From Candidatus Hadarchaeota archaeon (GTDB lineage: Archaea; Hadarchaeota; Hadarchaeia; Hadarchaeales; Hadarchaeaceae): a DNA stretch of 64,000 nucleotides. Location of the stretch: contig CAZETV010000002.1 of the NCBI GenBank assembly GCA_964514965.1, positions 37,547 through 101,546 of the forward strand, read 5' to 3'. This document shows positions 1-64,000 of the stretch, one piece after another (the stretch's first letter is position 1; every line of letters starts with the position of its first letter). The position numbers were made by a program, and so were the translations under genes. The notes beneath the pieces were generated by a model. It saw only the letters and a list, made by a program, of their open reading frames with translations. It was not told the DNA's origin and did no database searches.

Positions 1-114
1 TTTTTTGCTGGGCGGAAATAGGGAACATCATAGTATTGAAAAGAAGAGAGATAGAGGAAAAAATAAGATGCTGAACCTTCATAGGCTTGCCCTCTGGCTC
101 CAGCGTCACCAATT

Positions 115-399
115 TTACTCCTGCTTTCTTGTGTCACCAATCCTCAACGAGGTATAGAAACCGTGCTCCCTCGAGACGCCGAAGTTCACCCACAGGCTTC
201 GTGTTTCGTCGATAGGCACTCGAATCGAGTCTGGGTATGGTTTGCCTTTTGGCCAGTTGATGTACCCGTTGGGGAGGACAAGCGAAACAGTGCCCCCCTT
301 CACAGGGATGTTGGCTGTGTACGGTTCCTTGCCTTCCCGCTTCGCAACGATTCTCAAGGTCGAAATCGTTCGAGTTTCATCTCGGATTTCCTCCATCAT
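115..399 (-). CDS. hypothetical small protein (94 aa)
   Basis: Intact ORF in a compositionally coding-like region. I recognise no motif in it. Confidence 0.3.
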   Translation of the reverse strand: MMEEIRDETRTISTLRIVAKREGKEPYTANIPVKGGTVSLVLPNGYINWPKGKPYPDSIRVPIDETRSLWVNFGVSREHGFYTSLRIGDTRKQE

Positions 400-611
400 C
401 TTCTCACCTCCAGCTCTTGATTGGTGAGGAAACGTGCATACACCTCGTTTTTGCGTGAACCGTTTCCCGCCAAAGCTTTGGATGGGAGTTCTTTATAAAT
501 GGGAAAACATAATTTCGGGAGTAAGAAGTGTTAGATATATTTTAGAATCAATTGGCTGTTTTTCCGTGTCTACTACATGAGCCCAAATCTAAAAAACGAG
601 CTGGGGGGTTC

Positions 612-869
612 CTAAAGTTTTATCTTGCATCTTCCGCAAACTCTGCGGATGTCAATGTAATCTTTCCATAGGCCCTGAGTCATGGCCCCCACATAATGAG
701 CACAAGTGATGCATATTGAGTCACCACAGAATTCGCATCTACCCCATTTTTTCCCAATATCTTCTATCAACAATTTCTTTCCACAACCAGAACAGACAAG
801 ACTCAAAACTGAATGAACATCAGAAAAGGCGATATCAGGTGCACAATTTAAGAATTCAGCCTTCATCAT
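612..869 (-). CDS. Cys-rich zinc-ribbon-like small protein
   Basis: 85 aa with several CxxC pairs (CSGCG, CEFCGDSICITC, CGRC), which suggests a Zn-ribbon. Confidence 0.35.
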   Translation of the reverse strand: MMKAEFLNCAPDIAFSDVHSVLSLVCSGCGKKLLIEDIGKKWGRCEFCGDSICITCAHYVGAMTQGLWKDYIDIRRVCGRCKIKL

Positions 870-959
870 CCCAGGTGTAAATAGTAAAAATGTTTATAAA
901 TAATTTACATAATTTATGTAGTAATAAGAACCAAAAAATATTGTAAGTAGGGGACCATT

Positions 960-1985
960 ATGGAACTAAGGAAGTTGCAACTTGTAGGCCGAGCAAGTTT
1001 TTCAGTCACATTACCTCCAAATTGGGTCAGAGAAGATAAACTAAAGCCGGGTAATCAAGTTACCCTTACTCAAGAAGATGACGGGTCATTAAGGCTCGTC
1101 CCAGGGATTGTACCTGAACGAAAAGAATTCAAGCTCACAATCGATTCCGACCATTGTGAGCAGCGTGGGTTGCTCCAAAGGCTTATCGTCGGAGGCTACA
1201 TCCGGGGCTGCGATTTAATCGAGGTGATATCTAAGAGTATGATCAGACAAGATCAAAAGGCCGAGATCCAAAAAACTGTCGACGGCCTTTTAGGCTTGGG
1301 GATAATGGAAGTGACCGCAAATCAAGTTGTAATCCACTCCCTGATAGACCACTCTAAATTCCCGATTAGGCCACTTTTAAAGAGGTTGTGTGGGCTAGCT
1401 TTCTCGATGCATAAAGATGCCATGCAGGCGCTAAGGGATAAAGATCTACCCTTGGCAACAGACGTAATACATCGGGAAAATGAGGTCGACAAGATATACT
1501 GGTTAGCAATAAGACAACTTGTGGCGGCAACTTATGACAAAAGCCTCCTTCAGAAGGTCGGCTTGGAGGGGGCGCCGGACCCATTTAGTCATCAAGCTGT
1601 AGCGGTTAGATTAGAGGAAATCGCGGATTGCGCCGAAGATATAGCACAGAGTCTGCTAGCTCTTGGGAAAAAGGAGGTAAATGACGTGGAACTACAAGTT
1701 ATAATCAAGCTCAGCGAACTAGCCTACAAAGCATGCCAAAACGCATGTGAGGCATTTTTCAAGGAAAAAATGGCGCTAGCCGATAGTGCGGCGAGGATTG
1801 TTGATAATTTTGAGGATAGAGTGGAGGAACTTGTCAAGGAAGTGCGCACGCGGGTTGATGATATTCATGTTGGAACTTGCCTGATGGCAATAATCAGGAA
1901 CTTATGTACGATAGCCGAATGTGGAAAGAAAATTGCGGAAGTAGCAATCAACAATTTTATTACCATAAGGGATGGGCCGTCATAG
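960..1985 (+). CDS. phosphate uptake regulator-like protein (N-terminal AbrB/SpoVT domain + PhoU repeats)
   Basis: N-terminus LQLVGRASFSVTLPPNWVRE..KLKPGNQV looks like an AbrB swapped-hairpin. The remainder has two helical PhoU-like repeats, an architecture typical of archaeal PhoU homologues. Confidence 0.7.
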   Translation: MELRKLQLVGRASFSVTLPPNWVREDKLKPGNQVTLTQEDDGSLRLVPGIVPERKEFKLTIDSDHCEQRGLLQRLIVGGYIRGCDLIEVISKSMIRQDQKAEIQKTVDGLLGLGIMEVTANQVVIHSLIDHSKFPIRPLLKRLCGLAFSMHKDAMQALRDKDLPLATDVIHRENEVDKIYWLAIRQLVAATYDKSLLQKVGLEGAPDPFSHQAVAVRLEEIADCAEDIAQSLLALGKKEVNDVELQVIIKLSELAYKACQNACEAFFKEKMALADSAARIVDNFEDRVEELVKEVRTRVDDIHVGTCLMAIIRNLCTIAECGKKIAEVAINNFITIRDGPS

Positions 1986-2053
1986 ACTAGCGAAAACGAG
2001 ATTTAAAGAATTAATAAAATAGTACACGAAACAAAGAGGGGTGAGTTATTGGT

Positions 2054-3571
2054 ATGGGTGTAAGCTTGAAGGTTTCTAACATCCAAGAGATTGAGAAATT
2101 TGTTAATGAGTCCGGCAGGCCCTGCTTATTTCCGATAGTTGCAACCATCAAAGGTTGCGCCAATCCCGCGAGGGCCTATTTTAACACTAGAAACAACTGC
2201 CTTTCCTACTTGCTTGAGTCAGCTGAAGGCACAGGCAAGCGGGCAAGGTACAGCTTCATTGGAACTGACCCGCTCCTTACACTGAAGGTAAAGAATAGGC
2301 AGTTGAAGCTTGCAGGAAATACGCAGCTAAAGGAGATGGCCAAGAGGAACATTAGGAAGAAAGGTCAAGACATGGACTCAATCGAAATTGTGAAAAGGGC
2401 TTTTTTGGTGGGCCAGTTATCGGTACCGATGATTAATTACCCACGATTTATCTGTGGACCTGTAGGTTACTTCGCTTACGATGCGATTAGGCGTCTCTTT
2501 GATATTGGGAAAAGGGCGAGCGATGACTCGCGACATCCCGATGCTGAGTTTATGCTCGCTAAAAATACAATCGTGTTTGACCATGTGGAGAAAAAGACGT
2601 TTGTTTGCTCCAACGCTTTAATCTCGGAAAATTCGGACCCGAAGGTGGTGTATGCAGACTCATTAAATGAGATTAAAAATAAATTGAAGCAGCTCAATGA
2701 AGCGAAACAACTTCCACGCTTGCAGACAGATGTAGATTTGAAGACGTATATGACATCAAACATGACTCGGGACGAATTCATAGCTGCCGTTAAGCAAGTC
2801 CAAGAGTATATCGATTCAAGCGATTTGTTGCAACTCGTGCTCTCAAGACGAATGGAAACTAAGTTAAAAGAGGATCCCTACTCGGTATACCTCACCCTCC
2901 AGAAGATAAATCCGTCGCCGTACATGTACTATTTAAACTTTGGACGGCGGAAGATAATCGGTTCCAGTCCCGAAACATTGGTCAAGGTCGAGAAAGGGGA
3001 GGTCATGACTAGACCAATAGGCGGGACTAGGCGTCGGGGACGAAGTTTTAAAGAGGACAGGAAAATCAGGCGAGAGTTATTAAAGGATAGAAAAGAACGC
3101 GAGGAGCACATGATGCTCGTACATCTGGGCCGTGAAGACATAAGCAAAGTCGCAAAAGTGGGTTCAGTGAAAGTCAAAAATTTAATGACAATAGATAAGT
3201 ACAGTTATGTTATGCACATAGTTTCTACCGTAGTCGGAGCGCTAAGGGATGACAAAGACGAGTTTGATGCGCTAAGAGCCAATTTCCCTGCTGGCACGGT
3301 GGTTGGTGACCCGAGATTCAGAGCGATGGAGATTATTGAAAAACTCGAGCCGACGCGTAGGGGGATATACGCTGGTGGAGTTGGCTATTTTGATTACAGG
3401 CACAATATGGACTTCGCAATCGCTATCCGGACTATTGTTGTCGAGAATGGTAAAGCATATGCACAGGTTGGAGCCGGGGTCGTATCTAGATCCGTGCCCG
3501 AGTTGGAATTCTACGAGACTGAAAACAAGGGACGGGCGCTCCTCAAAGCAATAAGTATCGCGAAGGCGTAA
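2054..3571 (+). CDS. trpE: anthranilate synthase component I
   Basis: 505 aa with chorismate-binding enzyme motifs (PYMYYLNF, GSSPETLVKV, TRPIGGTRRRG, YAGGVGYF). It is the first gene of the trp operon. Confidence 0.9.
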   Translation: MGVSLKVSNIQEIEKFVNESGRPCLFPIVATIKGCANPARAYFNTRNNCLSYLLESAEGTGKRARYSFIGTDPLLTLKVKNRQLKLAGNTQLKEMAKRNIRKKGQDMDSIEIVKRAFLVGQLSVPMINYPRFICGPVGYFAYDAIRRLFDIGKRASDDSRHPDAEFMLAKNTIVFDHVEKKTFVCSNALISENSDPKVVYADSLNEIKNKLKQLNEAKQLPRLQTDVDLKTYMTSNMTRDEFIAAVKQVQEYIDSSDLLQLVLSRRMETKLKEDPYSVYLTLQKINPSPYMYYLNFGRRKIIGSSPETLVKVEKGEVMTRPIGGTRRRGRSFKEDRKIRRELLKDRKEREEHMMLVHLGREDISKVAKVGSVKVKNLMTIDKYSYVMHIVSTVVGALRDDKDEFDALRANFPAGTVVGDPRFRAMEIIEKLEPTRRGIYAGGVGYFDYRHNMDFAIAIRTIVVENGKAYAQVGAGVVSRSVPELEFYETENKGRALLKAISIAKA

Positions 3572-3572
3572 A

Positions 3573-4640
3573 GTGGGCGATAAATTGGAGATCATGAAAC
3601 ACGCCATATCTAAAGTGGTAAGCGGAGAAGATTTGACCGAAGCTGAAGCAGAGACGACAATGAAGCGCATTATGTCAGGTGAAGCGACTCAGACACAGAT
3701 AAGCTCATTTCTAACTGCGCTTCGCATGAAGAGTGAAACGATTGAGGAGATTGCAGCGTTCGCTAGGGTTATGCGTGAGTTCGCGGCTCGGATAACCCCC
3801 AAGGTGGACGACATCTTGGTCGATACCTGCGGCACTGGTGGTGATAAAGTTAAAACATTCAACATAAGCACAGCTGCGATGTTTGCCGCTGCGGGAGCAG
3901 GAATTAAAATAGCCAAGCACGGCAACCGCTCGGTGACTAGCAAGGCCGGTAGTGCCGATGTTGTTGAAGCCATGGGGATACCGATAAACCTCCTGCCAGG
4001 CGAGGTACAACGTTGCATCGAGAAGATTGGAGTAGGTTTCATGTTTGCTCCACGATTTCATAGTGCTATGAAGTACGCGATAGGTCCACGCCGGGAGATG
4101 GGCATTCGAACTATTTTTAACCTTCTTGGCCCTCTGACAAACCCTGCGAACGCCCAGGGGCAGGTTGTTGGGGTTTATGATGGGATGCTGACCGAGAAGC
4201 TCGCTCAGGTACTCGCGCGCCTAGGCTGCAAGCGAGCAATGGTTGTTTACGGCTTAGACGGGATAGACGAGATATCTACCTTAGGGGAGACAAAAATTTC
4301 GGAGCTTGAAGACAGCAAAGTGAGTACGTATACAATATCGCCCGAAGAGTTCGGCCTCGCGCGAACTCGCTCTGAAGCCATTGCAGGGAAGGACTTGGCT
4401 GAAAATGCTCGAATGTTGCTTAAGGTACTGCGTGGCGAAAAAGGACCACGGAGAGACATCGTGTTGTTGAACGCAGCAGCCGCTATCGTTGTGGGGAGTA
4501 AGGCTAAAGATTTGCAAGAAGGAATTGCTATCGCTGCAGATGCCATCGATTCCGGTAGTGCTTACGAAAAACTCGTTCAACTCATCGAAGCGACGAACGG
4601 CAACTTGGACAAATTAAAAGCGTTGGAGGCTACGATTTGA
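3573..4640 (+). CDS. trpD: anthranilate phosphoribosyltransferase
   Basis: DTCGTGGDKVKTFNISTAAMFAAAGAGIKIAKHGNRSVTSKAGSADV is the classic TrpD glycine-rich / PRPP region. Confidence 0.9.
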   Translation: MGDKLEIMKHAISKVVSGEDLTEAEAETTMKRIMSGEATQTQISSFLTALRMKSETIEEIAAFARVMREFAARITPKVDDILVDTCGTGGDKVKTFNISTAAMFAAAGAGIKIAKHGNRSVTSKAGSADVVEAMGIPINLLPGEVQRCIEKIGVGFMFAPRFHSAMKYAIGPRREMGIRTIFNLLGPLTNPANAQGQVVGVYDGMLTEKLAQVLARLGCKRAMVVYGLDGIDEISTLGETKISELEDSKVSTYTISPEEFGLARTRSEAIAGKDLAENARMLLKVLRGEKGPRRDIVLLNAAAAIVVGSKAKDLQEGIAIAADAIDSGSAYEKLVQLIEATNGNLDKLKALEATI

Positions 4641-5407
4641 ACATTTTGACGAAAATTGTAGAAGACGCTCGAGTCCGCGTCAAGAAGCAGGCAAAAGCCA
4701 AGCCAATCTCGAAAATGAAAATCGATAGGTCGCCCAAGCGGAGTCTGCGCAAGGCTATCGAAAGCGCACCTAAAGTGCCTTTGATTGGGGAGATAAAACG
4801 AGCTTCACCTTCAATGGGCGATATCAACCTTGACCTTGATGTGTTTGAAGTTTCACGCGCGATGGTTCGGGGAGGAGTCATCGCTATTTCAGTGCTGACG
4901 GAGACAAAATATTTCAAAGGCGACTTAAGCTACCTACTAAAGGTACGTAAAGCTGTCGATGTGCCGGTTCTACGGAAAGATTTCATTGTTGACGAGTACC
5001 AGCTATATCAGTCGGTTGAGCTTGGCGCGGACGCAATCTTGTTGATAGCTGGGGTATTGGGGGAGGACCTCAAACGCTTCATTGATCTAGCGCGCGAGCT
5101 TGGGATGGAAAGTTTCGTTGAGGTTGATGAGGCGGAACAGGTGAAATTTGCGTCTGCCGCTGGCGCTGAACTGATGGGGATAAACAACCGTGACTTAAAA
5201 ACCATGCAAGTAGACATCACCCGCACGGCTAGACTTGCGCCTCTCGTGCCTGATAACGTGGTGCTTGTGAGCGAGAGCGGGATGCACATGCCGAACGATA
5301 TTAAATTTGTGCTCGATGCTGGCGCTGATGCTGTGCTCGTGGGAACTTCTTTAATGAAGTCGGGAAATATTGAACAACAAGCGCGATTGTTCGTGAATGC
5401 GAGGTAA
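4637..5407 (+). CDS. trpC: indole-3-glycerol-phosphate synthase
   Basis: IGEIKRASPSMGDI and the LRKDFIVDEYQ motifs. Its start overlaps the trpD stop (ATGA). Confidence 0.9.
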   Translation: MNILTKIVEDARVRVKKQAKAKPISKMKIDRSPKRSLRKAIESAPKVPLIGEIKRASPSMGDINLDLDVFEVSRAMVRGGVIAISVLTETKYFKGDLSYLLKVRKAVDVPVLRKDFIVDEYQLYQSVELGADAILLIAGVLGEDLKRFIDLARELGMESFVEVDEAEQVKFASAAGAELMGINNRDLKTMQVDITRTARLAPLVPDNVVLVSESGMHMPNDIKFVLDAGADAVLVGTSLMKSGNIEQQARLFVNAR

Positions 5408-5411
5408 ACTC

Positions 5412-6062
5412 ATGGTGAAGGTCAAAATATGTGGTTTCACAAATACCGAGGACTTAAGAATTGCCTGTACGCTGGGCGTGGATATGGTCGGAACAATTGT
5501 CGAAATACCCAAATCGCCCCGAAGAGTGACGGTTGAGAAGGCAAAACAAATCTTAGCTGCAGCACCAAAGGGTGTCGATAGAGTTGCAGTGACCATGCCG
5601 AAAAATCTAGATGAATTTGAGCGAATAGCGCGGGAGTTGAAGCCTGATTACCTTCAGTTCCATTTCACTTTTCCAGCAGACGAGCTCCTCAAACTCCGAA
5701 AACGTTTTGATATAAAATTTATCTCGGTTATCGCGATATCTCAAAAAGTCGAGGGCCATCAGGAGATTATGAGTCGGGCTATTGAGGCAGCTAAGATAGC
5801 CGATTTTTTGTTACTCGATACTAAGGGGCCGAGTGGAGGCGGTACCGGGCTCACTCACGATTGGAGCTTAAGCAGCCGAATTCGTGAGGTTGTAGGTAAA
5901 CCAACGTTTTTGGCAGGAGGACTTAACCCTTCCAATGTTAAAGAAGCGATTAGGTCAGTGCAGCCTTACGGAGTAGACGTTTCCACAGGAGTCGAGTCTA
6001 GTCCGGGCAAAAAAGATGCGAAACTTATGCACGAGTTTATCGTAGTTGCTAAAGAGGCATAA
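5412..6062 (+). CDS. trpF: phosphoribosylanthranilate isomerase
   Basis: [16 protein letters not shown]-terminus. An SD-like GAGGT sits 7 nt upstream of the ATG at 5412. The ORF track starts it at 5397, which would overlap trpC. Confidence 0.85.
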
Positions 6063-6063
6063 A

Positions 6064-7254
6064 ATGAAGTACATAAACAAGTTTCCGGTAAAAGGAAAAT
6101 TTGACGGCTTCGGCGGGCAGTTCGTACCCGAGACGTTGATGCCAGCGTTAGAAGAACTCGAAGCAGCTTACAAAAAATTGAAGGATGATTCAAAATTCAA
6201 ACGCGAACTTGATTATTACTTACGAGAGTATGCGGGGCGCCCGACACCGCTATACTTCGCGAAAAATTTGTCAACTCTGGTCGGGATGAGAGTTTATCTC
6301 AAGCGTGAAGACCTTGCCATGACCGGTGCGCACAAAATCAATAACACGCTAGGTCAAGCTCTCCTCGCAAAATACATCGGCAAAACCCGCGTAATCGCAG
6401 AAACTGGGGCGGGGCAGCACGGGGTCGCTACTGCTACAGCTGCTGCGATGCTCGGGCTAAAATGTGACGTCTATATGGGCACCTTTGACATGGAGCGCCA
6501 AAAGCTCAACGTATTTCGAATGAGGTTGCTTGGGGCAAGAGTAATCCCAGTCAAGAGTGGTTCGTGCACGCTGAAGGACGCCGTAAATGAGGCCCTCCGT
6601 GATTGGACGGCCAATGTCCAAACTACCCATTACCTGTTAGGCTCGGTGGTTGGACCCCACCCGTATCCGATGATTGTGCGAGATTTCCAGCGAGTTATTG
6701 GAAAGGAGGCTAGAGAACAAATCTTGAACGTCGAAAAACGCTTGCCCGATGCTATCGTTGCATGCGTGGGCGGCGGAAGCAACGCGATCGGGATATTCTA
6801 CGATTTTTTTGACGACCCAGTCGAATTTTATGGTATTGAAGCAGGAGGCAAGGGGCTTAAAACTGGCAAGCATGCAGCGTCGCTTTGTAGTGGGTCCGAA
6901 GGCATACTCCACGGATCCCATAGCTTAGTGATGCAGGATAGATTCGGGCAGATTTTACCAACTCACAGCATTTCCGCCGGGCTGGATTACCCGGGGGTTG
7001 GTCCTGAGCACGCGTTCATGAAACTTCAGGGGCGCGTCTATTACGACAGTGTTACAGACGCCGAGGCTATGGACGCGTTTAAATTGCTTTCTGAGACCGA
7101 AGGAATTCTGCCAGCACTTGAGTCGGCGCATGCAATCGCCTACTTGAAAAAGATGACTTCAAAGTTTAGGGGAAAAGTGGTTATAGTTAATTTATCGGGG
7201 CGCGGTGATAAGGATGTAGATACAGCCGCGAAAGAGATGGGGGTCAAATTTTGA
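6064..7254 (+). CDS. trpB: tryptophan synthase beta chain
   Basis: [16 protein letters not shown] and the PLP lysine region ([24 protein letters not shown]). An alternative start at 6046 is possible. Confidence 0.9.
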
Positions 7255-8057
7255 GCCGAATCAGTGCGAAGTTTGAGAAACTTAAGAGCAAAAGTGAAGG
7301 CGCGCTGATCGCATTTGTGACTGCAGGATATCCTAAGCCTGAGCTGACTCCACAAATAGTTCAGACGCTTGCTAGACACGCCGATATCATTGAACTTGGG
7401 ATCCCCTTTTCTGATCCAATCGCAGATGGCCCCACGATTCAAGGGGCGACCGACAGAGCATTGAAAGCTGGCACGACTCCCGAAACTGTGCGTGAGATAA
7501 TCAGTCAAATTCGTCGCACGAGCGAGGTTCCGCTGGTTGTGTTGACTTATTACAACATAGTGTTCAAATGGGGCGTCGATAAGTTTGTGCGGGATTTTAC
7601 AGCCGCGGGGATGGATGGGATTATAATTCCGGACTTACCTGCGGAGGAAGCGAGCGAAGTTCTGGAAGCGGCGAGAAAGTACGGAGCCGATTTGATCTTC
7701 TTGGTCACGCCCACTACAACTCCCGAGCGCCTTAAACACATTTGTGATTTATCGGATGGTTTTCTTTATGTTGTTTCTCTGCTTGGGGTGACTGGTGCCC
7801 GAGAACAACTTTCCGATTTAGTAAAACCATTGATAGCAGATGTTCGAAAAATCTCACGAGTGCCGATTGCTGTTGGATTTGGGATATCAAATCCTGAACA
7901 TGTTAAAGGAGTCATAATGGCCGGGGCAGATGGAGCAATAGTCGGTAGTGCATTCATTAACCTGATCACCAAAAATCTGAAAGACCCACAAAAAATATCA
8001 CTGGAACTCGACCAGTTTGGAAAAATCTTGAAAGCGGCCACACGTTTAGCTCATTGA
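7251..8057 (+). CDS. trpA: tryptophan synthase alpha chain
   Basis: [11 protein letters not shown]...[17 protein letters not shown] motifs. Its TTG start overlaps the trpB stop. Confidence 0.9.
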
Positions 8058-8130
8058 CCTTGGTGAACCCTTGTTTTAAATCTGGAGAATATTTAAATCC
8101 GAAGAGTTGCAAATAGAACCTCTTGACAGC

Positions 8131-9663
8131 ATGAGGTACTTAAAATTGAATGCTAAGCCGCTCGACATGGAAACCGGGCGGAAAATCGTCGTGCTTCACG
8201 AACAGGATGCAGAAGAACTCGGACATCTTGCAGGCGACCGTGTGAAATTGACTAATCCAAAAGCCACATTGATCGCCATAGCCGATTCGACGAAAAGAAT
8301 GGTTCAGCGGGGAGAGATTGGGACTTTCATCGAAATCACTGAGGCCCTCAATCTCAAGCCCGGAGATGTTCTCTCTGTCACGCTTGCCCCCAATCCACAA
8401 TCGGTTGATTTCATTAGAAAAAAAATAGAAGGAGAGCAACTAGCAGCCGAGGAAGTCTACACAGTGGTTGATGATATAGTTGCGGGCAAGCTAAACTCGA
8501 TAGAGACGGCGGCATTCGTCGTTGCAGAGCACATCCGTGGGATGACAACAAATGAAATCGTTGCATTGACGCAGCGAATGATTAGCACTGGCGATAAACT
8601 AGAACTCGACATCACTCCAGTGTTTGATGTTCACAGTATAGGGGGCGTTCCAGGCAACAAGTATGCTTTGATCACCGTCCCGATTGTGGCCGCTGCAGGC
8701 TTGACGGTGCCTAAGACAAGTAGTCGGTCGATAACCAGCGCAGCAGGAACAGCTGATGTGATGAACGTTCTCGCTAACGTGACACTCGATTTAGATGAGA
8801 TAAAACGGATTATCGAACAGATCGGCGCGGTCTTGGTATGGGGCGGCGCGGTTAAGCTGGCCCCGGCAGACGATATTATAATCAATACAGAGCGGATGCT
8901 CGGGCTGGACCCCCGCTGCCAATTGCTCGCTAGCGTGATGTCAAAGAAACTGGCAGCAGGAGTCGACCACATATTAATTGACATTCCGACCGGAGCTGGC
9001 GCAAAGGTTAAAGACGTAAATCAAGCACGAAGCTTGGCACATGATTTTATTGAACTGGGGCGCCGGCTCGATGTCCAAGTTGAGGCAGCGGTAACTTATG
9101 GTGGCCAGCCCGTGGGCTACGCGGTCGGCCCCGCTCTCGAGGCTAAGGAGGCGCTTGAAACCTTACTCGGCAACGGACCAAGTAGCTTGGTAGAAAAAGC
9201 AACGAGTTTGGCAGGAATAATGCTCGAGCTCGGTAGAGCAGCTAGTCCCAGCATGGGGCAACAGATGGCGCTTGATATTTTGAAATCTGGCAAGGCGTAC
9301 AAAAAGATGTGTGAGATTATCGAGGCTCAGGGGGGCAATTCAAAGGTCAAGCCAGAGGAAATTCCGATTGGAGATAAGAAGGAGGTATTGCTCGCCCCTT
9401 CTACAGGATACGTGACACAAATCGATAATAAACGAATAAATGAAGTAGCCCGCGCTGCAGGCGCTCCGCGCAACAGGGGCGCCGGCTTGAGGGTTATCCT
9501 TAAGGAAGGGCGAAGAGTCAATAAGGATGAGCCACTTCTGGAAATTTACGCGGAGCACGAAACGAAGCTTGACGAGGCTTTAGCGATTGCTAAGCGGCGA
9601 CCGCCAATAAAAATAGAGGGTATGTTGTTGGAAAAAATGTCGCACCGCCCCCACATGGAATGA
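8131..9663 (+). CDS. AMP phosphorylase (type III thymidine-phosphorylase family)
   Basis: About 510 aa with an N-terminal extension plus HSIGGVPGNK, IPKTSSRSITSAAGTADV and WGGAVKLAPADD, as in archaeal AMPpase/DeoA. The start is ambiguous (8107 or 8131). Confidence 0.8.
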   Translation: MRYLKLNAKPLDMETGRKIVVLHEQDAEELGHLAGDRVKLTNPKATLIAIADSTKRMVQRGEIGTFIEITEALNLKPGDVLSVTLAPNPQSVDFIRKKIEGEQLAAEEVYTVVDDIVAGKLNSIETAAFVVAEHIRGMTTNEIVALTQRMISTGDKLELDITPVFDVHSIGGVPGNKYALITVPIVAAAGLTVPKTSSRSITSAAGTADVMNVLANVTLDLDEIKRIIEQIGAVLVWGGAVKLAPADDIIINTERMLGLDPRCQLLASVMSKKLAAGVDHILIDIPTGAGAKVKDVNQARSLAHDFIELGRRLDVQVEAAVTYGGQPVGYAVGPALEAKEALETLLGNGPSSLVEKATSLAGIMLELGRAASPSMGQQMALDILKSGKAYKKMCEIIEAQGGNSKVKPEEIPIGDKKEVLLAPSTGYVTQIDNKRINEVARAAGAPRNRGAGLRVILKEGRRVNKDEPLLEIYAEHETKLDEALAIAKRRPPIKIEGMLLEKMSHRPHME

Positions 9664-9739
9664 AATTACACTCTCAACCCGTACACGTTGTCGAAAAATA
9701 TGGGGCAGCGCTTGCAGTTTCATGTGCTTATGTTACCGT

Positions 9740-11380
9740 TTACTCCTCGCCCATCCCCATTTCTCCAGGAGAGGGCCCTCCCGGTGACGGCATCTCTTTC
9801 TTGGATGCAGATATCACATCGTCAATCCGGAGAATCATTATCGCAGCTTCACTTGCCGATTTTATCGCTTGGGTCTTTGTGCGTAGAGGTTCGATAACCC
9901 CCAGTTTCATCATATCCGTTACTTCACCTTTGTAGACTTCAATCCCGAAGGTTTTCCCCTTAGAGCCTTCATGCTTGGCGCGTAACTCCACAAGCATATC
10001 TATGCTATCCAGTCCTGCATTCTCTGCTAAGGTTCGTGGAATTGCTTCTACGGAACTTGCAAATCCATTGACAGCAAGTGCTTCGCGTCCACCAACAGTT
10101 TCCGCGTACTCTCTTAATCGCTTGGCTAATTCAATCTCGGGCGCTCCACCGCCAGTGACACTCTTGCCATCTTCGATTGCTGAAGCGACTACGCTGATTG
10201 CATCGTGTACAGCACGCTCAATCTCGTCGACTACGTGTTCGGTGCCACCGCGCACTAACAGACTTACAGCTTTCGGGTTCTTACAGCCCTCCACGAAGGT
10301 CATCTTGTCATCACCTATCTTCCGTTCCTCGATTAACCCAGCTTTGCCGAGGTCAGTGCTGGTTAGATCCTCGATGGTTGTGACGACTTTGCCTCCCGTG
10401 GCGCGGGCTAATTTCTCCATATCCGATTTTTTGGTCCGCCGGGTTGCGTAAATACCAACCTTCGAGAGGTAGTGCTGTGCAATGTCATCAATTCCTTTCT
10501 GGCATATAACGACGTTCGCGCCACTGGCAACGATTTGATCGACCATCTTTTTAAGCATGCTCTCTTCCTCATCCAAAAACGCGCGGAGCTGGTCAGGCCT
10601 ATTGACTCTGATTTCGGTATCGGTTTCGGTCTTTTTTACTTCAAGAGCACAGTCAAGCAAAGCGATATTGGCATTTTTCACCTGTTTTGGCATCCCCGGA
10701 TGGACGCGCTCCTTATCAAGAATAACCCCTTGGACAAGCTGAGAATCTTCAGTGCTCTCTCCGGGCTTCTTCTCAATACCGATGTAATCTATGTCAATTT
10801 TGTACCTTCCATCCGTTTTGTCCGCTATTTGCTTCACAGCGCTTACAGCGAGGCTGGCGAGTTTCTCTTTCGCGCTCTCCGCTTTCTTCCCGGTCATTGC
10901 GGTCATCGCCATCTGCTTGAGAAGCTCTTCCTTTTCAAAAGTCACCTCATCGGCGAGTTCATTCAATATCTCTTGGGATTTATCAGCGGCCATTCTATAT
11001 CCGGCGGCGATTACCGTTGGGTGGATGGCTTGGTCAAGCAAGCGCTCTGCTTCGCGCAAGAGTTCGCCAGCAATTATCACAGCGGTAGTTGTTCCATCCC
11101 CAACTTCATCGTCCTGCGTTTTCGCCACTTCGACTATCATTTTCGCTGCCGGATGTTCGACTTCCATCTCCTTAAGAATCGTAACACCGTCGTTTGTAAT
11201 AACAACATCACCTAAACTATCAACTAACATTTTATCCATTCCCCGTGGGCCAAGCGTCGTGCGGACCGCTTCAGTTATCACGCGAGCCGCCATAATGTTC
11301 ATGCGCTGGGCATCACGGCCAATCACCCTTCGTGCACCTTCAGGTAGCACGATGACAGGTTTACCTCCTAGTGTACTCAT
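9740..11380 (-). CDS. ths: thermosome subunit (group II chaperonin)
   Basis: 546 aa with [15 protein letters not shown], the ATP-binding motifs and a C-terminal GGM-like tail (GMGMGEE). Confidence 0.95.
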
Positions 11381-11470
11381 TCAATCACCTATTGAATCCT
11401 TGAGATTGCTTTTTACTTATAAATTTAACTCAGCTGTATCCTTATGTAACTTTGCTAGTCGGATACTTGT
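11381..11470. promoter_or_regulatory. divergent intergenic promoter region (TTTATAAG / TTATAAAT TATA-like boxes) between the thermosome and the prepilin peptidase
   Basis: An AT-rich TATA-like element lies about 35 nt upstream of the thermosome ATG on the minus strand. Confidence 0.4.
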
Positions 11471-11528
11471 AATTTGAGATTTGGCACCAAGTTATTATTC
11501 ACTAAACAAAAATGAGTAAGGTGATTGA

Positions 11529-12278
11529 GCGTCCGAACTAGAATTCATACCCGTTGTAATCGTTCTCGCAGCGGTTTGCATAGCCAACTACACGGACCTA
11601 CGGAAGCGAATAATACCCAACCGGCTCACGTTTCCGCTCATAGGAATTGGCATCGTTTTTTACGTGCTACTCGGTATTTGGCGCTGGGACTTCTGGACAG
11701 CTATATCTGGGGCGCTTGGGGCCGCAATAGCATTTGTAATCGGCTACTTGATGTGGCGCATAGGTGGCTGGGCCGGGGGTGATGTAAAGCTCTACACGGC
11801 TTTAGGGGCTCTGCTGCCATTCTATCCTGCACCATATGTCGAAAACGTGCCCTACCCATTCCCCATCACGATATTGTTTAACTCGGTCATCGCCATCTTG
11901 CCGATTCTGCTCGTTTACGCTGCAATCTGTCGCATTCGCGGACGAGGCATGCTCTATGAACAAGTCAAAATCACTGAACTCAAAGAGGGCATGATTCCTG
12001 CCGAGACAATTTACGAGAAAGACGGTAAAGTCAGGCGCGGGAGCTCAAAATTTGGGCTGAAACTAAATTACGATCGCCTTTATACTAACCCTAGGCGGGC
12101 AGCTGGTCTCACGCGTTATCAAGTCGGGGCGCTTAAGCGTCTGGTTCGTGAACGAAAACTGAAGAACTATATAAAACTCAAAAAAGGTATACCATTCGCC
12201 CCCGCACTCGGATTGGGTGTGTTCATCGCTATTTTCTACGGCGATTTATACTGGGGATTGATACGCAGTCTTATTTGA
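11529..12278 (+). CDS. type IV prepilin/preflagellin peptidase (A24 family); N-terminus lacks a canonical start codon in frame
   Basis: The ORF called from GTG at 11664 contains the GGDVKL motif. The in-frame upstream stretch back to the stop at 11526 encodes a TM helix plus the catalytic-Asp motif (NYTDLRKRIIPNRLT) but contains no ATG, GTG or TTG. A TTG at 11525 lies in a different frame. Confidence 0.6.
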   Translation, partial: ASELEFIPVVIVLAAVCIANYTDLRKRIIPNRLTFPLIGIGIVFYVLLGIWRWDFWTAISGALGAAIAFVIGYLMWRIGGWAGGDVKLYTALGALLPFYPAPYVENVPYPFPITILFNSVIAILPILLVYAAICRIRGRGMLYEQVKITELKEGMIPAETIYEKDGKVRRGSSKFGLKLNYDRLYTNPRRAAGLTRYQVGALKRLVRERKLKNYIKLKKGIPFAPALGLGVFIAIFYGDLYWGLIRSLI

Positions 12279-12289
12279 AAAATCATGTT

Positions 12290-12535
12290 CTATTTGGGGC
12301 ACAGCAAAAGATGTCTAACCTCCCCCGATGTCAGGAGAATCCGATCCGACTCGATGAACGCCAGTACCTTGCCCTTAGCCGCAAGCACGCACTCTGCCGC
12401 CGCTAGCAGTGCGGCCAAATCTTGAAATCTCCACACCGAATGCTGCACCAACTGCGCGTTACACTTCAAATAGTGATTCATCTTTCGCCTTGCGTCGCTT
12501 CGACCATCTAGGTCGTAAACAAGCAGATACGCCAT
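12290..12535 (-). CDS. Cas2-like small nuclease-fold protein (orphan)
   Basis: From Met-28 of the called ORF, MAYLLVYDLDGRSDARRKMNHYLKCNAQLVQHSVWRF matches the Cas2 pattern (M..LV.YD., RR.K, G.RVQNSVFEC). There is no cas1 and no array nearby. Confidence 0.45.
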   Translation of the reverse strand: MAYLLVYDLDGRSDARRKMNHYLKCNAQLVQHSVWRFQDLAALLAAAECVLAAKGKVLAFIESDRILLTSGEVRHLLLCPK

Positions 12536-12560
12536 GTCATCACCTGTCCTATTCAGAACG

Positions 12561-12884
12561 CTACGCCACGGGTTTGCCACCTTTGAGCATAACTTCCCTT
12601 CCGTCGTCGCCCTCATCGTAGAGCACCCAAGTAAGCCTAGGTGTCGCTGCAGACATGCGTCTCACCGTTAGAACAATCCGTAGTCTTTCCTCGCGGCTGC
12701 GAACTTGGGTGAATCCCCATCGAGCGTCGCGCGGCTCCATTCCTTCGAGGATATCTGATTTCCGCCACAGCTTTATGCGTTCGTTAAAACTGCGTTGCAT
12801 GTTGAACTCCTCCTTAAGAGCCCGAAGCGCTTGGAGTTCACCGGGGCAAACGGCTTCGAGGGTCTGATAATGAATCAGTTCCAT
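12561..12884 (-). CDS. small protein of uncharacterised paralogous family (paralog A)
   Basis: Starts MELIHYQTLEAV. It shares IKLWR..WGFT.V...R.R..V......TPRLTW...DEG with ORF 30977-31288 and carries the same conserved promoter/5' module. Confidence 0.5.
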   Translation of the reverse strand: MELIHYQTLEAVCPGELQALRALKEEFNMQRSFNERIKLWRKSDILEGMEPRDARWGFTQVRSREERLRIVLTVRRMSAATPRLTWVLYDEGDDGREVMLKGGKPVA

Positions 12885-12935
12885 TTCTCCCGCCGAGGAG
12901 TTGGGTGGGGGTTGTTTATAAAGATGCAAATTTTA
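12850..12935 (-). repeat. copy 1 of conserved promoter + 5'-coding module (TTTATAAACAACCCCCACCCAA..CTCGGCGGGAgAAATGG...)
   Basis: The reverse complement aligns with 30226-30320 and 30935-31030: TATA box, about 22-nt leader, then the first roughly 13 codons. Confidence 0.7.
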
Positions 12936-12992
12936 GCCATGTGCCTTGCCGACAATCGTTTATGGACACGTGGCTATTCTGAAGTGAACGAT

Positions 12993-13256
12993 ATGCCAGA
13001 AATTTACTATGTTTACCTTCTGATGAGCCTGAAGGACGAGAAGTTTTACACGGGGCAGACCACCAACCTCAAAAATCGTCTCGCACAGCACAATCGAGGC
13101 AGGGTGCGTTCGACCAAGGCAAGAAGACCGTTCAAACTCGTCTATTGGGAATCTCTCGAAACGCGCAGCGCCGCAATGAAACGTGAGCGCAAGTTGAAAT
13201 CACTCAAACACGCTTATAAACTGAAGTTGGTCAAAGTGTTCAACGAGGTAAAATAG
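12993..13256 (+). CDS. GIY-YIG domain nuclease-family protein (stand-alone URI domain)
   Basis: EIYYVYLL...YTGQTTNLKNRLAQHN..G, followed by a conserved Arg, Glu and RERKLK. Internal Met at 12993 is the likely start. Confidence 0.7.
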   Translation: MPEIYYVYLLMSLKDEKFYTGQTTNLKNRLAQHNRGRVRSTKARRPFKLVYWESLETRSAAMKRERKLKSLKHAYKLKLVKVFNEVK

Positions 13257-13303
13257 ATCAGATATATTTTTTAAGCGTCAAAATAACCTAATCTGGGATT
13301 TAG

Positions 13304-13807
13304 TTGGGGGAAAGAGCTTTAGGTTGGGGTCTAAAACTGCTTGGAATAGCTCTGTTTGTGGGCCCGTTCCTCGCAGCATTTGCTATTCACAACTGGGACC
13401 TTCAAGCGACCGTGATGCCGAGTCAAGAGGAAATGAATGACTTGGAGGAAACGGTGAGTGGATTATTTGGTGGGGGGTTCTCAGAAAACACATTTACATT
13501 AGAGAATCCAACCTACAGCGGCGGGATGATTCAGATACATGTGAGATTCACATCTCCCCTCAATCTACCAATTAAGATTACAAATATCTCCATTACTGTA
13601 TCAGACCAAGGTCTAGTAGTGGCTCACGTGGAGATGGAGGAGACTGAGGTAGAAATTTCCGCCAATGAACCGGTGAATTTTACACTAATCGGATCGTACA
13701 CGGGAACACCTCTGGTTGATCCACAGTTCACCGACATGGACATAACACTTGAGGCTTACGGCGTAACTTTACAGTTACAAATGGTGCAGGGCGGGGGGGT
13801 CGCCTAG
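13304..13807 (+). CDS. membrane-anchored protein with LEA-2/WHy-like beta domain
   Basis: N-terminal TM helix, then a beta-rich region (TFTLENPTYSGGMIQIHVRFTSPLNLPIKITNISITV). Confidence 0.35.
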   Translation: MGERALGWGLKLLGIALFVGPFLAAFAIHNWDLQATVMPSQEEMNDLEETVSGLFGGGFSENTFTLENPTYSGGMIQIHVRFTSPLNLPIKITNISITVSDQGLVVAHVEMEETEVEISANEPVNFTLIGSYTGTPLVDPQFTDMDITLEAYGVTLQLQMVQGGGVA

Positions 13808-13808
13808 G

Positions 13809-14492
13809 ATGGAAACTATCTTCCCTAAGACTACCCGCGGGCCAAAGAGGCGCTTGGGGTCTATAAACTGGTTTGGTCTGGTCGCTGGCGCGTTGATGCT
13901 GATAATACCGTTTCTGGGTCCGTGGTGGCAAGCCACGGTCGGAACCGGAGCAATGGAAGTCGCTCTCTCTCCATTCGACTACAGTATAAGTTTGTTGGGA
14001 CAGCCAATCTCTTCGACATTGGTAGGATACTTCCTCTTGGCGGCTAAACTCTCGGTCATAATCGGAGGGTTGCTGATGATTGTCGGCTCCGTGGGGGCCA
14101 AGCGATGGTGGGGCCGGCGATTAGTTCGATTCGGGGCGATGAAAGTGTTTTGGATGCTTATTGGGCTCATCGTGTTGCTAGTGTTGGGTGCCTTTCTATT
14201 GAACAGCATCTTGCCCGGTATGCTTTCCGGCATGGCGGGTGGAGCCGGAGGCGTGACGATGCAAATAAATGCGCCCTATATCATCGGGAGCACAATGTCA
14301 ACTGTTCAGATCGGCACCATGGCAACCATAACTGCTCCGATAACTGCCTCCCTCACTTGGGTCTTTTGGTTCGCCGTAGTTGTAGCTGCATTGGGTTTCG
14401 CGGCGCGGATATACCACCGACGGTTTACGGTGCCTAAGAAACTAATGGTAAAGTCAGCGAAAGATGAGGCAACAGAAGTGCCCCTTATATAA
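13809..14492 (+). CDS. polytopic membrane protein
   Basis: About 6 predicted TM helices with Gly-rich loops. Translationally coupled to the upstream ORF. Confidence 0.4.
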   Translation: METIFPKTTRGPKRRLGSINWFGLVAGALMLIIPFLGPWWQATVGTGAMEVALSPFDYSISLLGQPISSTLVGYFLLAAKLSVIIGGLLMIVGSVGAKRWWGRRLVRFGAMKVFWMLIGLIVLLVLGAFLLNSILPGMLSGMAGGAGGVTMQINAPYIIGSTMSTVQIGTMATITAPITASLTWVFWFAVVVAALGFAARIYHRRFTVPKKLMVKSAKDEATEVPLI

Positions 14493-14594
14493 CAAGGAAT
14501 CCGAACAAACAAAAATAAAATCTTTATTTTGAGTGTTATCAGTCCCATCATTTACTCGATATGCAAAAATCTTGTTCATTTTGCATATTTTTGA

Positions 14595-14671
14595 TGGTGC
14601 GGCCGGCGGGATTCGAACCCGCGCTACAGGCTTGGAGGGCCTGAGTCCTAGCCAGGCTGGACCACGACCGC
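14595..14671 (-). tRNA. tRNA, probably Gly (anticodon UCC), CCA encoded
   Basis: The reverse complement folds as a cloverleaf: acceptor GCGGUCG/CGGCCGC, D-arm GUCC/GGAC, anticodon stem CAGGC/GCCUG with loop CCUCCAA, T-arm GCGGG-UUCGAAU-CCCGC, and a 3' CCA. Position 33 is C, which is atypical. Confidence 0.7.
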
Positions 14672-14774
14672 ACAAATTACACCTTCATTCCACACAAATT
14701 AAGCTTTTAAAATTTTATCGGCAATGATGTAGTGGTGCTACATAGTTATATAGCGGCAATACATATTAGATTCG

Positions 14775-15128
14775 ATGCCCATGAAAAACAAAGATAGTGA
14801 GTGGCGAGCCAACTTACACAGAGAGATGAGGCGAGGATTTCTGAGTATGTGGATGCTTTGGACCTTGAAGAAGAAAGGAACCAGAATGTACGGTTATGAA
14901 ATCATCCAAGCTCTTCGGGAGAAATGGGGAGGTAGGTGGGAGCCAAAAGCTGGGACGATATATCCTATTCTACGAAGGCTTGAAAAGAAAGGTTTTGTAA
15001 AGAGCGAGTGGACTACACCCAAGACCAAAGGATTAAGCCGTCGGTACTACAAAATTACCTTGAATGGAGTAAAGGCCGCCGAAGCGATATTTTCTGAGTG
15101 GAAAAAGATGATGGTGGGCTTCAAATAA
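14775..15128 (+). CDS. PadR-family transcriptional regulator
   Basis: YGYEIIQAL...GTIYPILRRLEKKGFV is the PadR wHTH signature. Confidence 0.8.
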   Translation: MPMKNKDSEWRANLHREMRRGFLSMWMLWTLKKKGTRMYGYEIIQALREKWGGRWEPKAGTIYPILRRLEKKGFVKSEWTTPKTKGLSRRYYKITLNGVKAAEAIFSEWKKMMVGFK

Positions 15129-15170
15129 TTTCTCCATGAACTCTTCGGGGTTGATTGAAGAGGTGAGAAA

Positions 15171-16160
15171 ATGAGTTACGCGATAGAAACATACAACTTA
15201 ACACGAAAATTTAACGATATGGTGGCAGTCGACAATGTGAAGCTTCAAATAGAAAAAGGCGAGCTCTTTGGGCTCCTGGGCCCCAACGGAGCGGGCAAGA
15301 CCACACTCATTCACATGCTTTGTACGATCCTGCCCCCAACTGAAGGCACTGCAAAGGTGGCAGGCTTCAATATCCGCGATAAACAAGATTCGGTTCGAAA
15401 ATCAATCGGCATAACCTTTCAGGACCCCTCCCTCGATAACCGTCTCACGGGCAGGGAGAACCTCGACTTTCACGGGCGGATCTATGGGATGGACAAAACC
15501 CAGCGAGATAAGCGAATTGCCGAAGTCCTAAGACTTGTAGGATTAGAGAACCGTGCAAACGCTCTGGCGCAAACCTACTCAAGCGGGATGCGGAGGAGGC
15601 TTGAGATAGCAAGAGGACTCATGCACCGCCCGAAGATAATGTTCTTGGACGAGCCCACTCTTGGACTAGACCCCCAGACGCGCAGAACCATCTGGAACCA
15701 CATCCAGATGCTCAGCAAACAGGAAAAGATCACGATTTTGTTGACGACGCACTACATGGAAGAAGCCGATTACCTCTGCAACCGAGTTGGTATCATCGAT
15801 CACGGACGGATTATAGCGCTTGATAAGCCAGAGAAGCTCAAGGACCAGCTCGAAGGTGATATAGTTTCTCTAGAAGTTTCCCAGCCGAAAAAGTACGTTG
15901 AGATTTTCAAAGGTAGCAAGTACGTGAAGGAAGTAACGATAGTTGGGGACTATTTGCGCCTCACCGTCACTGGCGGCGAGAAGACAATCCCGAAGCTGAT
16001 GGAGATAGTCACAAGACGTGGGGACAAGGTGCGCTCGGTGGGTTTGAGAAGCCCAACACTTGAAGACGTTTTCATCCGCTACACGGGTAGGGGAATCCGC
16101 GAGGAAGAGAGTGGAGTAAAGGAGCGAATGCGCATGCGGATGAGGAGACACATGAGGTGA
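15171..16160 (+). CDS. ABC transporter ATP-binding protein (ABC-2/DrrA-like)
   Basis: GPNGAGKTT Walker A, LSGG-like YSSGMRRRL signature, MFLDEPT Walker B and an H-loop. Ends in an Arg/Met-rich tail. Confidence 0.9.
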   Translation: MSYAIETYNLTRKFNDMVAVDNVKLQIEKGELFGLLGPNGAGKTTLIHMLCTILPPTEGTAKVAGFNIRDKQDSVRKSIGITFQDPSLDNRLTGRENLDFHGRIYGMDKTQRDKRIAEVLRLVGLENRANALAQTYSSGMRRRLEIARGLMHRPKIMFLDEPTLGLDPQTRRTIWNHIQMLSKQEKITILLTTHYMEEADYLCNRVGIIDHGRIIALDKPEKLKDQLEGDIVSLEVSQPKKYVEIFKGSKYVKEVTIVGDYLRLTVTGGEKTIPKLMEIVTRRGDKVRSVGLRSPTLEDVFIRYTGRGIREEESGVKERMRMRMRRHMR

Positions 16161-16164
16161 CCGG

Positions 16165-16923
16165 ATGAGCGCCCAAGCGGTTTACGTGCTCTGGCTTCGC
16201 GACATGAAGTGGTTCCTGCGAGCTAGAGCTAGGATAATATCAACTTTCGTGATGCCATTCTTCTTTCTCACGATATTGGGGGTAGGCTTGGGAGGGATGA
16301 TCCAGATGCCAGGGGGCGAAAGTTTCATCGATTGGCTGGCTCCGGGGATAGTTGGTATGGCAATTCTCTTCAGTGCAACGATGTCAGGCGTTTCGGTTCT
16401 GTGGGACAAGCAGTTCGGGTTCATGAAAGAAATCCTAGTCGCTCCGGTCTCGCGATTATCTATCATGCTCGGCAAGACATTCGGAGGGGCAACGACTTCA
16501 ATCATTCAAGGGTTATTGCTATTTTTCATCGCCGGATTGATCGGGGTAAAGATGCCGGGTGTGGCGGGTTTCCTCCTAGCTTTCCTTTTCATGGTCATTC
16601 TAGCGCTGGGTTTTGTCAGTCTGGGGCTGGCAATCGCGTCTAGGCTAGATGACCCGGTGGCGTTCCCAATCGTGATGAACTTTCTCGTCATGCCACTCTT
16701 TTTCCTCTCGGGGGCTTTTTTCATGATTAACACCGCGCCCGGATGGTTGCAAACCTTTGCGTACTTTAACCCAGTAACCTACGGGGTAGATGGACTGCGG
16801 GGAGCTATCCTCGGGGGTTCTTACTCTCAGTTCCCGCTATGGCTGGACTTCGCTGTTTTGGCAATCTTCTCGTTGCTAATGATCTTATTGGGCGCATATC
16901 TGTTCAAAAAAACGAAAGCATAA
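16165..16923 (+). CDS. ABC-2 type transporter permease
   Basis: Six TM helices, immediately downstream of the ATPase. Confidence 0.8.
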   Translation: MSAQAVYVLWLRDMKWFLRARARIISTFVMPFFFLTILGVGLGGMIQMPGGESFIDWLAPGIVGMAILFSATMSGVSVLWDKQFGFMKEILVAPVSRLSIMLGKTFGGATTSIIQGLLLFFIAGLIGVKMPGVAGFLLAFLFMVILALGFVSLGLAIASRLDDPVAFPIVMNFLVMPLFFLSGAFFMINTAPGWLQTFAYFNPVTYGVDGLRGAILGGSYSQFPLWLDFAVLAIFSLLMILLGAYLFKKTKA

Positions 16924-17192
16924 AAATTTGAAAGCTATGATTCCCGACTAGCGCGCTGCTCGCTCTGACAGTGTTTATCCCGATTATTCTCGAATCTTCA
17001 AGGCTTCTACTTAAGCATGACAACTAAGGCCGAGGCCACTATCGAAAGAACGAAGAGAATGACGAGGATCAGCGCCAAAAGTGTTTTCGTGCTTTCTTTC
17101 ATCTCAGCCACCTTAATTGTCTCACAGTATCGGACTAAATTTATACGCCATGCAGATATTAACACATTTGTAAACGTTCAAAGGGTGAGGTT

Positions 17193-17414
17193 GTGCCCAT
17201 TGAAGGTTATGCGGAGTACAAAAGCAGGGAATTTTGCAAGGATGTGAAGTGCCCAGTCCAGCTTCTGCTTGACACCAGGGAAAAAGGGTCGGAAGAGCAC
17301 GAGAGAATACGCAAGATATGCAAGGCGGGATGTTTGCACACTACCCGTGAGTTTCACTACTGGTTGATTGACAAAGGATATTTAATCGTGAAACCAGAAA
17401 AGAAAGAGGTGTGA
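17193..17414 (+). CDS. small 4-Cys protein (hypothetical)
   Basis: 73 aa with four cysteines. Its stop overlaps the start of the aldolase gene. Confidence 0.3.
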   Translation: MPIEGYAEYKSREFCKDVKCPVQLLLDTREKGSEEHERIRKICKAGCLHTTREFHYWLIDKGYLIVKPEKKEV

Positions 17415-18220
17415 ATATGGATTGGGGAATGAAAAACAGACTTGCTCAACTGATCCAACGTGACGGCAAGGCTCTCTTCTTGCCTATAGATCACGGGTAT
17501 TTTCAAGGCCCCACACGTAAATTAGAAGAACCCGGTAAAACAGTCGGGCCCCTTCTCCCTTACACGGATGCGATCATGCTCACGAGGGGAATACTGCGAT
17601 CTTCAATAGACCCCAATAACACCAAACCGGTTATTCTCAGAGTCTCTGGCGGCACGAGCATGGCTAGAAAAGAGGAACTATCTCACGAGGGGATTACCAC
17701 CTCTGTGAAAGAAGCTATCCGGCTCAACGCCAGCGCGGTGTCCCTATCCATCTTCGTGGGCAGCGAGCATGAGCACGAAACTCTGTTGAATTTATCGAAT
17801 CTCGTCAACGAGTGCGAGGAGTACGGTATTCCAGTAATGGCAGTCACGGCTGTTGGCAAAGAGCTCGAAAAGCGTGAAGCACGATATCTCGCTTTGGCCT
17901 GCAGGATAGCCGCGGAGTTGGGCGCGCGGGTGGTTAAAACGTACTATTGTAAAGAGGGTTTTGAAAAGGTCACAAGAGGTTGCCCCGTCCCGGTGGTCAT
18001 AGCGGGTGGACCAAAAGCAGAGTCCGAGCTTGAAGTATTCGAATTCATTCACGATGGGATTCAGAAGGGTTCCATAGGCGTGAATTTGGGGCGAAACGTT
18101 TGGCAGCACGATTACCCAGTGGCAATGATTCGCGCGATTCGTTCGATAATACATGAAGGCGCCACTCCGAAAGAAGCGCAGAAATTATTCGACGAAATTA
18201 AAAGCGGCAAGAAAAAGTGA
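17411..18220 (+). CDS. DhnA-family class I aldolase (fructose-bisphosphate aldolase / ADH synthase AroA'-like)
   Basis: The Schiff-base lysine region VVKTYY, followed by GCPVPVVIAGGPK and NLGRNVWQH, closely resembles methanogen ADH synthase/FBP aldolase. Confidence 0.75.
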   Translation: MNMDWGMKNRLAQLIQRDGKALFLPIDHGYFQGPTRKLEEPGKTVGPLLPYTDAIMLTRGILRSSIDPNNTKPVILRVSGGTSMARKEELSHEGITTSVKEAIRLNASAVSLSIFVGSEHEHETLLNLSNLVNECEEYGIPVMAVTAVGKELEKREARYLALACRIAAELGARVVKTYYCKEGFEKVTRGCPVPVVIAGGPKAESELEVFEFIHDGIQKGSIGVNLGRNVWQHDYPVAMIRAIRSIIHEGATPKEAQKLFDEIKSGKKK

Positions 18221-18337
18221 CGTGTGCTATAAAGTCGTAATTTTCTCTTGCAAACCTTTACACAATTTTTTTATAACATGAAGTTAAATAATGGATATCA
18301 GCAACCGAGATGGATAAATCGATAGTGAGGTGGTTTT

Positions 18338-18574
18338 ATGAAAAAGTTGGTAAAAGTTTACTCTACATCCACATGCCCTTACTGTGCTATGGCTAAAGCA
18401 TTTTTGAAGGAGAAAAATATTCCTTTTGAAGATGTAGACGTGGGAGCCAATCCTGAAGCGGCAAATGAGATGATTGAAAAATCAGGCCAGATGGGCGTGC
18501 CGGTAATTGAAATTGACGGTAAGATAATAGTTGGATTTAACAAGGAAGCAATTTCTCAGGAATTAGGAATCTAG
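18338..18574 (+). CDS. glutaredoxin-like protein
   Basis: VYSTSTCPYCAMAKAFL has the CPYC active site and a thioredoxin fold. Confidence 0.75.
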   Translation: MKKLVKVYSTSTCPYCAMAKAFLKEKNIPFEDVDVGANPEAANEMIEKSGQMGVPVIEIDGKIIVGFNKEAISQELGI

Positions 18575-19474
18575 GTGTATGATCTAATTATCATCGGAGC
18601 AGGTCCCGCGGGCATAACCGCCAGTGTTTACGCGGCAAGAAAAAGAATGAATTTTTTGGTTATTACTCGTGACATTGGAGGGCAAGCAGCGTTAAGTTAC
18701 GATATAAAAAATTACGTCGGTTATCAGTTTATTACCGGGCCAGCTCTGGCGCAAAAATTTAGAGAACATCTGAAGCAATTCAATGTAGAAGCGAAAGAGG
18801 GAGAAAGTGTAACCTTAATAAATAAAGAAGGCGATATTGTAAAAGTGAAAACGGACAAAGGAGAATATACTGCGAAAACTGGGATTATATCTTCTGGAAG
18901 AGTTCCAAGAAAATTGGTCGTTGAAGGAGAAGAAGAATTTAAAAATAGGGGAGTTACATACTGTGCCACTTGTGACGGCCCTTTATTTGCAGATAAAGAG
19001 GTTGCGGTAATCGGAGGCGGAAATTCCGCTTTAGATGCGGTGCTTCAATTAATCAAAATCGCAAAAAAAATTTATCTTATTAACATCGGGGCAAAATTGC
19101 AGGCTGACCCGATAATGATTGAGAAGGCAAAAAATAGTGAAAAGGTGGCCATTTACAATAGCACGAAAGTGGAAAAGATTAACGGCGACACATTTGTTAA
19201 AGGAATCAAAATATCCAGAGAAGGAAAAGAAGAGAACTTAGCAGTGGAAGGAATATTTATCGAAATCGGCTCAACTCCTTCCTCTGATTTCATGAAGAAT
19301 ATAGAAAAAAATGAGATGGGGGAAATAGTAGTAAATTGTAAATGTGAAACCAGTATTCCTGGGATTTTTGCTGCCGGTGATGTGACGAATGTTTATGCCA
19401 AGCAGATAATAGTAGCATGTGGGGAAGGGGCTAAAGCTGCTCTGGCTAGTTTTGAATACATAAGTAAAAAATAA
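18575..19474 (+). CDS. thioredoxin-disulfide reductase-like FAD oxidoreductase
   Basis: DLIIIGAGPAGITASVYAAR FAD motif, CATCDG redox CxxC, a second GGGNSAL NAD(P) motif and a C-terminal GDV. Confidence 0.8.
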   Translation: MYDLIIIGAGPAGITASVYAARKRMNFLVITRDIGGQAALSYDIKNYVGYQFITGPALAQKFREHLKQFNVEAKEGESVTLINKEGDIVKVKTDKGEYTAKTGIISSGRVPRKLVVEGEEEFKNRGVTYCATCDGPLFADKEVAVIGGGNSALDAVLQLIKIAKKIYLINIGAKLQADPIMIEKAKNSEKVAIYNSTKVEKINGDTFVKGIKISREGKEENLAVEGIFIEIGSTPSSDFMKNIEKNEMGEIVVNCKCETSIPGIFAAGDVTNVYAKQIIVACGEGAKAALASFEYISKK

Positions 19475-19541
19475 GTTTGTTCAAGAACCCACCTGAGTCG
19501 TTTTAGAAAGCATAGTAATAAAACGCGGCGAATAACTAAAA

Positions 19542-20045
19542 ATGGAAGTTATTTTGAAAAAACACATAACTTGGAAATCGCGCACGACTTGGCTGGAGAA
19601 ACTGGAGAAAAAGCAAGAGCCCAAAGTAGTAAAGGTTCCGCCAAAAATGAGAAAAAGATTTGGGTCGGGAACGATGCTTGTCGCAACGCCTCTTCTTGTC
19701 GACGCATTAATTCGGAAAGTTAAAAAAGGAAAACTTGTCACCGTGACCCAAATCATGAAACGATTGGCAAAAGATTTCCATGCTGATTCTACTTGCCCGA
19801 TGACTACTGGAATTTTCATTCGAATCGCAGCCGAAGCAGCAGAAGAGAACCTCCGGAGCGGAAATAAAAAAATAACTCCCTACTGGCGGGTACTCAAGAA
19901 AGAAGGCAGATTGAACGAAAAATTCCCGGGCGGTACAAAAGCACAAGCTGCCCGCCTGAAAAAGGAGGGGCACACGATTCAACTAGGGAAAGATAAAACA
20001 CCAATTAAGGTAAAAGATTTTGAAAAATCCTTACAGAAGCTCTGA
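19542..20045 (+). CDS. possible alkyltransferase-like (MGMT DNA-binding domain, active-site Cys replaced) protein
   Basis: TVTQIMKRLAKDF...ITPYWRVLKKEGRLNEKFPGG..AARLKKEG parallels the MGMT TY..IA...IPCHRVV...G.L.GY..G...K..LL..EG, with Y-W in place of C-H. Confidence 0.4.
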   Translation: MEVILKKHITWKSRTTWLEKLEKKQEPKVVKVPPKMRKRFGSGTMLVATPLLVDALIRKVKKGKLVTVTQIMKRLAKDFHADSTCPMTTGIFIRIAAEAAEENLRSGNKKITPYWRVLKKEGRLNEKFPGGTKAQAARLKKEGHTIQLGKDKTPIKVKDFEKSLQKL

Positions 20046-20118
20046 TTTTTGTAAATTTTCGCAGGGATTGAGTTTGACGGTTGCACATTTCAGCTCGGGA
20101 TACGCACAGACCTTGAAC

Positions 20119-20712
20119 TCAAACCGATTCCATATTTGATATTTTCCATTTGTCCCCAACTTTGGTGAGGTATACGTTTCCGACGTATTCTGCGGTGTTG
20201 TTGTAAGCCTCAGCATTGCTAATGGTATCTTTCTCCCTGCAGTAGAGAGTAGCTTCTGTGTCAGTCTTAGATGTTGTTCTTAGCTCGAGTATTTCGATTT
20301 GATAAGTAAAGTTGGAGTACTCAGATTTTATCTGGTTGTAGCTGGCTTCTTGGATGCTGTTATAATAATCCATAATCTCTCCCGTGCACAATTCCCTCGC
20401 ATTAGCGAAGTCACCTTTCTCTATCGCGGCTGCGTAACTTCGCACAACATCTTCTGGGCCTGATTCGCCGAAGCGAAGGCCCCCCGTCAACGCAAGAACC
20501 GCTATCGCTAAGACGACACCGACGATTGCCACTACCACAACCACTGGCATCGTTCGTGACTTCCCAGTCTGAAGTTTAACTGGGGCTTTAGGCGCCTCAG
20601 CGGGTTTTCTCGCTGGCGCACGAGCCACTTTTGGCAAGGGGGCACCGCAGCTCTCGCAAAATTGAGCGTCATCACTATTTTTTGCCTCGCATTTTTCGCA
20701 ATACTTTGCCAT
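20119..20712 (-). CDS. zinc-ribbon membrane protein
   Basis: N-terminal CEKCEAKNSDDAQFCESCGAPL Zn-ribbon, a Pro/Ala-rich linker, one TM helix and a C-terminal globular domain. Confidence 0.4.
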   Translation of the reverse strand: MAKYCEKCEAKNSDDAQFCESCGAPLPKVARAPARKPAEAPKAPVKLQTGKSRTMPVVVVVAIVGVVLAIAVLALTGGLRFGESGPEDVVRSYAAAIEKGDFANARELCTGEIMDYYNSIQEASYNQIKSEYSNFTYQIEILELRTTSKTDTEATLYCREKDTISNAEAYNNTAEYVGNVYLTKVGDKWKISNMESV

Positions 20713-20716
20713 TTCT

Positions 20717-21508
20717 TCACTTCATTTTTTTTCCGCAGCTGGAACAAAATACCGCGCCGAGCGATACACGTGCGCCACAGTATGGGCAAAATCTCGCTCC
20801 TGCTGGTGCTGAAGCAGCGCCAGTTTTTTTAACCAGCGTGCGCCCAAAGAACGCTTCGCTAACCACATTTCCTTTGATCATGCTCGGGTCTTCCGGGAGT
20901 ACTTTATTGAGCCAGTACAGACAGGATATTGCTATCAAGTCTATCAAAATCATTACCACTGTTCCTGCGTCGCCATTTATGAAAGCGAGAGCAGCGTTAG
21001 AAAGTCCATGAAGAACCATTGCTAGGACTAGGAAGGATAAGAACTCTATCTTCAATGCGTTTGAAAGGAACCCTCCAGCCGCCGTTCTAAGTGAGCTACG
21101 GTCAAAGCTCCGAACTGCGATAACAGCTATTCCTATCCCGACTATTCCAGATAGAACCATGTGCCCAAAAATCGTCCACACTCTCATGAAAACGTTGGCG
21201 CCTTGTATGACGTAGATAACACTTTCCAGAAATCCAAATCCAAGACCGCCCATCGCTCCGAGAATTATCCCTCTACTTTTTCTCTTCAGGACAATTGGGA
21301 ACATCATGGCTAAGTAAATCACTCCGAGCACCTTAGTCGGTTCCTCAACTATCGGTGCAATTATTGTCGAGACTACCCCGGGAGCCGCCCCCGTACCTTT
21401 TGCGAGAAGTGTGTTTAATGGCAGCGCAATGATGAAGGCCATTATTATGCCGCCGAAGATAGCAAAAAGTTCTGGCACCAATGGGCCGAGTTCTCGACCT
21501 TTAGGCAT
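20717..21508 (-). CDS. PrsW-family intramembrane metalloprotease with C-terminal zinc ribbon
   Basis: Polytopic, with EEPTK (EExxK) and an FGHMVLSG-type motif. C-terminus has CPYCGARVSLGAVFCSSCG. Confidence 0.6.
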   Translation of the reverse strand: MPKGRELGPLVPELFAIFGGIIMAFIIALPLNTLLAKGTGAAPGVVSTIIAPIVEEPTKVLGVIYLAMMFPIVLKRKSRGIILGAMGGLGFGFLESVIYVIQGANVFMRVWTIFGHMVLSGIVGIGIAVIAVRSFDRSSLRTAAGGFLSNALKIEFLSFLVLAMVLHGLSNAALAFINGDAGTVVMILIDLIAISCLYWLNKVLPEDPSMIKGNVVSEAFFGRTLVKKTGAASAPAGARFCPYCGARVSLGAVFCSSCGKKMK

Positions 21509-21655
21509 TTTTCACCTCTGGCTATAGTACTTTTTTCGGATTTTTAACTCTTTGGTTGGAGGGTAAAGAACTAAAAATAACAACATTTTTTTCATGATTT
21601 AGTTCAAGTTGAAACTTCAAAAAATCCTTAAGTCAGAAACCCGTTAAAATCGTTC

Positions 21656-22681
21656 ATGCGCGTTGCGATGTACTACGGCAACAAGAATGTGCGTTTAGAA
21701 GAGCTACCAAAACCAAAGATAGCCCCTGGAGAATTGTTATTAAAAGTAATGGCAAGCGGCATCTGTGGCAGCGATGTGCTGGAATGGTATCGCATCAAAA
21801 AAGCTCCCCTGGTGCTGGGTCACGAAGCCACTGGTGAGATAGTTGAAGTCGGGGATGGAGTAAAACGTTACAAAATAGGCGATCGAGTCTTTGTTTCTCA
21901 TCACGTTCCATGCGGCACATGTCGTTACTGCTTGGGTGGCCACCACACCGCCTGTGAAACCTTACACAAAACGAATTATGACCCGGGTGGGTTTGCCGAG
22001 TACATACGTGTGCCAAGCATAAACGTAGAACGCGGTATTTACCTCTTGCCCGAGAATTTATCGTTCGAAGACGGGACTTTTATCGAGCCGTTAGGATGTG
22101 TTGTGCGCGGGCAAAGGTTAGCGCGCATTCAAAAGGGCAATACAGTACTCATCCTTGGAAGTGGTATTTCTGGACTACTCCATCTGCAACTTGCCGGCGC
22201 GCGTGGAGCAGAGCGGATAATTGCGACAGACATAAATGAATATCGTTTGAATGCCGCAAAAAAATTTGGAGCAGATGCTGTGATAAACGCCAAAGACGAT
22301 GTACCCGCAAGGCTGCGCCAACTTAACGAAGGTAGGCTTGCAGATCGAGTGATAGTTTGCGCGGGAGCCAAATCAGCGAGTAAACAAGCATTAGAATGTG
22401 TGAATCGTGGAGGCACTGTTCTATTCTTTGCGGTGCCGGAGCCGGGTGTTGACATTTCTGTTCCGATTACCGACTTCTGGCGTGACGAGGTAACACTAAT
22501 GACTTCATACGGCGCGGGGCCCGGGGATATCAAAGACGCACTGAAACTGATTAGCGAGCATAAGGCGAATATTCACGAGATGATCACCCACCGGTTAAGT
22601 TTGGGTGAAGCGGGTCTGGGCTTCAAGCTTGTCGCCGACGCGGGAGAATCTCTGAAAGTGATCATCGAGCCGCAGAGATGA
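21656..22681 (+). CDS. zinc-dependent alcohol/threonine dehydrogenase family (MDR)
   Basis: GICGSDV..GHEATGEIVEVGDGV catalytic-Zn motif, a structural-Zn Cys cluster (CGTCRYC) and an LGSGISGLL Rossmann. Confidence 0.85.
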   Translation: MRVAMYYGNKNVRLEELPKPKIAPGELLLKVMASGICGSDVLEWYRIKKAPLVLGHEATGEIVEVGDGVKRYKIGDRVFVSHHVPCGTCRYCLGGHHTACETLHKTNYDPGGFAEYIRVPSINVERGIYLLPENLSFEDGTFIEPLGCVVRGQRLARIQKGNTVLILGSGISGLLHLQLAGARGAERIIATDINEYRLNAAKKFGADAVINAKDDVPARLRQLNEGRLADRVIVCAGAKSASKQALECVNRGGTVLFFAVPEPGVDISVPITDFWRDEVTLMTSYGAGPGDIKDALKLISEHKANIHEMITHRLSLGEAGLGFKLVADAGESLKVIIEPQR

Positions 22682-23444
22682 TATCGCCCAAGGACTTGCA
22701 AACATAGCTGAAATCTGCGCTGGGGTCAAGACCGGGCTTGTATTCTAGGCACGTTAGCCCTTTGAATTTCTCCCGAATAATTTTCAGAACTGGGGCAAAG
22801 TTTATGGACCCCTGTCCTAGAGGTCTCGAGTTGGTATCACGTAGCTGAAGTTCTGATATTTTCACGAGGTATTCATTTACAACTCCTACGACATCTTCCC
22901 CATTGCTGTGAATGTGCATGGTATCTGCCATCAGTCGTACGTGCTCCGAACCCACATCTTGAACTAGCCGATAGATTTCAGACACGCTTGGGAGAAAAGT
23001 GGTCCTCTCCCTGCCTAATGGTTCGATGGAGGTCAGGATGTTAAATTCCTCGCTGAGCTTGCCAAAATGTTTGAATAGTTCAACGCATCTTTCCCTCGGA
23101 TTTTCGATTCTCGGTTCTTCGTAGGTGATGGTGGTCACAACATTCTGTGCCCCAACTTTAGAGGCTATTTTTATTGTTTCTTCCACATGGCGTATAGCGA
23201 GTTTCTGATCCTTTTCTTTCGCACTTAGCATTCGTAGGTCATGTAGCAGAAATGCTTGGACAGACATGATGGGAGTTTTAAAATTCGGCAATATTTCTAA
23301 AACACTCTTTAATCGCTTTTCATCAAAACCGTCGTTGACCAATTCCAACCACATTTTACGCGATTCTAATATTCTCAATTTATCTTCTAATGTGTCTCCA
23401 GGAACCACGAATTCAACACATCCCCAAGTCACACGTCTCACCAT
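22662..23444 (-). CDS. sugar phosphate isomerase/epimerase (xylose-isomerase-like TIM barrel)
   Basis: Length and conserved acidic/His residues fit an AP-endo2/TIM barrel. Specific function unknown. Confidence 0.6.
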   Translation of the reverse strand: MVRRVTWGCVEFVVPGDTLEDKLRILESRKMWLELVNDGFDEKRLKSVLEILPNFKTPIMSVQAFLLHDLRMLSAKEKDQKLAIRHVEETIKIASKVGAQNVVTTITYEEPRIENPRERCVELFKHFGKLSEEFNILTSIEPLGRERTTFLPSVSEIYRLVQDVGSEHVRLMADTMHIHSNGEDVVGVVNEYLVKISELQLRDTNSRPLGQGSINFAPVLKIIREKFKGLTCLEYKPGLDPSADFSYVCKSLGDIISAAR

Positions 23445-23520
23445 TACGAATAGTGTGCCTAAGTTATAATTTGGTTAAAATTTATAAGTAGATTGATAAT
23501 TTTCAGGGGGGTAAGTCAAG

Positions 23521-24189
23521 ATGGTTCTTAAAATAAGCAAGGGTCTGGTGGAGCGCTTCCCCGGGCTGCAAGTTTTGGTTGTGCATGTTAACGGGGCAAG
23601 GGTTGAAAAAGAAAAAGTCGAGTTGCAGCAGTTCAAAGAAGAGGTAGTTGAAGAGATGAAGCAGACATACGACCTTGCAACGGTAAAAGATGTTCCAATT
23701 TTCAGGGCGTACAGGGACTTCTTTTGGCGCATCGGCATCGACCCAACGAAAAACAGACCCGCAGCTGAGGCGCTCATCCGAAGAGTTCTGGCCGGAAAGC
23801 CGTTACCCAACATAAACACGCTCGTTGATGCGTATAATTTAGCCTCGATCAAAACATGCATCGCGATAGGCGCATTTGACGCGAGCCGCATCCGTGGGAA
23901 CCTTGCGCTACGGCTGGCGCGCAAGGGTGAGGAATTTACAGGTATAGGTATGGAAAAACCAATGGTGCTTGATGGCAAAGAAGCGGTAGTGTCAGATTCA
24001 GAGAAGTTAATCGCGGTCTACCCATATCGAGATGCCGATGATACAAAGGTGACCTTATTGACGAGAGACGTTCTTCTGCTCATCTGTGGGGCTCCGAGGA
24101 TATATGAAGAGGTACTGAAAAACGCTGGGCGAACCACAGTCGGCTATATAACAAGATTTTGTGGTGGTGAAGGGGGAACTGAAACTTGA
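23521..24189 (+). CDS. B3/4 (tRNA-binding, PheT-like) domain protein
   Basis: Domain pattern resembles the B3/B4 domain. A paralog sits at 55095-55757; their C-termini are RFCGGEGG and KFCGGHVE. Confidence 0.55.
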   Translation: [222 protein letters not shown]

Positions 24190-24932
24190 AGCGAGATTTC
24201 AAGGCGGTGCTATTCGATTTAGATGAAACTCTCACAGATTCGTCCACTGGCTTGGACGCAACACATCGCGCGGTGGCGAAGAGTTTGCACAATTACCTCC
24301 GTCAACACGGGATCGAGGTGAACGAAACCACCCTGCGTTCGAAGCTCAACATATTCGACGACAAAATGAATATCGAAACGAAATACGACAGGGACGAGTG
24401 GTGGCCAGAGCTACTCGCCGAACTCGGGTTGAAGCAAGAGGTGCCCCGCCAGATAGCAGAGGAGATGACGCGACTTTACTGGACCACATATTCCAACGCG
24501 GATACTCCTTACGCAGATGCGGAACCGACTTTGAGTTATCTAAAGCAAAAAGGTTACAAACTGGGCCTCATCACGGACACGGATGGAAAGCCGGGGATTA
24601 AGAGTGAACGAATAAAACATTTCAGTTTCATCGGGCTTTTCGATGTGGTGGTCATTAGTGGTGAAGACACCTCTGAAACGAAGACTAGCCCGGAGCCATT
24701 TTTATTTGCCGCGTCAAAGCTGGGTTTGCCCGCGAGCAAATGCGTTTTTGTCGGAGATAAGCCTTTCACCGACATCAAAGGCGCAAAAGCTGCTGGCATG
24801 TGGACTATTTTAGTGAATCGAAGGGATTGGGGCATAGGCGAGCGAGCAGATTTCATCGTCAATTCTTTGGCTGAAATTCCCCGTATACTAGATGCAAATA
24901 GAAAATTTTATAACAAAAACATGCCACCTTGA
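24186..24932 (+). CDS. HAD-superfamily hydrolase
   Basis: Motif I LFDLDETLTDS, a conserved T/S motif II and motif IV GDKPFTDIKGA. Confidence 0.8.
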   Translation: MKRDFKAVLFDLDETLTDSSTGLDATHRAVAKSLHNYLRQHGIEVNETTLRSKLNIFDDKMNIETKYDRDEWWPELLAELGLKQEVPRQIAEEMTRLYWTTYSNADTPYADAEPTLSYLKQKGYKLGLITDTDGKPGIKSERIKHFSFIGLFDVVVISGEDTSETKTSPEPFLFAASKLGLPASKCVFVGDKPFTDIKGAKAAGMWTILVNRRDWGIGERADFIVNSLAEIPRILDANRKFYNKNMPP

Positions 24933-24935
24933 ATC

Positions 24936-26024
24936 ATGCACAAAAAAATTTTGAGATATCCGACCGAGCCTCTTGAGGTCTGGCCGGAACGAAAAGTCAG
25001 CGAACTAACAAAAGGGATGTTGGAAACAGGATTTCAGGGAAAAAAGTTGGCCGAGACGGTTGAAGTCTGGGCTGGAATGCTTCGGAAGAAAAATGTTGTG
25101 ATCTGGCTCGGTTTGTCGGGAGCTATGGTTCCCGCAGGAATGAGACGGCTTGTATCTTACTTAATCAAGCGGCGCATGGTCGATGCCGTGGTCAGCACCG
25201 GAGCAAATCTCTATCACGATGCCTACGAAGCCAAGGGAAAGAAACACTATGTCGGTACCCACCTGATTGACGATGTGAAGTTAAGGAGATACAAAGTGGA
25301 TAGAATTTACGACATCTTCGCGGACGAAGATGGATTTTACAAGTTCGATAATTGGGTAGAGAAGAGTTTTGCATATGGCTTGAAAGATAACTACCCTTAC
25401 TCCTCCCGTGAACTCATGTTTCTTCTCGGAAAAACCTTGAGTAAAGTTGGTAGAGAAAAGGACTCAATTTTGGTGAGTGCGTATCGTAAGGGGGTCCCAA
25501 TATTTTCCCCGGCCCTGAACGATAGCGCCCTCGGTTTTTCGATAATGTTCGCCAATCGAAGAGGCCGTAGGGTGAAGACGGGGAAGACTGCCCGCTACCT
25601 CCGCAAAAAAATATTGATTGACGCGCTCAAAGATGTAGAGGAGAGCTCCCGCATCACTGAAAAAGCAAAACTAACTGGCGTGGTCTATCTTGGGGGCGGA
25701 ACACCCAAGAATTTCATCCAGCAGACGGCGGTCATAGCCAGCTATCAGACCCGTCATGACCGTAGCCACAACTACGCAATCCAGATAACGACGGACTCTC
25801 CACATTGGGGCGGACTATCGGGTTGCACTTTCGAAGAAGCGCAATCTTGGGGGAAGGTAAATCAGCATGCGGGAAAGGTAATGTGTTTTTCGGACGTGAC
25901 GATCGCCTTGCCGATCATCGTACATGCGCTCAGCGAGAAGTTCAAGCGGTTGACGAGGGAAGTGCCGGTTTTCAATTGGAACAAAGATGGCGTGGACATA
26001 ACTTACGAGAAAATGAGGCTGTAA
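24936..26024 (+). CDS. dys: deoxyhypusine synthase
   Basis: About 360 aa with an NAD-binding Gly-rich segment (VVSTGANLYHD) and DHS family length and pattern. Confidence 0.7.
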   Translation: MHKKILRYPTEPLEVWPERKVSELTKGMLETGFQGKKLAETVEVWAGMLRKKNVVIWLGLSGAMVPAGMRRLVSYLIKRRMVDAVVSTGANLYHDAYEAKGKKHYVGTHLIDDVKLRRYKVDRIYDIFADEDGFYKFDNWVEKSFAYGLKDNYPYSSRELMFLLGKTLSKVGREKDSILVSAYRKGVPIFSPALNDSALGFSIMFANRRGRRVKTGKTARYLRKKILIDALKDVEESSRITEKAKLTGVVYLGGGTPKNFIQQTAVIASYQTRHDRSHNYAIQITTDSPHWGGLSGCTFEEAQSWGKVNQHAGKVMCFSDVTIALPIIVHALSEKFKRLTREVPVFNWNKDGVDITYEKMRL

Positions 26025-26160
26025 CATAAACTGAAAACCATAAGTATTTCTATTTTTACTTATGCTGGATGTCTAAAAGGAATTAGGCTATATTTATGTA
26101 AAAGCCAAAGTAGACCAGAATCTTTAAGAACTACATGGAAACTATTTTTAAATGAAAGTT

Positions 26161-26295
26161 TTATGGCTAAGAAAAAGAAAGGCGTTGCCGAAAAAAGCGG
26201 CGAAGTTGCAGGCAAGGGTATGCAAAAAGGCTGGAGCATTGCTAAAGGTTTTGGGAAAGGGTTAAAGAAAGGCTTAAAGAAAAAGAAAAAATAAA
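26161..26295 (+). CDS. possible small Lys-rich basic peptide (44 aa)
   Basis: ATG ORF MAKKKKGVAEKSGEVAGKGMQKGWSIAKGFGKGLKKGLKKKKK. It falls below the ORF-track cutoff and is opposite an implausible low-complexity antisense ORF. Confidence 0.2.
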
Positions 26296-26353
26296 AACCG
26301 CTCGGCAAGTCAAATAAGCGTCGGGAAGCATTCGCAAATTAGACCTTTTGCCA

Positions 26354-26881
26354 TCAATGGAGCCCATATCCTCCGGTTATCGGGTCCTGAAAAATCGGCA
26401 AGTGAAGCGGATAAAAAGTGAAAATTACGAATAACACGGCTAAAAGAATTAAAGCGACCAGGAAAATTTTACCCCACGTTTTAGGAAATTTTTTTGAAAT
26501 CAACAACTTATAACTCACAAATTGGCCTATTACGACGGCGATGACGAAAGTAAGAATATCAATTGCAAACACACTTTCCCCGAGAATGGCCGTGTAAGAA
26601 TAGAAGAGAACTGCTATGATTGTCGGCATTAAATAGATGCCAACCCCTTTCGCAAATAAAAAGTTCTGATTTGCTTTCAAGGGTCTGTATTCTATAATGG
26701 CGAAAAACAATGCCGGCCAAAAAGCCAGTTTCAGATGCTCCCACACGCTTTCGTTTACAGACGAAAATATCCCGACAACTGCCTGATGGTCTGACAACTC
26801 GAAAGTGAAATGTAGCAAACTCCCTAAGATTATTATAAAAACTATTCCCGCCAACTCATAGACTAAAACAATCCTTTTCAT
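26354..26881 (-). CDS. membrane protein (5 TM), hypothetical
   Basis: Hydrophobic profile only. Confidence 0.4.
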   Translation of the reverse strand: MKRIVLVYELAGIVFIIILGSLLHFTFELSDHQAVVGIFSSVNESVWEHLKLAFWPALFFAIIEYRPLKANQNFLFAKGVGIYLMPTIIAVLFYSYTAILGESVFAIDILTFVIAVVIGQFVSYKLLISKKFPKTWGKIFLVALILLAVLFVIFTFYPLHLPIFQDPITGGYGLH

Positions 26882-27007
26882 GATTAAACTCTCGAAATAT
26901 GCTCCAGATTATTATATGCTTTCCAAGTAATTTAAATTTTGCAATAGAAGCACCGGAGAAAGTTCCCAACAAACAGCTCTTTGGCCGCACCAATTTGGGC
27001 CACGGCT

Positions 27008-27814
27008 TTACCGTCTTCGAAAAGCTGAGAGTATCCAAAAGAACAGTAAAATAGTGAAGAAAGACGACCCCCCGAAAAACACTCCGCCTCCATCGCTCGG
27101 AGCCGACGCCTTGGACTCACCCGCTGCGTGGACGTTTTCATAGTCAATCTCGTACACGGCGAGGTCGGAACGCATCAACTTGGAAGGAGTCCACCCGAGC
27201 GGGTTCGTCCGCCCCGTGGCCTCGGCCCATATCCAGCCGCTCTTGCCATCAAGGCTCCAGTAGGCGTTCGCGCCTGGGTAGTCAGGCAGGTAAACGAGCG
27301 CTGCGGCGTGTTCTGGGGCAAGCACCACGGCCGATTGGAGACCAGCTGCTTTGAACATCACCGCAAGTAGGACAGCATAGTCCTCGCAATCGCCGCGGGA
27401 AGAGCCAGCTGATTCGATGTCCTTGGCCATCTCGTCGGCGTTAATTGCAAAATCATCGTAGCCGAACTGAACCGCGTCAGAGGTGTAGGTCACATTGTCT
27501 CGAGCATAGGTGAAGATTCGCTCTGCAAGCTCGTTTTTATCCGAGTACTCATTTTTAAACCTCTCGCCGACCGCCCATGCAATGTCTGTAAGCTGGAGGT
27601 TCTCTCCTATGCTCTCGAACGCGATTGCCGGACGGAAAGTCGAATCGGTGACTTGAAAGAACCCATTATCCCCCCAGCTCCTGGTCCGGCAGATGTTCCA
27701 GTTGTCATACACCTCCCCGTTTCTCTCGGAGTAGCTCGACGGATTTGCGAAGCAAGAACCTGCTGAGGCAAGCAATGTTAGCATCAGGAGCCCGACCAAT
27801 GCGAGCTTTTTCAT
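27008..27814 (-). CDS. secreted transglutaminase-like cysteine protease-fold protein with C-terminal membrane anchor
   Basis: Signal peptide, then GDCEDYAVLLAVMFKAAG (the transglutaminase-core Cys motif), a Gly-rich linker and a C-terminal TM helix with RRR. Confidence 0.55.
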   Translation of the reverse strand: MKKLALVGLLMLTLLASAGSCFANPSSYSERNGEVYDNWNICRTRSWGDNGFFQVTDSTFRPAIAFESIGENLQLTDIAWAVGERFKNEYSDKNELAERIFTYARDNVTYTSDAVQFGYDDFAINADEMAKDIESAGSSRGDCEDYAVLLAVMFKAAGLQSAVVLAPEHAAALVYLPDYPGANAYWSLDGKSGWIWAEATGRTNPLGWTPSKLMRSDLAVYEIDYENVHAAGESKASAPSDGGGVFFGGSSFFTILLFFWILSAFRRR

Positions 27815-27822
27815 TAGAACAC

Positions 27823-28296
27823 CTAGATGGCGGCTGCGAAAGCGGCGTGGGTGATGAGCCCTAGGAAGACGAAGTAGCCGAGGACGTAGAGCCCGGTCCC
27901 CAAGGAGCTTTCGCGAAGGCGGCTGAAGGGTATCTTGGGAGTCAGCCGGTCGAGAAGGTTGAACATCCCGACGGCGAGGAGCAGGCTAATGGCGAAGGCG
28001 ACGATAATCAACCCGAGCCTCCGCATGATCAAGTCCAAGTCAAACGACCCTCCGGGAAGTGTGGTCACGGCGCCGTGAATCACCAGCCCGATGTAGACGA
28101 GGAAGCCCGAGATGAACATGCCCACCGAGCGCGGGTCCTTCCCCATCAACTCCCGCTCGTGGATTCGCGGGGTCAGGGCATCGAGCACCCGCAGGCCCAG
28201 CCACCCCAGGAAAAAGCATATCAGCGTGAAGAAGACTACCTTGACGACCCAATACGCCACGAGTTCCCAGAATTCCACTCCAACACCAACCTTCAT
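27823..28296 (-). CDS. membrane protein with two DUF350-like repeats
   Basis: Duplicated pattern L.L.DALTP.I.E..L. Confidence 0.4.
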   Translation of the reverse strand: MKVGVGVEFWELVAYWVVKVVFFTLICFFLGWLGLRVLDALTPRIHERELMGKDPRSVGMFISGFLVYIGLVIHGAVTTLPGGSFDLDLIMRRLGLIIVAFAISLLLAVGMFNLLDRLTPKIPFSRLRESSLGTGLYVLGYFVFLGLITHAAFAAAI

Positions 28297-28352
28297 TACG
28301 TGGGAAGCAATAAAAGTGTGCTAGCTGCTCGGGCAACTTTAACCGTCAAGAC

Positions 28353-28607
28353 CTACTCGATAAGTTTTACGCTCTTGAGCTTTGAAACCACTTCGGAGAC
28401 CAAGGGTTTGACGCGCTCTTTCTCGGTCTTGGCCTTTGAGGCAATTTCATCTATGACTTCTTCCTCGCTTTTACCATCACAGAGTTGCCATACGGCAGCG
28501 GCAATCTCGTCGACGCGAAATCCCTGATTTTTCTCATTGACGAGCGCTATTTCACCCTTCTCGGTCCGAACAGCGTTGCCCTTGCGCTTCAACTTTTCTT
28601 TTTCCAT
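28353..28607 (-). CDS. PqqD-family (RRE-like peptide chaperone) protein
   Basis: ...ALVNEKNQGFRVDEIAAAVWQLCDGKSEEEVIDEI... matches the PqqD pattern. Confidence 0.55.
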   Translation of the reverse strand: MEKEKLKRKGNAVRTEKGEIALVNEKNQGFRVDEIAAAVWQLCDGKSEEEVIDEIASKAKTEKERVKPLVSEVVSKLKSVKLIE

Positions 28608-28730
28608 TTTTACCCAACCGTGTGGGAGAAACGTCTAAGCGAACGCTTAAAAACGTTTGGGGTGCTCCGCAACGGCTTTTATCCCCGCTTCTAAAGTCCC
28701 TCGCGATGGTCTAAGAATTCAGGTGCCAAC

Positions 28731-29189
28731 ATGATTGTCCTGTTCTGCGGCCCTCCTGCGTCCGGCAAATCGGCGATAGCTAAGAGGCTCGTGAAGGAGC
28801 TGGAGGACTGGAAGCTTATCGTTTCTGACGAGTTCAAGAGAAAAACCTACAAGCACATGTTTGTTGAAACTGAAAGGTGGACGGGCAGGGTCAGATATCT
28901 AATCTTGGACGGAACTTTCTACATGAAAGAGTGGAGAGACAGAATCAGAGAGATTGCTCAGAAGAGGGAGGAGGAAATTTTCACAGTTTATGTTACCTGT
29001 TCTTTAGAGACTTGCTTGGAAAGAAACAGACTGAGAAAAGAGCAAATAGAGGAAAAGGCCGTCAACATTATTTACAACCAGATCGAGAAACCCGAAAAAT
29101 CAGGTTTATCCCTCGACACGGACGTTTTGAGTGTCGATGAAGCCGTAAGAATGTTGATGATTGCACTATCCCCCTGCCGTGTTTCTTAA
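28731..29189 (+). CDS. P-loop kinase (KTI12/PSTK/AAA_33-like)
   Basis: CGPPASGKSAIAKRL Walker A, DGTFY Walker B-like, 152 aa. Confidence 0.55.
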   Translation: MIVLFCGPPASGKSAIAKRLVKELEDWKLIVSDEFKRKTYKHMFVETERWTGRVRYLILDGTFYMKEWRDRIREIAQKREEEIFTVYVTCSLETCLERNRLRKEQIEEKAVNIIYNQIEKPEKSGLSLDTDVLSVDEAVRMLMIALSPCRVS

Positions 29190-29277
29190 CTTGCGCAACG
29201 GGTTCTCCCCATCTGAATTAGGCAAGAATCGGAGTGTAGATAATGGAGTAACTCAAGCAGGTTTTCCTTTTAGATGA

Positions 29278-29463
29278 TTAACGCCGAAAAAGCTTCAGCT
29301 CCCCCACGGAGGTTTCGAAAGTCCCGCATTTCTGGCATTGCAGCTCAGCCCGTCCCCCCTCTATTCCTACGGTATGCGCAGGCTTACCACAGTAGGGGCA
29401 ACGCACGGGCCCGTGAAGCAGTTTTGAAATTCTCATTGCAACCCGGACAGACTTAGAACTCAT
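29278..29463 (-). CDS. zinc-ribbon protein (CPYCG...CQKCG)
   Basis: 61 aa with two CxxC pairs. Confidence 0.4.
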   Translation of the reverse strand: MSSKSVRVAMRISKLLHGPVRCPYCGKPAHTVGIEGGRAELQCQKCGTFETSVGELKLFRR

Positions 29464-29656
29464 ACTCTACACCTTGAACCAAAAAACACACTGTTGTTAC
29501 AACTTTATAAATGACACGTTTAACACGTTTTTCTTAAAACCTTAATTTCGTCACACTATCAATGCTGGCTATCGTGAAAACCAAAATTAATAAATGTTGC
29601 TCATGGACTTACCGAACAATGGGAAAGCCGAAGATTTTCTTAAGGATAGCCGAACT

Positions 29657-30088
29657 TTACTTCTCCGCCTCTTCCTCAAGCGCCCCCGTATGGAGTGTTT
29701 CCCATTCTACTTTTCCTTGTTCGACCACGCGCTTGAGCTTTCGTTCGACCGGGCTCAGAGCTGCAGTTTTACCGGTCTTGACATCGAGAAATATGATTCT
29801 TCTTGGCTCCCCCTCCTTGTAGCCATCGAACACCAAATAGTCCACAGGCGAACCTATGAACCGCGCATCAGCCGGCTCGTGTTTGAACATCGGCAGCAAG
29901 GGAGCAAGTTGTTCACCAATCCTGCCTTTAAGCACCGCCCGGCTTCGCTCGAGCACCTCTCGCCTGATCCTTTCTTCGAACTCGGCTTTCCATCGTTCGA
30001 ACTGCACAGCCAGCCGCCCTCGGAGATATGTGTAGGCTAAAAAGATGCCGATCAAAAGTCCGATGACGAAAACGACTATCTCGATCAT
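29657..30088 (-). CDS. membrane-anchored PD-(D/E)xK nuclease related to archaeal Holliday-junction resolvase (COG4741-like)
   Basis: N-terminal TM helix, then VDYLVFDG ... IIFLDVKTGK (D...D/E-x-K) and a conserved Glu. Confidence 0.5.
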   Translation of the reverse strand: MIEIVVFVIGLLIGIFLAYTYLRGRLAVQFERWKAEFEERIRREVLERSRAVLKGRIGEQLAPLLPMFKHEPADARFIGSPVDYLVFDGYKEGEPRRIIFLDVKTGKTAALSPVERKLKRVVEQGKVEWETLHTGALEEEAEK

Positions 30089-30225
30089 TTGCTCAACCCT
30101 TCCCCGCTATTGATTCACGCGGAAGTTAATAGAACCTAATGTTTAGAACTAAGACCACATGAATTATTTTACCTAACTCGGCGGCAAGCAAAACAAGTAG
30201 CAAATAAATTGATCCCACCTGCATC

Positions 30226-30320
30226 TTTTTCTCGCTTATAAACAACTCCCACGCAAAGCTTCGGCGGGATGAATGGGGCGAACGCTTTTCCATCGGACGA
30301 AAGAGGCGGTAAAAGCTGAG
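30226..30320 (+). repeat. copy 2 of conserved promoter + 5'-coding module (CTTATAAACAACTCCCACGCAAAGCTTCGGCGGGATGAATGGGGCGAACGCTT...)
   Basis: Aligns with copy 1 (reverse complement) and copy 3. The coding part is fused in frame to an unrelated RHH antitoxin ORF. Confidence 0.7.
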
Positions 30321-30398
30321 CTCACACGCTCAACACTTGCGCAGAGAGGAGACCAAAACACTTTTAATTGGTGTAAACAAAAATGTTTACGTGAAAAA

Positions 30399-30620
30399 AT
30401 GCCCCAAGTCCAGCTGAGGGTACCTGAGGGAACGCTTGAAGAACTCGATAAATGGGTAAAAGAAGGTAGATTCAAAAGCCGCAGCGGCGCGATCAAAACC
30501 ATCATTGCTTTTTACCAAGAGCGGGAACGAGCGCGCAGCTTCTACAAGATGCTAGTAGAGCGGAGCCGAGAGGCCAAGAAAAAACCAGAACTCCTCATTC
30601 CACTAGGGGAATTAGAGTGA
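30399..30620 (+). CDS. ribbon-helix-helix (CopG-like) antitoxin
   Basis: PQVQLRVPEGTLEELDKWV has the RHH beta-strand plus helices and precedes relE by 4 nt. The longer ORF from 30273 adds the repeated MGRTLFHRTKEAV N-terminal remnant. Confidence 0.6.
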   Translation: MPQVQLRVPEGTLEELDKWVKEGRFKSRSGAIKTIIAFYQERERARSFYKMLVERSREAKKKPELLIPLGELE

Positions 30621-30883
30621 GTTTTCAGGTCTTCCTGCATCCCAAGGCGGTGAACTCTCTACAAAAGTTAGACAAGCTAATCAGGGGCGAAATAAAAAAG
30701 AAGTTGAAGGAGCTGGAAAAGCAGCCCAATTCAGGCAAACGGTTGCGATATTCTAATTTTTGGGGTTTAAGGGTGGGAGACTTTAGGGTTATCTACGAAA
30801 TCGATCGTGCCGAAAAAAGAGTGATTGTATTATTCATCGGACACAGGAAAAAAGTTTACGACGATTTTTCAAGGATATTCTGA
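30617..30883 (+). CDS. relE: RelE/ParE-family toxin
   Basis: 88 aa; GDFRVIYEIDRAEKRVIVLFIGHRKKVY is the RelE fold signature. Confidence 0.75.
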   Translation: MSFQVFLHPKAVNSLQKLDKLIRGEIKKKLKELEKQPNSGKRLRYSNFWGLRVGDFRVIYEIDRAEKRVIVLFIGHRKKVYDDFSRIF

Positions 30884-30934
30884 TTGAGCTGCTGCTAGCA
30901 CCATAATCTCCGAAGGATCGCCCCCAACCAATTT

Positions 30935-31030
30935 CCCCCATATAAATAACCCCCACCCAAAGCCTCAGCGGGATGAATGGGGCGGACGCTTCATTATCGA
31001 ACGAAGGAGGCCGTAACAGTCGAGGAGTTC
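30935..31030 (+). repeat. copy 3 of conserved promoter + 5'-coding module (ATATAAATAACCCCCACCCAAAGCCTCAGCGGGATGAATGGGGCGGACGCTT...)
   Basis: Aligns with copies 1 and 2. Confidence 0.7.
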
Positions 31031-31288
31031 AAACAGATACGAGAGATCGCGAACAGGTACAACGCGGGGCACAAATGGGCATACGAAAACATCAAACTCT
31101 GGAGGGAAACGAGCGGCACGCTCTGGGGATTCACAAAAGTCAACGACAGCGCCCGGGATAGAAAATTGGTAATTCAAGCGATAAAGGAGATTTCCAAAAC
31201 GACGCCACGGCTGACCTGGCTGTTCTTCGATGAGGGCTGGCTGGGAAAAGGCGAGTGGGCAAGATTCAAAGGTGGAAAGCAGGTTTAG
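30977..31288 (+). CDS. small protein of uncharacterised paralogous family (paralog B)
   Basis: MGRTLHYRTKEAV...IKLWRETSGTLWGFTKV...TPRLTWLFFDEG, homologous to 12561-12884. Confidence 0.5.
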   Translation: MGRTLHYRTKEAVTVEEFKQIREIANRYNAGHKWAYENIKLWRETSGTLWGFTKVNDSARDRKLVIQAIKEISKTTPRLTWLFFDEGWLGKGEWARFKGGKQV

Positions 31289-31369
31289 TCCACTCAATAT
31301 CTCAATCGCTTTCCATTTGATTTATTTCTCCGCGTGCCAAAAATGAAATGCCCGTGAGTGGCGTGAGGC

Positions 31370-32143
31370 TTGGAATTGACGGTGTTGATTGGCCCCAGCT
31401 TGGAGGACGCGAAGGAACTCCTGGCAGCTGCGATAAGGGACAAGCGGCTCGCCCTGCTCGTCGGCTCCTGCGTGGTCAACTACATCGGGCGGGCCGGCTC
31501 GGTGCTCCCCGAAGGCGAGCGCGTGGTGATGCTCAAGCCGGATGGGGCCCTGCTCGTCCACCAGAAGAAGAAGCGGGAGCCCGTGAACTGGAACCCGCCC
31601 GGCTGCGAGGCGAGCGTGCGTCTAGGCGGGAAGGGCCTGCAACTCATCTCCAAGCGGAAGCGGCCAAAAGAGCAGCTGCTGGTCATCTTCAAGAGCCTAG
31701 AGCTGGCCGCGTCCTTCGAACTCGTCGATCAAGAGGAGCTTTACCTCGTGGGGTCGGAGCGGGACCTAATCACCCTTGTGTTCAACGAGCCGAGCCTGAT
31801 CGAGCCGGGCTTCAAGCCACTTGAGCGGGAGAAGCTCACGAAATACGGCATGGTTGACCTTTACGGCGTCGACCGGGATGGAAATGGTGTGGCGATAGAA
31901 TTCAAGCGTCGGCGGGCCGAACTCGCCAGCGCAAGCCAGCTCAAGCGCTACGTGGATGAGCTGAGCAAAAAACTCGGAAAGCGCGTCCGAGGCATCCTAG
32001 TGGCCCCCTCGATAACCTCGAGCGCCCTGAAGCTACTCAATGAAAATCAGCTGGAATACGTACGAATCAGGAAGCCACCCACCTACACCTTTGAACGGGT
32101 TGTGACCCGGGAGCGGGGGCAGAAGGGAATAAGTGAGTTTTGA
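31370..32143 (+). CDS. nucS: endonuclease NucS/EndoMS (RecB-like, mismatch-specific)
   Basis: 257 aa. The C-terminal GMVDLYGVDRDGNGVAIEFKRRRAE (D...D...E-x-K) and overall length match NucS/DUF91. It is markedly GC-richer than its flanks. Confidence 0.7.
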   Translation: MELTVLIGPSLEDAKELLAAAIRDKRLALLVGSCVVNYIGRAGSVLPEGERVVMLKPDGALLVHQKKKREPVNWNPPGCEASVRLGGKGLQLISKRKRPKEQLLVIFKSLELAASFELVDQEELYLVGSERDLITLVFNEPSLIEPGFKPLEREKLTKYGMVDLYGVDRDGNGVAIEFKRRRAELASASQLKRYVDELSKKLGKRVRGILVAPSITSSALKLLNENQLEYVRIRKPPTYTFERVVTRERGQKGISEF

Positions 32144-32252
32144 GCTTAATGGGCTAAAGTCCGTGATTCAATCCAAGATTGGGCGGCATGTAATTTACAA
32201 ATGTCAATAAGCTAATTAACAAAAAAATGTCAGATTATTCATTGTAGTCAAT

Positions 32253-33302
32253 ATGAAAAGATCATCAAAAAAAGGTCTTCCGCCAGGATCTCTCGTTCAT
32301 GTAGGGGAGAAAAAGGAAGAAAAAGTAAGAATTACAATCATCGACTATGACAAAGCGCAATTTCAAGAGAAGGAAGCAGAAACTGTCGAGGAATGTTTTC
32401 CCTTTAAAGATAAACCGACCGTGACATGGATAAACGTAGATGGCATTCATGAGCCGGAGATTGTGAAAAAGCTCGGTGATTGTTTTGGAATGCATCCTCT
32501 CGTGCTCGAAGACATCCTAAACACCGATCAACGTCCAAAAATGGAGGATTATGGTAACTACATTTACATCGTTTTGAAAATGCTTTATTACGATGAGAAA
32601 AGCAACGAGATGATTACAGAGCAGGTAAGTTTAGTTCTCGGTTCGAATTTTGTCATCTCTTTCCAAGAAAAAAGAGGGGATGTCTTTAACCCGATTAGAG
32701 AGCGAATCAAGAGCGATAAGGGCCGCGTAAGAAAAATGGGGGCCGATTACCTTGCTTATGCTTTGACGGATGCAATTGTTGATAACTATTTTACAATCTT
32801 GGAAAAAATTGGAGAAAAGGTAGAGTCCCTAGAAGAAGAGTTGGTGGCCAAACCAACACCAGAAATACTACAGGCAATCCACAATCTGAAAAGAGATCTG
32901 ATATTCTTACGAAAATCGGTCTGGCCTTTGAGGGAGGTGATTAGCGGCTTGGAAAGAGGAGAATCATCGCTGATTGATGCGTCCACCAAGCTCTACCTCA
33001 GGGATGTTTACGACCACACAATTCAGGTAATTGATACGGTGGAGACTTTGCGAGATATGGTTTCCGGGATGCTTGATATTTACCTCTCGAGCATCAGCAA
33101 TAAAATGAACGAAGTCATGAAAGTACTGACGATTATTGCCACGATATTTATTCCTTTGACTTTCATCGCGGGCATTTATGGAATGAATTTTGCCTTCATG
33201 CCGGAACTTGGGTTACCTTGGGCTTATCCTCTAATTTTGCTCGTGATGGTTGGTGTAGGTATATTAATGTTGATTTATTTTAGGAGAAAAAGGTGGATAT
33301 GA
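32253..33302 (+). CDS. corA: magnesium transporter CorA
   Basis: C-terminal two-TM region with the YGMNF (GMN) motif. Confidence 0.85.
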   Translation: MKRSSKKGLPPGSLVHVGEKKEEKVRITIIDYDKAQFQEKEAETVEECFPFKDKPTVTWINVDGIHEPEIVKKLGDCFGMHPLVLEDILNTDQRPKMEDYGNYIYIVLKMLYYDEKSNEMITEQVSLVLGSNFVISFQEKRGDVFNPIRERIKSDKGRVRKMGADYLAYALTDAIVDNYFTILEKIGEKVESLEEELVAKPTPEILQAIHNLKRDLIFLRKSVWPLREVISGLERGESSLIDASTKLYLRDVYDHTIQVIDTVETLRDMVSGMLDIYLSSISNKMNEVMKVLTIIATIFIPLTFIAGIYGMNFAFMPELGLPWAYPLILLVMVGVGILMLIYFRRKRWI

Positions 33303-33769
33303 TGGTCGATCAAAGGCTCGTGTACACGCTCGTGGTGATAGTGGTCGTGGTTGCCTTTAGGTTAGCGTTGGGCGGGGTATTCAAGCGGAAGCTCCGTGAA
33401 CTCGCGGGGCACGTTTTGTTGGCAAACACTCTTACGGGAATCCTCATAATTGGCTTAGCATTTTACCTCCTCTACTTGTGGGGGGTAATCCAAGCTCTGG
33501 TCGAGATAACTCTCACACTCGGGGTAATCACCGCGGTCCTCCTGTTCACCATAAAGGATATCTGGGTATCCAATCTCTTCGCAGGCATTTCACTAATAGG
33601 CGACAAACTGATCAACATCGGCAGTGAGGTAGAGGTTGGAGGTAAAAAAGGGAAAATAGTGGAGATGACCCTCACGATGACAAAGGTCCGAACCTCCGAT
33701 AACCGTCTCATGATCGTGCCGAACAAGAAGTTTCGCGAGGAAATTGTCTTAATCACCAAACGTCGCTAA
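33293..33769 (+). CDS. small mechanosensitive-channel (MscS-like) protein
   Basis: TM helices followed by the MscS beta-domain pattern (GSEVEVGGKKGKIVEMTLTMTKVRTSDNRLMIVPN). Confidence 0.5.
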   Translation: MDMMVDQRLVYTLVVIVVVVAFRLALGGVFKRKLRELAGHVLLANTLTGILIIGLAFYLLYLWGVIQALVEITLTLGVITAVLLFTIKDIWVSNLFAGISLIGDKLINIGSEVEVGGKKGKIVEMTLTMTKVRTSDNRLMIVPNKKFREEIVLITKRR

Positions 33770-33807
33770 CGGTAATCCAAAGTCAATTCTTGCCTTTTCC
33801 TAAGTCG

Positions 33808-34701
33808 CTACTTCGAGAAGAGAGGTTCGAGCAGGCCCCTGAGAAATATCTCCACCGCCGCGTTCACATTTTGGAAAGTATCGCCAACCATTCGGCGCTG
33901 AAATTCCTTCACGACCGTCAAAAAATCTTCAACCATCTGGCCCGGCAGATACGAGAGCTCGTCCTTTATCCACTCAGTTATCGAAGGTTCCTCCAAGCGC
34001 AGGCCGATGACACACGCGGCATCCTTGAGCCTTCCCGCCAAACACAGCGCCATGTCAGCGGGTTTGCCTACCGCGATCTGCCACGCGGCCAGATCTTCCT
34101 CCGAGGTGGAGAGCATGTGCTTCGAGTAGGCAACTTGATCCTCAACATACCCTTTACCCGACAGCAGCCTCGTGACCTCGAAGTCCTTCACGGCGATGGA
34201 TATGAGGTACAGGAGGTTGAACGAAAATTTTTCCGAGAGCCCGAATCTCTCCGAGGCTTCCGTGAGGGGCTGGGGAATCGAAAATATGTAGTATTCCATC
34301 GAGCCGTGCAGGACCGAATGCCCGACCTCGTGCCTGAGGGTCCCGACCTGAACCAGCCTCGGGAGCTCCCCTATTCTCTCGAGGCACACGGATATCCTGG
34401 ATGTCCCCCTCCATGCATCGTGGCTGGCAAAAAATTTTTCACCGAAATCTTCAGAAACGACCCCCACGGCTGCGCGTTCTCGCGAGTAAAAGCTCTTCAT
34501 GGCGGATGAACTCTCGAACAACAGAAGGTCCAGGATCTCCACTTCATGCGGCATCAACCTCTCATAGCATTCCTCGATCGTGGTTGTGATTTCTGTCGCT
34601 TGCTTCTCGGGAATTTTGCCGAATTTCTGCACAACGAGTTTTACCATGACGACCGATAAGCTCATCGTCGGGAGAAAATAAAAATTCAGGTCAAAACACA
34701 C
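33808..34701 (-). CDS. putative HExxH zinc metallopeptidase
   Basis: HEVGHSVLH motif with a downstream Glu. Confidence 0.45.
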   Translation of the reverse strand: MCFDLNFYFLPTMSLSVVMVKLVVQKFGKIPEKQATEITTTIEECYERLMPHEVEILDLLLFESSSAMKSFYSRERAAVGVVSEDFGEKFFASHDAWRGTSRISVCLERIGELPRLVQVGTLRHEVGHSVLHGSMEYYIFSIPQPLTEASERFGLSEKFSFNLLYLISIAVKDFEVTRLLSGKGYVEDQVAYSKHMLSTSEEDLAAWQIAVGKPADMALCLAGRLKDAACVIGLRLEEPSITEWIKDELSYLPGQMVEDFLTVVKEFQRRMVGDTFQNVNAAVEIFLRGLLEPLFSK

Positions 34702-34719
34702 CGAATCCCCACCTCCTTT

Positions 34720-36108
34720 TTGCCCGATTATAAAGAACCTCCGCGCAACGGCTTGACGGGAAAGATGGAGAAGAGACCGATACAGACAAATTTAGACGAT
34801 TTTTCTGAAGTTTATAAAGTTTATAAATTACTTTCACCGACTTCTCCCTCCCCTAAAATCGCATTTATTAATGATCGTAGAGAATGCAAAATGGGGGTGA
34901 CAGTGCAGCAGGGCATACTGTTAGTGCAACCAGAGTTCCCGATCGCTGGTAAGAGCAGGTGGCATAAATCTTTCCTGCCAATCGGGCTCCTAAAGCTCGC
35001 TTCATACTACCGGAAAAAAGGGCACAATGTGAAGTTGGTCTGTGGTAAAAAGAACCTAAAATTTCGACCTGATAAAGTCATGATAAGCTCGCTATTCACG
35101 TATTGGTCCAAATACGTCTGGGATTGCGTTAAACACTACAAACAGCTCTACCCAAATGCCAAGGTTGTGGTCGGTGGGATTTACGCCTCTCTAATGCCAG
35201 AACACTGCAAAAAGTCAGGGTGCGATGAAGTATTCGTTGGGGTGCACAAAAAAGCAGAGAAATGTGAACCTGCATACGATCTTCTTAAAAATAACTCTCA
35301 CCCCATAGACTATCAAATAATTCACACTTCTCGAGGCTGCGTCAGAAAGTGCAAGTTCTGTGGCGTATGGAAGATTGAGCCCGATTTTGAATACAAAAAA
35401 AGCATAAAAGATGAAATTCGAAGCAACCAACTGGTATTTTACGATAACAACCTTTTGGCAAACCCTTACATCGAGAACATTTTGGAGGAGATAGCACATA
35501 CCAAAGTTAACGGCAGGGTCGTGATCTGCGAGAGCCAATGTGGTTTCGATGGACGAATGCTAACCCCTAAGCTCGCAAGGCTAATCAAGGGGGCACATTT
35601 TCAATATCCCAAAATTGCGTGGGACGGGTCTTATTCAGAGCACAAAAACATCAAAAAACAGCTAGACATGCTTATAGATGCTGGCTATAGCCACAAAGAC
35701 GTTTTCGTGTTCATGATATACAACTGGGACCACGATTTCCGCGAGATGCAGAAAAAAAGATTGAAATGCTGGGGGTGGAAGGTGCAGATTTCTGATTGTC
35801 GATACAGACCATTGGAACAGACTTATGATAATTATGATCCGAGGAGAGTACAGACGAACGATGATTATTTTATACATCCAAAATGGACTGATTCTGAGGT
35901 TAAACAGTTTAGAAAAAACGTGCGTAGGCAAAATATTTGTGTTAGGCTGGGATTTTCATTTCATAGCAAAATCTTAGAGCAGAAAAAGCTCGGCAAAAAC
36001 ACGATAAAAAAATTACGAGACATGACACCAACTAAAGCTAAAAAAATGTTGCCAGATGTTTGGAACCCTGGTGAGATTACATTCCCTAAAATGGACTTAT
36101 GTACGTAG
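34720..36108 (+). CDS. B12-binding-domain radical SAM protein
   Basis: N-terminal Rossmann-like B12-binding region plus TSRGCVRKCKFCGV (Cx3Cx2C). AT-rich codon usage. The true start may be Met-58 (34891). Confidence 0.7.
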   Translation: MPDYKEPPRNGLTGKMEKRPIQTNLDDFSEVYKVYKLLSPTSPSPKIAFINDRRECKMGVTVQQGILLVQPEFPIAGKSRWHKSFLPIGLLKLASYYRKKGHNVKLVCGKKNLKFRPDKVMISSLFTYWSKYVWDCVKHYKQLYPNAKVVVGGIYASLMPEHCKKSGCDEVFVGVHKKAEKCEPAYDLLKNNSHPIDYQIIHTSRGCVRKCKFCGVWKIEPDFEYKKSIKDEIRSNQLVFYDNNLLANPYIENILEEIAHTKVNGRVVICESQCGFDGRMLTPKLARLIKGAHFQYPKIAWDGSYSEHKNIKKQLDMLIDAGYSHKDVFVFMIYNWDHDFREMQKKRLKCWGWKVQISDCRYRPLEQTYDNYDPRRVQTNDDYFIHPKWTDSEVKQFRKNVRRQNICVRLGFSFHSKILEQKKLGKNTIKKLRDMTPTKAKKMLPDVWNPGEITFPKMDLCT

Positions 36109-36109
36109 A

Positions 36110-36574
36110 TCATTTTTTCTTTACTTTCTTTGCTATCCCAATTAATTCCGTCTCTAATCTTTTACTAAAGCTACCTTTCCCACTAAAAACCTGATCTTTT
36201 AGAATTTTTATTCCGCCTGCAGCATATTCCTCGACTATTGAATACACTCTTTTTTTATCCAATAGCACTTCTAAATTACCTGCATCTTTTACAGCTACAG
36301 CGTTAATCAAAGCTTTTTCTGTATCGCTAAGGTATTCTGTCCTGATATATCCCGAGGGGTCCTTGTCTGTTATTTTGTGCTTTATTCCATTTTTGAATCC
36401 AACTACCATCGCTGCCAAAAATAAATGTTTTTTATTCTTGTTTCCAAATGGGCTATCTTTTTCTTCCAGCCTTGAAAAATGTTCTTTATCACTTTTTCTA
36501 ATGTAAATTATTGCTGGATCTTTACTTACCATATTTTCCCACCTGCGCTTTTGAGCCTGTTTTAAGTTCTTCAA
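36110..36574 (-). CDS. hypothetical protein, last gene of the candidate defence operon
   Basis: 154 aa, Lys-rich, no recognisable motif. Overlaps the upstream ATPase fragment by 53 nt. Confidence 0.35.
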   Translation of the reverse strand: MKNLKQAQKRRWENMVSKDPAIIYIRKSDKEHFSRLEEKDSPFGNKNKKHLFLAAMVVGFKNGIKHKITDKDPSGYIRTEYLSDTEKALINAVAVKDAGNLEVLLDKKRVYSIVEEYAAGGIKILKDQVFSGKGSFSKRLETELIGIAKKVKKK

Positions 36575-37121
36575 ATATTATTTTGTATTCTCCAATCAAA
36601 TTATCTGATAACTTTTTTCTGACGAATGGTGTATACTCGGTATCAGTCATTAACAGAATAACTTGCTTGTTTTTTAGATATTTGGGTAAATTTTTGCAAA
36701 TGTTTTCCCTTATTTCTCCAGAGATTCTACCCAGCGGGGTATCCATAACTATTGGGAAATCGAAACCAGAATATGCGCTCAAAGCATTTATGAATGATAA
36801 TGCCAACGCTTCCATTTCACCTCTGCTTAAGCTTCCTAATCCTTCGTGGTCTGATCTATGCGTGACGGAAATTTCATAATCATCGTTTATTTTTACATTT
36901 TTCCATTCATCTTTCTTCCAAATTAAATTGAAAAACGATTCTTTTGTGATTTGGTTAATTTTTTCTCTAGTGTCTTTCATAATGTTTTTTTTCACCTTAG
37001 TAGCCAATTCAACGGCTTCATCACAAAATGACACCACTTTGTTTAGCTCATCAAATTCTTTAGATCTTTCTAGTTCTTTATCCCGTTCTCTTCTGTAGGT
37101 CTCGAACTGACTTTCGGCCAT
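36522..37121 (-). CDS. DndD/SMC-like ABC ATPase, C-terminal half (signature + Walker B)
   Basis: LSRGEMEALALSF signature, FPIVMDTPLGRIS Walker B / D-loop as in DndD-type ATPases, and QVILLMTDTEY. Confidence 0.55.
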   Translation of the reverse strand: MAESQFETYRRERDKELERSKEFDELNKVVSFCDEAVELATKVKKNIMKDTREKINQITKESFFNLIWKKDEWKNVKINDDYEISVTHRSDHEGLGSLSRGEMEALALSFINALSAYSGFDFPIVMDTPLGRISGEIRENICKNLPKYLKNKQVILLMTDTEYTPFVRKKLSDNLIGEYKIIFEELKTGSKAQVGKYGK

Positions 37122-37156
37122 TTTAACTCGTGCCTCACGTTCACCGATATCTTCAC

Positions 37157-38482
37157 TTAATTTCGTGATTTCTGTATCAAGGTTTCCGTATCGTTTCTCC
37201 AGTATTTTAAATTTTTCTTCAATTTTTGAATCGACTTGTTCTTTAATTTTTTGCTTTTATTTTCATAGCCAGTTTCTAGTTTTTTGATTTCTCTTTCAAG
37301 TTTGATCATGCTTGTGTCAAAATTTTTAAGGTTATCGATGGATCGGGCTAAATCGGTTTTTAATTTAATCAAATCCGAACTAATGGCGGATATATCGCTT
37401 ATTTTTTTAAGAAGACTCTCAACTTTTTTTCTACAACTGATATTCTTTTTAGTTATGTCCGTCCCACAGATACAATTACCATCTTTAAGTAATTTTTCTA
37501 AATATTTTGGGTCTATATTTGGCGGTACATTTTCTTGGTCTTGTTCTCGAGTAATCTCTTTAATTGTGGATTCTATAGCAGGATAAGTTAGTAAATGCAG
37601 GGAAGAATCTACAAGAAAATCCGTCAATTCATCTCTCTTATCTTTTATTGTTTTTTCAAGATCTTTCAAATCACGTTCAAGTTCTTCCCTGGTTTCCTGT
37701 AAGTTCCTTATATTTGGCATTGACTTTAATTCTTCGGCTATTTCGTTTTTATCCTTAACTTTCCCATCTTTTATTTTACGGAATTTTTCCAAGTCGGCTT
37801 TATAGTTGTTTAAGGATTTCTCCCAAGTATCAATTTTCTCTTGAGCATCTGCAAGAGCGGGAGTTAACTTTTTTGATTTTCTTACAAATTCGTTTTGTAT
37901 TGCTCCCAAGTGCGATATCGCTTTTTCCAACACTTCCAATTGAGAAAGTTTAAAAATCTCCTTTTTTATCTCCTCACCAGATTTTTCTCTAAAATAACTT
38001 TCTAGCTTTTCACCATCAAAAAGAAAATAGTCTACAATACTCCCTGGTATCAACTGATTAGCAACATAAGTCGGATCAGAAACAAATTTCATGTCGTCTC
38101 CGATTTCTCGTAAAAGTTCAAATTTTTGTTTGTTGGGAATTTCTTTTACTTCGCCATTTTCTTCACAATATTTTGTGCTTCTCACAAAAATCGCTTTATT
38201 TCCTTCATTGTCTGTCATTACAATTTCCACTTTTACTTCACATGCTGATGGACTCTCCTTTAAAGAAATAGTATTGACCGTGGGCAAAGCTAAACTTTTT
38301 TTATTTAGGTGTAACTCCCTGCCATATAAGCACCAAGTAATAGCGTTCATTATGTTTGTTTTCCCTGCCCCGTTTCTACCTTCTAAGACGACTATGTTTT
38401 TTTTGCCGAATGGTGCAGGGAACTCTATTATTTCATTTGCATATTGCCTATAATTAATTAATTTAATTTTTTTAATTAACAT
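37157..38482 (-). CDS. DndD/SMC-like ABC ATPase, N-terminal half (Walker A + coiled coil)
   Basis: IKKIKLINYRQY...VLEGRNGAGKTNIMNAITWCLYG, then a long Lys/Glu-rich coiled coil. It is separated from the C-terminal half by 35 nt and a frame change. Confidence 0.6.
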   Translation of the reverse strand: MLIKKIKLINYRQYANEIIEFPAPFGKKNIVVLEGRNGAGKTNIMNAITWCLYGRELHLNKKSLALPTVNTISLKESPSACEVKVEIVMTDNEGNKAIFVRSTKYCEENGEVKEIPNKQKFELLREIGDDMKFVSDPTYVANQLIPGSIVDYFLFDGEKLESYFREKSGEEIKKEIFKLSQLEVLEKAISHLGAIQNEFVRKSKKLTPALADAQEKIDTWEKSLNNYKADLEKFRKIKDGKVKDKNEIAEELKSMPNIRNLQETREELERDLKDLEKTIKDKRDELTDFLVDSSLHLLTYPAIESTIKEITREQDQENVPPNIDPKYLEKLLKDGNCICGTDITKKNISCRKKVESLLKKISDISAISSDLIKLKTDLARSIDNLKNFDTSMIKLEREIKKLETGYENKSKKLKNKSIQKLKKNLKYWRNDTETLIQKSRN

Positions 38483-38485
38483 GAA

Positions 38486-38656
38486 TTATTTCACCGCCTT
38501 TTTTACAAGATTTTCGTACGTTTCACTATACCACCAACGATCTTCCTCGGAGTGGTCTGTTTCTAACATCAATATTTCTTTCAGAAATTTTTTGGTTTTT
38601 TCACTATAATTGCTTTTTTCAATTTCTTTGATGATTCTTTCGTTTAATATAGCCAT
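38486..38656 (-). CDS. small ORF (56 aa) between helicase and ATPase genes
   Basis: MAILNERIIKEIEKSNYSEKTKKFLKEILMLETDHSEEDRWWYSETYENLVKKAVK. Its stop abuts the ATPase ATG. Not in the ORF track (<60 aa). Confidence 0.3.
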   Translation of the reverse strand: MAILNERIIKEIEKSNYSEKTKKFLKEILMLETDHSEEDRWWYSETYENLVKKAVK

Positions 38657-38664
38657 GTGAACCA

Positions 38665-40761
38665 CTATAGGTTAAATTCTTTCCTTATTTTTTTAACTTT
38701 TTCAAGACACTTCGGGGTGTTGTTAGCATCATATGCGAACTCTTCGTATCTCTTTAGCTCTTTTATCAGTATCTTCCTTTCCAATTCAAAAAAATCTGGT
38801 TCGAAAGAACGTTGCGAAGAGGGCAAAACAATAATGTCGTAGAGTGTGGCCTTGTCCTTTCCCGGAAAACGTCTTAAAAGCCTCCCTCTTCTTTGAATGA
38901 ATTCTCTGGGATTACCCGAGCTCGAGAGCAATATGCCTGTTCTGGCGGGTGGAACATCCACTCCTTCGTCTAAACATTTCATTGCAACTAAAATCTGATA
39001 ATCGCCATCGGCAAATTTTCGGAGCAAAATTTCTCGTTGGGCAACGTTTTCGACCGCTGTAAACTTGTGTTGTAAAATATCTCTGTCGTTTAAAATTCTT
39101 TGAACTCTCTTTATCTGTTTTGGCGAACAATAAACAAAGCAATGTCTGGCACCGCCACCGATCTTGTCTAATATTTTTTCAAAAACAACGTATTTGTTTT
39201 GAGCGTTTTTTACGGTCTCTTGACGTTTTATACATAACAAATTAAAAAGTTCCTTTCTCTCCTGGTTAGACTTGCATGCGTAATATTGTCGAGCAATTTT
39301 CTTAGTTTCAGATTGATAGAGGTAAAACTCTTCGTCAGTCATCTCGACGAAATAGGGTTCATATTCGTATGGTGTGAGATAAGTTTCTCCGGTTTTTGGA
39401 TTTACAGTTGTGATGGCATCTTTTATAGAGAAAACTGATACTATATCTCCGAAATACTCAAAAAGTTTTTTGCTTCCAGGTTCATCAAAATATCTTTTAG
39501 GTGTTGCACTTAACCCCAACCTGAATTCATATCGGTCTAACAAACCTTTTTGTCTCTCTGGTGCCCCGAGGGTATGAACTTCGTCGCCAATTAAAAATAC
39601 TTTTGCGCTAGTTTCATTTATTATTTCAGTAAAATCATTACTAGAAATGGTATTTGGGGTAGTTAAAATTATTATTTTTTCACTAATGTCATTTTCTATG
39701 TCCCGCAAGTAGTCAACCAGTTTATTTTTCCAACCTGGATTGCTACTATCAGCGATTACGATAAGCCAATGAATGTCAAATTTTATTATTTCATTTTCCC
39801 ATTGTTTCAGCAAATGTTTGGTGGGTGAAGTAATGACAATGACAAGCTTTTTTTCTGATTCAGACATTTTCTTCAAACATCCCAACGCAGCAAACGTTTT
39901 CCCAGAACCTGTAGCCATTTCAAAAATCCCTTTCTTACCGTTTTCTAACCAATTAGCGATAGCACTCTCTTGATGAGTCCATAACTTGATTGCTTTTTTT
40001 CTTATCCATTCTTTCTTTATCAACCATTTGTCCAGATTCAAAACTTCAACATTGTCTGGAGCTATTTTAATAAGCTTTTCTTTTACGCCGGTGGGGACAT
40101 CGATAACTTTTGTTCTTCTTGCCTGTCCATTCCAGAATTTTTCAAATTTTTTGATATCTGTATCAAGATATTCTTTTTCAGTTTCTTTCCAACTACAAAA
40201 TACTTTAAACTCTTCTATATGCCTCGTCCATCCATAAGCGCTTTCGTTATCAGAACCGCTAAACGATATTCGGTTCCCTTCTACATCTTCTAATATACCG
40301 ACCTTCTGATGAAACAATCCTTCTTTTTCGATAGATTCTTCATCAAGAGGTAGCCCGTCCTCATCATAAACGATTGCTATTTTAATTTCTAGTTTCTTTT
40401 TGGCAATCATCCACCCCAGTGCGCACACATGGTCTTCCACGAATTTATCTTCTAAATTTTCCAATTCTTCAAGCATCATTTTTTCTATCACTTTCTCAGG
40501 AGTTTCATGAGCTTCTCTAATAACTTCAACATCGGATTTTCGTAGTTTGGCGCTTGTAACTAAATACATGAATCCACCATTGGAAATCAATTTAGAAATT
40601 CCTCTCGCGGCAACAGCAAGAGCGCTTGAAGAGAAAAATCCAGCTAACCTTTTATAAGTTACTGATTGGGATAATGCAAGTATGTAAAAGTCATTTAGAA
40701 TATCGTCAATGTCGGAGTCGTAAGCTTTTTTTAGCTTTATACCCTTCAAGGTCATGTTCAC
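38665..40761 (-). CDS. PLD-family (HKD-like) nuclease domain fused to SF2 ResIII/DEAH-type helicase
   Basis: N-terminus has FHQKVGILED...SFSGSDNES (HxK...GSxN). Then ATGSGKTFAA (motif I), LIGDEVH (motif II) and QRRGRLLRR (motif VI). GGAGG SD lies 8 nt upstream of the ATG. Confidence 0.7.
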   Translation of the reverse strand: MNMTLKGIKLKKAYDSDIDDILNDFYILALSQSVTYKRLAGFFSSSALAVAARGISKLISNGGFMYLVTSAKLRKSDVEVIREAHETPEKVIEKMMLEELENLEDKFVEDHVCALGWMIAKKKLEIKIAIVYDEDGLPLDEESIEKEGLFHQKVGILEDVEGNRISFSGSDNESAYGWTRHIEEFKVFCSWKETEKEYLDTDIKKFEKFWNGQARRTKVIDVPTGVKEKLIKIAPDNVEVLNLDKWLIKKEWIRKKAIKLWTHQESAIANWLENGKKGIFEMATGSGKTFAALGCLKKMSESEKKLVIVITSPTKHLLKQWENEIIKFDIHWLIVIADSSNPGWKNKLVDYLRDIENDISEKIIILTTPNTISSNDFTEIINETSAKVFLIGDEVHTLGAPERQKGLLDRYEFRLGLSATPKRYFDEPGSKKLFEYFGDIVSVFSIKDAITTVNPKTGETYLTPYEYEPYFVEMTDEEFYLYQSETKKIARQYYACKSNQERKELFNLLCIKRQETVKNAQNKYVVFEKILDKIGGGARHCFVYCSPKQIKRVQRILNDRDILQHKFTAVENVAQREILLRKFADGDYQILVAMKCLDEGVDVPPARTGILLSSSGNPREFIQRRGRLLRRFPGKDKATLYDIIVLPSSQRSFEPDFFELERKILIKELKRYEEFAYDANNTPKCLEKVKKIRKEFNL

Positions 40762-40975
40762 GCCTCCAATTAAACTAACGACCCACTTTAATTACTTTTT
40801 TAGTCATTTAACTCTATTTATCTTCCTAATTCCATCCCAAGTAGTCCGCCTCGGTCTCGAAAACTCCTCAAAATTAGGACAAAGCCGACCCCGTTTTCTT
40901 GGCTACCAAGATTAAAAAACCAAATATTGCTATCGGCTGCCCTAGCGGTGCTTCTTCACCGGGTAGATCTCCTAC

Positions 40976-42019
40976 CTAAATCTTCCGCTGGGGAATCAGC
41001 CGAGAGTAAAATTCCCTCGGCCTCAGCTCCTTAAATTCCCCGGTTCGCTGGGCTATGTGCTTCCGGATATCCACGCACAGGTGGCATTTCGAGATGTACC
41101 CGTCTGGAGCCTCCTCGTAATCGAATTCCTCGACGGCGAACCTGTACAGTTCTCCCATCCCCGTCACGAGGGCGCTGAGGATCGGGCGGTCATCCAGCCT
41201 CACCCCCTCGCAGATCGATTCCAGGTCCCTCGCATCTCCGAGCGAAAGCCCCCCGCAGTAGCCGGTGATGTAGTTGAAGTAATTGTCGATGTGGAAGTGC
41301 CAGCCCCTCGTCAGCTCGGCCGCACACGAGTCCCCGAAAAATACCTTCGCCGGGTATTTACGGTACAGGTGCCCGAGCTCGTAGGGCGCCCTTCCCATCG
41401 GGAGCAGTTCCAGCCTCAGCGCGTCTTGGCCCGCAAGCTTGAGGGTTTCTTCGAGTGACAAAGTGCCGCTTACCCCCAGCCCCCTCATCAGCTCGTAGAA
41501 GCCCTCCTGATAGACCAGCACGTTCGACCCGAATACCTCCCTGCTCACCTCGATCGCCGTTGCCGCACGCTTGAGGGGGACGTGCTCCAGGATGAAGGGG
41601 TTGACGCTTATCAGGATCCCGTCCAGCCCGGCATCCCTGAGCTTGGAGAGTTTTTCCTTGCAAACTCGACGGCTGGTGCACCAGAAGCAATTAGTCTCGA
41701 CGAAGGTCGCCGGAATCTCGAGCGCCTCGGCAACCTTGGTGAGCTCGAGTAAGAGGTCGAAGTTCATGAAGGGTTCGCCGCCCGTGAAGTGAAGCCCGTA
41801 GTTTATCCCAACGGTCTTGAAGCCGGGCGGATATTGCACCCGAAACCTTCCTGATAGCTCGGTCAGGACCTTTTCGGCATCTCCCAGATCGATCCAATCT
41901 GCATCCCAGCGCGGGGAGCAAGCATACATGCAGTGCTTGCATTCGCCCGTGCATTTGTACGTGAGGAACAAGCCTCCCGAGAAAGGTTCTTCCACTTTTA
42001 AAATCGTCATACAAATCAC
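40976..42019 (-). CDS. radical SAM protein (additional Cys clusters)
   Basis: YKCTGECKHCMYAC Cx3Cx2C near the N-terminus; further Cys at NCFWC, YCGG and CHLC. GC-rich. Confidence 0.7.
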   Translation of the reverse strand: MICMTILKVEEPFSGGLFLTYKCTGECKHCMYACSPRWDADWIDLGDAEKVLTELSGRFRVQYPPGFKTVGINYGLHFTGGEPFMNFDLLLELTKVAEALEIPATFVETNCFWCTSRRVCKEKLSKLRDAGLDGILISVNPFILEHVPLKRAATAIEVSREVFGSNVLVYQEGFYELMRGLGVSGTLSLEETLKLAGQDALRLELLPMGRAPYELGHLYRKYPAKVFFGDSCAAELTRGWHFHIDNYFNYITGYCGGLSLGDARDLESICEGVRLDDRPILSALVTGMGELYRFAVEEFDYEEAPDGYISKCHLCVDIRKHIAQRTGEFKELRPREFYSRLIPQRKI

Positions 42020-42171
42020 TCCAAGGAGACTCCCGCTTTAGCTGGGGTAGGAATTGAGGTTAAATTTTTTCGTTGGTCTTCGAGCGAGTAGCGTGAAAGT
42101 GCCCGAAAATCAGGCCAGCGAGGAGAGCTGGTCGTATTGCAACCCCTTTAGAAGGTTTTACTTCCGACGCC

Positions 42172-42741
42172 TCACTTGATGTTGACCTTTTCGCCCGGTT
42201 TCTCCTCCTCAAGCCTCCGCAGCGTTACCTCGAGCACCCCGTTCTGATAGCTCGCGTCCACGCTCTTGGGGTCCACCCTCGCCAGAAGCTCGACCTCCTT
42301 GAAGTACTTGCGCTCCTTGGTGTCAACGGAAATGGTCAGCTTGTCCTCTTTCACCCGCAAATCGATGTCCTCCTTGGTGACGCCAGGAATCTCGGCTATC
42401 ACCCGAATGATGTAGGGGGTCGGGACCACTTCGATTATCGGCTCCCTGCGCTCGGTGGGCCTCGGGAGGGGAACGCCCGGCTTGAGGTTGCCGAAGGTTC
42501 GGACCTTTGGCTTGCCGTCGGGCCCTATGGTCATGGAATATCCGTAGACCAGCGGCCCCAGAGTCCTGACCGTAGTGCCGTCCGGAAACTTTCGCTCGCG
42601 GTAAAGCTCCTTGGGCATCCGCTTCGAGAAGTTCTCAAACATCTCCCCGAACGTCCGGTCCATTTCTCGGAAGAAACGCGCGAAAGGGCGGCGTCCAAAC
42701 CATTCCTCAAACTCGTCCCAAAATGCCATCCCTTTTTCCAC
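42172..42741 (-). CDS. Hsp20/alpha-crystallin small heat-shock protein
   Basis: Alpha-crystallin domain (AEIPGVTKEDIDLRVKEDKLTISV...NGVLEVTL). Confidence 0.85.
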   Translation of the reverse strand: MEKGMAFWDEFEEWFGRRPFARFFREMDRTFGEMFENFSKRMPKELYRERKFPDGTTVRTLGPLVYGYSMTIGPDGKPKVRTFGNLKPGVPLPRPTERREPIIEVVPTPYIIRVIAEIPGVTKEDIDLRVKEDKLTISVDTKERKYFKEVELLARVDPKSVDASYQNGVLEVTLRRLEEEKPGEKVNIK

Positions 42742-42827
42742 CTTGATTATAATTTGGAATGATTTGCTAAAAAATTTTTCTCTCAGAATCTCGTGCTCAA
42801 TTTTTAGGTTTGGTGTGAAAGATACAG

Positions 42828-43364
42828 TTGAGAGGCGGATTCGTGCTTGAAGAATGGAACGTGCTGGTGGTCTCCCACGAGGGCGAGGAGCGGCGCTTGC
42901 GCAGGGACTTGCGGGAATTGGGAGAGTTCAAGTTCACGAGATTCAGAAGTCTGCTGCTCGGAAAAGTCGATCTCCATGCGTTTCTCGAAGAGGTTCAAGC
43001 CAAGTCCATCCCTTCGCTGGCGAGGGTCGTCCCTGTCGAGGAGAACTTCCGCGCGCAGCCTGAGGATTTGCTCGAAATCCTGAAAGACAAGGTAAAGAAA
43101 TACTCGGGGCGAATCGGGCAGGGCGAAAGCTTTTGCGTGAGGTTCGAGCGCAGAGGTTTCAAAGGTCGGATTTCGAGTCTGGAGGTCGAGGAAGAAATCG
43201 GAGGGTACTTGCATGACCTGCTCGAGAAGGAAGGGAAAAGCCCCAGAGTCAGCCTAGAAGACCCGGACAAGTTGCTCGTAATCCAATCGGTCGGAACCTC
43301 GTTTGGCATAGGGCTCATAGACCGCGAAAACAGGCAGAGATATCCGATCATTCGGGTGAAGTGA
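42828..43364 (+). CDS. THUMP-domain protein
   Basis: About 170 aa with a conserved SFCVRFERRG core and beta-alpha pattern. Confidence 0.55.
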   Translation: MRGGFVLEEWNVLVVSHEGEERRLRRDLRELGEFKFTRFRSLLLGKVDLHAFLEEVQAKSIPSLARVVPVEENFRAQPEDLLEILKDKVKKYSGRIGQGESFCVRFERRGFKGRISSLEVEEEIGGYLHDLLEKEGKSPRVSLEDPDKLLVIQSVGTSFGIGLIDRENRQRYPIIRVK

Positions 43365-43439
43365 ATGTCTGTTTTTGCTCCCCCTCCAAATCCAAATTTT
43401 AATACCACTAACCTCAAATCGCTAGAATGAGGTGATGGA

Positions 43440-43949
43440 ATGGAAGTTCTCGAAGCCATCCGCACGAGGCGAAGCATTAGAAACTACGAAAGGCGACCGG
43501 TTCCCGAGGAGTCCGTTAGAAAGATCTTGGAGGCTGGCAGGTGGGCACCTTCTGCAGACAACTCCCAGCCTTGGAGTTTCATCGTGCTCAGGGACGAAGG
43601 GGTTCGTAGAGAGGTATCAAGAGCAACCACCTACGGGAGGTTCCTCGCCGACGCTCCGCTTGGCATCGCGGTCGTCATAGACCCGGCAGCGTCTACACAT
43701 CCGGTGGAGGATGGGGCAATCGCAACCCAAAATATGATTCTAGCCGCTCACGCCCTCGGACTTGGTACGTGTTGGATCGGGTCGTACGGGTCCACCCACG
43801 AGAAACGGGTGAAGGAGATACTGGGCATCCCCAAGGATAAACGATTGCTTTCAATAATATCTGTGGGTTTCCCAGCTGAATCCCGAAAATCTACACGTAG
43901 GGAGCTGGGAGAACTGACATTCACCGACAGATATGGGAAAAGTGACTGA
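43440..43949 (+). CDS. nitroreductase-family protein
   Basis: AIRTRRSIRNY...RWAPSADNSQPWSFIV. Confidence 0.8.
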   Translation: MEVLEAIRTRRSIRNYERRPVPEESVRKILEAGRWAPSADNSQPWSFIVLRDEGVRREVSRATTYGRFLADAPLGIAVVIDPAASTHPVEDGAIATQNMILAAHALGLGTCWIGSYGSTHEKRVKEILGIPKDKRLLSIISVGFPAESRKSTRRELGELTFTDRYGKSD

Positions 43950-43959
43950 GGGTTGATGG

Positions 43960-44430
43960 TTGAGGCTTTATTTGGTTCAGCACGCCGAAGCCAAACCTCA
44001 AGCGGATGACCCGGCGCGCCCGCTCTCCGAGAAAGGCCAAGCAGACATCCAGAAGGTGGCGAATTTCATCAAGGCGAAAGGAATCGAGGTATCCAAAATA
44101 TTCCACAGCGGAAAACTCCGGGCCAAGCAAACCGCTGAAGCCCTGGCCGAAAGCATCTCATCAACGGGAGGAGTCGAGCAGGCTGAAGGTCTAGCACCGC
44201 TCGACGACCCGGGCATCTGGGCGAACAGGCTGAAGGAAGAGCTCGAAGATCTGGTGCTCGTTGGCCACCTCCCCTATCTGAGCAAGCTCGCTGGTCTTCT
44301 GCTAGCGGGCGACCCTGAGCGAAAGGTCGTGAAATTTAGGAATGGTGGGGTAGTCTGCTTGGAGCGGGACGAGGACGGGAACTGGTCCGTGGGGTGGGTC
44401 CTGACTCCGGAGCTCTTAGCAACCAAATGA
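43960..44430 (+). CDS. sixA: phosphohistidine phosphatase SixA-like (histidine phosphatase superfamily)
   Basis: LYLVQHAEA (RHG-type catalytic His) ... HSGKLRAKQTAE. Confidence 0.7.
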   Translation: MRLYLVQHAEAKPQADDPARPLSEKGQADIQKVANFIKAKGIEVSKIFHSGKLRAKQTAEALAESISSTGGVEQAEGLAPLDDPGIWANRLKEELEDLVLVGHLPYLSKLAGLLLAGDPERKVVKFRNGGVVCLERDEDGNWSVGWVLTPELLATK

Positions 44431-44510
44431 AAACTGCTCCGAACTTGAACTCCCACAGGCTACTGCTCCAATTTAAATGATATCCCCACCACTTTGTAAC
44501 GGGAAATCTC

Positions 44511-45152
44511 ATGCACGAAAACATCAGGCTCGGAGTGACCCGCCTCCAATCGGCTCTCGACTGCCCCCTCTGCTTCTGGCTCTCTCGGCGTATTGGCTCG
44601 CCTCCCTCCATCTTCGCCGGCATCCCCGCCCAGATTGACTCCGTGATCAAAAATTACATGAAGCAATTCATCGGGAACTCGGATTTGCCTGAGTGGTTCC
44701 CCGTGCGCGGCACCTTCATGGACGCCAGCCAGACCCTGAGAGCAACCGACCCGACCACCTGCATCACCGTGGTGGGAAAGCTCGATGCTTTGGTGAAGAC
44801 GGCAGACGAAGAATATCACATCATCGACTACAAAACTGGCAGGCCCCCCAAGGAGGTTCCAAATTACTACCAAATGCAGCTCGACGGCTACGCCTACCTC
44901 CTCGAGCAAAACGATTTCCGGCCCGTGGTGGGCGGCACGTTGCTTTACTTCACGCCCGAGCATGGGGACCTCTCGGAGGGGCGCTTCCCGTTCAAAATCA
45001 CCGCTGTGCGGGCCGAGGTTGACCCGGGCCGCATCCCGCCCGTTCTCGCGCTGGCCAGGGAAATCCTCGACTTGCAGACCCCGCCGCCCAGAAGCGAGGA
45101 CTGCGAGATGTGCATGTGGCGGGAGCAGGTCGAGCACACTCTATCAGAATGA
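44511..45152 (+). CDS. Cas4-like PD-(D/E)xK nuclease with 4-Cys cluster (stand-alone)
   Basis: N-terminal CPLCFW, core HIIDYKTG (D-x-K-T) and C-terminal DCEMCMW are the DUF83/Cas4 hallmarks. Confidence 0.55.
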   Translation: MHENIRLGVTRLQSALDCPLCFWLSRRIGSPPSIFAGIPAQIDSVIKNYMKQFIGNSDLPEWFPVRGTFMDASQTLRATDPTTCITVVGKLDALVKTADEEYHIIDYKTGRPPKEVPNYYQMQLDGYAYLLEQNDFRPVVGGTLLYFTPEHGDLSEGRFPFKITAVRAEVDPGRIPPVLALAREILDLQTPPPRSEDCEMCMWREQVEHTLSE

Positions 45153-45205
45153 GAACACCCGAACGATTTTTGACTTCTCACGAGATTTTGTTGGCCAAAG
45201 ACAGC

Positions 45206-46060
45206 CTAGAAAGGTGCGAATACGCCCATAAACACGAACCACGCCAAAATTGTTTTTGCGGCTAAACTGAGAATAACGTAAAATCGTTCGCCATAGAGGT
45301 AATCTCTCCAACGTCCGACACCTTTGTACTGTAAGACCATGTTGATCGCGAAGATATTGAACAGAATGAAATAGATGAAAGGGATGAAGTATACGAATGT
45401 TGGAATTTCTCCTCCCACAGAGTTAACAGCAGCAACGAAATAGGCGAAAATCACGACCCATGGAACCCAACCTGAAATCGTCCCCAAGATAAATGGCGAC
45501 CAATTAGTCTTTTTTGTTTTCTGATTGAGAATTTCCATCAAATACCCGAACATTATCATCATCGCGTTTAAGACGAAAATCATGATCAACGACCAAAAAT
45601 CCCAGACACCCACCAACAGTGCAATCAGTAATATCATTATTGAGCTTGAGAAGGCGTACTCGTACCAGCGGTAAGGATTCATCCCTTTTTTCAAATTTTC
45701 ATTGTAACGGTTATTTACCAGATACGAAATCGAAAAGTGCGCTATGGCAGAAATTAGGAGGAAGGAAGCGAGAATCGCCCCCAAATATTCGAAAGTAAAC
45801 AAAATTTGAGGATTCGGTACCACCTCGAATAGGATTGGTTCCGTAGTAATTATTTTTATATCAAGATAGAACGTGTATACATTTCTCGAAAACGTCAGAA
45901 GAAGACCCAACAGCAACATTGCTATCCCCTGAACTAAATGCAAAGAACCTGCGATGGTGTTGAAGCGTTTCAGATAGGTAAAAGTTATAGGTGAGCTGGC
46001 GATTATTTTCTGCCTTTCTTTATAATCCATTGGTGCCCCCATAGTACTAAATATGTCCAA
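45206..46060 (-). CDS. heliorhodopsin (7-TM retinal protein)
   Basis: Seven TM helices with FNTIAGSLHLVQ, NPYRWYEYAFSSSIMILLIA, NAMMIMFGYLME, GWVPWVVIF and QYKGVGRWRDYLYGERFYVILSLAAKTILAW. The Schiff-base Lys sits in the last helix, matching the heliorhodopsin family pattern. Confidence 0.7.
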   Translation of the reverse strand: MDIFSTMGAPMDYKERQKIIASSPITFTYLKRFNTIAGSLHLVQGIAMLLLGLLLTFSRNVYTFYLDIKIITTEPILFEVVPNPQILFTFEYLGAILASFLLISAIAHFSISYLVNNRYNENLKKGMNPYRWYEYAFSSSIMILLIALLVGVWDFWSLIMIFVLNAMMIMFGYLMEILNQKTKKTNWSPFILGTISGWVPWVVIFAYFVAAVNSVGGEIPTFVYFIPFIYFILFNIFAINMVLQYKGVGRWRDYLYGERFYVILSLAAKTILAWFVFMGVFAPF

Positions 46061-46225
46061 AATACTAAATAAATCTTCTTATTTAGAACCAAATAATTTA
46101 AATTGGTGCAAAATACTGCAAAATTATCGCGATAAGTGCCCGATTTAGAGTGATAATTGATTTGATTCTAAACCTAGTGCAAAAACTAGCCATTTACATT
46201 GACCCGCTGTTGAAAAATTAAATAA

Positions 46226-46930
46226 TTACGAAATCAGCGGAATTATCTCGTTTGTCACGTAATCCAGAAATTCATTCAGCTCAGCCCGGCTGAACATCGT
46301 CACCACGCAATCCCGGGTGATACCCACGACCAAGCCACGCTTTTGCAGTTCAAGAACCGTGTACCAAATCTTTCCGTGTTCAAGATAATCGCGGTAGAGC
46401 TTGGTGTCCGCGAGCGCTGATCCTGCGAGCGCTAGTTTCCCTACACTTGGGATATCAACTTCGTCGAACCAGATGAGCTTCGTGGCGCGGGGGTTTGATT
46501 CGTGAAGCTCCTTTAAAGTTTCATGGGTAATCTTTGTCTCAACTATCCCCCCCGTCTTGATGAAAAGAATCTCGCTGAGTTTGTTCGCCACGTAGTTCGT
46601 CAGCAGCTTCTTCACCCCCCTAGCTTTTGAAGGCGCGAGCACGACAAGGAAAGTCCGATCTTTAAATCGCTTGATCCAGAAGGGGGTTTCTTCCGTGACC
46701 GGAGTTTCAACCAGTCCGCGCTTGTAATAACGGCTGAGCACGAAGTCCTTGCTAAAAATTCCCGCCAGCAAGTCGGCCTCTATCTTCAAATCCAAAATTT
46801 CCATCGCCAGTTTGAGCTGCTGCCCCTTTTGCTCGTACGGTACTTCTTCCCGGAAGTCCTTGAGCTTCTGGGCTATCAGCGCCAGCTCGATTGGCTCCTT
46901 GAGCTCGAATATCTTTGCGGCGAGGACCAT
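46226..46930 (-). CDS. hypothetical protein divergent from SMC-like operon
   Basis: 234 aa, no motif recognised. Confidence 0.35.
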   Translation of the reverse strand: MVLAAKIFELKEPIELALIAQKLKDFREEVPYEQKGQQLKLAMEILDLKIEADLLAGIFSKDFVLSRYYKRGLVETPVTEETPFWIKRFKDRTFLVVLAPSKARGVKKLLTNYVANKLSEILFIKTGGIVETKITHETLKELHESNPRATKLIWFDEVDIPSVGKLALAGSALADTKLYRDYLEHGKIWYTVLELQKRGLVVGITRDCVVTMFSRAELNEFLDYVTNEIIPLIS

Positions 46931-47000
46931 ATGTCACCCTAAAGACTTAAACACTGTGAGGGTTTAAAATTGAGGACGTATAAAATTTAAACTGGTACTT

Positions 47001-48914
47001 ATGTCTGCAAGCGCCATAATCCAAGAGATAATTCTAGAAAATTTCATGAGTTACGAATATTCTAGAATCCCATTCAATCCGGGGCTCAACCTAGTTTGCG
47101 GTCCAAACGGCGCTGGAAAGTCATCAATTCTGCTCGCTCTAGCTGTGGCCCTTGGGCAGACCTACACCGAGCGCTCCCGTAAGCTCAGCGACCTCATCCG
47201 CCGGGGTAAGAATCTGGGACGAGTGAGCGTGGTGTTCGACAATTCCCCCCACAATGGAAGGAGGCCCATCCCGAGCGTGAACTCTGATAGTCTAGTCCTT
47301 TCGCGCTATCTGAACCGCGACGGAACCTACTGGCATGAGGCCAATAACCGCACGATAACGAAGGGCGAGGTGCTGCGGCTGCTCGGGCGGCTCTCGATAA
47401 ACCCCGACAACATGCTCATCATCATGCACCAGAACATGATTGATGTGCTCGGGGCGATAGATGCACACGAGCGGCTAAAAATCATCGAGGAAGCGGTCGG
47501 GCTGCGCGAGTACCGGGAGCATATCCTCGAGGCGCGTGAGAAGCTTTCGCACACCTTGAGCGAGGAGGAGTCGATTCGCAGCCTGCTCGAGAAAGCTCAA
47601 GAAACGTTGCGCTACTGGGAGGGCGAGTACGGGAGATTTCAGCGGAAGCAAGAGCTCGGAGAGCGGAAGCAGGAGCTAGAGCTGGAATACGCTTGGGCGA
47701 AATGTATCCGGCAGGAAGAGGCGGTCGGCAACCTTCAATCTAAACTCGACGGGCTAAAGTCAGAGCTGAGTGAGATCGAGGGCGAGCTGGAGCAAAACTC
47801 GAAACGTGGCGGGGAGCTTGAAAAAAAGTTGGGGGAACTTGGGTTTGAACTCGATGCTGCCTATCAAAAGCTCATCACCCAAGAACGGGCACAAGCCGAA
47901 GCGGGGGCACGCGCCAAGCTCATTGAGAGTTTCAACACATCCATACGCTCGGTGGCCGAAGTTGGCTTGAGTGAATTGCTCGCACACCTCGAGGTCGAAC
48001 TGGGGCGGGCGAAAGAAACCCTTAAAGAAGCCGGCGAGCGGGCGAATGAGGTGAAATCTGAACTCGTCAGGGGCAAGGGCGAACTCGAGAAAACCCAAGA
48101 AACTTACGTTAACTCCCGTATCCACACCGCCGTGCTGGGGTTCCGCCGCGAACTCCTAGAACGTGACATCTCAAGCGCTCAGTCCGAACTCAGGCGAGCA
48201 CGCCGCGAGCTGGAACAACTGGAGAATGATGCCCAGCAATTGGGGACGCGGGTCGAGACCGAAAGAAAGCCCCAGGAAGTGCTCGATGAACTCAAACTCA
48301 CCAACATCCAACTAGCCAGCTTAGCTGATGTCTCACCCGATGTCGAGAGGATGTATCTAAACTACAAGGGTACACTCAAGGAACTCGAGGCAAAGGCCGA
48401 GGTAGCTGCAGCCAACCGTAAGCGGGCGCTCGATGAGCTGGAACTCAGAAAGCAGCGCTGGACCGATGAAACAAACAACCTTATACGTCAAGTTAAGGTG
48501 AACTACATCGAAATCCTGAAGCGAGTTAACGCGAGCGGTGATGTGATTCTGACGAACGCTCAAGATATCGACGAAGCAGGGATAGAGCTGTTCGTTGGTT
48601 TCAGGGGGTCCGAACCTCAGGTGCTGAACGCCTACACACAGAGCGGAGGGGAACGAACGACTTCCCTAATGTGTTTTCTGCTGGCGCTGCAGCAACAAAT
48701 TCAATCCCCCATCCGTGCAATCGACGAGTTTGAAGCCCATCTGGACCCACACAATCGGGAGGCAATCCTGCAGGGGATTATAGAGTTCATGAAGGGCGGG
48801 GAGACGCAGTACATCGTGATCACCCCCGGACAGCTTTTCAACGTGAAAGGGATACCAAACGTGATCACCGTTCAAAACATCGCGGGCTCATCTCAGGTGA
48901 AGGTGGCTGCTTGA
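47001..48914 (+). CDS. short SMC-like ATPase (about 640 aa)
   Basis: N-terminal FMSYEYSRIPF..LNLVCGPNGAGKSSILLALAVALG, a long coiled coil, a C-terminal QSGGERTTSLMCFLLALQ signature and IRAIDEFEAHLD Walker B. Confidence 0.7.
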   Translation: MSASAIIQEIILENFMSYEYSRIPFNPGLNLVCGPNGAGKSSILLALAVALGQTYTERSRKLSDLIRRGKNLGRVSVVFDNSPHNGRRPIPSVNSDSLVLSRYLNRDGTYWHEANNRTITKGEVLRLLGRLSINPDNMLIIMHQNMIDVLGAIDAHERLKIIEEAVGLREYREHILEAREKLSHTLSEEESIRSLLEKAQETLRYWEGEYGRFQRKQELGERKQELELEYAWAKCIRQEEAVGNLQSKLDGLKSELSEIEGELEQNSKRGGELEKKLGELGFELDAAYQKLITQERAQAEAGARAKLIESFNTSIRSVAEVGLSELLAHLEVELGRAKETLKEAGERANEVKSELVRGKGELEKTQETYVNSRIHTAVLGFRRELLERDISSAQSELRRARRELEQLENDAQQLGTRVETERKPQEVLDELKLTNIQLASLADVSPDVERMYLNYKGTLKELEAKAEVAAANRKRALDELELRKQRWTDETNNLIRQVKVNYIEILKRVNASGDVILTNAQDIDEAGIELFVGFRGSEPQVLNAYTQSGGERTTSLMCFLLALQQQIQSPIRAIDEFEAHLDPHNREAILQGIIEFMKGGETQYIVITPGQLFNVKGIPNVITVQNIAGSSQVKVAA

Positions 48915-48915
48915 A

Positions 48916-49707
48916 ATGCCGGGCGAACGCAAAGAACTGATGTTACGGATAATCGACCTCTGCGACACTGTGCGAAAGCGAGGAGTCGACCCCTTCGACG
49001 TTGAGGTTCGAGAGTTTTTTGACCGACTGCGGGAACTCCTCCCAAATCTGAAAAAGAATGAGGACCTTTATCTTGACATCCAAGCGGTGCTCGGGCTTGC
49101 CGATGTGGTGTTCCAGCAGGGCGAGTGGATCAAGCACAAGTCGTCGATGCTCTACCTCGATCCCCTGCTGATTATGCTCAAGCTTCATGCCCTCCCGGCG
49201 CGAGAGCTTGCCGATGTCTTCGCGCGTTCATGGCACCCCATTGTGCAGATGGAGACACTCTCGCCCCACGGCATTTCCGAGGCCAAGCAGTACTGGACTA
49301 ATCTACCGAGCCTTGAAGAACGCTGGCGTGGGCTCGACACGACTGAGGTGTTTACTGGGGAGATAGCCCGCCGAGAGCTCGTTCGCATGGGCATCCTTTC
49401 AGAGGAAGACTTCGCGGCGGTGCTTGATCAGACTTGGCGCGAGCTCAAGGAAGCGGTGGGGGAGCGGGGCGAAATCTCTTACTGGGATTTCATCCACAAC
49501 CAGAGCTTCGAGGAAACCGTCAGGCGGGCATGGCTCGTGAGCTTCTTGGTGAGCTATGGCTACGCCACTCTCGAACTCAAGCCCCTTGAGGAGGAAATTT
49601 TGCTGAGACCGTTGCCCAAACCGCGAGAACTCGAACGTGTCACAACCTTCTCTGTCCCTATCGCTATTTCCCGTGACGAGTGGCTCAGGAGGCTAAAGGG
49701 TGGCTGA
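48916..49707 (+). CDS. ScpA/kleisin-like protein
   Basis: Its TGA overlaps the SMC-like stop. The N-terminal helical region (LRIIDLCDTVRKRGVDPFDVEV..FFDRL) resembles ScpA. Confidence 0.45.
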   Translation: MPGERKELMLRIIDLCDTVRKRGVDPFDVEVREFFDRLRELLPNLKKNEDLYLDIQAVLGLADVVFQQGEWIKHKSSMLYLDPLLIMLKLHALPARELADVFARSWHPIVQMETLSPHGISEAKQYWTNLPSLEERWRGLDTTEVFTGEIARRELVRMGILSEEDFAAVLDQTWRELKEAVGERGEISYWDFIHNQSFEETVRRAWLVSFLVSYGYATLELKPLEEEILLRPLPKPRELERVTTFSVPIAISRDEWLRRLKGG

Positions 49708-50311
49708 GGAACCAGATGTCGCCGAGCTACGGGAAAAGCTGGCGCGGGCTGCACAGCTCCTGCTCTACAAGCACCACATGCAACCGGGAGCCAAGGAATG
49801 GGAGCTCAGGCGCACTCTGGGCAGGGACTACGAGCAGATTCTGAAGCTTCTCGACGCCGAATTCGATAAACTGGGGCTAAAAGTAAAGCGAGTGAGCGAG
49901 GGCGAGACCAGCTCGGAATCGGACAGATATTATGTCACGCTCCGAGGGCATCCGAGAGTGACCGAGACCCGAACCTTCGGGTGGCGGATTGATGACATGG
50001 CAATGCTCACCGTCGCGCTCGCCCACATCCTATCAAAACAGGGAAAAGCCCCCCTCAAAGAGGTCGAGCGAATGTTGGAGGAAAAATTCCCGCGCTGGCG
50101 CATCGAGTCGACTTTAGACCGGTTCATCCGGCGGGGCTACCTGTCGGAGGATGATGAAGGGTTGCTCTACGTGGGGTGGCGCGCTCGGGCGGAAATCGAC
50201 CAGCGAACTCTGCTCGGGTTGTTGTTGGGGAAAGAAGAGAAGCCTAACGAAGCTGAGGCCGAGCCGAAAGTCGAAACCAAGAAAGTAGAAGAAACTAAAG
50301 GAGATAGCTAA
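49700..50311 (+). CDS. ScpB/kite-like winged-helix protein
   Basis: Two predicted wH repeats and an acidic C-terminus. Overlaps the ScpA-like stop. Confidence 0.4.
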   Translation: MAEEPDVAELREKLARAAQLLLYKHHMQPGAKEWELRRTLGRDYEQILKLLDAEFDKLGLKVKRVSEGETSSESDRYYVTLRGHPRVTETRTFGWRIDDMAMLTVALAHILSKQGKAPLKEVERMLEEKFPRWRIESTLDRFIRRGYLSEDDEGLLYVGWRARAEIDQRTLLGLLLGKEEKPNEAEAEPKVETKKVEETKGDS

Positions 50312-50356
50312 ATTTTTATCGTTTCAAAACGATTTACTTACAGTAGGAGACAAATT

Positions 50357-50638
50357 ATGAAGCAAAAATGTGAAGATTGGGAAGGCGAAATGCCGCCCGG
50401 ATTGGCTCCGAGGACCGCAGTTACAATTATGGTAGGCATCGGCTGGCTGATATTCCTCATATTATTCTTGGCATTTTACGCAGGAGGATTTAACATCTGG
50501 CAGAACATAGCAATCATGCTCGTGTCAATTCTCGTTGTGTGCGCGATACTCGGTCCGATGTGGGCTTATTGGGGAATTAAAACTGGCCGCGCTGCAGTTC
50601 GGAAGAGGAGAACGAGAAAGAGAAGAGTAAGGAAATAG
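50357..50638 (+). CDS. small membrane protein with poly-basic C-terminus
   Basis: Two or three TM helices, then RKRRTRKRRVRK. Confidence 0.35.
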   Translation: MKQKCEDWEGEMPPGLAPRTAVTIMVGIGWLIFLILFLAFYAGGFNIWQNIAIMLVSILVVCAILGPMWAYWGIKTGRAAVRKRRTRKRRVRK

Positions 50639-50660
50639 CTCCACTTTATCTCGACAACAC

Positions 50661-53537
50661 TTACGCCAACCTGAATCGCCTGAACAAAGCTTCCCGCTCT
50701 TTTCGAAGCAGGAGCTCGAAAAATTTGCTTGACATCTTCTGCTCCTTTGCTAATATCTCCCCCGCGGCCGCTTGTGTGATTCCCTTACCAGCCAATGTTA
50801 CAGCCGCGAGCTTTCCATATTGGCCGATAAGTTTAGCACTCCCCTGCAGTTCTTTCCAAGTCGGACTTTTCCTCCCTCGCTCCAAGAGTTCGATCGCCCG
50901 CCGGACCTCTTCAGCCGGCTTTTCGACCATCCCCAGCATCGTCGACCCACAGCGCGGACACTTCGGTTTTTCATCGAGTTCGTGGAGCTGGAGTTCCTTG
51001 ACATGATCCTTGCATTGAGTGCACGCGAAGGTGCGGGCCTCGCTGAGCAGCCGCGCTTTGGTCGAGGCTATCGCCAGCAGCCTGAGGCGCTCGGGCATCA
51101 TCGGCTCAAGAGCTAGGTAGCGCTTGCGCCACAACGCCAAGTTGGACACGGGGGTTGGCTCTTCCCGCTCCCCCAACGAGACCAGTTCTATTTCACCACT
51201 TCGAATACTTTCGAGCACCTCGAGCGTGCGCTTCAGATCGAGGTCCTTGCGCACGACTTCCTTGAATGTTTCTTCAAATGCTGGCGTTCCTTTGAGGCCG
51301 CGCATTAGCTTATCGAGGGTCACGCTTGTGAGCTCTGCCTCGCGCTCGAGTACGCCCATCCGCCGGGCTATCTGCGCAAGGCGCCACCGGAAGAACCGGC
51401 TCTCCTCGATTATCACGCGGAGGTCCTTCTTGAGGTCCGTGCTGAACCCGCCGCGCAATATCTCGATCACACCTTTTGGCTCGAGTGTCTCCGAGTGGAG
51501 CAGGATCCGGTAGGGGTCAATTGAGGTTGCGGTTGTCTCCCCGAGCTCGGTCGAGGCCTTGTAGGCGAGCAGCCGGGCAAGCGTTCGGTTGACAAGTGTT
51601 CCAAAGCAAGCGTTGACGATACAGAGCTCCTTAACTTTTTCTACAGTTACCCGCCGATCCGTGGGCACGGGCAACACAGCTTTGACCTGCTTGTGGGTGT
51701 CGGAGATGGCGGGTTCCATCGTGTCACGCGAAACGCCGTACCGCCCCGCAAGCTCTCGGACGATTTCATCAAATTCTTTGCCTGCACGTGAAAACTCCTC
51801 AAGTTGGGCCCGGAGCTTGCCGGCCTCCTGCGCGACTGAGTAGGGCACAGGGATTTCTTCGCCTATCCAAGTCGGAATCGCCCCGAGAGGGTCGTTGTCG
51901 GGCTTCACGTAGACTTTGTCCTTGAAGACCTGGAGCACCCGCCAGATCTCACCTCCTATCACAAATTTTACCCCGGGTTCGCCATACTCCGCAACGAAAG
52001 ACTCGTCCAAAATCCCGACTGGCTGGTTACGCTCGTCGTTGATTACGAGGTACTGCCGGACTTCAGGAATCATCGAGAGGTTTCCGAAATAATAGTTGAA
52101 AACCCGTTCCGTCGCTCGCGGGCGTGCAAACTCTTTCCCATCCTCGGAGACCAGCGCTAACCGCTTTTCTAAACTCTGCGCGAACTGGAGCACCTCGAGC
52201 AAGTCCTCCCGCTTGAGGTTCCTGAACGGGTAAGCGCGCCGGAAAATTTCGTAAACATCATCAACGCTTACTCTCCGCTGTACCACCATGATCGAAACCA
52301 GCGCATGGAGAAGCACGTCGAGGGGCTTCTCGGGAACGATAACGGGCTCAAGCTCTTGCCGATGAGACCGGTCGGCTATCACGATTGACTCGAGTGCGTC
52401 TTCCGGGTCTTGAACCATGATTACCCCTTTGGCCACCCCGCCTATCCTGTGGCCGCTCCGCCCGACTCGCTGGAGCAAGCGAGTGGCCTGGCGAGGAGAA
52501 TTGTACTGGATAACTAGGTCTATTCGCCCGATGTCCAACCCTAGCTCCATGCTCGAAGTGCAGACGATCCCTTTGAGCTCACCCTGTTTCAGCCCTCGCT
52601 CGGACCGGAGCCTCGAGAAGCCCGACAGTGACCCATGGTGGACGCTGAGAGGAAAACGAATATCCCAGAGGCGGAAGCGACTCGCCAAGATTTCAGCGGT
52701 TGCGCGTGTGTTGGTGAAGACGAGCGTGGAACCGTGCTCTTCGATTAACTTTCGCATCGTGCGTAAACGGGCAGCAACTGGAGAGTAAGTGTAGAGTTCT
52801 GATGCCAGCCGTTCGTCGCGCTTGGTCGCTGCGGGGTAGAGGATATCCAGTTCCAACTCACGAACGACGCTAACATCTACAACCTCGCATGATCTATCCA
52901 CACCTGCCAGAAATCTGGCGACCTCCTGCGGGGAACCAATTGTGGCGGAAAGCCCGATGAGCTGGAATTCTCCACCTTTGAGCTTGCGCAGCCTTTCGAG
53001 TGTGAGGGCAAGCTGTACCCCGCGCTTGTTGTCAGCCAGCTCGTGGACCTCGTCAATAATCACCCACCGCACGCTTCGCAGGTGCTGACTCAGTCTCCGG
53101 CCCATCAGGAATATCTGAAGGGTCTCAGGAGTGGTGATCAAAACATCTGGTGGGATTAATGCCTGTGCTCGCCGCTCACGCGCCGCCGTGTCCCCGTGAC
53201 GGACTGATATCCGTAGGTCGAGAGCACGACACCACCACTCCAGCCGCTCAAGCATGTCACGGTTGAGGGCCCGAAGTGGAGTGATGTAGATTACCTTTAT
53301 CCCACGTTCGCGCGTCTGTGATACCAAGAGTTGGTGTAGCACCGGTAAGAAAGAGGCTTCCGTCTTTCCCGTACCCGCTGGAGCAATCAGCAGAACATTT
53401 TTGCCTTCAAGGATTTTGGGAATTGCTCTGCTTTGTGGGTGGGTAGGCTCGGTGAATCCCCGCTCGGCCAGCAACTTTCGGATTGGTCTGGCCAGTGAAT
53501 CAAACACGTTGGATTCGTCCGACGTTTTAAACCCCAT
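50661..53537 (-). CDS. lhr: Lhr-like large DEAD/DEAH-box helicase
   Basis: 958 aa. APAGTGKTEASFLP (motif I), DEVH and QRVGRSGH (motif VI), plus a C-terminal DEAD/H-associated region. Confidence 0.85.
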   Translation of the reverse strand: MGFKTSDESNVFDSLARPIRKLLAERGFTEPTHPQSRAIPKILEGKNVLLIAPAGTGKTEASFLPVLHQLLVSQTRERGIKVIYITPLRALNRDMLERLEWWCRALDLRISVRHGDTAARERRAQALIPPDVLITTPETLQIFLMGRRLSQHLRSVRWVIIDEVHELADNKRGVQLALTLERLRKLKGGEFQLIGLSATIGSPQEVARFLAGVDRSCEVVDVSVVRELELDILYPAATKRDERLASELYTYSPVAARLRTMRKLIEEHGSTLVFTNTRATAEILASRFRLWDIRFPLSVHHGSLSGFSRLRSERGLKQGELKGIVCTSSMELGLDIGRIDLVIQYNSPRQATRLLQRVGRSGHRIGGVAKGVIMVQDPEDALESIVIADRSHRQELEPVIVPEKPLDVLLHALVSIMVVQRRVSVDDVYEIFRRAYPFRNLKREDLLEVLQFAQSLEKRLALVSEDGKEFARPRATERVFNYYFGNLSMIPEVRQYLVINDERNQPVGILDESFVAEYGEPGVKFVIGGEIWRVLQVFKDKVYVKPDNDPLGAIPTWIGEEIPVPYSVAQEAGKLRAQLEEFSRAGKEFDEIVRELAGRYGVSRDTMEPAISDTHKQVKAVLPVPTDRRVTVEKVKELCIVNACFGTLVNRTLARLLAYKASTELGETTATSIDPYRILLHSETLEPKGVIEILRGGFSTDLKKDLRVIIEESRFFRWRLAQIARRMGVLEREAELTSVTLDKLMRGLKGTPAFEETFKEVVRKDLDLKRTLEVLESIRSGEIELVSLGEREEPTPVSNLALWRKRYLALEPMMPERLRLLAIASTKARLLSEARTFACTQCKDHVKELQLHELDEKPKCPRCGSTMLGMVEKPAEEVRRAIELLERGRKSPTWKELQGSAKLIGQYGKLAAVTLAGKGITQAAAGEILAKEQKMSSKFFELLLRKEREALFRRFRLA

Positions 53538-53615
53538 GAACTTTTAGTCGGCTTTACTTATCAGTCTTGATTGCCAAATGGTGGTTTCACCCGTATGTGA
53601 ATCGGGTCTTTAAAC

Positions 53616-54050
53616 CTAGCGGTAAGCGGCGCCCAGGTCCAACTTCCGGCGCAGCTCATCGAGTTTCAATTTCAGTTCAATATCTATCTTTCGCTGCTTC
53701 CCCGGGAGGAGACCTCTTAGATGCTCGGTCGACTCCTGATAGCGACCCATGCCCGCCGCGACAATCGCCCGATTCCTGAACTTGGGGTGAGAAGAAATCA
53801 GCCCGAAAGGCATTGGCAACCCTTCCTCCATGAGCTCGCGAATTTCATCGTCCACCTTCCGAGCGGCCACCCGCGCCCCAGCACCGACCATCTCGTAAGG
53901 ACTTTTTAACTCGCCCTTGATCTGCCAGATACCCACATCTGGGCCGTAAAAGAAGAGGTCTCTGTAGCCGTAATCATCACCACCAGTTAAAACCCGCCAC
54001 TTGTTTTGAAGCTTGGGGAACTGCCTGTAGCGCTTGCGCATTTCCTCCAT
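53616..54050 (-). CDS. hypothetical protein
   Basis: ORF track gives 53616-54143. That start would overlap acylphosphatase by 62 nt, so Met-32 or Met-35 is more likely the start. Confidence 0.3.
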   Translation of the reverse strand: MEEMRKRYRQFPKLQNKWRVLTGGDDYGYRDLFFYGPDVGIWQIKGELKSPYEMVGAGARVAARKVDDEIRELMEEGLPMPFGLISSHPKFRNRAIVAAGMGRYQESTEHLRGLLPGKQRKIDIELKLKLDELRRKLDLGAAYR

Positions 54051-54081
54051 AATCTTCGATAGTGAACTAACATCCACGTTA

Positions 54082-54360
54082 TCACCAGTATCGCACCTTG
54101 AAGTCTGAAAACCCGCCACGATAATTTTCCCATTCGACATCAACTTTGCTGACCGTGGCTCCAGAAGGACCGTGATTGCAAAAGTTCAGCACTCGCTCCA
54201 CCGCATCCTTTTCGCCCTCGAACACCGCTTCGACTCGACCATCGTGTGTGTTTCTAACCCAACCGTGAACACCGAGTTGCTGCGCCAATTCTCGAGTGTA
54301 ATATCTGAAAGAAACGCCCTGAACCATTCCAGATATCAGCACGTGGGCCCTCGCTTTCAT
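54082..54360 (-). CDS. acyP: acylphosphatase
   Basis: 92 aa with VQGVSFRYYT and GWVRNTHDGRVE motifs. Confidence 0.8.
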   Translation of the reverse strand: MKARAHVLISGMVQGVSFRYYTRELAQQLGVHGWVRNTHDGRVEAVFEGEKDAVERVLNFCNHGPSGATVSKVDVEWENYRGGFSDFKVRYW

Positions 54361-54447
54361 TAAAATCCCATTTCAATTATGTGCGGCCTAACAAAAAATT
54401 GTTGCTCAAGAGGTAAACTTCATCTGCGCCAATTGATTTTCGATTTC

Positions 54448-55032
54448 CTACCTCGAAACGAACGGATTTCCCTGGACGAAAAACCTCAGCTTCCGCTTTA
54501 GGTCAGCACTCACTCCAATGCGATGCGAATCTCTTATCTTAAATTGTTCGACTCTACCTTCGATTATTGTCAATTCGCTCTTAGAGTTTGTTAAATCTAG
54601 TCCGTGGTGTTCACGTGTTATGCCCATAGCACGCGTCAGCTTCCCTGGTCCCGACATCAATTCAAGTTCATCTGAAATCTGCCTTCGCTGGCGCATAAGT
54701 TCGACACCCTCCAACGGCATTAGCGCGCGAATAAACACTGACCCCGGTACGCCTTCCCGCTCGGTTGTTACGTTAAACAATTCATGTGCATGTATTGAAT
54801 ACACAAACGCCAATCCGCCACGCCACCACATTATCTCGTTTAGCCTTGTACGTTTGCGCGAGGCCCGGGAAGCCAGATCTCTCTTGCCGTAGTACGCTTC
54901 GACCTCGACGATATTGCCGCTCGTGAGACCTTCGCTCGTGCGGTGGATGAATACTTTCCCCAGCAGTTCTCTGGCAACCGTGGAAGTGTCACGCTCGTAG
55001 AAATCTCTCGGGAGAGGATGCATGTTAACCAC
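54448..55032 (-). CDS. mpg: DNA-3-methyladenine glycosylase (AAG/Mpg family)
   Basis: FYERDTSTVARELLGKVF..IVEVEAYYG..DLASRA pattern of the Mpg family. Confidence 0.75.
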   Translation of the reverse strand: MVNMHPLPRDFYERDTSTVARELLGKVFIHRTSEGLTSGNIVEVEAYYGKRDLASRASRKRTRLNEIMWWRGGLAFVYSIHAHELFNVTTEREGVPGSVFIRALMPLEGVELMRQRRQISDELELMSGPGKLTRAMGITREHHGLDLTNSKSELTIIEGRVEQFKIRDSHRIGVSADLKRKLRFFVQGNPFVSR

Positions 55033-55094
55033 CCAGGATTTCTCCAGAATTGTTAAAAATATGTTCGACGTAACTAAAAGATGGAGGTTATGAT

Positions 55095-55757
55095 ATGGAG
55101 CTTGACCCGAAGGTAAAGGAGAGATACCCAGACTTCATCGCGGCTTATGCATTAGTGAGCGGCTTGACTATTGAGCCGGCCACCGAAGGGCTGATCGAGC
55201 GAAAGCGCGAAGTATTCAGCAACCTCAAGGCGAGCTATGGGGCCCAGAACGTGCTGGACCTAGCCGAATTGAAGACATACCGCGCATTTTTCAAAGTGAT
55301 GGGTGCAGACCCTTCGAGCTATCGTCCCGCGCCGGAATATTTGCTCCGCCGAGCGCTCGATGATCGATTTCCTGCTGTCAACAACTTGGTTGACGCTTGT
55401 TTGCTTGCTACGATCGAGCACTTAGTGATGGTAGGGAGCTACGATGCTGACAAGGCAAAAGGGCAAGTTGTGACGACGCTGGCGACAGAGCCCAAGCCCT
55501 TCGAATTAATAAACGGACGAAAAATCAGCGCGAAGCCCGACGAAATCATCCTGCGAGATGATGCGAAGATGCTGGCGGCATACACTCTCGGTGACGCGAA
55601 AGCAGCGATGATCACGCAGAAAACATCAAATGCTTTAATCGTGATCTGGAACGCCCTTGGCATAACACGCGAAAGAGTTGAGGCAGCTCTCAACGCAACC
55701 ACAACCTACGCTCGGAAGTTCTGCGGCGGTCATGTGGAGCGAAGTGAACTGCTTTAG
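55095..55757 (+). CDS. B3/4-domain protein (paralog of 23521-24189)
   Basis: Pattern shared with the other paralog (YRAFFKVMGADPSSYRPAPE vs [20 protein letters not shown]; C-terminal KFCGG). Confidence 0.55.
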   Translation: MELDPKVKERYPDFIAAYALVSGLTIEPATEGLIERKREVFSNLKASYGAQNVLDLAELKTYRAFFKVMGADPSSYRPAPEYLLRRALDDRFPAVNNLVDACLLATIEHLVMVGSYDADKAKGQVVTTLATEPKPFELINGRKISAKPDEIILRDDAKMLAAYTLGDAKAAMITQKTSNALIVIWNALGITRERVEAALNATTTYARKFCGGHVERSELL

Positions 55758-55766
55758 GTTGGCACA

Positions 55767-55976
55767 ATGCACCAGCTGACTTGGCTAGACATTGCGTTTG
55801 TTCTAATAGGAGTTGCCCTTTTGCTGCTTCCCATCTTGGGCAAGTATATTGACCTCTCACAGGTGCCGTCTTGGCTGATTTACATCTATCACAGTAATGG
55901 GTTCTACTTCTTGACTTCGCCATTACTACTCGTGCTCTCGATTGGTGCATTCATCGCCTACATTTTGATGAGGTAA
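55767..55976 (+). CDS. small membrane protein
   Basis: Two hydrophobic helices. Confidence 0.3.
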   Translation: MHQLTWLDIAFVLIGVALLLLPILGKYIDLSQVPSWLIYIYHSNGFYFLTSPLLLVLSIGAFIAYILMR

Positions 55977-56215
55977 AGGACGAATGATTTTAGTTTCCAA
56001 ACGTCGCCATGATATAAGGAGATAACATAACTTCGCAACTCTCGCTTCGCCAGCGGCAGGCGCTCCTCCTCAGCTCAAAAGACGGATGGGCGCCCGGCAA
56101 GGAAATCTTTATTCACTTCACGAACCCTGCTTTTACGCTCTCCACTCAAAACGGGGTCACGACGTTAGAATCACCCAAACGCAAGCTTAAGTTAAAGGAC
56201 GACCCAATCACCATC

Positions 56216-57244
56216 TTGGAAAATTTTCTAGCCCAAGACTACTTCGCCGTTGGTTACTTGAGTTACGAATTTTTTAAGTACCTCGAGCGGGATTTTGTAC
56301 CCAACCCGCGCAAAGATGGCGCCACTTTTCCAGACGCCTGTTTCTTATTTTTCGAAGGTGACGCTGCGCGAGGAAATATCGATGATTGGTGGGGTGAGAA
56401 TGAGAATATAACCAGCTCAAAAAAGACATTCAACCCGCGCCCGAACATGACTAAATCTAATTTCATCCGTATGGTCGAGCAGGCGCGCGACTACATCGGC
56501 AAAGGTGATATCTACCAAGTGAACCTCTCGCAACGCTTTGAGGTGCCGTTTGATATCCCGCCGCAATTGTTCCTCGCCAAGCTTTACAGGGTGCAGCCAG
56601 TCCCGTTCGCATGCTGCATGGACTTTGGGGAGTTCCAGCTTGTGAGCGGGTCCATGGAGCTCTTTCTGAGGAGAAAGGGCAGACAATTGGTGACAAAACC
56701 GATTAAGGGCACCCGAAAACGAGGGGCAACTGCCGATGAAGACAAAGCCCTACGAGAAGAGCTCGCGGCAAGCAAAAAAGAGCGAGCCGAAAACCTCATG
56801 ATTACTGATCTCATGCGTAACGACTTAGGGCGAGTTTGCGAGTACGGCAGCGTAAGAATAAACAATCTCTTCAAGATAGAATCCTATTCAACACTTTACC
56901 AGATGGTATCAGAGATAGAGGGCACCTTACGTGGTGAGATTACAATCAACAACATGATCCAAAATACTTTCCCACCGGGCTCAATAACTGGAGCCCCCAA
57001 GCGTCGAGCTATGGAAATCATCGACGAGCTTGAGCCACATTTGCGGGGCCCTTACTGTGGTGCCATCGGTATTTTCGAGCCTTCCGGCGACTTCACATTG
57101 AGCGTTGCAATCAGAGTGTTCGTTTCATCGCGGGGGAGAGGTACCTTCTGGGTAGGGGGAGGAATCATGTGGGACTCGGTACCCGAACAGGAGTACGAGG
57201 AAACCCTAATCAAAGCAAAAGCGATAATGAAAGCGCTCGCGTGA
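56216..57244 (+). CDS. pabB: chorismate-binding enzyme, aminodeoxychorismate synthase component I-like (N-terminus apparently missing or frameshifted)
   Basis: Catalytic C-terminal domain motifs (PIKGTRKRG, GAPKRRAMEIIDELE, GPYCGAIG). The 60 in-frame codons upstream still look like PabB/TrpE N-terminal sequence but hold no ATG, GTG or TTG. A short ATG ORF at 55984 lies in another frame. Confidence 0.7.
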   Translation: MENFLAQDYFAVGYLSYEFFKYLERDFVPNPRKDGATFPDACFLFFEGDAARGNIDDWWGENENITSSKKTFNPRPNMTKSNFIRMVEQARDYIGKGDIYQVNLSQRFEVPFDIPPQLFLAKLYRVQPVPFACCMDFGEFQLVSGSMELFLRRKGRQLVTKPIKGTRKRGATADEDKALREELAASKKERAENLMITDLMRNDLGRVCEYGSVRINNLFKIESYSTLYQMVSEIEGTLRGEITINNMIQNTFPPGSITGAPKRRAMEIIDELEPHLRGPYCGAIGIFEPSGDFTLSVAIRVFVSSRGRGTFWVGGGIMWDSVPEQEYEETLIKAKAIMKALA

Positions 57245-57253
57245 GGTGGTGAG

Positions 57254-58069
57254 GTGAAGGAATTTATTTTTCTTGACGGGAAACCGTTAAAGCAAAAACT
57301 CCCGCTGCGCTCGTTGTTCTACGGTGAGGGACTCTTCGAAACCTTCAGGTGGCCCGGCTCACCACCCGTTTTCCTAAAAAAACACATCGATCGAATGAAA
57401 CGGGGCTCTGAATTTCTTAAAATACCATTTCCCGCTGAACAAAACATGAAAAATGCTTTGGACGATTCTGTAAACAAATCTGGCGTGAAGGATGCCTATG
57501 TAAAACTTTGTGTCCTTTGCGCTGGCCCCTCGAAATTTTACAAACTGGCGAACGAAGTACAGGTGCTAGTAATGGTTAAGGAATACGCGCCACCGAATAA
57601 ATATGTAAGGGCCCATGTCGTCCCATTCAAGCGAATTTCCTCTTCCCCTCTATCCCGAATCAAGTCTATAAATTACCTTGAGAACATGCTCGCCCGAAGG
57701 GAGGCCGAGCGTAGGGGTTACGGCGAGGCGATATTCCTAAACGAGCGCGGCGAAGTGGCCGAAGGTAGTTCCACGAATATCTTTTGGGTAAAGCGAGGGG
57801 TCCTTTATACCCCTGCTCTTGAGTGTGGGCTCTTGCCCGGCATCACTAGGGAAGCGCTCATCTCGCTAGCCCCAGAACTGGATCTCGAATTAAAGGAAGG
57901 GAAATTCAACTTAAATGAAATCTTCGCGTCCCAGGGCGCGTTTTTCACTAACTCATTGATAGGGATAGCGGCTATCACCGAGATAGACGAGACAGAATTG
58001 ACCGTAGACGGGGCGCTTTTCGGCAGGCTCAGGAACTCCCTCTTTAGGAGACTTGGATGGGCCCCCTAA
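57254..58069 (+). CDS. pabC: class IV aminotransferase (aminodeoxychorismate lyase-like)
   Basis: Fold-type IV pattern (ERRGYGEAIFLNERGEVAEGSSTNIF). Adjacent to pabB. Confidence 0.65.
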   Translation: MKEFIFLDGKPLKQKLPLRSLFYGEGLFETFRWPGSPPVFLKKHIDRMKRGSEFLKIPFPAEQNMKNALDDSVNKSGVKDAYVKLCVLCAGPSKFYKLANEVQVLVMVKEYAPPNKYVRAHVVPFKRISSSPLSRIKSINYLENMLARREAERRGYGEAIFLNERGEVAEGSSTNIFWVKRGVLYTPALECGLLPGITREALISLAPELDLELKEGKFNLNEIFASQGAFFTNSLIGIAAITEIDETELTVDGALFGRLRNSLFRRLGWAP

Positions 58070-58410
58070 CTTTTTTCTTTCAACTTCAAAATTGCCTCGG
58101 CGATGTCGCCACCTGTTTCCTTGAGCACCTGCATTGCGGCCTCTAGCTCGACTCCCGCCTGATCCATCACCAGCTTGATGTCATCTTCGCTCGGCCCTAG
58201 CTCTAGCTTTCGCTCGAACTCCTGCCCGCTCACCTGATAGCTCCGCTGTCCTGCCATCTCGGTGCGCGTCACCTGAGCGTTGGATATCACGATTTCCCGG
58301 TCTGCGAGCTTGATTACGACCTCTTGCACACCCTCAAGCTCATCCATTTTAACTCCCATCTGCCGCATCGCACGCTCCATCTGCCGCCGGTCTATCCGTT
58401 TTGGAAACAC
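58066..58410 (-). CDS. nac: nascent polypeptide-associated complex protein (archaeal NAC alpha)
   Basis: NAC domain plus a C-terminal UBA-like GGDIAEAILKL. Confidence 0.8.
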   Translation of the reverse strand: MFPKRIDRRQMERAMRQMGVKMDELEGVQEVVIKLADREIVISNAQVTRTEMAGQRSYQVSGQEFERKLELGPSEDDIKLVMDQAGVELEAAMQVLKETGGDIAEAILKLKEKS

Positions 58411-58438
58411 TAAACCAACCTCGGCGTTTCAAACGCTG

Positions 58439-58966
58439 CTAACTCAATGCCCTTTGCCCTTTTTTTTCCATCCGTTCATTTATACCACCTAACCCTCTTC
58501 TAACTTCTACTGCTTTACCGACTTTAAACGCTATCATTTCCTCACCAGTTAATAAGGTTTTACCGCTCGCTAGCAGACGGTCCCGTGAATCCACGACTAG
58601 CACCTCCTCGGCAGGCCTTATCTCAGGGTCCGCTGCCACGACGTGTTTTGCGAACACTGTCTTTCCCTGCGCTACAAAAGGTGCCGCATCGTCGCTCACC
58701 ACCACTCGAAGGCTAGGTGGCTTGAGTGTCCGATGCACTAGCTCGGCTCCTTTTCGATTAAGAATGATGAAACCATCGGAGGCGCGAATCGAACACAATG
58801 GCTCGCCGGTCAATAGAACTTGACGAATTCTCCCTCTACTTTTCAACACTTGGACGCTGCTGGGAAAAAGTGCCTGCCCAACCCCACGGCCGAATAAATA
58901 GTCCGCCACCGCGCGTAGTTTAAACAGTTCTTTCCCCGTTGGTTCCTGCAAACGACCACCGTGCAA
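58439..58966 (-). CDS. PUA-domain RNA-binding protein
   Basis: C-terminal PUA-like region (VVDSRDRLLASGKTLLTGEEM..FKVGKAVEVRRG). Confidence 0.5.
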   Translation of the reverse strand: MHGGRLQEPTGKELFKLRAVADYLFGRGVGQALFPSSVQVLKSRGRIRQVLLTGEPLCSIRASDGFIILNRKGAELVHRTLKPPSLRVVVSDDAAPFVAQGKTVFAKHVVAADPEIRPAEEVLVVDSRDRLLASGKTLLTGEEMIAFKVGKAVEVRRGLGGINERMEKKGQRALS

Positions 58967-59097
58967 AATTGACTGCGGCTAGTGAAAAAGTTTTGGGGCG
59001 TTGGATATTCTAAATATGACACGCTATGCTCAGCGCCTTTTTGTTAATGAGGCGATGAGATTTTAAGGATTCACACCTGAGAGAGCTTGGGAGCTCG

Positions 59098-60141
59098 ATG
59101 ATACTTACCTTTGAACAGGAAAAAACCATCATTCGAACATTGCTACAGAAGCTCGGTGTGGACGAAGAGCAATCCAGCGCCACGGCCGAAGTCTTAGCTG
59201 AGGGCGACCTCCGCGGCTTCTCCTCCCACGGCCTTCTCCGCCTGCCCTACATCCTGAGGGCGCTAAAGCGAGGTACGATCATCGCCAATGCAAAGGTCGA
59301 AATCATGCGCGAAACTCCGGCGACCGCGCTCATTAACGGTGGGCACGGGCTGGGCCACTACACCGGGATGCGAGCGATACGCACAGCAATCGAAAAGGCG
59401 AAAAAACAGGGTGTGGCCGCAGTCGGCGTTTATAACTCAAACCATTTCGGCATCGCAGGGTACTACGCTGAGTTAGCGATGCGTGAAGAGTTGATCGCCA
59501 TCGTGACCACAACTACCGACGCACTCGTTCACCCTTGGGGCGGCGTCGAACCCTTGCTTGGAACAAACGCTCTGGCCATCGGCATCCCCTCCAAGCCTCC
59601 CGTTTTGCTCGACATGGCGATGAGCGTCGCGGCACGTGGTAAGCTCGTTAAAGCGATGAAGGAAGGCAAACCCATTTCTGAAAATTGGGCAATCGATTCT
59701 GAAGGACGACCGACGACCGATCCTGAGAAAGGCCTAGAGGGAGCGCTCAGCCCATTTGGAGGGGTCAAGGGCTACGGGTTGGCTTTCATGCTCGAAATAT
59801 TAGCAGGCCCGCTGGTGGGTGCCGCTGCAGGGAAGGAAGTTCACGGCACACTCGAGCCAGTGGAGGGTTTTTCCACCAAAGGAGACCTCATGGTCGTGAT
59901 TGACCCGGCAAAATTCGGATCAATCGATGAATTCAAGGCACGCATTCAAAAGTTTGTGACGCAGCTCAAGGAATCCCGCAAGGCTCCAGGTGTTAAAGAG
60001 ATTTTGGTGCCTGGTGAACCTGAGTTCTGCATCCGAGAGAAGCGACTTCAGGAAGGCATCCCGATAGCCGACGAAGTTTGGACCGAACTTGAGCAGATTG
60101 CAAAGGATTTAGGGGTAAATATAAAACCCCCTAAAAAATAA
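59098..60141 (+). CDS. Ldh_2-family malate/(S)-sulfolactate dehydrogenase
   Basis: GDLRGFSSHGLLRLPYI and the HFGIAGYY motif of the malate/L-lactate dehydrogenase family 2. Confidence 0.75.
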   Translation: MILTFEQEKTIIRTLLQKLGVDEEQSSATAEVLAEGDLRGFSSHGLLRLPYILRALKRGTIIANAKVEIMRETPATALINGGHGLGHYTGMRAIRTAIEKAKKQGVAAVGVYNSNHFGIAGYYAELAMREELIAIVTTTTDALVHPWGGVEPLLGTNALAIGIPSKPPVLLDMAMSVAARGKLVKAMKEGKPISENWAIDSEGRPTTDPEKGLEGALSPFGGVKGYGLAFMLEILAGPLVGAAAGKEVHGTLEPVEGFSTKGDLMVVIDPAKFGSIDEFKARIQKFVTQLKESRKAPGVKEILVPGEPEFCIREKRLQEGIPIADEVWTELEQIAKDLGVNIKPPKK

Positions 60142-60186
60142 CAAACAATTTCAGTAATGTCTACGGAACCAACTCTTCAAACAGAC

Positions 60187-60750
60187 TCAATTTCGTTTCA
60201 AGTAATCGATAAGCTCGCTTGATATCAGCGGCTTGTCCTTGACGAGCGGGAACGCATATGACAAAAATGTTGAATATACCTCGCTTATTTGAATTTCAAG
60301 CCCACGCTGCACGAGCAACTCCTCGAGTCGCTTGCCTTCGAACACCCGCTTGGCCATGTATACCGCGCCGTCTATCGCGAATTGATGCTTTCCTAGATTT
60401 CGTGCGAGAGCCCTAGGCAACGATGCGGTCAGCAATTTTCTGGTCCGCCCGAGCGGAGGCTCCCCGCCCAAGATGCCACCGATGACGATTGCCCGCTTAC
60501 CCCGCATGTCATCGGGTGATAGCTTTTTTCTCGCGCGAGGGTCGAGCACAACCAACTCCTTTTGATTAAAAATTTCCTTTACTCGTCTTCGTTCAACCTG
60601 TGTCATGCGTTTAATCTTTTGGGATTCTTTTATCTTTTTCACGTTTGTTAAGATCAGGTTATTTTTCCCGACGATTCGCGCTGCATTCGAATACTCAATG
60701 GAAATCCATTCGCTCAACTTAGGCTCAAGGTGCTCGATGACGAATAACAT
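60187..60750 (-). CDS. hypothetical protein (possibly SPOUT/Tsr3-like RNA-modification fold)
   Basis: VVLDPRA..LSPDD...AIVIGGILGGEPP, a weak resemblance only. Confidence 0.25.
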   Translation of the reverse strand: MLFVIEHLEPKLSEWISIEYSNAARIVGKNNLILTNVKKIKESQKIKRMTQVERRRVKEIFNQKELVVLDPRARKKLSPDDMRGKRAIVIGGILGGEPPLGRTRKLLTASLPRALARNLGKHQFAIDGAVYMAKRVFEGKRLEELLVQRGLEIQISEVYSTFLSYAFPLVKDKPLISSELIDYLKRN

Positions 60751-60843
60751 TGGCTATCCCAAACAGTTTATTGGCGACGATATAACTAAAATGCTTAAAA
60801 AACAGTGCAACCTTCGCAAAACAGACCCTGCAACGGGTCAACG

Positions 60844-62085
60844 CTAAGTTTTTTTCGTTAGCAGCTCAACAACAGGCATTTTCTCGCCAGAAAGAAAACT
60901 TATGCATGCGCCGCCGCCAGTGCTGATATGTTTTATCCGGTCGGTAACTCCTGCTTCACGCGCAGCTGCCACTATATGTCCTCCGCCGATTATTGTGAAA
61001 GCTTGGGAGTTTGCCATGGCTTTAAGCACTTTGAAAGTTCCCTGTTCGAATCCTTGCTTTTCAAAAATTCCCAGCGGACCATTTATGACGACAGTTTTCG
61101 CCCCCAAGATTACCTTCGAGTACTCCTCGACCGTTTTGCTTCCAATGTCTCCAATAGGTAGGTCTGTCGGGAGCTTATCTACTCCTAGTTCTTTCGGTGT
61201 TTCTTTCTCCTCAACAATTAAGTCAGAAGGAATTTTTATCTTGTCTCCGTGCTGGGAAAGCAAACGCTTAGCCCGCTCTATTTCTTCACCAAAACCTTTA
61301 TCGAGCAAAAATTGTAGGTTCAGCTTACCCAAATCCTTGCCACTTGCCGCAAGAAGGGCATGCCCGACCAAGCCCCCCGTTAACACGAAGTCCGCAATAC
61401 CCTTAGCAAATACATTTTCGATTATGGTGAGTGAATCATCAGCTTTCGCGCCCCCCAACACATAAACGGAGGGGTGCTCAGGAGTCAACGCGCGACCCAG
61501 CCCTTTGAGTTCACGTTCCATAAGCCGCCCAGCAAAGGTCGGCAGCACAGCGCCAAACCCAACCAAAGAAGGCTGGGATCGGTGGGCTGCGCCGAACGCA
61601 TCATTCACGTAGATATCTACAAGTTCAGCGAGCCTTTTAACTAGATGAGTTTTCGCCATCTTCTCGGGAGAACCTTTCAATGTTTCCTCGGCGCAGAATC
61701 TTACGTTCTCAAGCAGCAGTATCTCACCCGATTGCATTTTCTGGATTTCGGACTTGGCCGTTGGCCCGAAAATGTCCGGGATATATTTAACATCTAAACC
61801 GACATCAGCACTCAATTTTTTCGAGTGTTCCTCCAGAGTAGTGAAATCTTCATCGCCAGGCCTCCCTTGGTGGGCGAGAACGACGACTTTTGCTCCTTTT
61901 TCTGCCAGTTCTTTGATGGTAGGAGCACATTCTCTTATCCGCGTGTCGTCTAAGATTTCACCAGTTTTTGGGTCGATGGGTGCGTTTATGTCCACTCGCA
62001 CGAGCACTGTCTTTCCTTTAACTTCAGCCTTATCGAGGGTAGGAAATTCCAAACCTTTCACCCCATACGCCAGCACGGGCGTCAT
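60844..62085 (-). CDS. pgk: phosphoglycerate kinase
   Basis: 413 aa with N- and C-domain PGK motifs (VRVDINAPI..., GGGACISFL). Confidence 0.9.
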   Translation of the reverse strand: MTPVLAYGVKGLEFPTLDKAEVKGKTVLVRVDINAPIDPKTGEILDDTRIRECAPTIKELAEKGAKVVVLAHQGRPGDEDFTTLEEHSKKLSADVGLDVKYIPDIFGPTAKSEIQKMQSGEILLLENVRFCAEETLKGSPEKMAKTHLVKRLAELVDIYVNDAFGAAHRSQPSLVGFGAVLPTFAGRLMERELKGLGRALTPEHPSVYVLGGAKADDSLTIIENVFAKGIADFVLTGGLVGHALLAASGKDLGKLNLQFLLDKGFGEEIERAKRLLSQHGDKIKIPSDLIVEEKETPKELGVDKLPTDLPIGDIGSKTVEEYSKVILGAKTVVINGPLGIFEKQGFEQGTFKVLKAMANSQAFTIIGGGHIVAAAREAGVTDRIKHISTGGGACISFLSGEKMPVVELLTKKT

Positions 62086-62113
62086 GACAAATTATTTCTT
62101 AAAATTGCCCCCA

Positions 62114-63115
<1,002 letters not shown>

Positions 63116-63286
63116 TTAAACCCCTCCTAATTCATTCACCAAAAACGTTATTTAAACTTTTTCGTCACCCCATTCTTAGCTAATAATTAGTTTTCTACAC
63201 GAAAAAACGTATCTTCTCACCCATACATAGGCCAATTGTCTCATTTTTTAGACGCTTAACATTTTTGGTAAGATTTAAAAGCTAGT

Positions 63287-63973
63287 ATGCTCCGTTTGAC
63301 TAGGGATAACTTGGGTAAAAAGACCACTACCGAGATTTTGCTTTTGCTGGCCAAGGAAGGAGCGCATCTAGAAGACCTGAAACTTTCATTGAGCTGGCTT
63401 GCGGACAAACTAGATATTTCAAGACAGACTGCAGCGCGGCGGCTACTTGAGCTTGAGAACCAGGGCCTAATCAAACGAGCGCTAGGGGCCCGCGGTCAGA
63501 ACGTGCGTATAACACCGACAGGCTTGGCAAACTTGCGCTTAATGCATCGAGAACTCGAGGCGATTTTTGGATTGAAACCGCGTTCGTTTAAGTTAACTGG
63601 CCGGATAATCTCGGGTGTGGGCGAAGGCAGCTATTACATGAGTCAGCGAGGCTACCGCGAGCAATTCGAACGCGAACTAGGTTATACTCCCTATCCGGGG
63701 ACGCTCGACATTACTCTTGACGAAGCATCGCTTGATCTCAAGGCGGTGCTCATGCAACTTCCCGGCAAACATGCCGAGAGCTTTAAAACAAATGAACGAA
63801 CTTTTGGTCAAGTGAAATTTTTCCCAGCTAAATTGAGAAATAAGAAAGCTGCCCTGATTTTGCCATTTAGGAGCCATTATACTGACATCATTGAACTCAT
63901 CGCGCCGAAGAAACTGCGTGAGAGCCTGAAGCTTAGGGATGGCGATGTCGTTCAAGTGGAGGTGATAGTCTGA
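63287..63973 (+). CDS. ribK: CTP-dependent riboflavin kinase (archaeal RibK) with N-terminal winged-HTH
   Basis: C-terminal GxGEGSYYMS...YPGTLDI (MJ0056-type) preceded by an HTH domain. Confidence 0.75.
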   Translation: MLRLTRDNLGKKTTTEILLLLAKEGAHLEDLKLSLSWLADKLDISRQTAARRLLELENQGLIKRALGARGQNVRITPTGLANLRLMHRELEAIFGLKPRSFKLTGRIISGVGEGSYYMSQRGYREQFERELGYTPYPGTLDITLDEASLDLKAVLMQLPGKHAESFKTNERTFGQVKFFPAKLRNKKAALILPFRSHYTDIIELIAPKKLRESLKLRDGDVVQVEVIV

Positions 63974-64000
63974 TTATCGACAGCGCTCTCGAAGCACTCC

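Follow-up and report, generated by a model that had tools for sequence, protein, structure and literature searches.

The window, i.e., the whole 64,000-nucleotide stretch of DNA analyzed here, carries a heliorhodopsin (HeR) gene on its minus strand, between a nuclease gene on the left and the gene for a 234-aa protein, p234, on the right. Together with 19 bp on its 3' side and 195 bp of its own upstream region, the HeR coding sequence makes up a single-gene cassette of 1,039 bp. The features of the locus are as follows:

44511 to 45152, plus strand: PD-(D/E)XK (Cas4-like) nuclease gene of the left flank, convergent with HeR, GC 0.60
45178 to 45186: left 9-bp direct repeat, TCACGAGAT, whose reverse complement ATC TCG TGA reads Ile-Ser-stop
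45187 to 45205, minus strand: 3' tail of the cassette, 19 bp, from the HeR stop codon to the left direct repeat, delimited by alignment of the junctions with empty sites
45206 to 46030, minus strand: HeR coding sequence, 274 aa plus a TAG stop codon, the protein beginning MDYKERQK
46031 to 46060, minus strand: over-extension of the reading frame from a TTG at 46060, probably 5' UTR and not coding
46031 to 46225, minus strand: AT-rich non-coding upstream region of the cassette, 195 bp
46226 to 46234: right 9-bp direct repeat, TTACGAAAT in the window and TCACGAGAT in the related loci L009 and L088
46226 to 46930, minus strand: p234 gene of the right flank, assigned no function by profiles

The initial annotation had described a 284-aa open reading frame at 45206 to 46060. 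Such a frame does exist on the minus strand, with a TTG start, but translation almost certainly begins at the ATG at 46030: most of the 120 best homologues have lengths of 274-276 aa and align from this residue onward, with 96% coverage of the 284-aa query. A GGGGG run 7 nt 5' of this ATG may serve as the ribosome-binding site. The three heliorhodopsin motifs named in the annotation were all found verbatim in the frame, as RWYEYAFSSSIMILLIA, GWVPWVVIFAY and QYKGVGRWRDYLYGERFYVILSLAAKTILAW. The protein matched Pfam PF18761 with 306 bits (cut-off 26.7) over profile positions 1-241 of 242, and the NCBIfam HeR equivalog NF038020 with 334 bits (cut-off 100). By phmmer, it matched TaHeR (6is6) at E 7e-58 and 48C12 at E 1e-44. 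The codons of its key residues are located as follows:

45938 to 45940, minus strand: H31
45749 to 45751, minus strand: S94
45737 to 45739, minus strand: H98
45659 to 45661, minus strand: E124
45287 to 45289, minus strand: E248
45266 to 45268, minus strand: S255
45254 to 45256, minus strand: K259

Alignment to 48C12 and TaHeR located both the TM7 lysine and the counter-ion glutamate, so that the identification stands. The Schiff-base lysine K259 aligns with K241 of 48C12 (K238 of TaHeR), and the TM3 counter-ion E124, within RWYEY, aligns with E107 of 48C12 (E108 of TaHeR). The histidine pair of TM1 and TM2 is also kept (H31 and H98, corresponding to H23 and H80 of 48C12), and H31, H98, E124, S255 and K259 were unchanged across an alignment of 26 homologues. 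The predicted fold was likewise rhodopsin-like, with solved HeRs as the best PDB matches: the AlphaFold (AF2) model (pLDDT 71, pTM 0.60) comprised seven long TM helices and a TM1-TM2 beta-hairpin (strands 48-63 and 66-81). In a Foldseek comparison with the PDB, the ten best matches were all HeRs (E 4e-15 to 4e-11), as against E values of at least 7e-3 for type-1 rhodopsins, and TaHeR (TM-scores 0.74/0.81) and 48C12 (0.71/0.75) ranked well ahead of type-1 rhodopsins. The N-terminus and the TM2-3, TM4-5 and TM6-7 loops together hold 10 Lys and Arg residues, vs. 2 on the opposite side; the predicted topology is inverted, with a cytoplasmic N-terminus, as is characteristic of heliorhodopsins. With family profiles, active-site residues and predicted fold all in agreement, the product of 45206-46030(-) is, as judged from sequence and model, a genuine and intact heliorhodopsin, and as a protein an ordinary one.

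Amongst characterized proteins, TaHeR of the Thermoplasmatales archaeon SG8-52-1 (PDB 6is6, 7clj, 7u55) is 42-43% identical to the window HeR over its full length, and has the same seven-helix fold, TM1-TM2 beta-hairpin, Glu counter-ion, Schiff-base Lys and His pair, as well as an Asn at the position of 48C12 Q213. The window HeR differs in being longer, by about 13 residues in the hairpin and about 5 in the TM5-TM6 loop, in the phylum of its host, and in being known here from sequence and model alone. The founding actinobacterial HeR, 48C12 (PDB 6su3, 6uh3), is 37-39% identical, and its H23, S76, H80, E107, E230, S237 and K241 correspond to H31, S94, H98, E124, E248, S255 and K259 of the window protein; it belongs, however, to the other major HeR subgroup, and its Q213 is replaced by Asn in the window HeR.

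The gene had been noted as compositionally distinct from its neighbors, and this was borne out, to a degree beyond the effect of protein composition: its GC content is 0.401, whereas the adjacent genes have 0.55-0.60 and the flanks, taken over ±5 kb, 0.53. As a control, we used 79 other archaeal HeR loci, in which gene GC follows that of the flanks (difference -0.009 ± 0.033, r = 0.88). Against these, the window HeR offset of -0.129 corresponds to z = -3.7, and its five syntenic relatives gave z = -4.4 to -5.2, and the AT-rich patch therefore cannot be put down to amino-acid composition alone. Cassette GC is 0.40, vs. 0.53-0.56 in the flanks. The closest non-Hadarchaeota relatives of the HeR lie on contigs of 39-41% GC, and cassette GC matches those rather than the host flanks. 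Composition is patchy throughout the window, single genes ranging from 0.32 to 0.60 in GC.

Compared across the six loci that bear the cassette, the upstream region is 80-89% identical at the nt level; it resembles none of the upstream regions of bathyarchaeal HeRs. It contains a conserved box resembling TATA, which reads TTTAAATTATT in the sense direction, at window positions 46092-46104, about 62-75 nt 5' of the HeR ATG, and a T-rich tract just past the p234 stop codon; the former could act as a promoter and the latter as a terminator. The conserved blocks were read from four alignment rows, with those of L088 and L097 left out.

Besides the window, the cassette is carried by L002, L008, L009, L088 and L097. 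It sits exactly at the p234 stop codon, with a 9-bp repeat on both sides that is perfect in L009 and L088. The right copy supplies the functional last two codons and stop codon of p234, and the left copy is a remnant, duplicated from the 3' end of p234. An uninterrupted site is present in the closely related L089, whose flank proteins are 91% identical to those of the window, and also in L091; these empty sites hold a single repeat copy (TCACTAGAT in L089, TCACGAAAT in L091). The left-flank nuclease (Pfam PDDEXK_1, E 1.5e-14, with a weak NCBIfam Cas4 match) adjoins the insertion site in L002, L008, L009, L088, L089, L091 and L097. On the right, p234, which had no match in Pfam or NCBIfam, opens a conserved gene module (p234 / SMC-like / kleisin-like / p203), and in most of 80 loci it has the SMC-like gene as its neighbor. 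No HeR lies within 10 kb in any of the 64-84% relatives. A conserved operon partner of HeR was rejected, since the neighbors are not kept beyond the close lineage and p234 belongs to the SMC-like module.

A target-site duplication such as the 9-bp repeat is a hallmark of insertion sequences, transposons and MITEs. We found no inverted repeats joining the two cassette ends and no transposase or recombinase in the cassette, in which HeR is the only open reading frame with a family match, and a transposon or MITE was therefore rejected. The insertion would have resembled a staggered-cut, target-duplicating event. That a bathyarchaeal fragment was joined to Hadarchaeota DNA during assembly or binning is barely credible, even though the sources are metagenome assemblies, Bathyarchaeia and Hadarchaeota share sediments, and the GC steps at the cassette are abrupt: both junctions recur in seven independent assemblies (window/L001, L002, L008, L009, L088, L097) at 8-14% nt divergence, the cassette accounts for just 1 kb within a 245-kb contig, and its dS equals that of the flanks.

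The named relatives of the thermosome encoded on the window's contig are exclusively Hadesarchaea/Hadarchaeota (74-92% identity), and window positions 44.5-55 kb are collinear, at 86-89% nt identity, with two MAG contigs labelled Hadarchaeota (L008 and L009). On these grounds a Bathyarchaeote host was rejected: the host is a Hadarchaeote, while its HeR clade nests among bathyarchaeal HeRs. HeR identities were 89-96% within its own lineage and, for the best matches beyond it, 77-84% to unbinned contigs and 72-76% to Bathyarchaeota-named proteins. In neighbor-joining (not maximum-likelihood) trees, the Hadarchaeota HeR clade was monophyletic in 100/100 bootstraps, with at least three successive purely Bathyarchaeia/Thermoproteota sister groups outside it in 74/100. 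The survey covered the best 80 of 308 species-representative matches, and other HeR types may occur elsewhere in Hadarchaeota. Amongst the matches listed, no donor sequence was closer than 80% nt (83% aa). Identifying the donor through the non-coding cassette sequence was rejected, as this had no match outside the lineage. With no close donor and no non-coding match in bathyarchaeal loci, the donor can be placed no more closely than at group level: it would have been Bathyarchaeia-like, and would have supplied HeR before the sampled Hadarchaeota relatives diverged. The position of L089 inside the 100%-supported clade is not fixed, and HeR may either have been gained and then precisely lost there or have been gained once L089 had branched off. 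A viral vector was rejected as well: no HeR of the window's clade was found in IMG/VR, in which two viral contigs carried relatives, at 27-36%, of a DUF6512 protein described below.

HeR could instead be ancestral in the Hadarchaeota lineage, with losses in L089 and L091, and hydrophobic composition or selection could account for its low GC. Indeed, a protein with so many F, I, L, Y and N residues is expected to show low GC at the first and second codon positions (GC1 0.38, GC2 0.32), and GC3 (0.50) is no different from the average of the window; furthermore, L089 is not resolved as an outgroup to the HeR-bearing genomes, and deletion between the 9-bp direct repeats would likewise leave one copy. 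However, composition alone cannot produce offsets of -0.13 to -0.18 when the 79 control loci follow host GC, and the left repeat, as a remnant of the region around the p234 stop codon, bears the signature of an insertion. HeR is also missing from the more distant L091, the 64-84% relatives have none within 10 kb, and a HeR clade nested in bathyarchaeal HeRs stands against a Hadarchaeota-type thermosome. We thus consider ancestral presence highly unlikely.

The HeR gene has a dN/dS of 0.07-0.13 over a dS of 0.31-0.46, the same as its flanks, and with such values it is evidently under purifying selection and kept functional. We give correspondingly little credence to the idea of a non-functional passenger, a relic in an organism living without light or retinal. 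Hadarchaeota are described from subsurface and hydrothermally heated settings (PMC10811742), the window has no retinal pathway, and a bathyarchaeal HeR copy in L173 is truncated to 144 aa. Nevertheless, a passenger would hardly show constraint like that of neighboring host genes, an intact reading frame in all six relatives, invariant catalytic residues throughout and a conserved promoter-like upstream region.

Our preferred reading, to which we assign a probability of roughly 0.8, is that a functional HeR from a Bathyarchaeia-like donor was acquired by a Hadarchaeote as a 1,039-bp cassette at the p234 stop, is maintained by selection, and acts as a regulatory photoreceptor. Upon entry, the cassette would have duplicated the last 9 bp of p234, leaving a copy on both sides. 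By analogy with the biochemistry of the family, the protein would sit in the membrane with its N-terminus inside and would carry all-trans-retinal in a protonated Schiff base on K259, E124 serving as the counter-ion. Light would then drive a slow photocycle in which a proton is moved to the H31/H98 cluster, and this photocycle would modulate a partner protein via direct contact, with no ion pumping. Since HeR arrived alone, the partner would have to be a host protein that is conserved, or else the DUF6512 protein, acquired separately. Glutamine synthetase, photolyase and ABC transporters are known targets that HeRs regulate through binding (PMC9529153, PMC11109279).

Alternatively, the window HeR might transport protons like the viral V2HeR3 rather than act as a regulatory sensor. 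Arrival without a partner gene would suit such a self-sufficient function, but the window HeR is closest to TaHeR and prokaryotic HeRs, and its E124/H31/H98 arrangement is that of non-transporting HeRs. Both 48C12 and TaHeR reportedly transport no ions. Proton transport, reported for a viral HeR according to mentions in two papers (PMC11109279, PMC12873467), is accordingly very improbable here.

Heliorhodopsins in sediment archaea have already been published, and the window HeR extends the family to Hadarchaeota; no mention of Hadarchaeota together with heliorhodopsin, in this sense, was found in the literature searched. The bathyarchaeotal HeRs (Pan et al., 2020; PMC7110647) are 72-84% identical to the window HeR, of equal length and in the same clade, and they raise the same ecological puzzle, in that sediment archaea possess a light sensor but no obvious supply of retinal. 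They differ, however, in matching host GC, in often occurring as several copies per genome and in lying among light/oxidative-stress genes, whereas the window HeR stands isolated in a Hadarchaeote, as an insert of one gene with foreign composition. Its presence there sharpens the question of why selection should preserve a light sensor in archaea known from sediments that are dark or dim.

Rhodopsin genes are known to cross laterally between Bacteria and Archaea, e.g., proteorhodopsin in marine Euryarchaeota, and classical transfers of this kind usually bring blh/crt genes along or reach retinal-making hosts. The present case is similar in that a small self-contained photoreceptor gene has crossed a deep taxonomic boundary, but here the gene would have moved alone, and the exact insertion site, the target duplication and the empty site are visible. 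Together with the donor group and the post-transfer constraint, this makes it an unusually clean example of rhodopsin transfer. It also indicates that a HeR gene needs to bring along no more than its promoter region to be transferable, the partner being generic or separately supplied.

The annotation had further stated that no retinal-synthesis gene lies in the window, and Pfam scans and tblastn of the window indeed yielded none. SQS_PSY, phytoene desaturase, lycopene cyclase, BCD/Blh and RPE65 had no Pfam match in the HeR frame and 50 other substantial window ORFs; a precomputed Pfam annotation of the same stretch, covering 35.2-56.0 kb and including the island genes, showed no retinal or carotenoid gene either. 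When a bathyarchaeal crt cluster was searched against the window by tblastn, which was the only search to cover ORFs of < 150 aa, the sole match was DUF6512. With no retinal pathway visible, the chromophore is probably scavenged or the product of an unrecognized enzyme; HeR-only genomes mostly do without de novo retinal synthesis (10.1101/2021.02.01.429150, 10.1101/2021.02.16.431466). The matching gene is located as follows:

26354 to 26881, minus strand: DUF6512 five-helix membrane protein, Pfam PF20122, E 2.5e-31

This gene lies in a second AT-rich patch (GC 0.39 vs. 0.50 in the flanks). Its relatives at 85-91% are followed by a gap down to 72% or less, a Bathyarchaeota-named protein being amongst the latter, and its cluster at 90% or more bears Hadesarchaea and Hadarchaeaceae names. 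DUF6512 homologues were found near HeR in 11/85 loci, vs. 0/80 controls. In the complete genome L173, DUF6512 is directly upstream of HeR, beside CrtI, lycopene cyclase and a CrtZ-like gene; in L176, it occurs with UvdE and Pyridox_ox_2, with neither HeR nor crt genes. DUF6512 as an obligate HeR neighbor was rejected, given that HeR was adjacent in one of these two unbiased look-ups. The gene was probably a second acquisition from Bathyarchaeia and is possibly linked to HeR in function. The linkage far above background in Bathyarchaeia, the adjacency within a crt cluster, the shared phyletic gap and low GC, and purifying selection on both genes (dN/dS 0.16 for DUF6512) suggest a bolder reading, which we hold to be unlikely: that DUF6512 is an accessory of HeR, acquired with it at a separate site, either as a membrane enzyme converting a carotenoid to retinal or an analogue, or as a signaling partner. 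If so, a complete light-sensing unit would have been transferred to the Hadarchaeota lineage. DUF6512 is in any case a previously unremarked HeR-associated family, and a possible lead on the retinal source of HeR-only organisms. As a sequence homologue of the Blh/Brp beta-carotene 15,15'-dioxygenase it was rejected, because none of 38 family members matched BCD (PF15461), even at E <= 10, and NCBIfam gave no match. Blh has four conserved His; DUF6512, considered also as a functional analogue of it, has five TM helices with the potential metal ligands H24, E28, E44, E48, H49, E64 and D108 invariant, i.e., just two invariant His.

The initial annotation had placed a heliorhodopsin (HeR) gene of 284 aa at 45206-46060. 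An ORF of that extent, counted from TTG, was present on the minus strand; however, the best 120 homologues were mostly 274-276 aa long and their alignments began at residue 11 of this mechanical ORF, and therefore the true gene is 45206-46030 (274 aa), with an ATG start (MDYKERQK...) and a G-run 7 nt upstream. The protein scored 306 bits against Pfam PF18761 and 334 bits against the NCBIfam HeR equivalog (cut-off 100), and phmmer matched it over the full length to the characterized TaHeR (PDB 6is6, E 7e-58) and 48C12 (E 1e-44). The three family motif strings given in the initial annotation were all found verbatim. By phmmer alignment, with codons checked, 48C12 residues H23, S76, H80, E107 (counter-ion), E230, S237 and K241 (Schiff base) corresponded to H31, S94, H98, E124, E248, S255 and K259, all of which were invariant in 26 homologues. 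An AlphaFold2 model from a shallow alignment (pLDDT 71, pTM 0.60) comprised seven long helices and a beta-hairpin between TM1 and TM2. Its top ten PDB matches were all heliorhodopsins (E 4e-15 to 4e-11; TM-scores 0.67-0.74 normalized by query length, 0.71-0.81 by target length); type-1 rhodopsins matched with E values of at least 7e-3. With the TM7 lysine, the counter-ion glutamate and a rhodopsin-like fold all in place, the heliorhodopsin interpretation stands. Loop charges (10 K+R on the N-terminal side vs 2 on the opposite side) predict the inverted HeR topology.

A 2020 paper (PMC7110647) described heliorhodopsins of Bathyarchaeota, reported their transcription and raised the question of where their retinal comes from, and NCBI already applies heliorhodopsin names to such proteins; the gene thus adds to a known family. 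What is new here is the Hadarchaeota host, an unusually well-resolved transfer event and the association with DUF6512, a membrane protein family.

The best named HeR matches were to 'Candidatus Bathyarchaeota archaeon'. A bathyarchaeote host was nonetheless ruled out by the relatives of the thermosome and by collinear Hadarchaeota MAG contigs. Named relatives of the thermosome (9740-11380) were only Hadesarchaea, Hadarchaeaceae and Hadarchaeum (74-92% identity), and its 100% match lay on a 245-kb NCBI contig that also carries the window's HeR and DUF6512 proteins. In GTDB species representatives, HeR matched best to two 'Candidatus Hadarchaeota archaeon' MAGs (96% and 89%), followed, among the matches listed, by Bathyarchaeota at no more than 76%. 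The two MAG contigs concerned were collinear with the window over 44.5-55 kb at 86-89% nucleotide identity. In a neighbour-joining tree of 88 HeRs (48C12 root, 100 bootstraps), the window and the related loci L002, L008 and L009 were monophyletic in 100/100 bootstraps; in 74/100, this clade lay behind at least three successive sister groups (median four), all labelled Bathyarchaeia/Thermoproteota or unlabelled. The nearest HeRs outside the lineage were found on unbinned contigs in unrelated contexts (79-83% aa and at most 80% nt identity, GC 0.39-0.45). Four loci (L168, L169, L171, L176) share one metagenome, JGI sample 3300009034 (Ga0115863), which contains the nearest HeRs from outside Hadarchaeota (82-83% aa) and a DUF6512 among the closest non-Hadarchaeota ones (71%), on contigs of 39-41% GC where measured; the donor lineage may have been sampled there. 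In several single bathyarchaeal genomes, two or three different HeR genes of this clade are present on separate contigs (L018/L023/L038; L011/L019; L029/L042; L043/L045; L022/L083); the single-cell genome SAG AM-311-L02 is one of these and has three.

The insertion site was delimited by nucleotide alignment of its junctions, and comprises the following features:

44511..45152 (+), PDDEXK (Cas4-like) nuclease gene, left of HeR
45178-45186 and 46226-46234, 9-bp direct repeat TCACGAGAT bounding the cassette
45187-46225, cassette interior, 1,039 bp: 19 bp, the HeR CDS and 195 bp of upstream sequence
46092-46104, TATA-like box TTTAAATTATT, kept in the cassette upstream region
46226..46930 (-), gene of a 234-aa protein (p234), right of HeR

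Scanning metagenomes with the nearby SMC-like protein as query yielded 80 loci (40-92% identity), onto which the genes of the window neighbourhood were mapped. Two of these, L088 and L097, have the window's gene order (PDDEXK, HeR, p234, SMC), and no further locus among the 80 has HeR within 10 kb. In L089, a 251-kb contig with flank proteins 91% identical to those of the window, PDDEXK and p234 are separated by just 37 bp. The two copies of the repeat agree perfectly in L009 and L088 and show 1-2 mismatches in the window and L097; empty sites have one copy. The repeat is the reverse complement of the final two codons and stop codon of p234; the right copy is the working p234 end and the left copy a relic, the pattern left by a target-duplicating insertion. 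The cassette was not called a transposon, because it has neither terminal inverted repeats nor a recombinase gene. Over its full length, coding and non-coding, the cassette shows 88-90% identity between its six bearers; outside these any match is limited to the CDS. L091 (83%), a more distant relative, lacks HeR; at this junction (L091 8890-9230), about 270 bp of the 3' end of PDDEXK are duplicated around an AT-rich insert with repeated GTGC(C/T)AA-like motifs; the PDDEXK/p234 intergenic site seems to be a recurrent insertion target.

That the cassette is a product of chimeric assembly was excluded, because the same junctions recur in seven independent, mutually diverged assemblies. In a tree of concatenated p234, SMC, kleisin and p203 (outgroups L090, L091 and L092), the window, L008, L009, L088 and L089 formed one clade with 100% bootstrap, the order within which was not resolved. 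Between bearers, HeR dS (0.31-0.46) equalled that of flanking genes (0.40-0.49) and dN/dS was 0.07-0.13, which indicates a single insertion predating the divergence of these genomes, followed by purifying selection. L089 may have split off ahead of the gain, or may have had the cassette and lost it exactly.

Two other features were observed around the site. An antisense ORF of 225 aa (44460-45137, -) overlaps the nuclease gene and is annotated in the identical public contig (L001 10894-11571) without a Pfam match; it was probably miscalled as a gene in this GC-rich DNA, because Pfam and the conserved L002 annotation back the plus-strand nuclease. The module at 46226-50311, comprising the divergent p234, a 637-aa SMC-like ATPase, a 263-aa protein with a weak Nse4_C (kleisin) match and a 203-aa protein, keeps its order in most of the 80 loci (L088-L167; 40-92% identity); it may be an archaeal SMC-kleisin system and is unrelated to HeR.

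The compositional contrast first noted between HeR and its neighbours was borne out: the gene has a GC of 0.401 (GC1 0.38, GC2 0.32, GC3 0.50) vs 0.51-0.60 (GC3 0.58-0.79) for neighbours at 41-54 kb and a window mean of 0.48. To control for a hydrophobic-protein effect, HeR GC was compared with +-5 kb flanks at 79 other archaeal loci, where it follows the host (r = 0.88, difference -0.009 +- 0.033, GC3 0.28-0.89). The window (-0.129, z = -3.7) and five syntenic relatives (-0.154 to -0.179, z = -4.4 to -5.2) were extreme outliers, so the AT-rich patch is a real anomaly particular to this lineage. The 41-54 kb block is itself unusually GC-rich (0.55-0.60), and the genome is a compositional mosaic, with an island of very low GC and other genes whose GC falls well below that of the DNA around them:

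18575-19474, thioredoxin-reductase-like, GC 0.39, GC3 0.33
32253-33302, CorA, GC 0.41
34720-36108, B12-binding radical-SAM, GC 0.42
36110-40761 (-), 4.7-kb island, GC 0.32-0.36, GC3 about 0.30: DEAD/SNF2-type helicase (698 aa), SMC_N/AAA_23 ATPase (441 aa), 199-aa protein and Dnd-associated domain (PF27807) protein

The island resembles a set of defence genes gained by horizontal transfer; the radical-SAM gene flanking it has other upstream content in L089.

In agreement with the initial annotation, no retinal-synthesis gene was found within the window. Pfam scans of its substantial ORFs, which did find the trp operon, thermosome, PGK/GAPDH, NucS, CorA, Lhr helicase and others, detected no phytoene synthase/desaturase, lycopene cyclase, Blh/BCD or RPE65. 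None of these appeared in the Pfam annotation precomputed for the identical contig stretch (35.2-56.0 kb) either, which takes in the low-GC island genes. When a bathyarchaeal carotenoid cluster was searched against the window by tblastn, the sole match was:

26354-26881 (-), DUF6512 (PF20122) membrane protein with five helices, in its own low-GC patch (0.39 vs 0.50)

Homologues of DUF6512 occurred within 10 kb of HeR in 11/85 HeR-centred loci vs 0/80 control loci (Fisher p = 7e-4), and in six of the 11 they adjoined HeR or lay within about 0.8 kb. Loci with a homologue include L011, L018, L021, L027, L036 and L042, and, from separate look-ups, L173 and L176. Relatives at 85-91% identity were followed by a gap to relatives at 72% or less, among which is a Bathyarchaeota protein; NCBI names in the cluster at 90% or more were Hadesarchaea and Hadarchaeaceae. 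This phyletic pattern copies that of HeR. DUF6512 keeps its syntenic position in L172, a locus of the assembly that also includes the HeR-bearing L088, and its dN/dS is 0.16. The sole named bathyarchaeal DUF6512, looked up regardless of HeR, lies directly upstream of a truncated HeR gene (L173), in a locus that further holds CrtI-like, lycopene cyclase, CrtZ-like, UbiA, UvdE and Pyridox_ox_2 genes. This HeR (10646-11077 of L173; complete chromosome CP070649.1) matches the first 144 residues only (75% identity) and is followed by about 950 bp without a called gene, the copy being truncated or disrupted; a Staygreen (PF12638) gene is also present, and homologues of it occur close to HeR at six further loci. 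The other look-up of this type, L176, again gave the divergent UvdE-Pyridox_ox_2 / DUF6512 arrangement. Against a tight link with HeR we counted the lack of HeR at the L176 DUF6512 locus, of a PDB fold match for the DUF6512 model (five TM helices, pLDDT 86; invariant H24, E28, E44, E48, H49, E64 and D108) and of similarity to Blh. No literature on the family was found in the searched library. Read conservatively, DUF6512 is one member of a light/UV-stress gene neighbourhood that recurs in Bathyarchaeia; a bolder and less probable reading would make it an enzyme that forms retinal, or a partner of HeR.

By homology, K259 would bind all-trans-retinal, E124 would serve as counter-ion and H31/H98 would accept the proton. 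The functions reported for prokaryotic HeRs are of a regulatory kind: HeR binds and modulates glutamine synthetase (PMC9529153), as well as photolyase and ABC transporters (PMC11109279), and a 2025 preprint proposes that HeRs also recruit exogenous carotenoids (10.1101/2025.11.27.691015). Here the gene came alone with its putative promoter region, so the partner has to be either some generic protein of the host or one gained separately; the chromophore is presumably scavenged.

A survey of immediate HeR neighbours at about 75 other, mostly bathyarchaeal loci (150 ORFs) recovered associations known from the literature (SOUL, PNP-oxidase-like, tRNA methyltransferases, MFS/ABC), and DUF6512 stood out as well. 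Pyridox_ox_2 (PNP-oxidase-like) homologues occurred within 10 kb of the gene in 22 of the HeR-centred loci (L003-L087), DUF523-DUF1722 in 8, UvdE in 3, and CrtI with lycopene cyclase in 3. Photolyase, Y-family polymerase, AhpC and MsrA/B lie near HeR in L003, and AhpC and a pyrimidine-dimer glycosylase in L168, in agreement with the published light/oxidative-stress theme.

Follow-up and report, generated by a model that had tools for sequence, protein, structure and literature searches.

Locus and Operon Organization

The 64-kb window, which is the whole stretch of Hadarchaeota DNA that was analysed, contains an operon of three genes encoding an SMC-like ATPase and two smaller partner proteins, with a fourth gene leaving the same spacer in the opposite direction. 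All four open reading frames were confirmed, and the features of the locus are as follows.

46226-46930, minus strand: U234, a conserved orphan protein of 234 aa, divergent from the SMC gene
46931-47000, no strand: A/T-rich divergent intergenic region of 70 bp, with TATA-like boxes read in the sequence
47001-48914, plus strand: SMC-type ATPase, 637 aa
48916-49707, plus strand: predicted Nse4-type kleisin, 263 aa, with a C-terminal winged-helix region at about residues 136-259 (Nse4_C match)
49700-50311, plus strand: putative kite subunit of Nse1/Nse3 (MAGE) type, 203 aa, GTG start

The three plus-strand genes are translationally coupled, as is visible in the sequence. The junction of the SMC and kleisin genes reads TGA-A-ATG, with the kleisin start 1 nt past the SMC stop codon. 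The kleisin and kite genes overlap by 8 nt (GTGGCTGA), the GTG start of the kite lying inside the overlap with the kleisin stop, and an AGGAGG stands 7 nt upstream. A coupled triad of SMC, kleisin and kite genes had been recognized in the initial annotation, as had a 234-aa gene diverging from the same spacer, and both descriptions hold, the U234 frame starting 70 bp from the SMC start. The A/T-rich spacer contains TATA-like boxes (TTTAAAA at 46964-46970; TATAAAATTTAAA at 46979-46991), which face both ways and suggest putative divergent promoters. The operon arrangement is not a product of chance. A kleisin profile retrieved 80 species-level genome loci (202 matches in all), and each of the 80 shows the genes in this order and of these sizes.

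Head and Motifs of the ATPase

The 637-aa protein is organized as a split head, a coiled-coil arm and a short turn.

Residues 1-168 and 509-637, plus strand: N-terminal and C-terminal parts of the head
47100-47123, plus strand: Walker A, GPNGAGKS, residues 34-41, invariant across the family
48639-48734, plus strand: QSGGER signature (residues 547-552) and Walker B IRAIDEFE (residues 571-578), both family-invariant
47505-48524, plus strand: antiparallel coiled-coil arm in the AlphaFold model, N helix residues 169-318 and C helix residues 324-508
47955-47969, plus strand: apex turn of 5 residues (319-323), from AlphaFold secondary structure
48243-48338, plus strand: putative SMC joint, residues 415-446, with helix breaks at 415-423 and 441-446 (AlphaFold)

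The catalytic motifs are all intact: Walker A, QSGGER and Walker B, named in the initial annotation, can all be read in the sequence, and Q144 is read as the Q-loop. The protein matches SMC_N at 3.5e-33. SMC_prok_A and SMC_prok_B are its top NCBIfam matches, but the full-length SMC_prok_A model, with a cutoff of 729, gives it 166 bits. The earlier estimate of about half the canonical size is right.

In a sequence search of the PDB, yeast Smc5 is the best match (2.4e-27), followed by Pyrococcus Smc and Smc6. The C-terminal half of the head is more discriminating, matching human SMC5 at 1.5e-16 vs 3e-9 for Pyrococcus Smc; here human and yeast SMC5 lie ahead of archaeal Smc by 5-7 orders of magnitude, and the motif QY[IF]xITP is common to this half and SMC5. 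By these comparisons, the head is closest to Smc5. In the fold search, the head-coiled coil-joint structure of Pyrococcus Smc (5xei) ranks top, and Smc6 and Smc5 also match.

A Hingeless Arm

The AlphaFold monomer of the ATPase has an overall pLDDT of 76 and is confident outside the apex, where the value falls to about 61. Each strand of the arm counts about 150 residues, which gives a length of roughly 22 nm. The arm is a plain hairpin, and the predicted secondary structure contains no hinge domain. The protein has three cysteines only, scattered at positions 33, 235 and 558, and therefore no CxxC or zinc hook. The initial annotation was thus right to report neither a hinge nor a hook. Across the family, conservation is lowest and indels are most frequent at the apex, where the commonest-residue frequency is 0.22-0.29 vs 0.60-0.64 in the heads. 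Conservation of the putative joint region within Hadarchaeota is 0.81, and we read this helix break at residues 415-446 as the SMC joint, 5xei being the best fold match.

Alignment with the 1047-aa cousin P0373 covers query residues 16-319 and 371-637 at 45-47% identity, about 460 central residues of the cousin being missing from the short protein. The short ATPase retains the head, the head-proximal coiled coil and the joint, and lacks both the hinge and the distal part of the coiled coil. A dimer contact from apex to apex or from arm to arm is possible, given a monomer model whose apex has a pLDDT of about 61.

Kleisin and Kite Subunits

The 263-aa protein matches Nse4_C at 4e-4, below the Pfam cutoff, and the model is matched by 21 of 22 members of its family (best 1.1e-6). 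Against the PDB, the family profile matches only human EID3/NSE4B (3.7e-5) and yeast Nse4 (3e-3), and the Nse4 match is confined to the C-terminal half. The only matches being of Nse4 type, the protein is predicted to be an Nse4-type kleisin.

The 203-aa protein, which has an acidic/lysine-rich C-terminal tail, matches MAGE at 6e-3 and SMC_Nse1 at 0.12, both below cutoff. In its family, MAGE is matched by 16 of 20 members and Nse1 by 4 (best Pfam value 2e-3), and the top PDB match of a broader kite profile is 7dg2_C, 'MAGE domain-containing protein', at E 0.07 and in register from the N terminus. These sub-threshold matches weakly suggest a kite of MAGE/Nse3/Nse1 type. The kite orthologue in the Hadarchaeota genome WYZ-LMO6 has been catalogued as Nse1,3-related (van Hooff et al., 10.1101/2024.01.07.573240). 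The names ScpA-like and ScpB-like, first given to the two partners, have to be dropped: the ScpA model has no match among 22 kleisins, nor the ScpB model among 20-22 kites.

Distribution and Neighbourhood

In all complete loci examined, 36 from Hadarchaeota and 25 from Bathyarchaeia, a short SMC is followed by the kleisin and the kite, with intergenic gaps mostly between -14 and +5 nt. The short SMC is 608-640 aa long in the Hadarchaeota loci and 651-686 aa in those of Bathyarchaeia, and about 48 short representatives, full-length at 548-685 aa, are present in a 50%-identity library. Homologues of the 637-aa ATPase in Hadarchaeota share 57-100% identity with it and are annotated in their sources as 'chromosome segregation ATPase'. 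One relative, of 982 aa, has a hinge-like centre that weakly matches SMC_hinge; it is found in the same operon type with the same partners. No relatives of the kleisin were found among viral contigs (IMG/VR) or plasmids (PLSDB), and on this basis the operon is taken to be chromosomal and vertically inherited.

The repair helicase Lhr is encoded downstream in 13 of the Hadarchaeota loci, and also near the hinge-bearing 982-aa relative. This neighbourhood speaks for a complex of SMC5/6-related type but may be inherited gene order. A PD-(D/E)XK nuclease is present in the vicinity of the operon, and 6 kb upstream there is a low-GC island encoding an ABC ATPase and a helicase.

In 27 genome loci, 3 of them from Bathyarchaeia (~41% identity), U234 lies upstream of the SMC gene in divergent orientation, and it is so placed in all 16 metagenome loci with at least 71% identity. 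Its relatives in 51 Bathyarchaeota loci (62-67% identity) are unlinked to the operon, linkage being restricted to Hadarchaeota and the three Bathyarchaeia loci. No match to U234 was found in Pfam, NCBIfam, PADLOC or the PDB, and there is no description of the gene in PMC8665677 or 10.1101/2024.01.07.573240. It represents a conserved orphan family and a possible accessory factor, with putative membership of the complex.

Identity of the Complex

Archaeal operons of an SMC5/6-related SMC, an Nse4-related kleisin and an Nse1/3-like kite have been described, and the complex was catalogued as 'SMC5/6-related' by Yoshinaga and Inagaki in 2021 (PMC8665677) and by van Hooff et al. in 2024/25 (10.1101/2024.01.07.573240). 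For WYZ-LMO6 (Hadesarchaea), Table S3 of van Hooff et al. (10.1101/2024.01.07.573240) enters genes 4-6 of contig QNVD01000244.1 as an operon of this type, and this contig, one of our loci (L038), carries orthologues of all four genes described here. The same table gives WYZ-LMO6 a separate condensin-type SMC-kleisin-ScpB operon on contig 245, and ScpB-like kites are recorded in five of five Hadarchaeota genomes surveyed (10.1101/2024.01.07.573240). We consider it probable that the operon encodes the archaeal SMC5/6-related complex, with an SMC5-like ATPase in short form, an Nse4-type kleisin and an Nse1/Nse3 kite, and that it stands beside a condensin-type Smc-ScpAB, a co-occurrence documented for one other Hadarchaeota genome in that preprint's table. 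The complex as such is known already; new relative to the catalogues are the short hingeless architecture and the divergent 234-aa gene. Short or hingeless forms are not mentioned in the main texts or supplements of PMC8665677 and 10.1101/2024.01.07.573240, and no experimental work on archaeal SMC5/6-related complexes was found in the searchable literature.

A housekeeping condensin, that is, a shortened Smc-ScpAB organizing and segregating the chromosome, would account for the label carried by the homologues, for the SMC_prok models heading the NCBIfam list, for an order of genes equal to smc-scpA-scpB, and for the lack of a further smc gene within the 64-kb window. We regard it as very unlikely. 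The proteins do not match ordinary SMC/ScpAB profiles end to end, which argues against a housekeeping role: the SMC_prok_A score is far from its cutoff, neither partner family matches ScpA or ScpB, and the heads are nearer to Smc5. The WYZ-LMO6 condensin-type operon and the ScpB-like kites of the surveyed genomes stand against it as well. Of the initial proposal of a second SMC complex, the non-housekeeping part is upheld by that orthologous genome, while its Wadjet/MukBEF-like reading is not supported: no PADLOC match is found for the kleisin, the kite or U234, and the JetC model is absent among the best 25 of 86 ATPase matches.

The same PADLOC results weigh against any SMC-type defence against plasmids or viruses, Wadjet- or Lamassu-like, in which U234 would be a novel effector. 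The ATPase does give end-to-end alignments, to Lamassu LmuB (6e-19) and to further ABC ATPases of defence systems, the Lamassu LmuACB structure is found at rank 50 of the fold matches, and the short hingeless arm is reminiscent of LmuB and Rad50; a conserved uncharacterized gene is attached, the low-GC island lies upstream, and eukaryotic SMC5/6 is described in PMC10586767 as restricting extrachromosomal DNA. However, Smc5 outscores every defence ATPase against the heads, no nuclease or Toprim domain is found (one of 17 members at E 0.11 is noise), and operon relatives are missing from IMG/VR and PLSDB. Operon order and sequence are kept across dozens of species and two phyla, unlike patchy defence islands, and most Bathyarchaeota show no linkage of U234 to the operon, so that a defence role is unlikely. 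A Rad50/RecN-like tether bridging the ends of double-strand breaks through coiled-coil dimerization, with the small proteins as regulators, is suggested by an arm of RecN or short Rad50 dimensions without a hinge, by Rad50 models matching the N-terminal head, and by the nearby Lhr helicase and PD-(D/E)XK nuclease. We give it little credence, as Rad50 scores are far below those of SMC and Smc5, the zinc hook is absent, the apex is unconserved, no Mre11-type nuclease is in the operon, the partners match Nse4 and MAGE, and the same partners accompany the hinge-bearing relative. The short gene could also be an artefact (a truncated pseudogene, mis-assembly or fused fragment), and in one complete Bathyarchaeota chromosome the SMC gene is indeed split into at least three ORFs; this has a negligible probability and is already ruled out by the conservation data, with 61 intact orthologues of tightly clustered length, conserved catalytic motifs, full-length alignments to about 48 cluster representatives, and a fold that is confident except at the apex.

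Proposed Mechanism

If the operon encodes an SMC5/6-related complex, homology suggests that two ATPase heads would engage around two ATP molecules. The kleisin would bind both ATPases, one at the neck through its N-terminal domain and the other at the cap through its C-terminal winged helix, and would carry a kite dimer on its middle part. DNA would be clamped on the engaged heads, within the head/kleisin compartment. The apex has no conserved module that could close a second compartment on the hinge side, and the dimer is therefore probably held by the heads, the kleisin, the kites, and possibly zipped arms. Such a machine may serve genome maintenance as an ATP-gated clamp or tether on DNA, in repair or in the handling of replication junctions as Smc5/6 does; the role of a long-armed loop extruder would not be expected of it.

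Comparison with Known Systems

MukBEF, MksBEF and Wadjet JetABCD possess a hinge. They resemble the operon in that SMC, kleisin and kite are encoded together, but neither JetA nor JetB is matched, PADLOC returning nothing for the kleisin or for the kite, and the JetD/Toprim nuclease of Wadjet has no counterpart. Rad50, RecN, Lamassu LmuB and archaeal ASRP/ClsN are likewise built with a short antiparallel coiled coil and no globular hinge. However, a zinc hook defines Rad50 and ASRP/ClsN and is lacking here, the match to the ASRP model, at 68 bits, stays below its cutoff of 300, and the partners LmuA, LmuC and Mre11 are absent. We know of no pairing of these families with an Nse4-type kleisin and a kite in one operon.

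Smc-ScpAB has the same SMC, kleisin and kite order, and the head, neck and joint fold as in Pyrococcus Smc (5xei), but the 637-aa ATPase has no hinge and the partners match neither ScpA nor ScpB. Likeness to eukaryotic Smc5/6 includes the Smc5-closest head, QYxxITP, the Nse4/EID3-like winged helix and the weak MAGE/Nse1 kite. The eukaryotic complex is a Smc5/Smc6 heterodimer, whereas the operon has a single ATPase gene and the motor is therefore presumably a homodimer; one kite gene stands in place of Nse1 plus Nse3; a RING domain, the Nse2 SUMO ligase and Nse5/6 are absent; and the arms have about half the length and no hinge.

The closest systems are the catalogued archaeal SMC5/6-related complexes, with the same three gene families in identical operon order. 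These have been handled as ordinary hinge-dimerising SMCs, whereas the Hadarchaeota ATPase has 637 aa and a bare hairpin apex. A machine of the SMC5/6 type is thought to require its hinge. With a motor of half the usual length and without this domain, the Hadarchaeota operon therefore represents a natural minimal version of such a machine.

Organization of the locus

Three tightly packed genes on the forward strand encode a short SMC5-like ATPase, a kleisin and a kite, and a gene for an orphan protein, U234, is transcribed divergently from them. The open reading frames, all read from the sequence, lie where the initial annotation had placed them:

46226-46930, - strand: U234, 234 aa
47001-48914, + strand: SMC-like ATPase, 637 aa
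48916-49707, + strand: kleisin, 263 aa
49700-50311, + strand: kite, 203 aa, GTG start

The translational coupling that the annotation had proposed is visible at both junctions. The ATPase and kleisin genes meet at TGA-A-ATG, leaving a 1-nt gap, and the kleisin and kite genes overlap by 8 nt (GTGGCTGA), with AGGAGG preceding. The divergent spacer of 70 bp is A/T-rich and carries TATA-like boxes in both directions. The window belongs to a Hadarchaeota (Hadesarchaea) genome, and the closest named relatives of the ATPase, at 57-92% identity, come from Hadesarchaea, Hadarchaeaceae or Hadarchaeum.

Directly after the kite gene lies a gene for a two-helix membrane protein of 93 aa with an Arg/Lys-rich tail (50357-50638, +); a few of the nearest relatives (loci L003, L004, L006 and L007) have a homologue there too. 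An Lhr-type helicase of 958 aa (50661-53537, -), with DEAD, Helicase_C, WH_Lhr and DEAD_assoc domains, converges on the operon, and its family is found downstream of the operon in 13 Hadarchaeota loci. On the other side, the U234 gene is adjoined by a heliorhodopsin gene (45206-46060, -; Pfam 2e-91, NCBIfam HeR 6e-100), unexpected in a lineage known mainly from subsurface habitats, and a PD-(D/E)XK nuclease-superfamily protein of 213 aa (44511-45152, +) is encoded 1 kb upstream of the heliorhodopsin gene. Further away, an island of low GC content (36000-40800; 33-35% vs about 50%) codes for a 441-aa SMC_N/AAA_23 ABC ATPase (37157-38482, -) and a 698-aa ResIII/SNF2-type helicase (38665-40761, -), and has the look of a defence-type module gained by horizontal transfer.

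Architecture of the ATPase

The Pfam family SMC_N covers residues 7-608 of the ATPase (3.5e-33), and the Walker A, Q-loop, signature (QSGGER) and Walker B motifs are intact, as the initial annotation had largely noted; these motifs predict an active ATPase. Its description of the protein as about half the size of a canonical Smc also stands. The full-length prokaryotic SMC models give only 143-166 bits vs cutoffs of 567-729. In the AlphaFold model, which draws on 25 family members and has a mean pLDDT of 76, the head is split between residues 1-168 and 509-637, and the arm consists of a helix (169-318), a five-residue turn (319-323) and a return helix (324-508), which is interrupted at 415-423 and 441-446. 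The top fold match is the Pyrococcus Smc head-coiled coil-joint fragment, followed by Smc6, Smc5 and cohesin Smc3; as this fragment contains the SMC joint, the break in the return helix is read as that joint.

An SMC proper dimerises through a globular hinge at the tip of its coiled coil and has about 300-350 residues in each strand of its arm. The ATPase has neither this hinge nor a full-length arm. With about 150 residues per strand, at 0.15 nm per residue, the modelled arm would measure roughly 22 nm, which is about half the canonical length, and in comparison with its long cousin P0373, a Bathyarchaeia protein, the ATPase is without about 460 central residues. That the protein has neither hinge nor zinc hook, as first proposed, is upheld by the absence of a Pfam SMC_hinge match, by the five-residue turn of the model and by the absence of CxxC from the sequence, whose three cysteines are scattered.

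Hinge domains and zinc hooks are conserved as a rule, and family alignments have no conserved hinge- or hook-like element at the apex. The apex is the least constrained segment of the ATPase. Within Hadarchaeota, the commonest residue has a frequency of 0.45-0.59 at the apex vs 0.80-0.85 in the heads, and in the wider family 0.22-0.29 vs 0.60-0.64; insertions double the alignment columns at the apex, which is variable in length.

Family assignment of the three subunits

A search of PDB sequences with the whole ATPase returned yeast Smc5 first (2.4e-27), with Pyrococcus Smc (3.1e-25) and Smc6 just behind. The C-terminal half of the head separates them more clearly, matching human SMC5 at 1.5e-16 and yeast Smc5 at 3e-14 vs 3e-9 for Pyrococcus Smc, and in the alignment it has a QY(I/F)xITP motif in common with SMC5, at the position that we take to be the SMC H-loop. 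From these comparisons the head appears nearer to SMC5/SMC6 than to canonical Smc. Van Hooff et al. (10.1101/2024.01.07.573240), in their examples of gene clusters, tabulate an orthologue, QNVD01000244.1_4, as an SMC5/6-related SMC.

The kleisin alone matches Pfam Nse4_C at 4e-4 (21 bits, under the cutoff of 26 bits), but 21 of 22 members of its family match the same model, and three database homologues carry a precomputed Nse4_C annotation. The family profile, run against all PDB sequences, found only Nse4 proteins (human EID3/NSE4B at 3.7e-5, yeast Nse4 at 3e-3), in alignments that span the C-terminal winged-helix region. The adjacent kleisin can be assigned on sequence grounds to the Nse4 type. 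For the kite, matches to MAGE (the Nse3 fold) came from 16 of 20 members in one set and 10 of 22 in another, the best at 2e-3 and all below cutoff, and matches to Nse1 from 2-4 members, again below cutoff. A broader kite profile has as its top PDB match a MAGE-domain protein, 7dg2_C (E 0.07), aligned from the N terminus. Size, position and the published listing of the orthologue agree with a kite of the Nse1/Nse3 (MAGE) type, the sequence matches being sub-threshold. The arrangement of SMC, kleisin and kite in one operon is present here and in 61 complete loci.

The initial annotation had named the two partners ScpA-like and ScpB-like, and these names do not hold. Neither family appears among Pfam matches at E up to 1 for the proteins of the window, nor at E up to 0.1 among 22 kleisins and 20-22 kites; with no Pfam or NCBIfam support for ScpA/ScpB, the Nse4 and MAGE types are preferred. 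A housekeeping Smc-ScpAB complex is likewise disfavoured by the full-length models, TIGR02169 giving 166 bits vs a cutoff of 729 and TIGR02168 143 bits vs 567. The zinc-hook ATPases are rejected too: ASRP/ClsN/Sph (NF045487) scores 68 bits vs a cutoff of 300 and Rad50 models 60-68 bits vs cutoffs of 700-1000, and the CxxC that both carry at the apex is missing here.

The annotation had also raised a Wadjet (JetABCD) or MukBEF-like complex, which is abandoned here. The kleisin, the kite and U234 have no PADLOC match, the operon proteins match neither JetA nor JetB, JetC is not among the best 25 of the 86 PADLOC matches of the ATPase, and there is no significant match to a JetD-type Toprim nuclease. 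Those best 25 matches are to mad3, LmuB, AriA, PtuA, GajA, NsnB, HEC-02A and mad8. LmuB would be the nearest pointer to Lamassu (LmuACB), its model matching residues 7-580 at 6e-19, but the Smc5 and Smc matches are stronger and no neighbour matches LmuA or LmuC in PADLOC. The more general reading of the operon as a defence system could draw on the same list of ATPase matches; however, the operon has neither an effector domain nor a defence-family partner, its conservation is tight across two phyla, and the kleisin is not found on viral contigs or plasmids. We consider defence the less likely reading and retain the SMC5/6-type assignment.

Distribution of the short form

Searched exhaustively with HMMER, 1.84 billion cluster representatives yielded about 48 full-length short relatives of 548-685 aa, which align end to end with the ATPase at 26-55% identity (alignment A4). 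A scan with the kleisin profile, covering one genome per species, found 202 loci, and the best 80 comprise about 42 from Hadarchaeota, about 35 from Bathyarchaeia, one from Geothermarchaeales and one contig binned as a bacterium. Named homologues occur in Nitrososphaeria and MSBL1 as well. Every locus with room for them has the short SMC, then the kleisin, then the kite, the gap between SMC and kleisin being mostly -14 to +5 nt. The SMC is 608-640 aa long in Hadarchaeota (median 635, n=36) and 651-686 aa in Bathyarchaeia (median 681, n=25). The neighbours of the Bathyarchaeia loci, judged by sequence, are apparently unrelated membrane, metabolic and surface proteins, and none of them is an alternative conserved fourth gene.

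Several loci are irregular. The contig binned as 'Krumholzibacteriaceae bacterium' (L043, DATKLC010000037.1) carries the archaeal short SMC-kleisin-kite operon, with a kleisin that is 45% identical; misbinning of an archaeal contig is the probable cause, and transfer is less likely. On the complete Bathyarchaeota chromosome CP070683.1 (L052, 3921-5964), the SMC gene, which precedes an intact kleisin and kite, is broken into at least three ORFs, either as a pseudogene or through assembly frameshift errors. Bathyarchaeota BA2 (L057, 1384-3429 and 5965-6780) has 2.5 kb between the short SMC and the kleisin, which suggests an insertion. At L086 (4001-8796), the gene of a more distant short SMC-like protein of 628 aa (P0437, 33% identity) precedes an ORF of 241 aa and a gene for a KaiC/RecA-type ATPase, with a weak kite-like ORF (5e-8) further along, a short-SMC gene neighbourhood of a different type.

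The divergent protein U234

U234 is well conserved and α/β-looking. No relative was detected in Pfam or NCBIfam (member-wise scans of both), in PADLOC or, with profiles A5 and A7, in the PDB, and hhalign found it unrelated to the kite and kleisin profiles. A single Toprim match (E 0.11, one of 17 family members) was treated as noise, and a single-sequence structure model (pLDDT 37.6) was unusable.

In 27 genome loci the gene precedes the SMC gene in divergent orientation; three of these loci are from Bathyarchaeia (about 41% identity) and have different neighbours otherwise. The same arrangement is seen in 16 of 16 metagenome loci at >=71% identity. Four Hadarchaeota operons have no U234 within 6 kb, and 51 Bathyarchaeota homologues at 62-67% identity stand without an SMC neighbour or any conserved neighbour. 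Linked and unlinked loci together mean that the family occurs in the same phyla as the operon, with linkage that is only conditional. The 51 unlinked homologues weaken the case for an obligatory fourth subunit; U234 is possibly an accessory or co-regulated factor, not an established subunit.

Relatives with other apices and evolution

Two kinds of longer relative bear on the origin of the short form. P0419, a relative of 982 aa (L085, 4001-8248 and 10586-10949), is globular in the middle, and the best Pfam match there is SMC_hinge, a weak one (4e-3, 17.9 bits vs a cutoff of 22.5, positions 4-107 of the 116-position model). Its gene is followed by homologues of the kleisin (8e-27) and the kite (9e-26), with an Lhr helicase 3.6 kb downstream of the operon. 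P0419 probably represents the ancestral full-length state of the short SMC-kleisin-kite complex.

The other kind consists of three Bathyarchaeia proteins of 1016-1047 aa (P0373, P0383 and P0388), which are 45-48% identical to the ATPase on either side of a central insert of roughly 460 residues. In each, the insert bears C-[DE]-[KR]-C exactly mid-protein (residues 541, 530 and 521), which looks like a zinc hook on an SMC5-like head. At the sole locus of such a CxxC form that was inspected (L083, 2105-5248), the gene stands alone, with neither a kleisin nor a kite gene.

Rough NJ trees unite the CxxC forms in one clade (96/100), never group the short forms to their exclusion (0/100) and place P0419 beyond the short clade. 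The trees were built by distance methods, with some distances saturated, and support for which group is exactly sister to the CxxC forms is 42-51%; we rely on them solely for the point that these forms never fall outside the short clade. Tentatively, the simplest reading is a single loss of hinge and distal arm in an ancestor related to SMC5/6, with a later hook-bearing re-extension in one Bathyarchaeia paralogue.

Function and significance

By homology to Smc5/6 and Smc-ScpAB, the kleisin would span two ATPases, bound to one at the neck and to the other at the cap; the kites would attach to the kleisin, and ATP-engaged heads would clamp DNA. A hinge-closed compartment is unlikely because the apex has no conserved module; the complex is expected to depend on the compartment of heads and kleisin, as a clamp or tether gated by ATP, and would clamp DNA without extruding loops. 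The SMC5/6 relationship and the coexistence with a condensin-type complex suggest a role in genome maintenance, and so, weakly, does the Lhr-type repair helicase found downstream in the 13 Hadarchaeota loci and 3.6 kb from the operon of P0419.

We advance, as a tentative reading with somewhat less than an even chance of being right, a natural hingeless SMC5/6-type holocomplex of Hadarchaeota and Bathyarchaeia, which would have kept kleisin and kite, lost the hinge and distal arms, and worked as an ATP-gated clamp through the head/kleisin compartment only, with no hinge-closed ring. Hadarchaeota U234 would perhaps be a new accessory subunit, and a Bathyarchaeia offshoot would have re-lengthened its arm, gained a zinc-hook-like CxxC and lost its linkage to kleisin and kite. 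If this is true, a kleisin-binding SMC would have at least one conserved role in the cell that can do without the hinge. The complex, with its SMC5-like head, Nse4-type kleisin and kite and without a hinge, is widespread and evidently functional, and would offer a compact, probably thermostable minimal system in which the need for a hinge in DNA clamping, topological entrapment and translocation could be probed. The archaeal ancestry of eukaryotic SMC5/6 also gains an unreported architectural dimension: the lineages taken as nearest to SMC5/6 contain forms with a hinge, without one and with a hook side by side, so that head-only trees and ancestral-state arguments hide large architectural changes.

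Comparison with published and known systems

The "SMC5/6-related" archaeal SMC homologues were defined by Yoshinaga and Inagaki, mostly from TACK archaea (PMC8665677), and van Hooff et al. found that such SMCs share operons with Nse4-related kleisins and Nse1/3-like kites (10.1101/2024.01.07.573240). For the Hadesarchaea genome WYZ-LMO6, Table S3 of the latter lists a condensin-type operon (QNVD01000245.1, genes 6-5-4) and an SMC5/6-related operon (QNVD01000244.1, genes 4-5-6), and ScpB-like kites were present in 5 of 5 Hadarchaeota genomes surveyed. Contig QNVD01000244.1 is our locus L038, which has an orthologue of each of the four genes described here. The gene families, their operon and the co-occurrence with a condensin-type complex are thus already published, and the question of a canonical smc is answered by that table only as far as the phylum goes. 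The condensin-paralogue reading of the initial annotation survives to this extent, that the triad is probably a second SMC-kleisin-kite complex, WYZ-LMO6 having its condensin-type operon separately. Short or hingeless archaeal forms are unmentioned in the main texts and supplements of both studies, and a wider literature search found no description of hingeless archaeal SMCs. The complex is of a published kind, and its short hingeless architecture is apparently a widespread, undescribed variant.

Models of DNA entrapment and loop extrusion assign a role to the hinge and to arm length. To our knowledge, the known kleisin-binding SMC complexes, namely Smc-ScpAB, MukBEF/Wadjet, cohesin, condensin and Smc5/6, are all long-armed and hinge-closed, whereas the ATPase described here has predicted arms of 22 nm.
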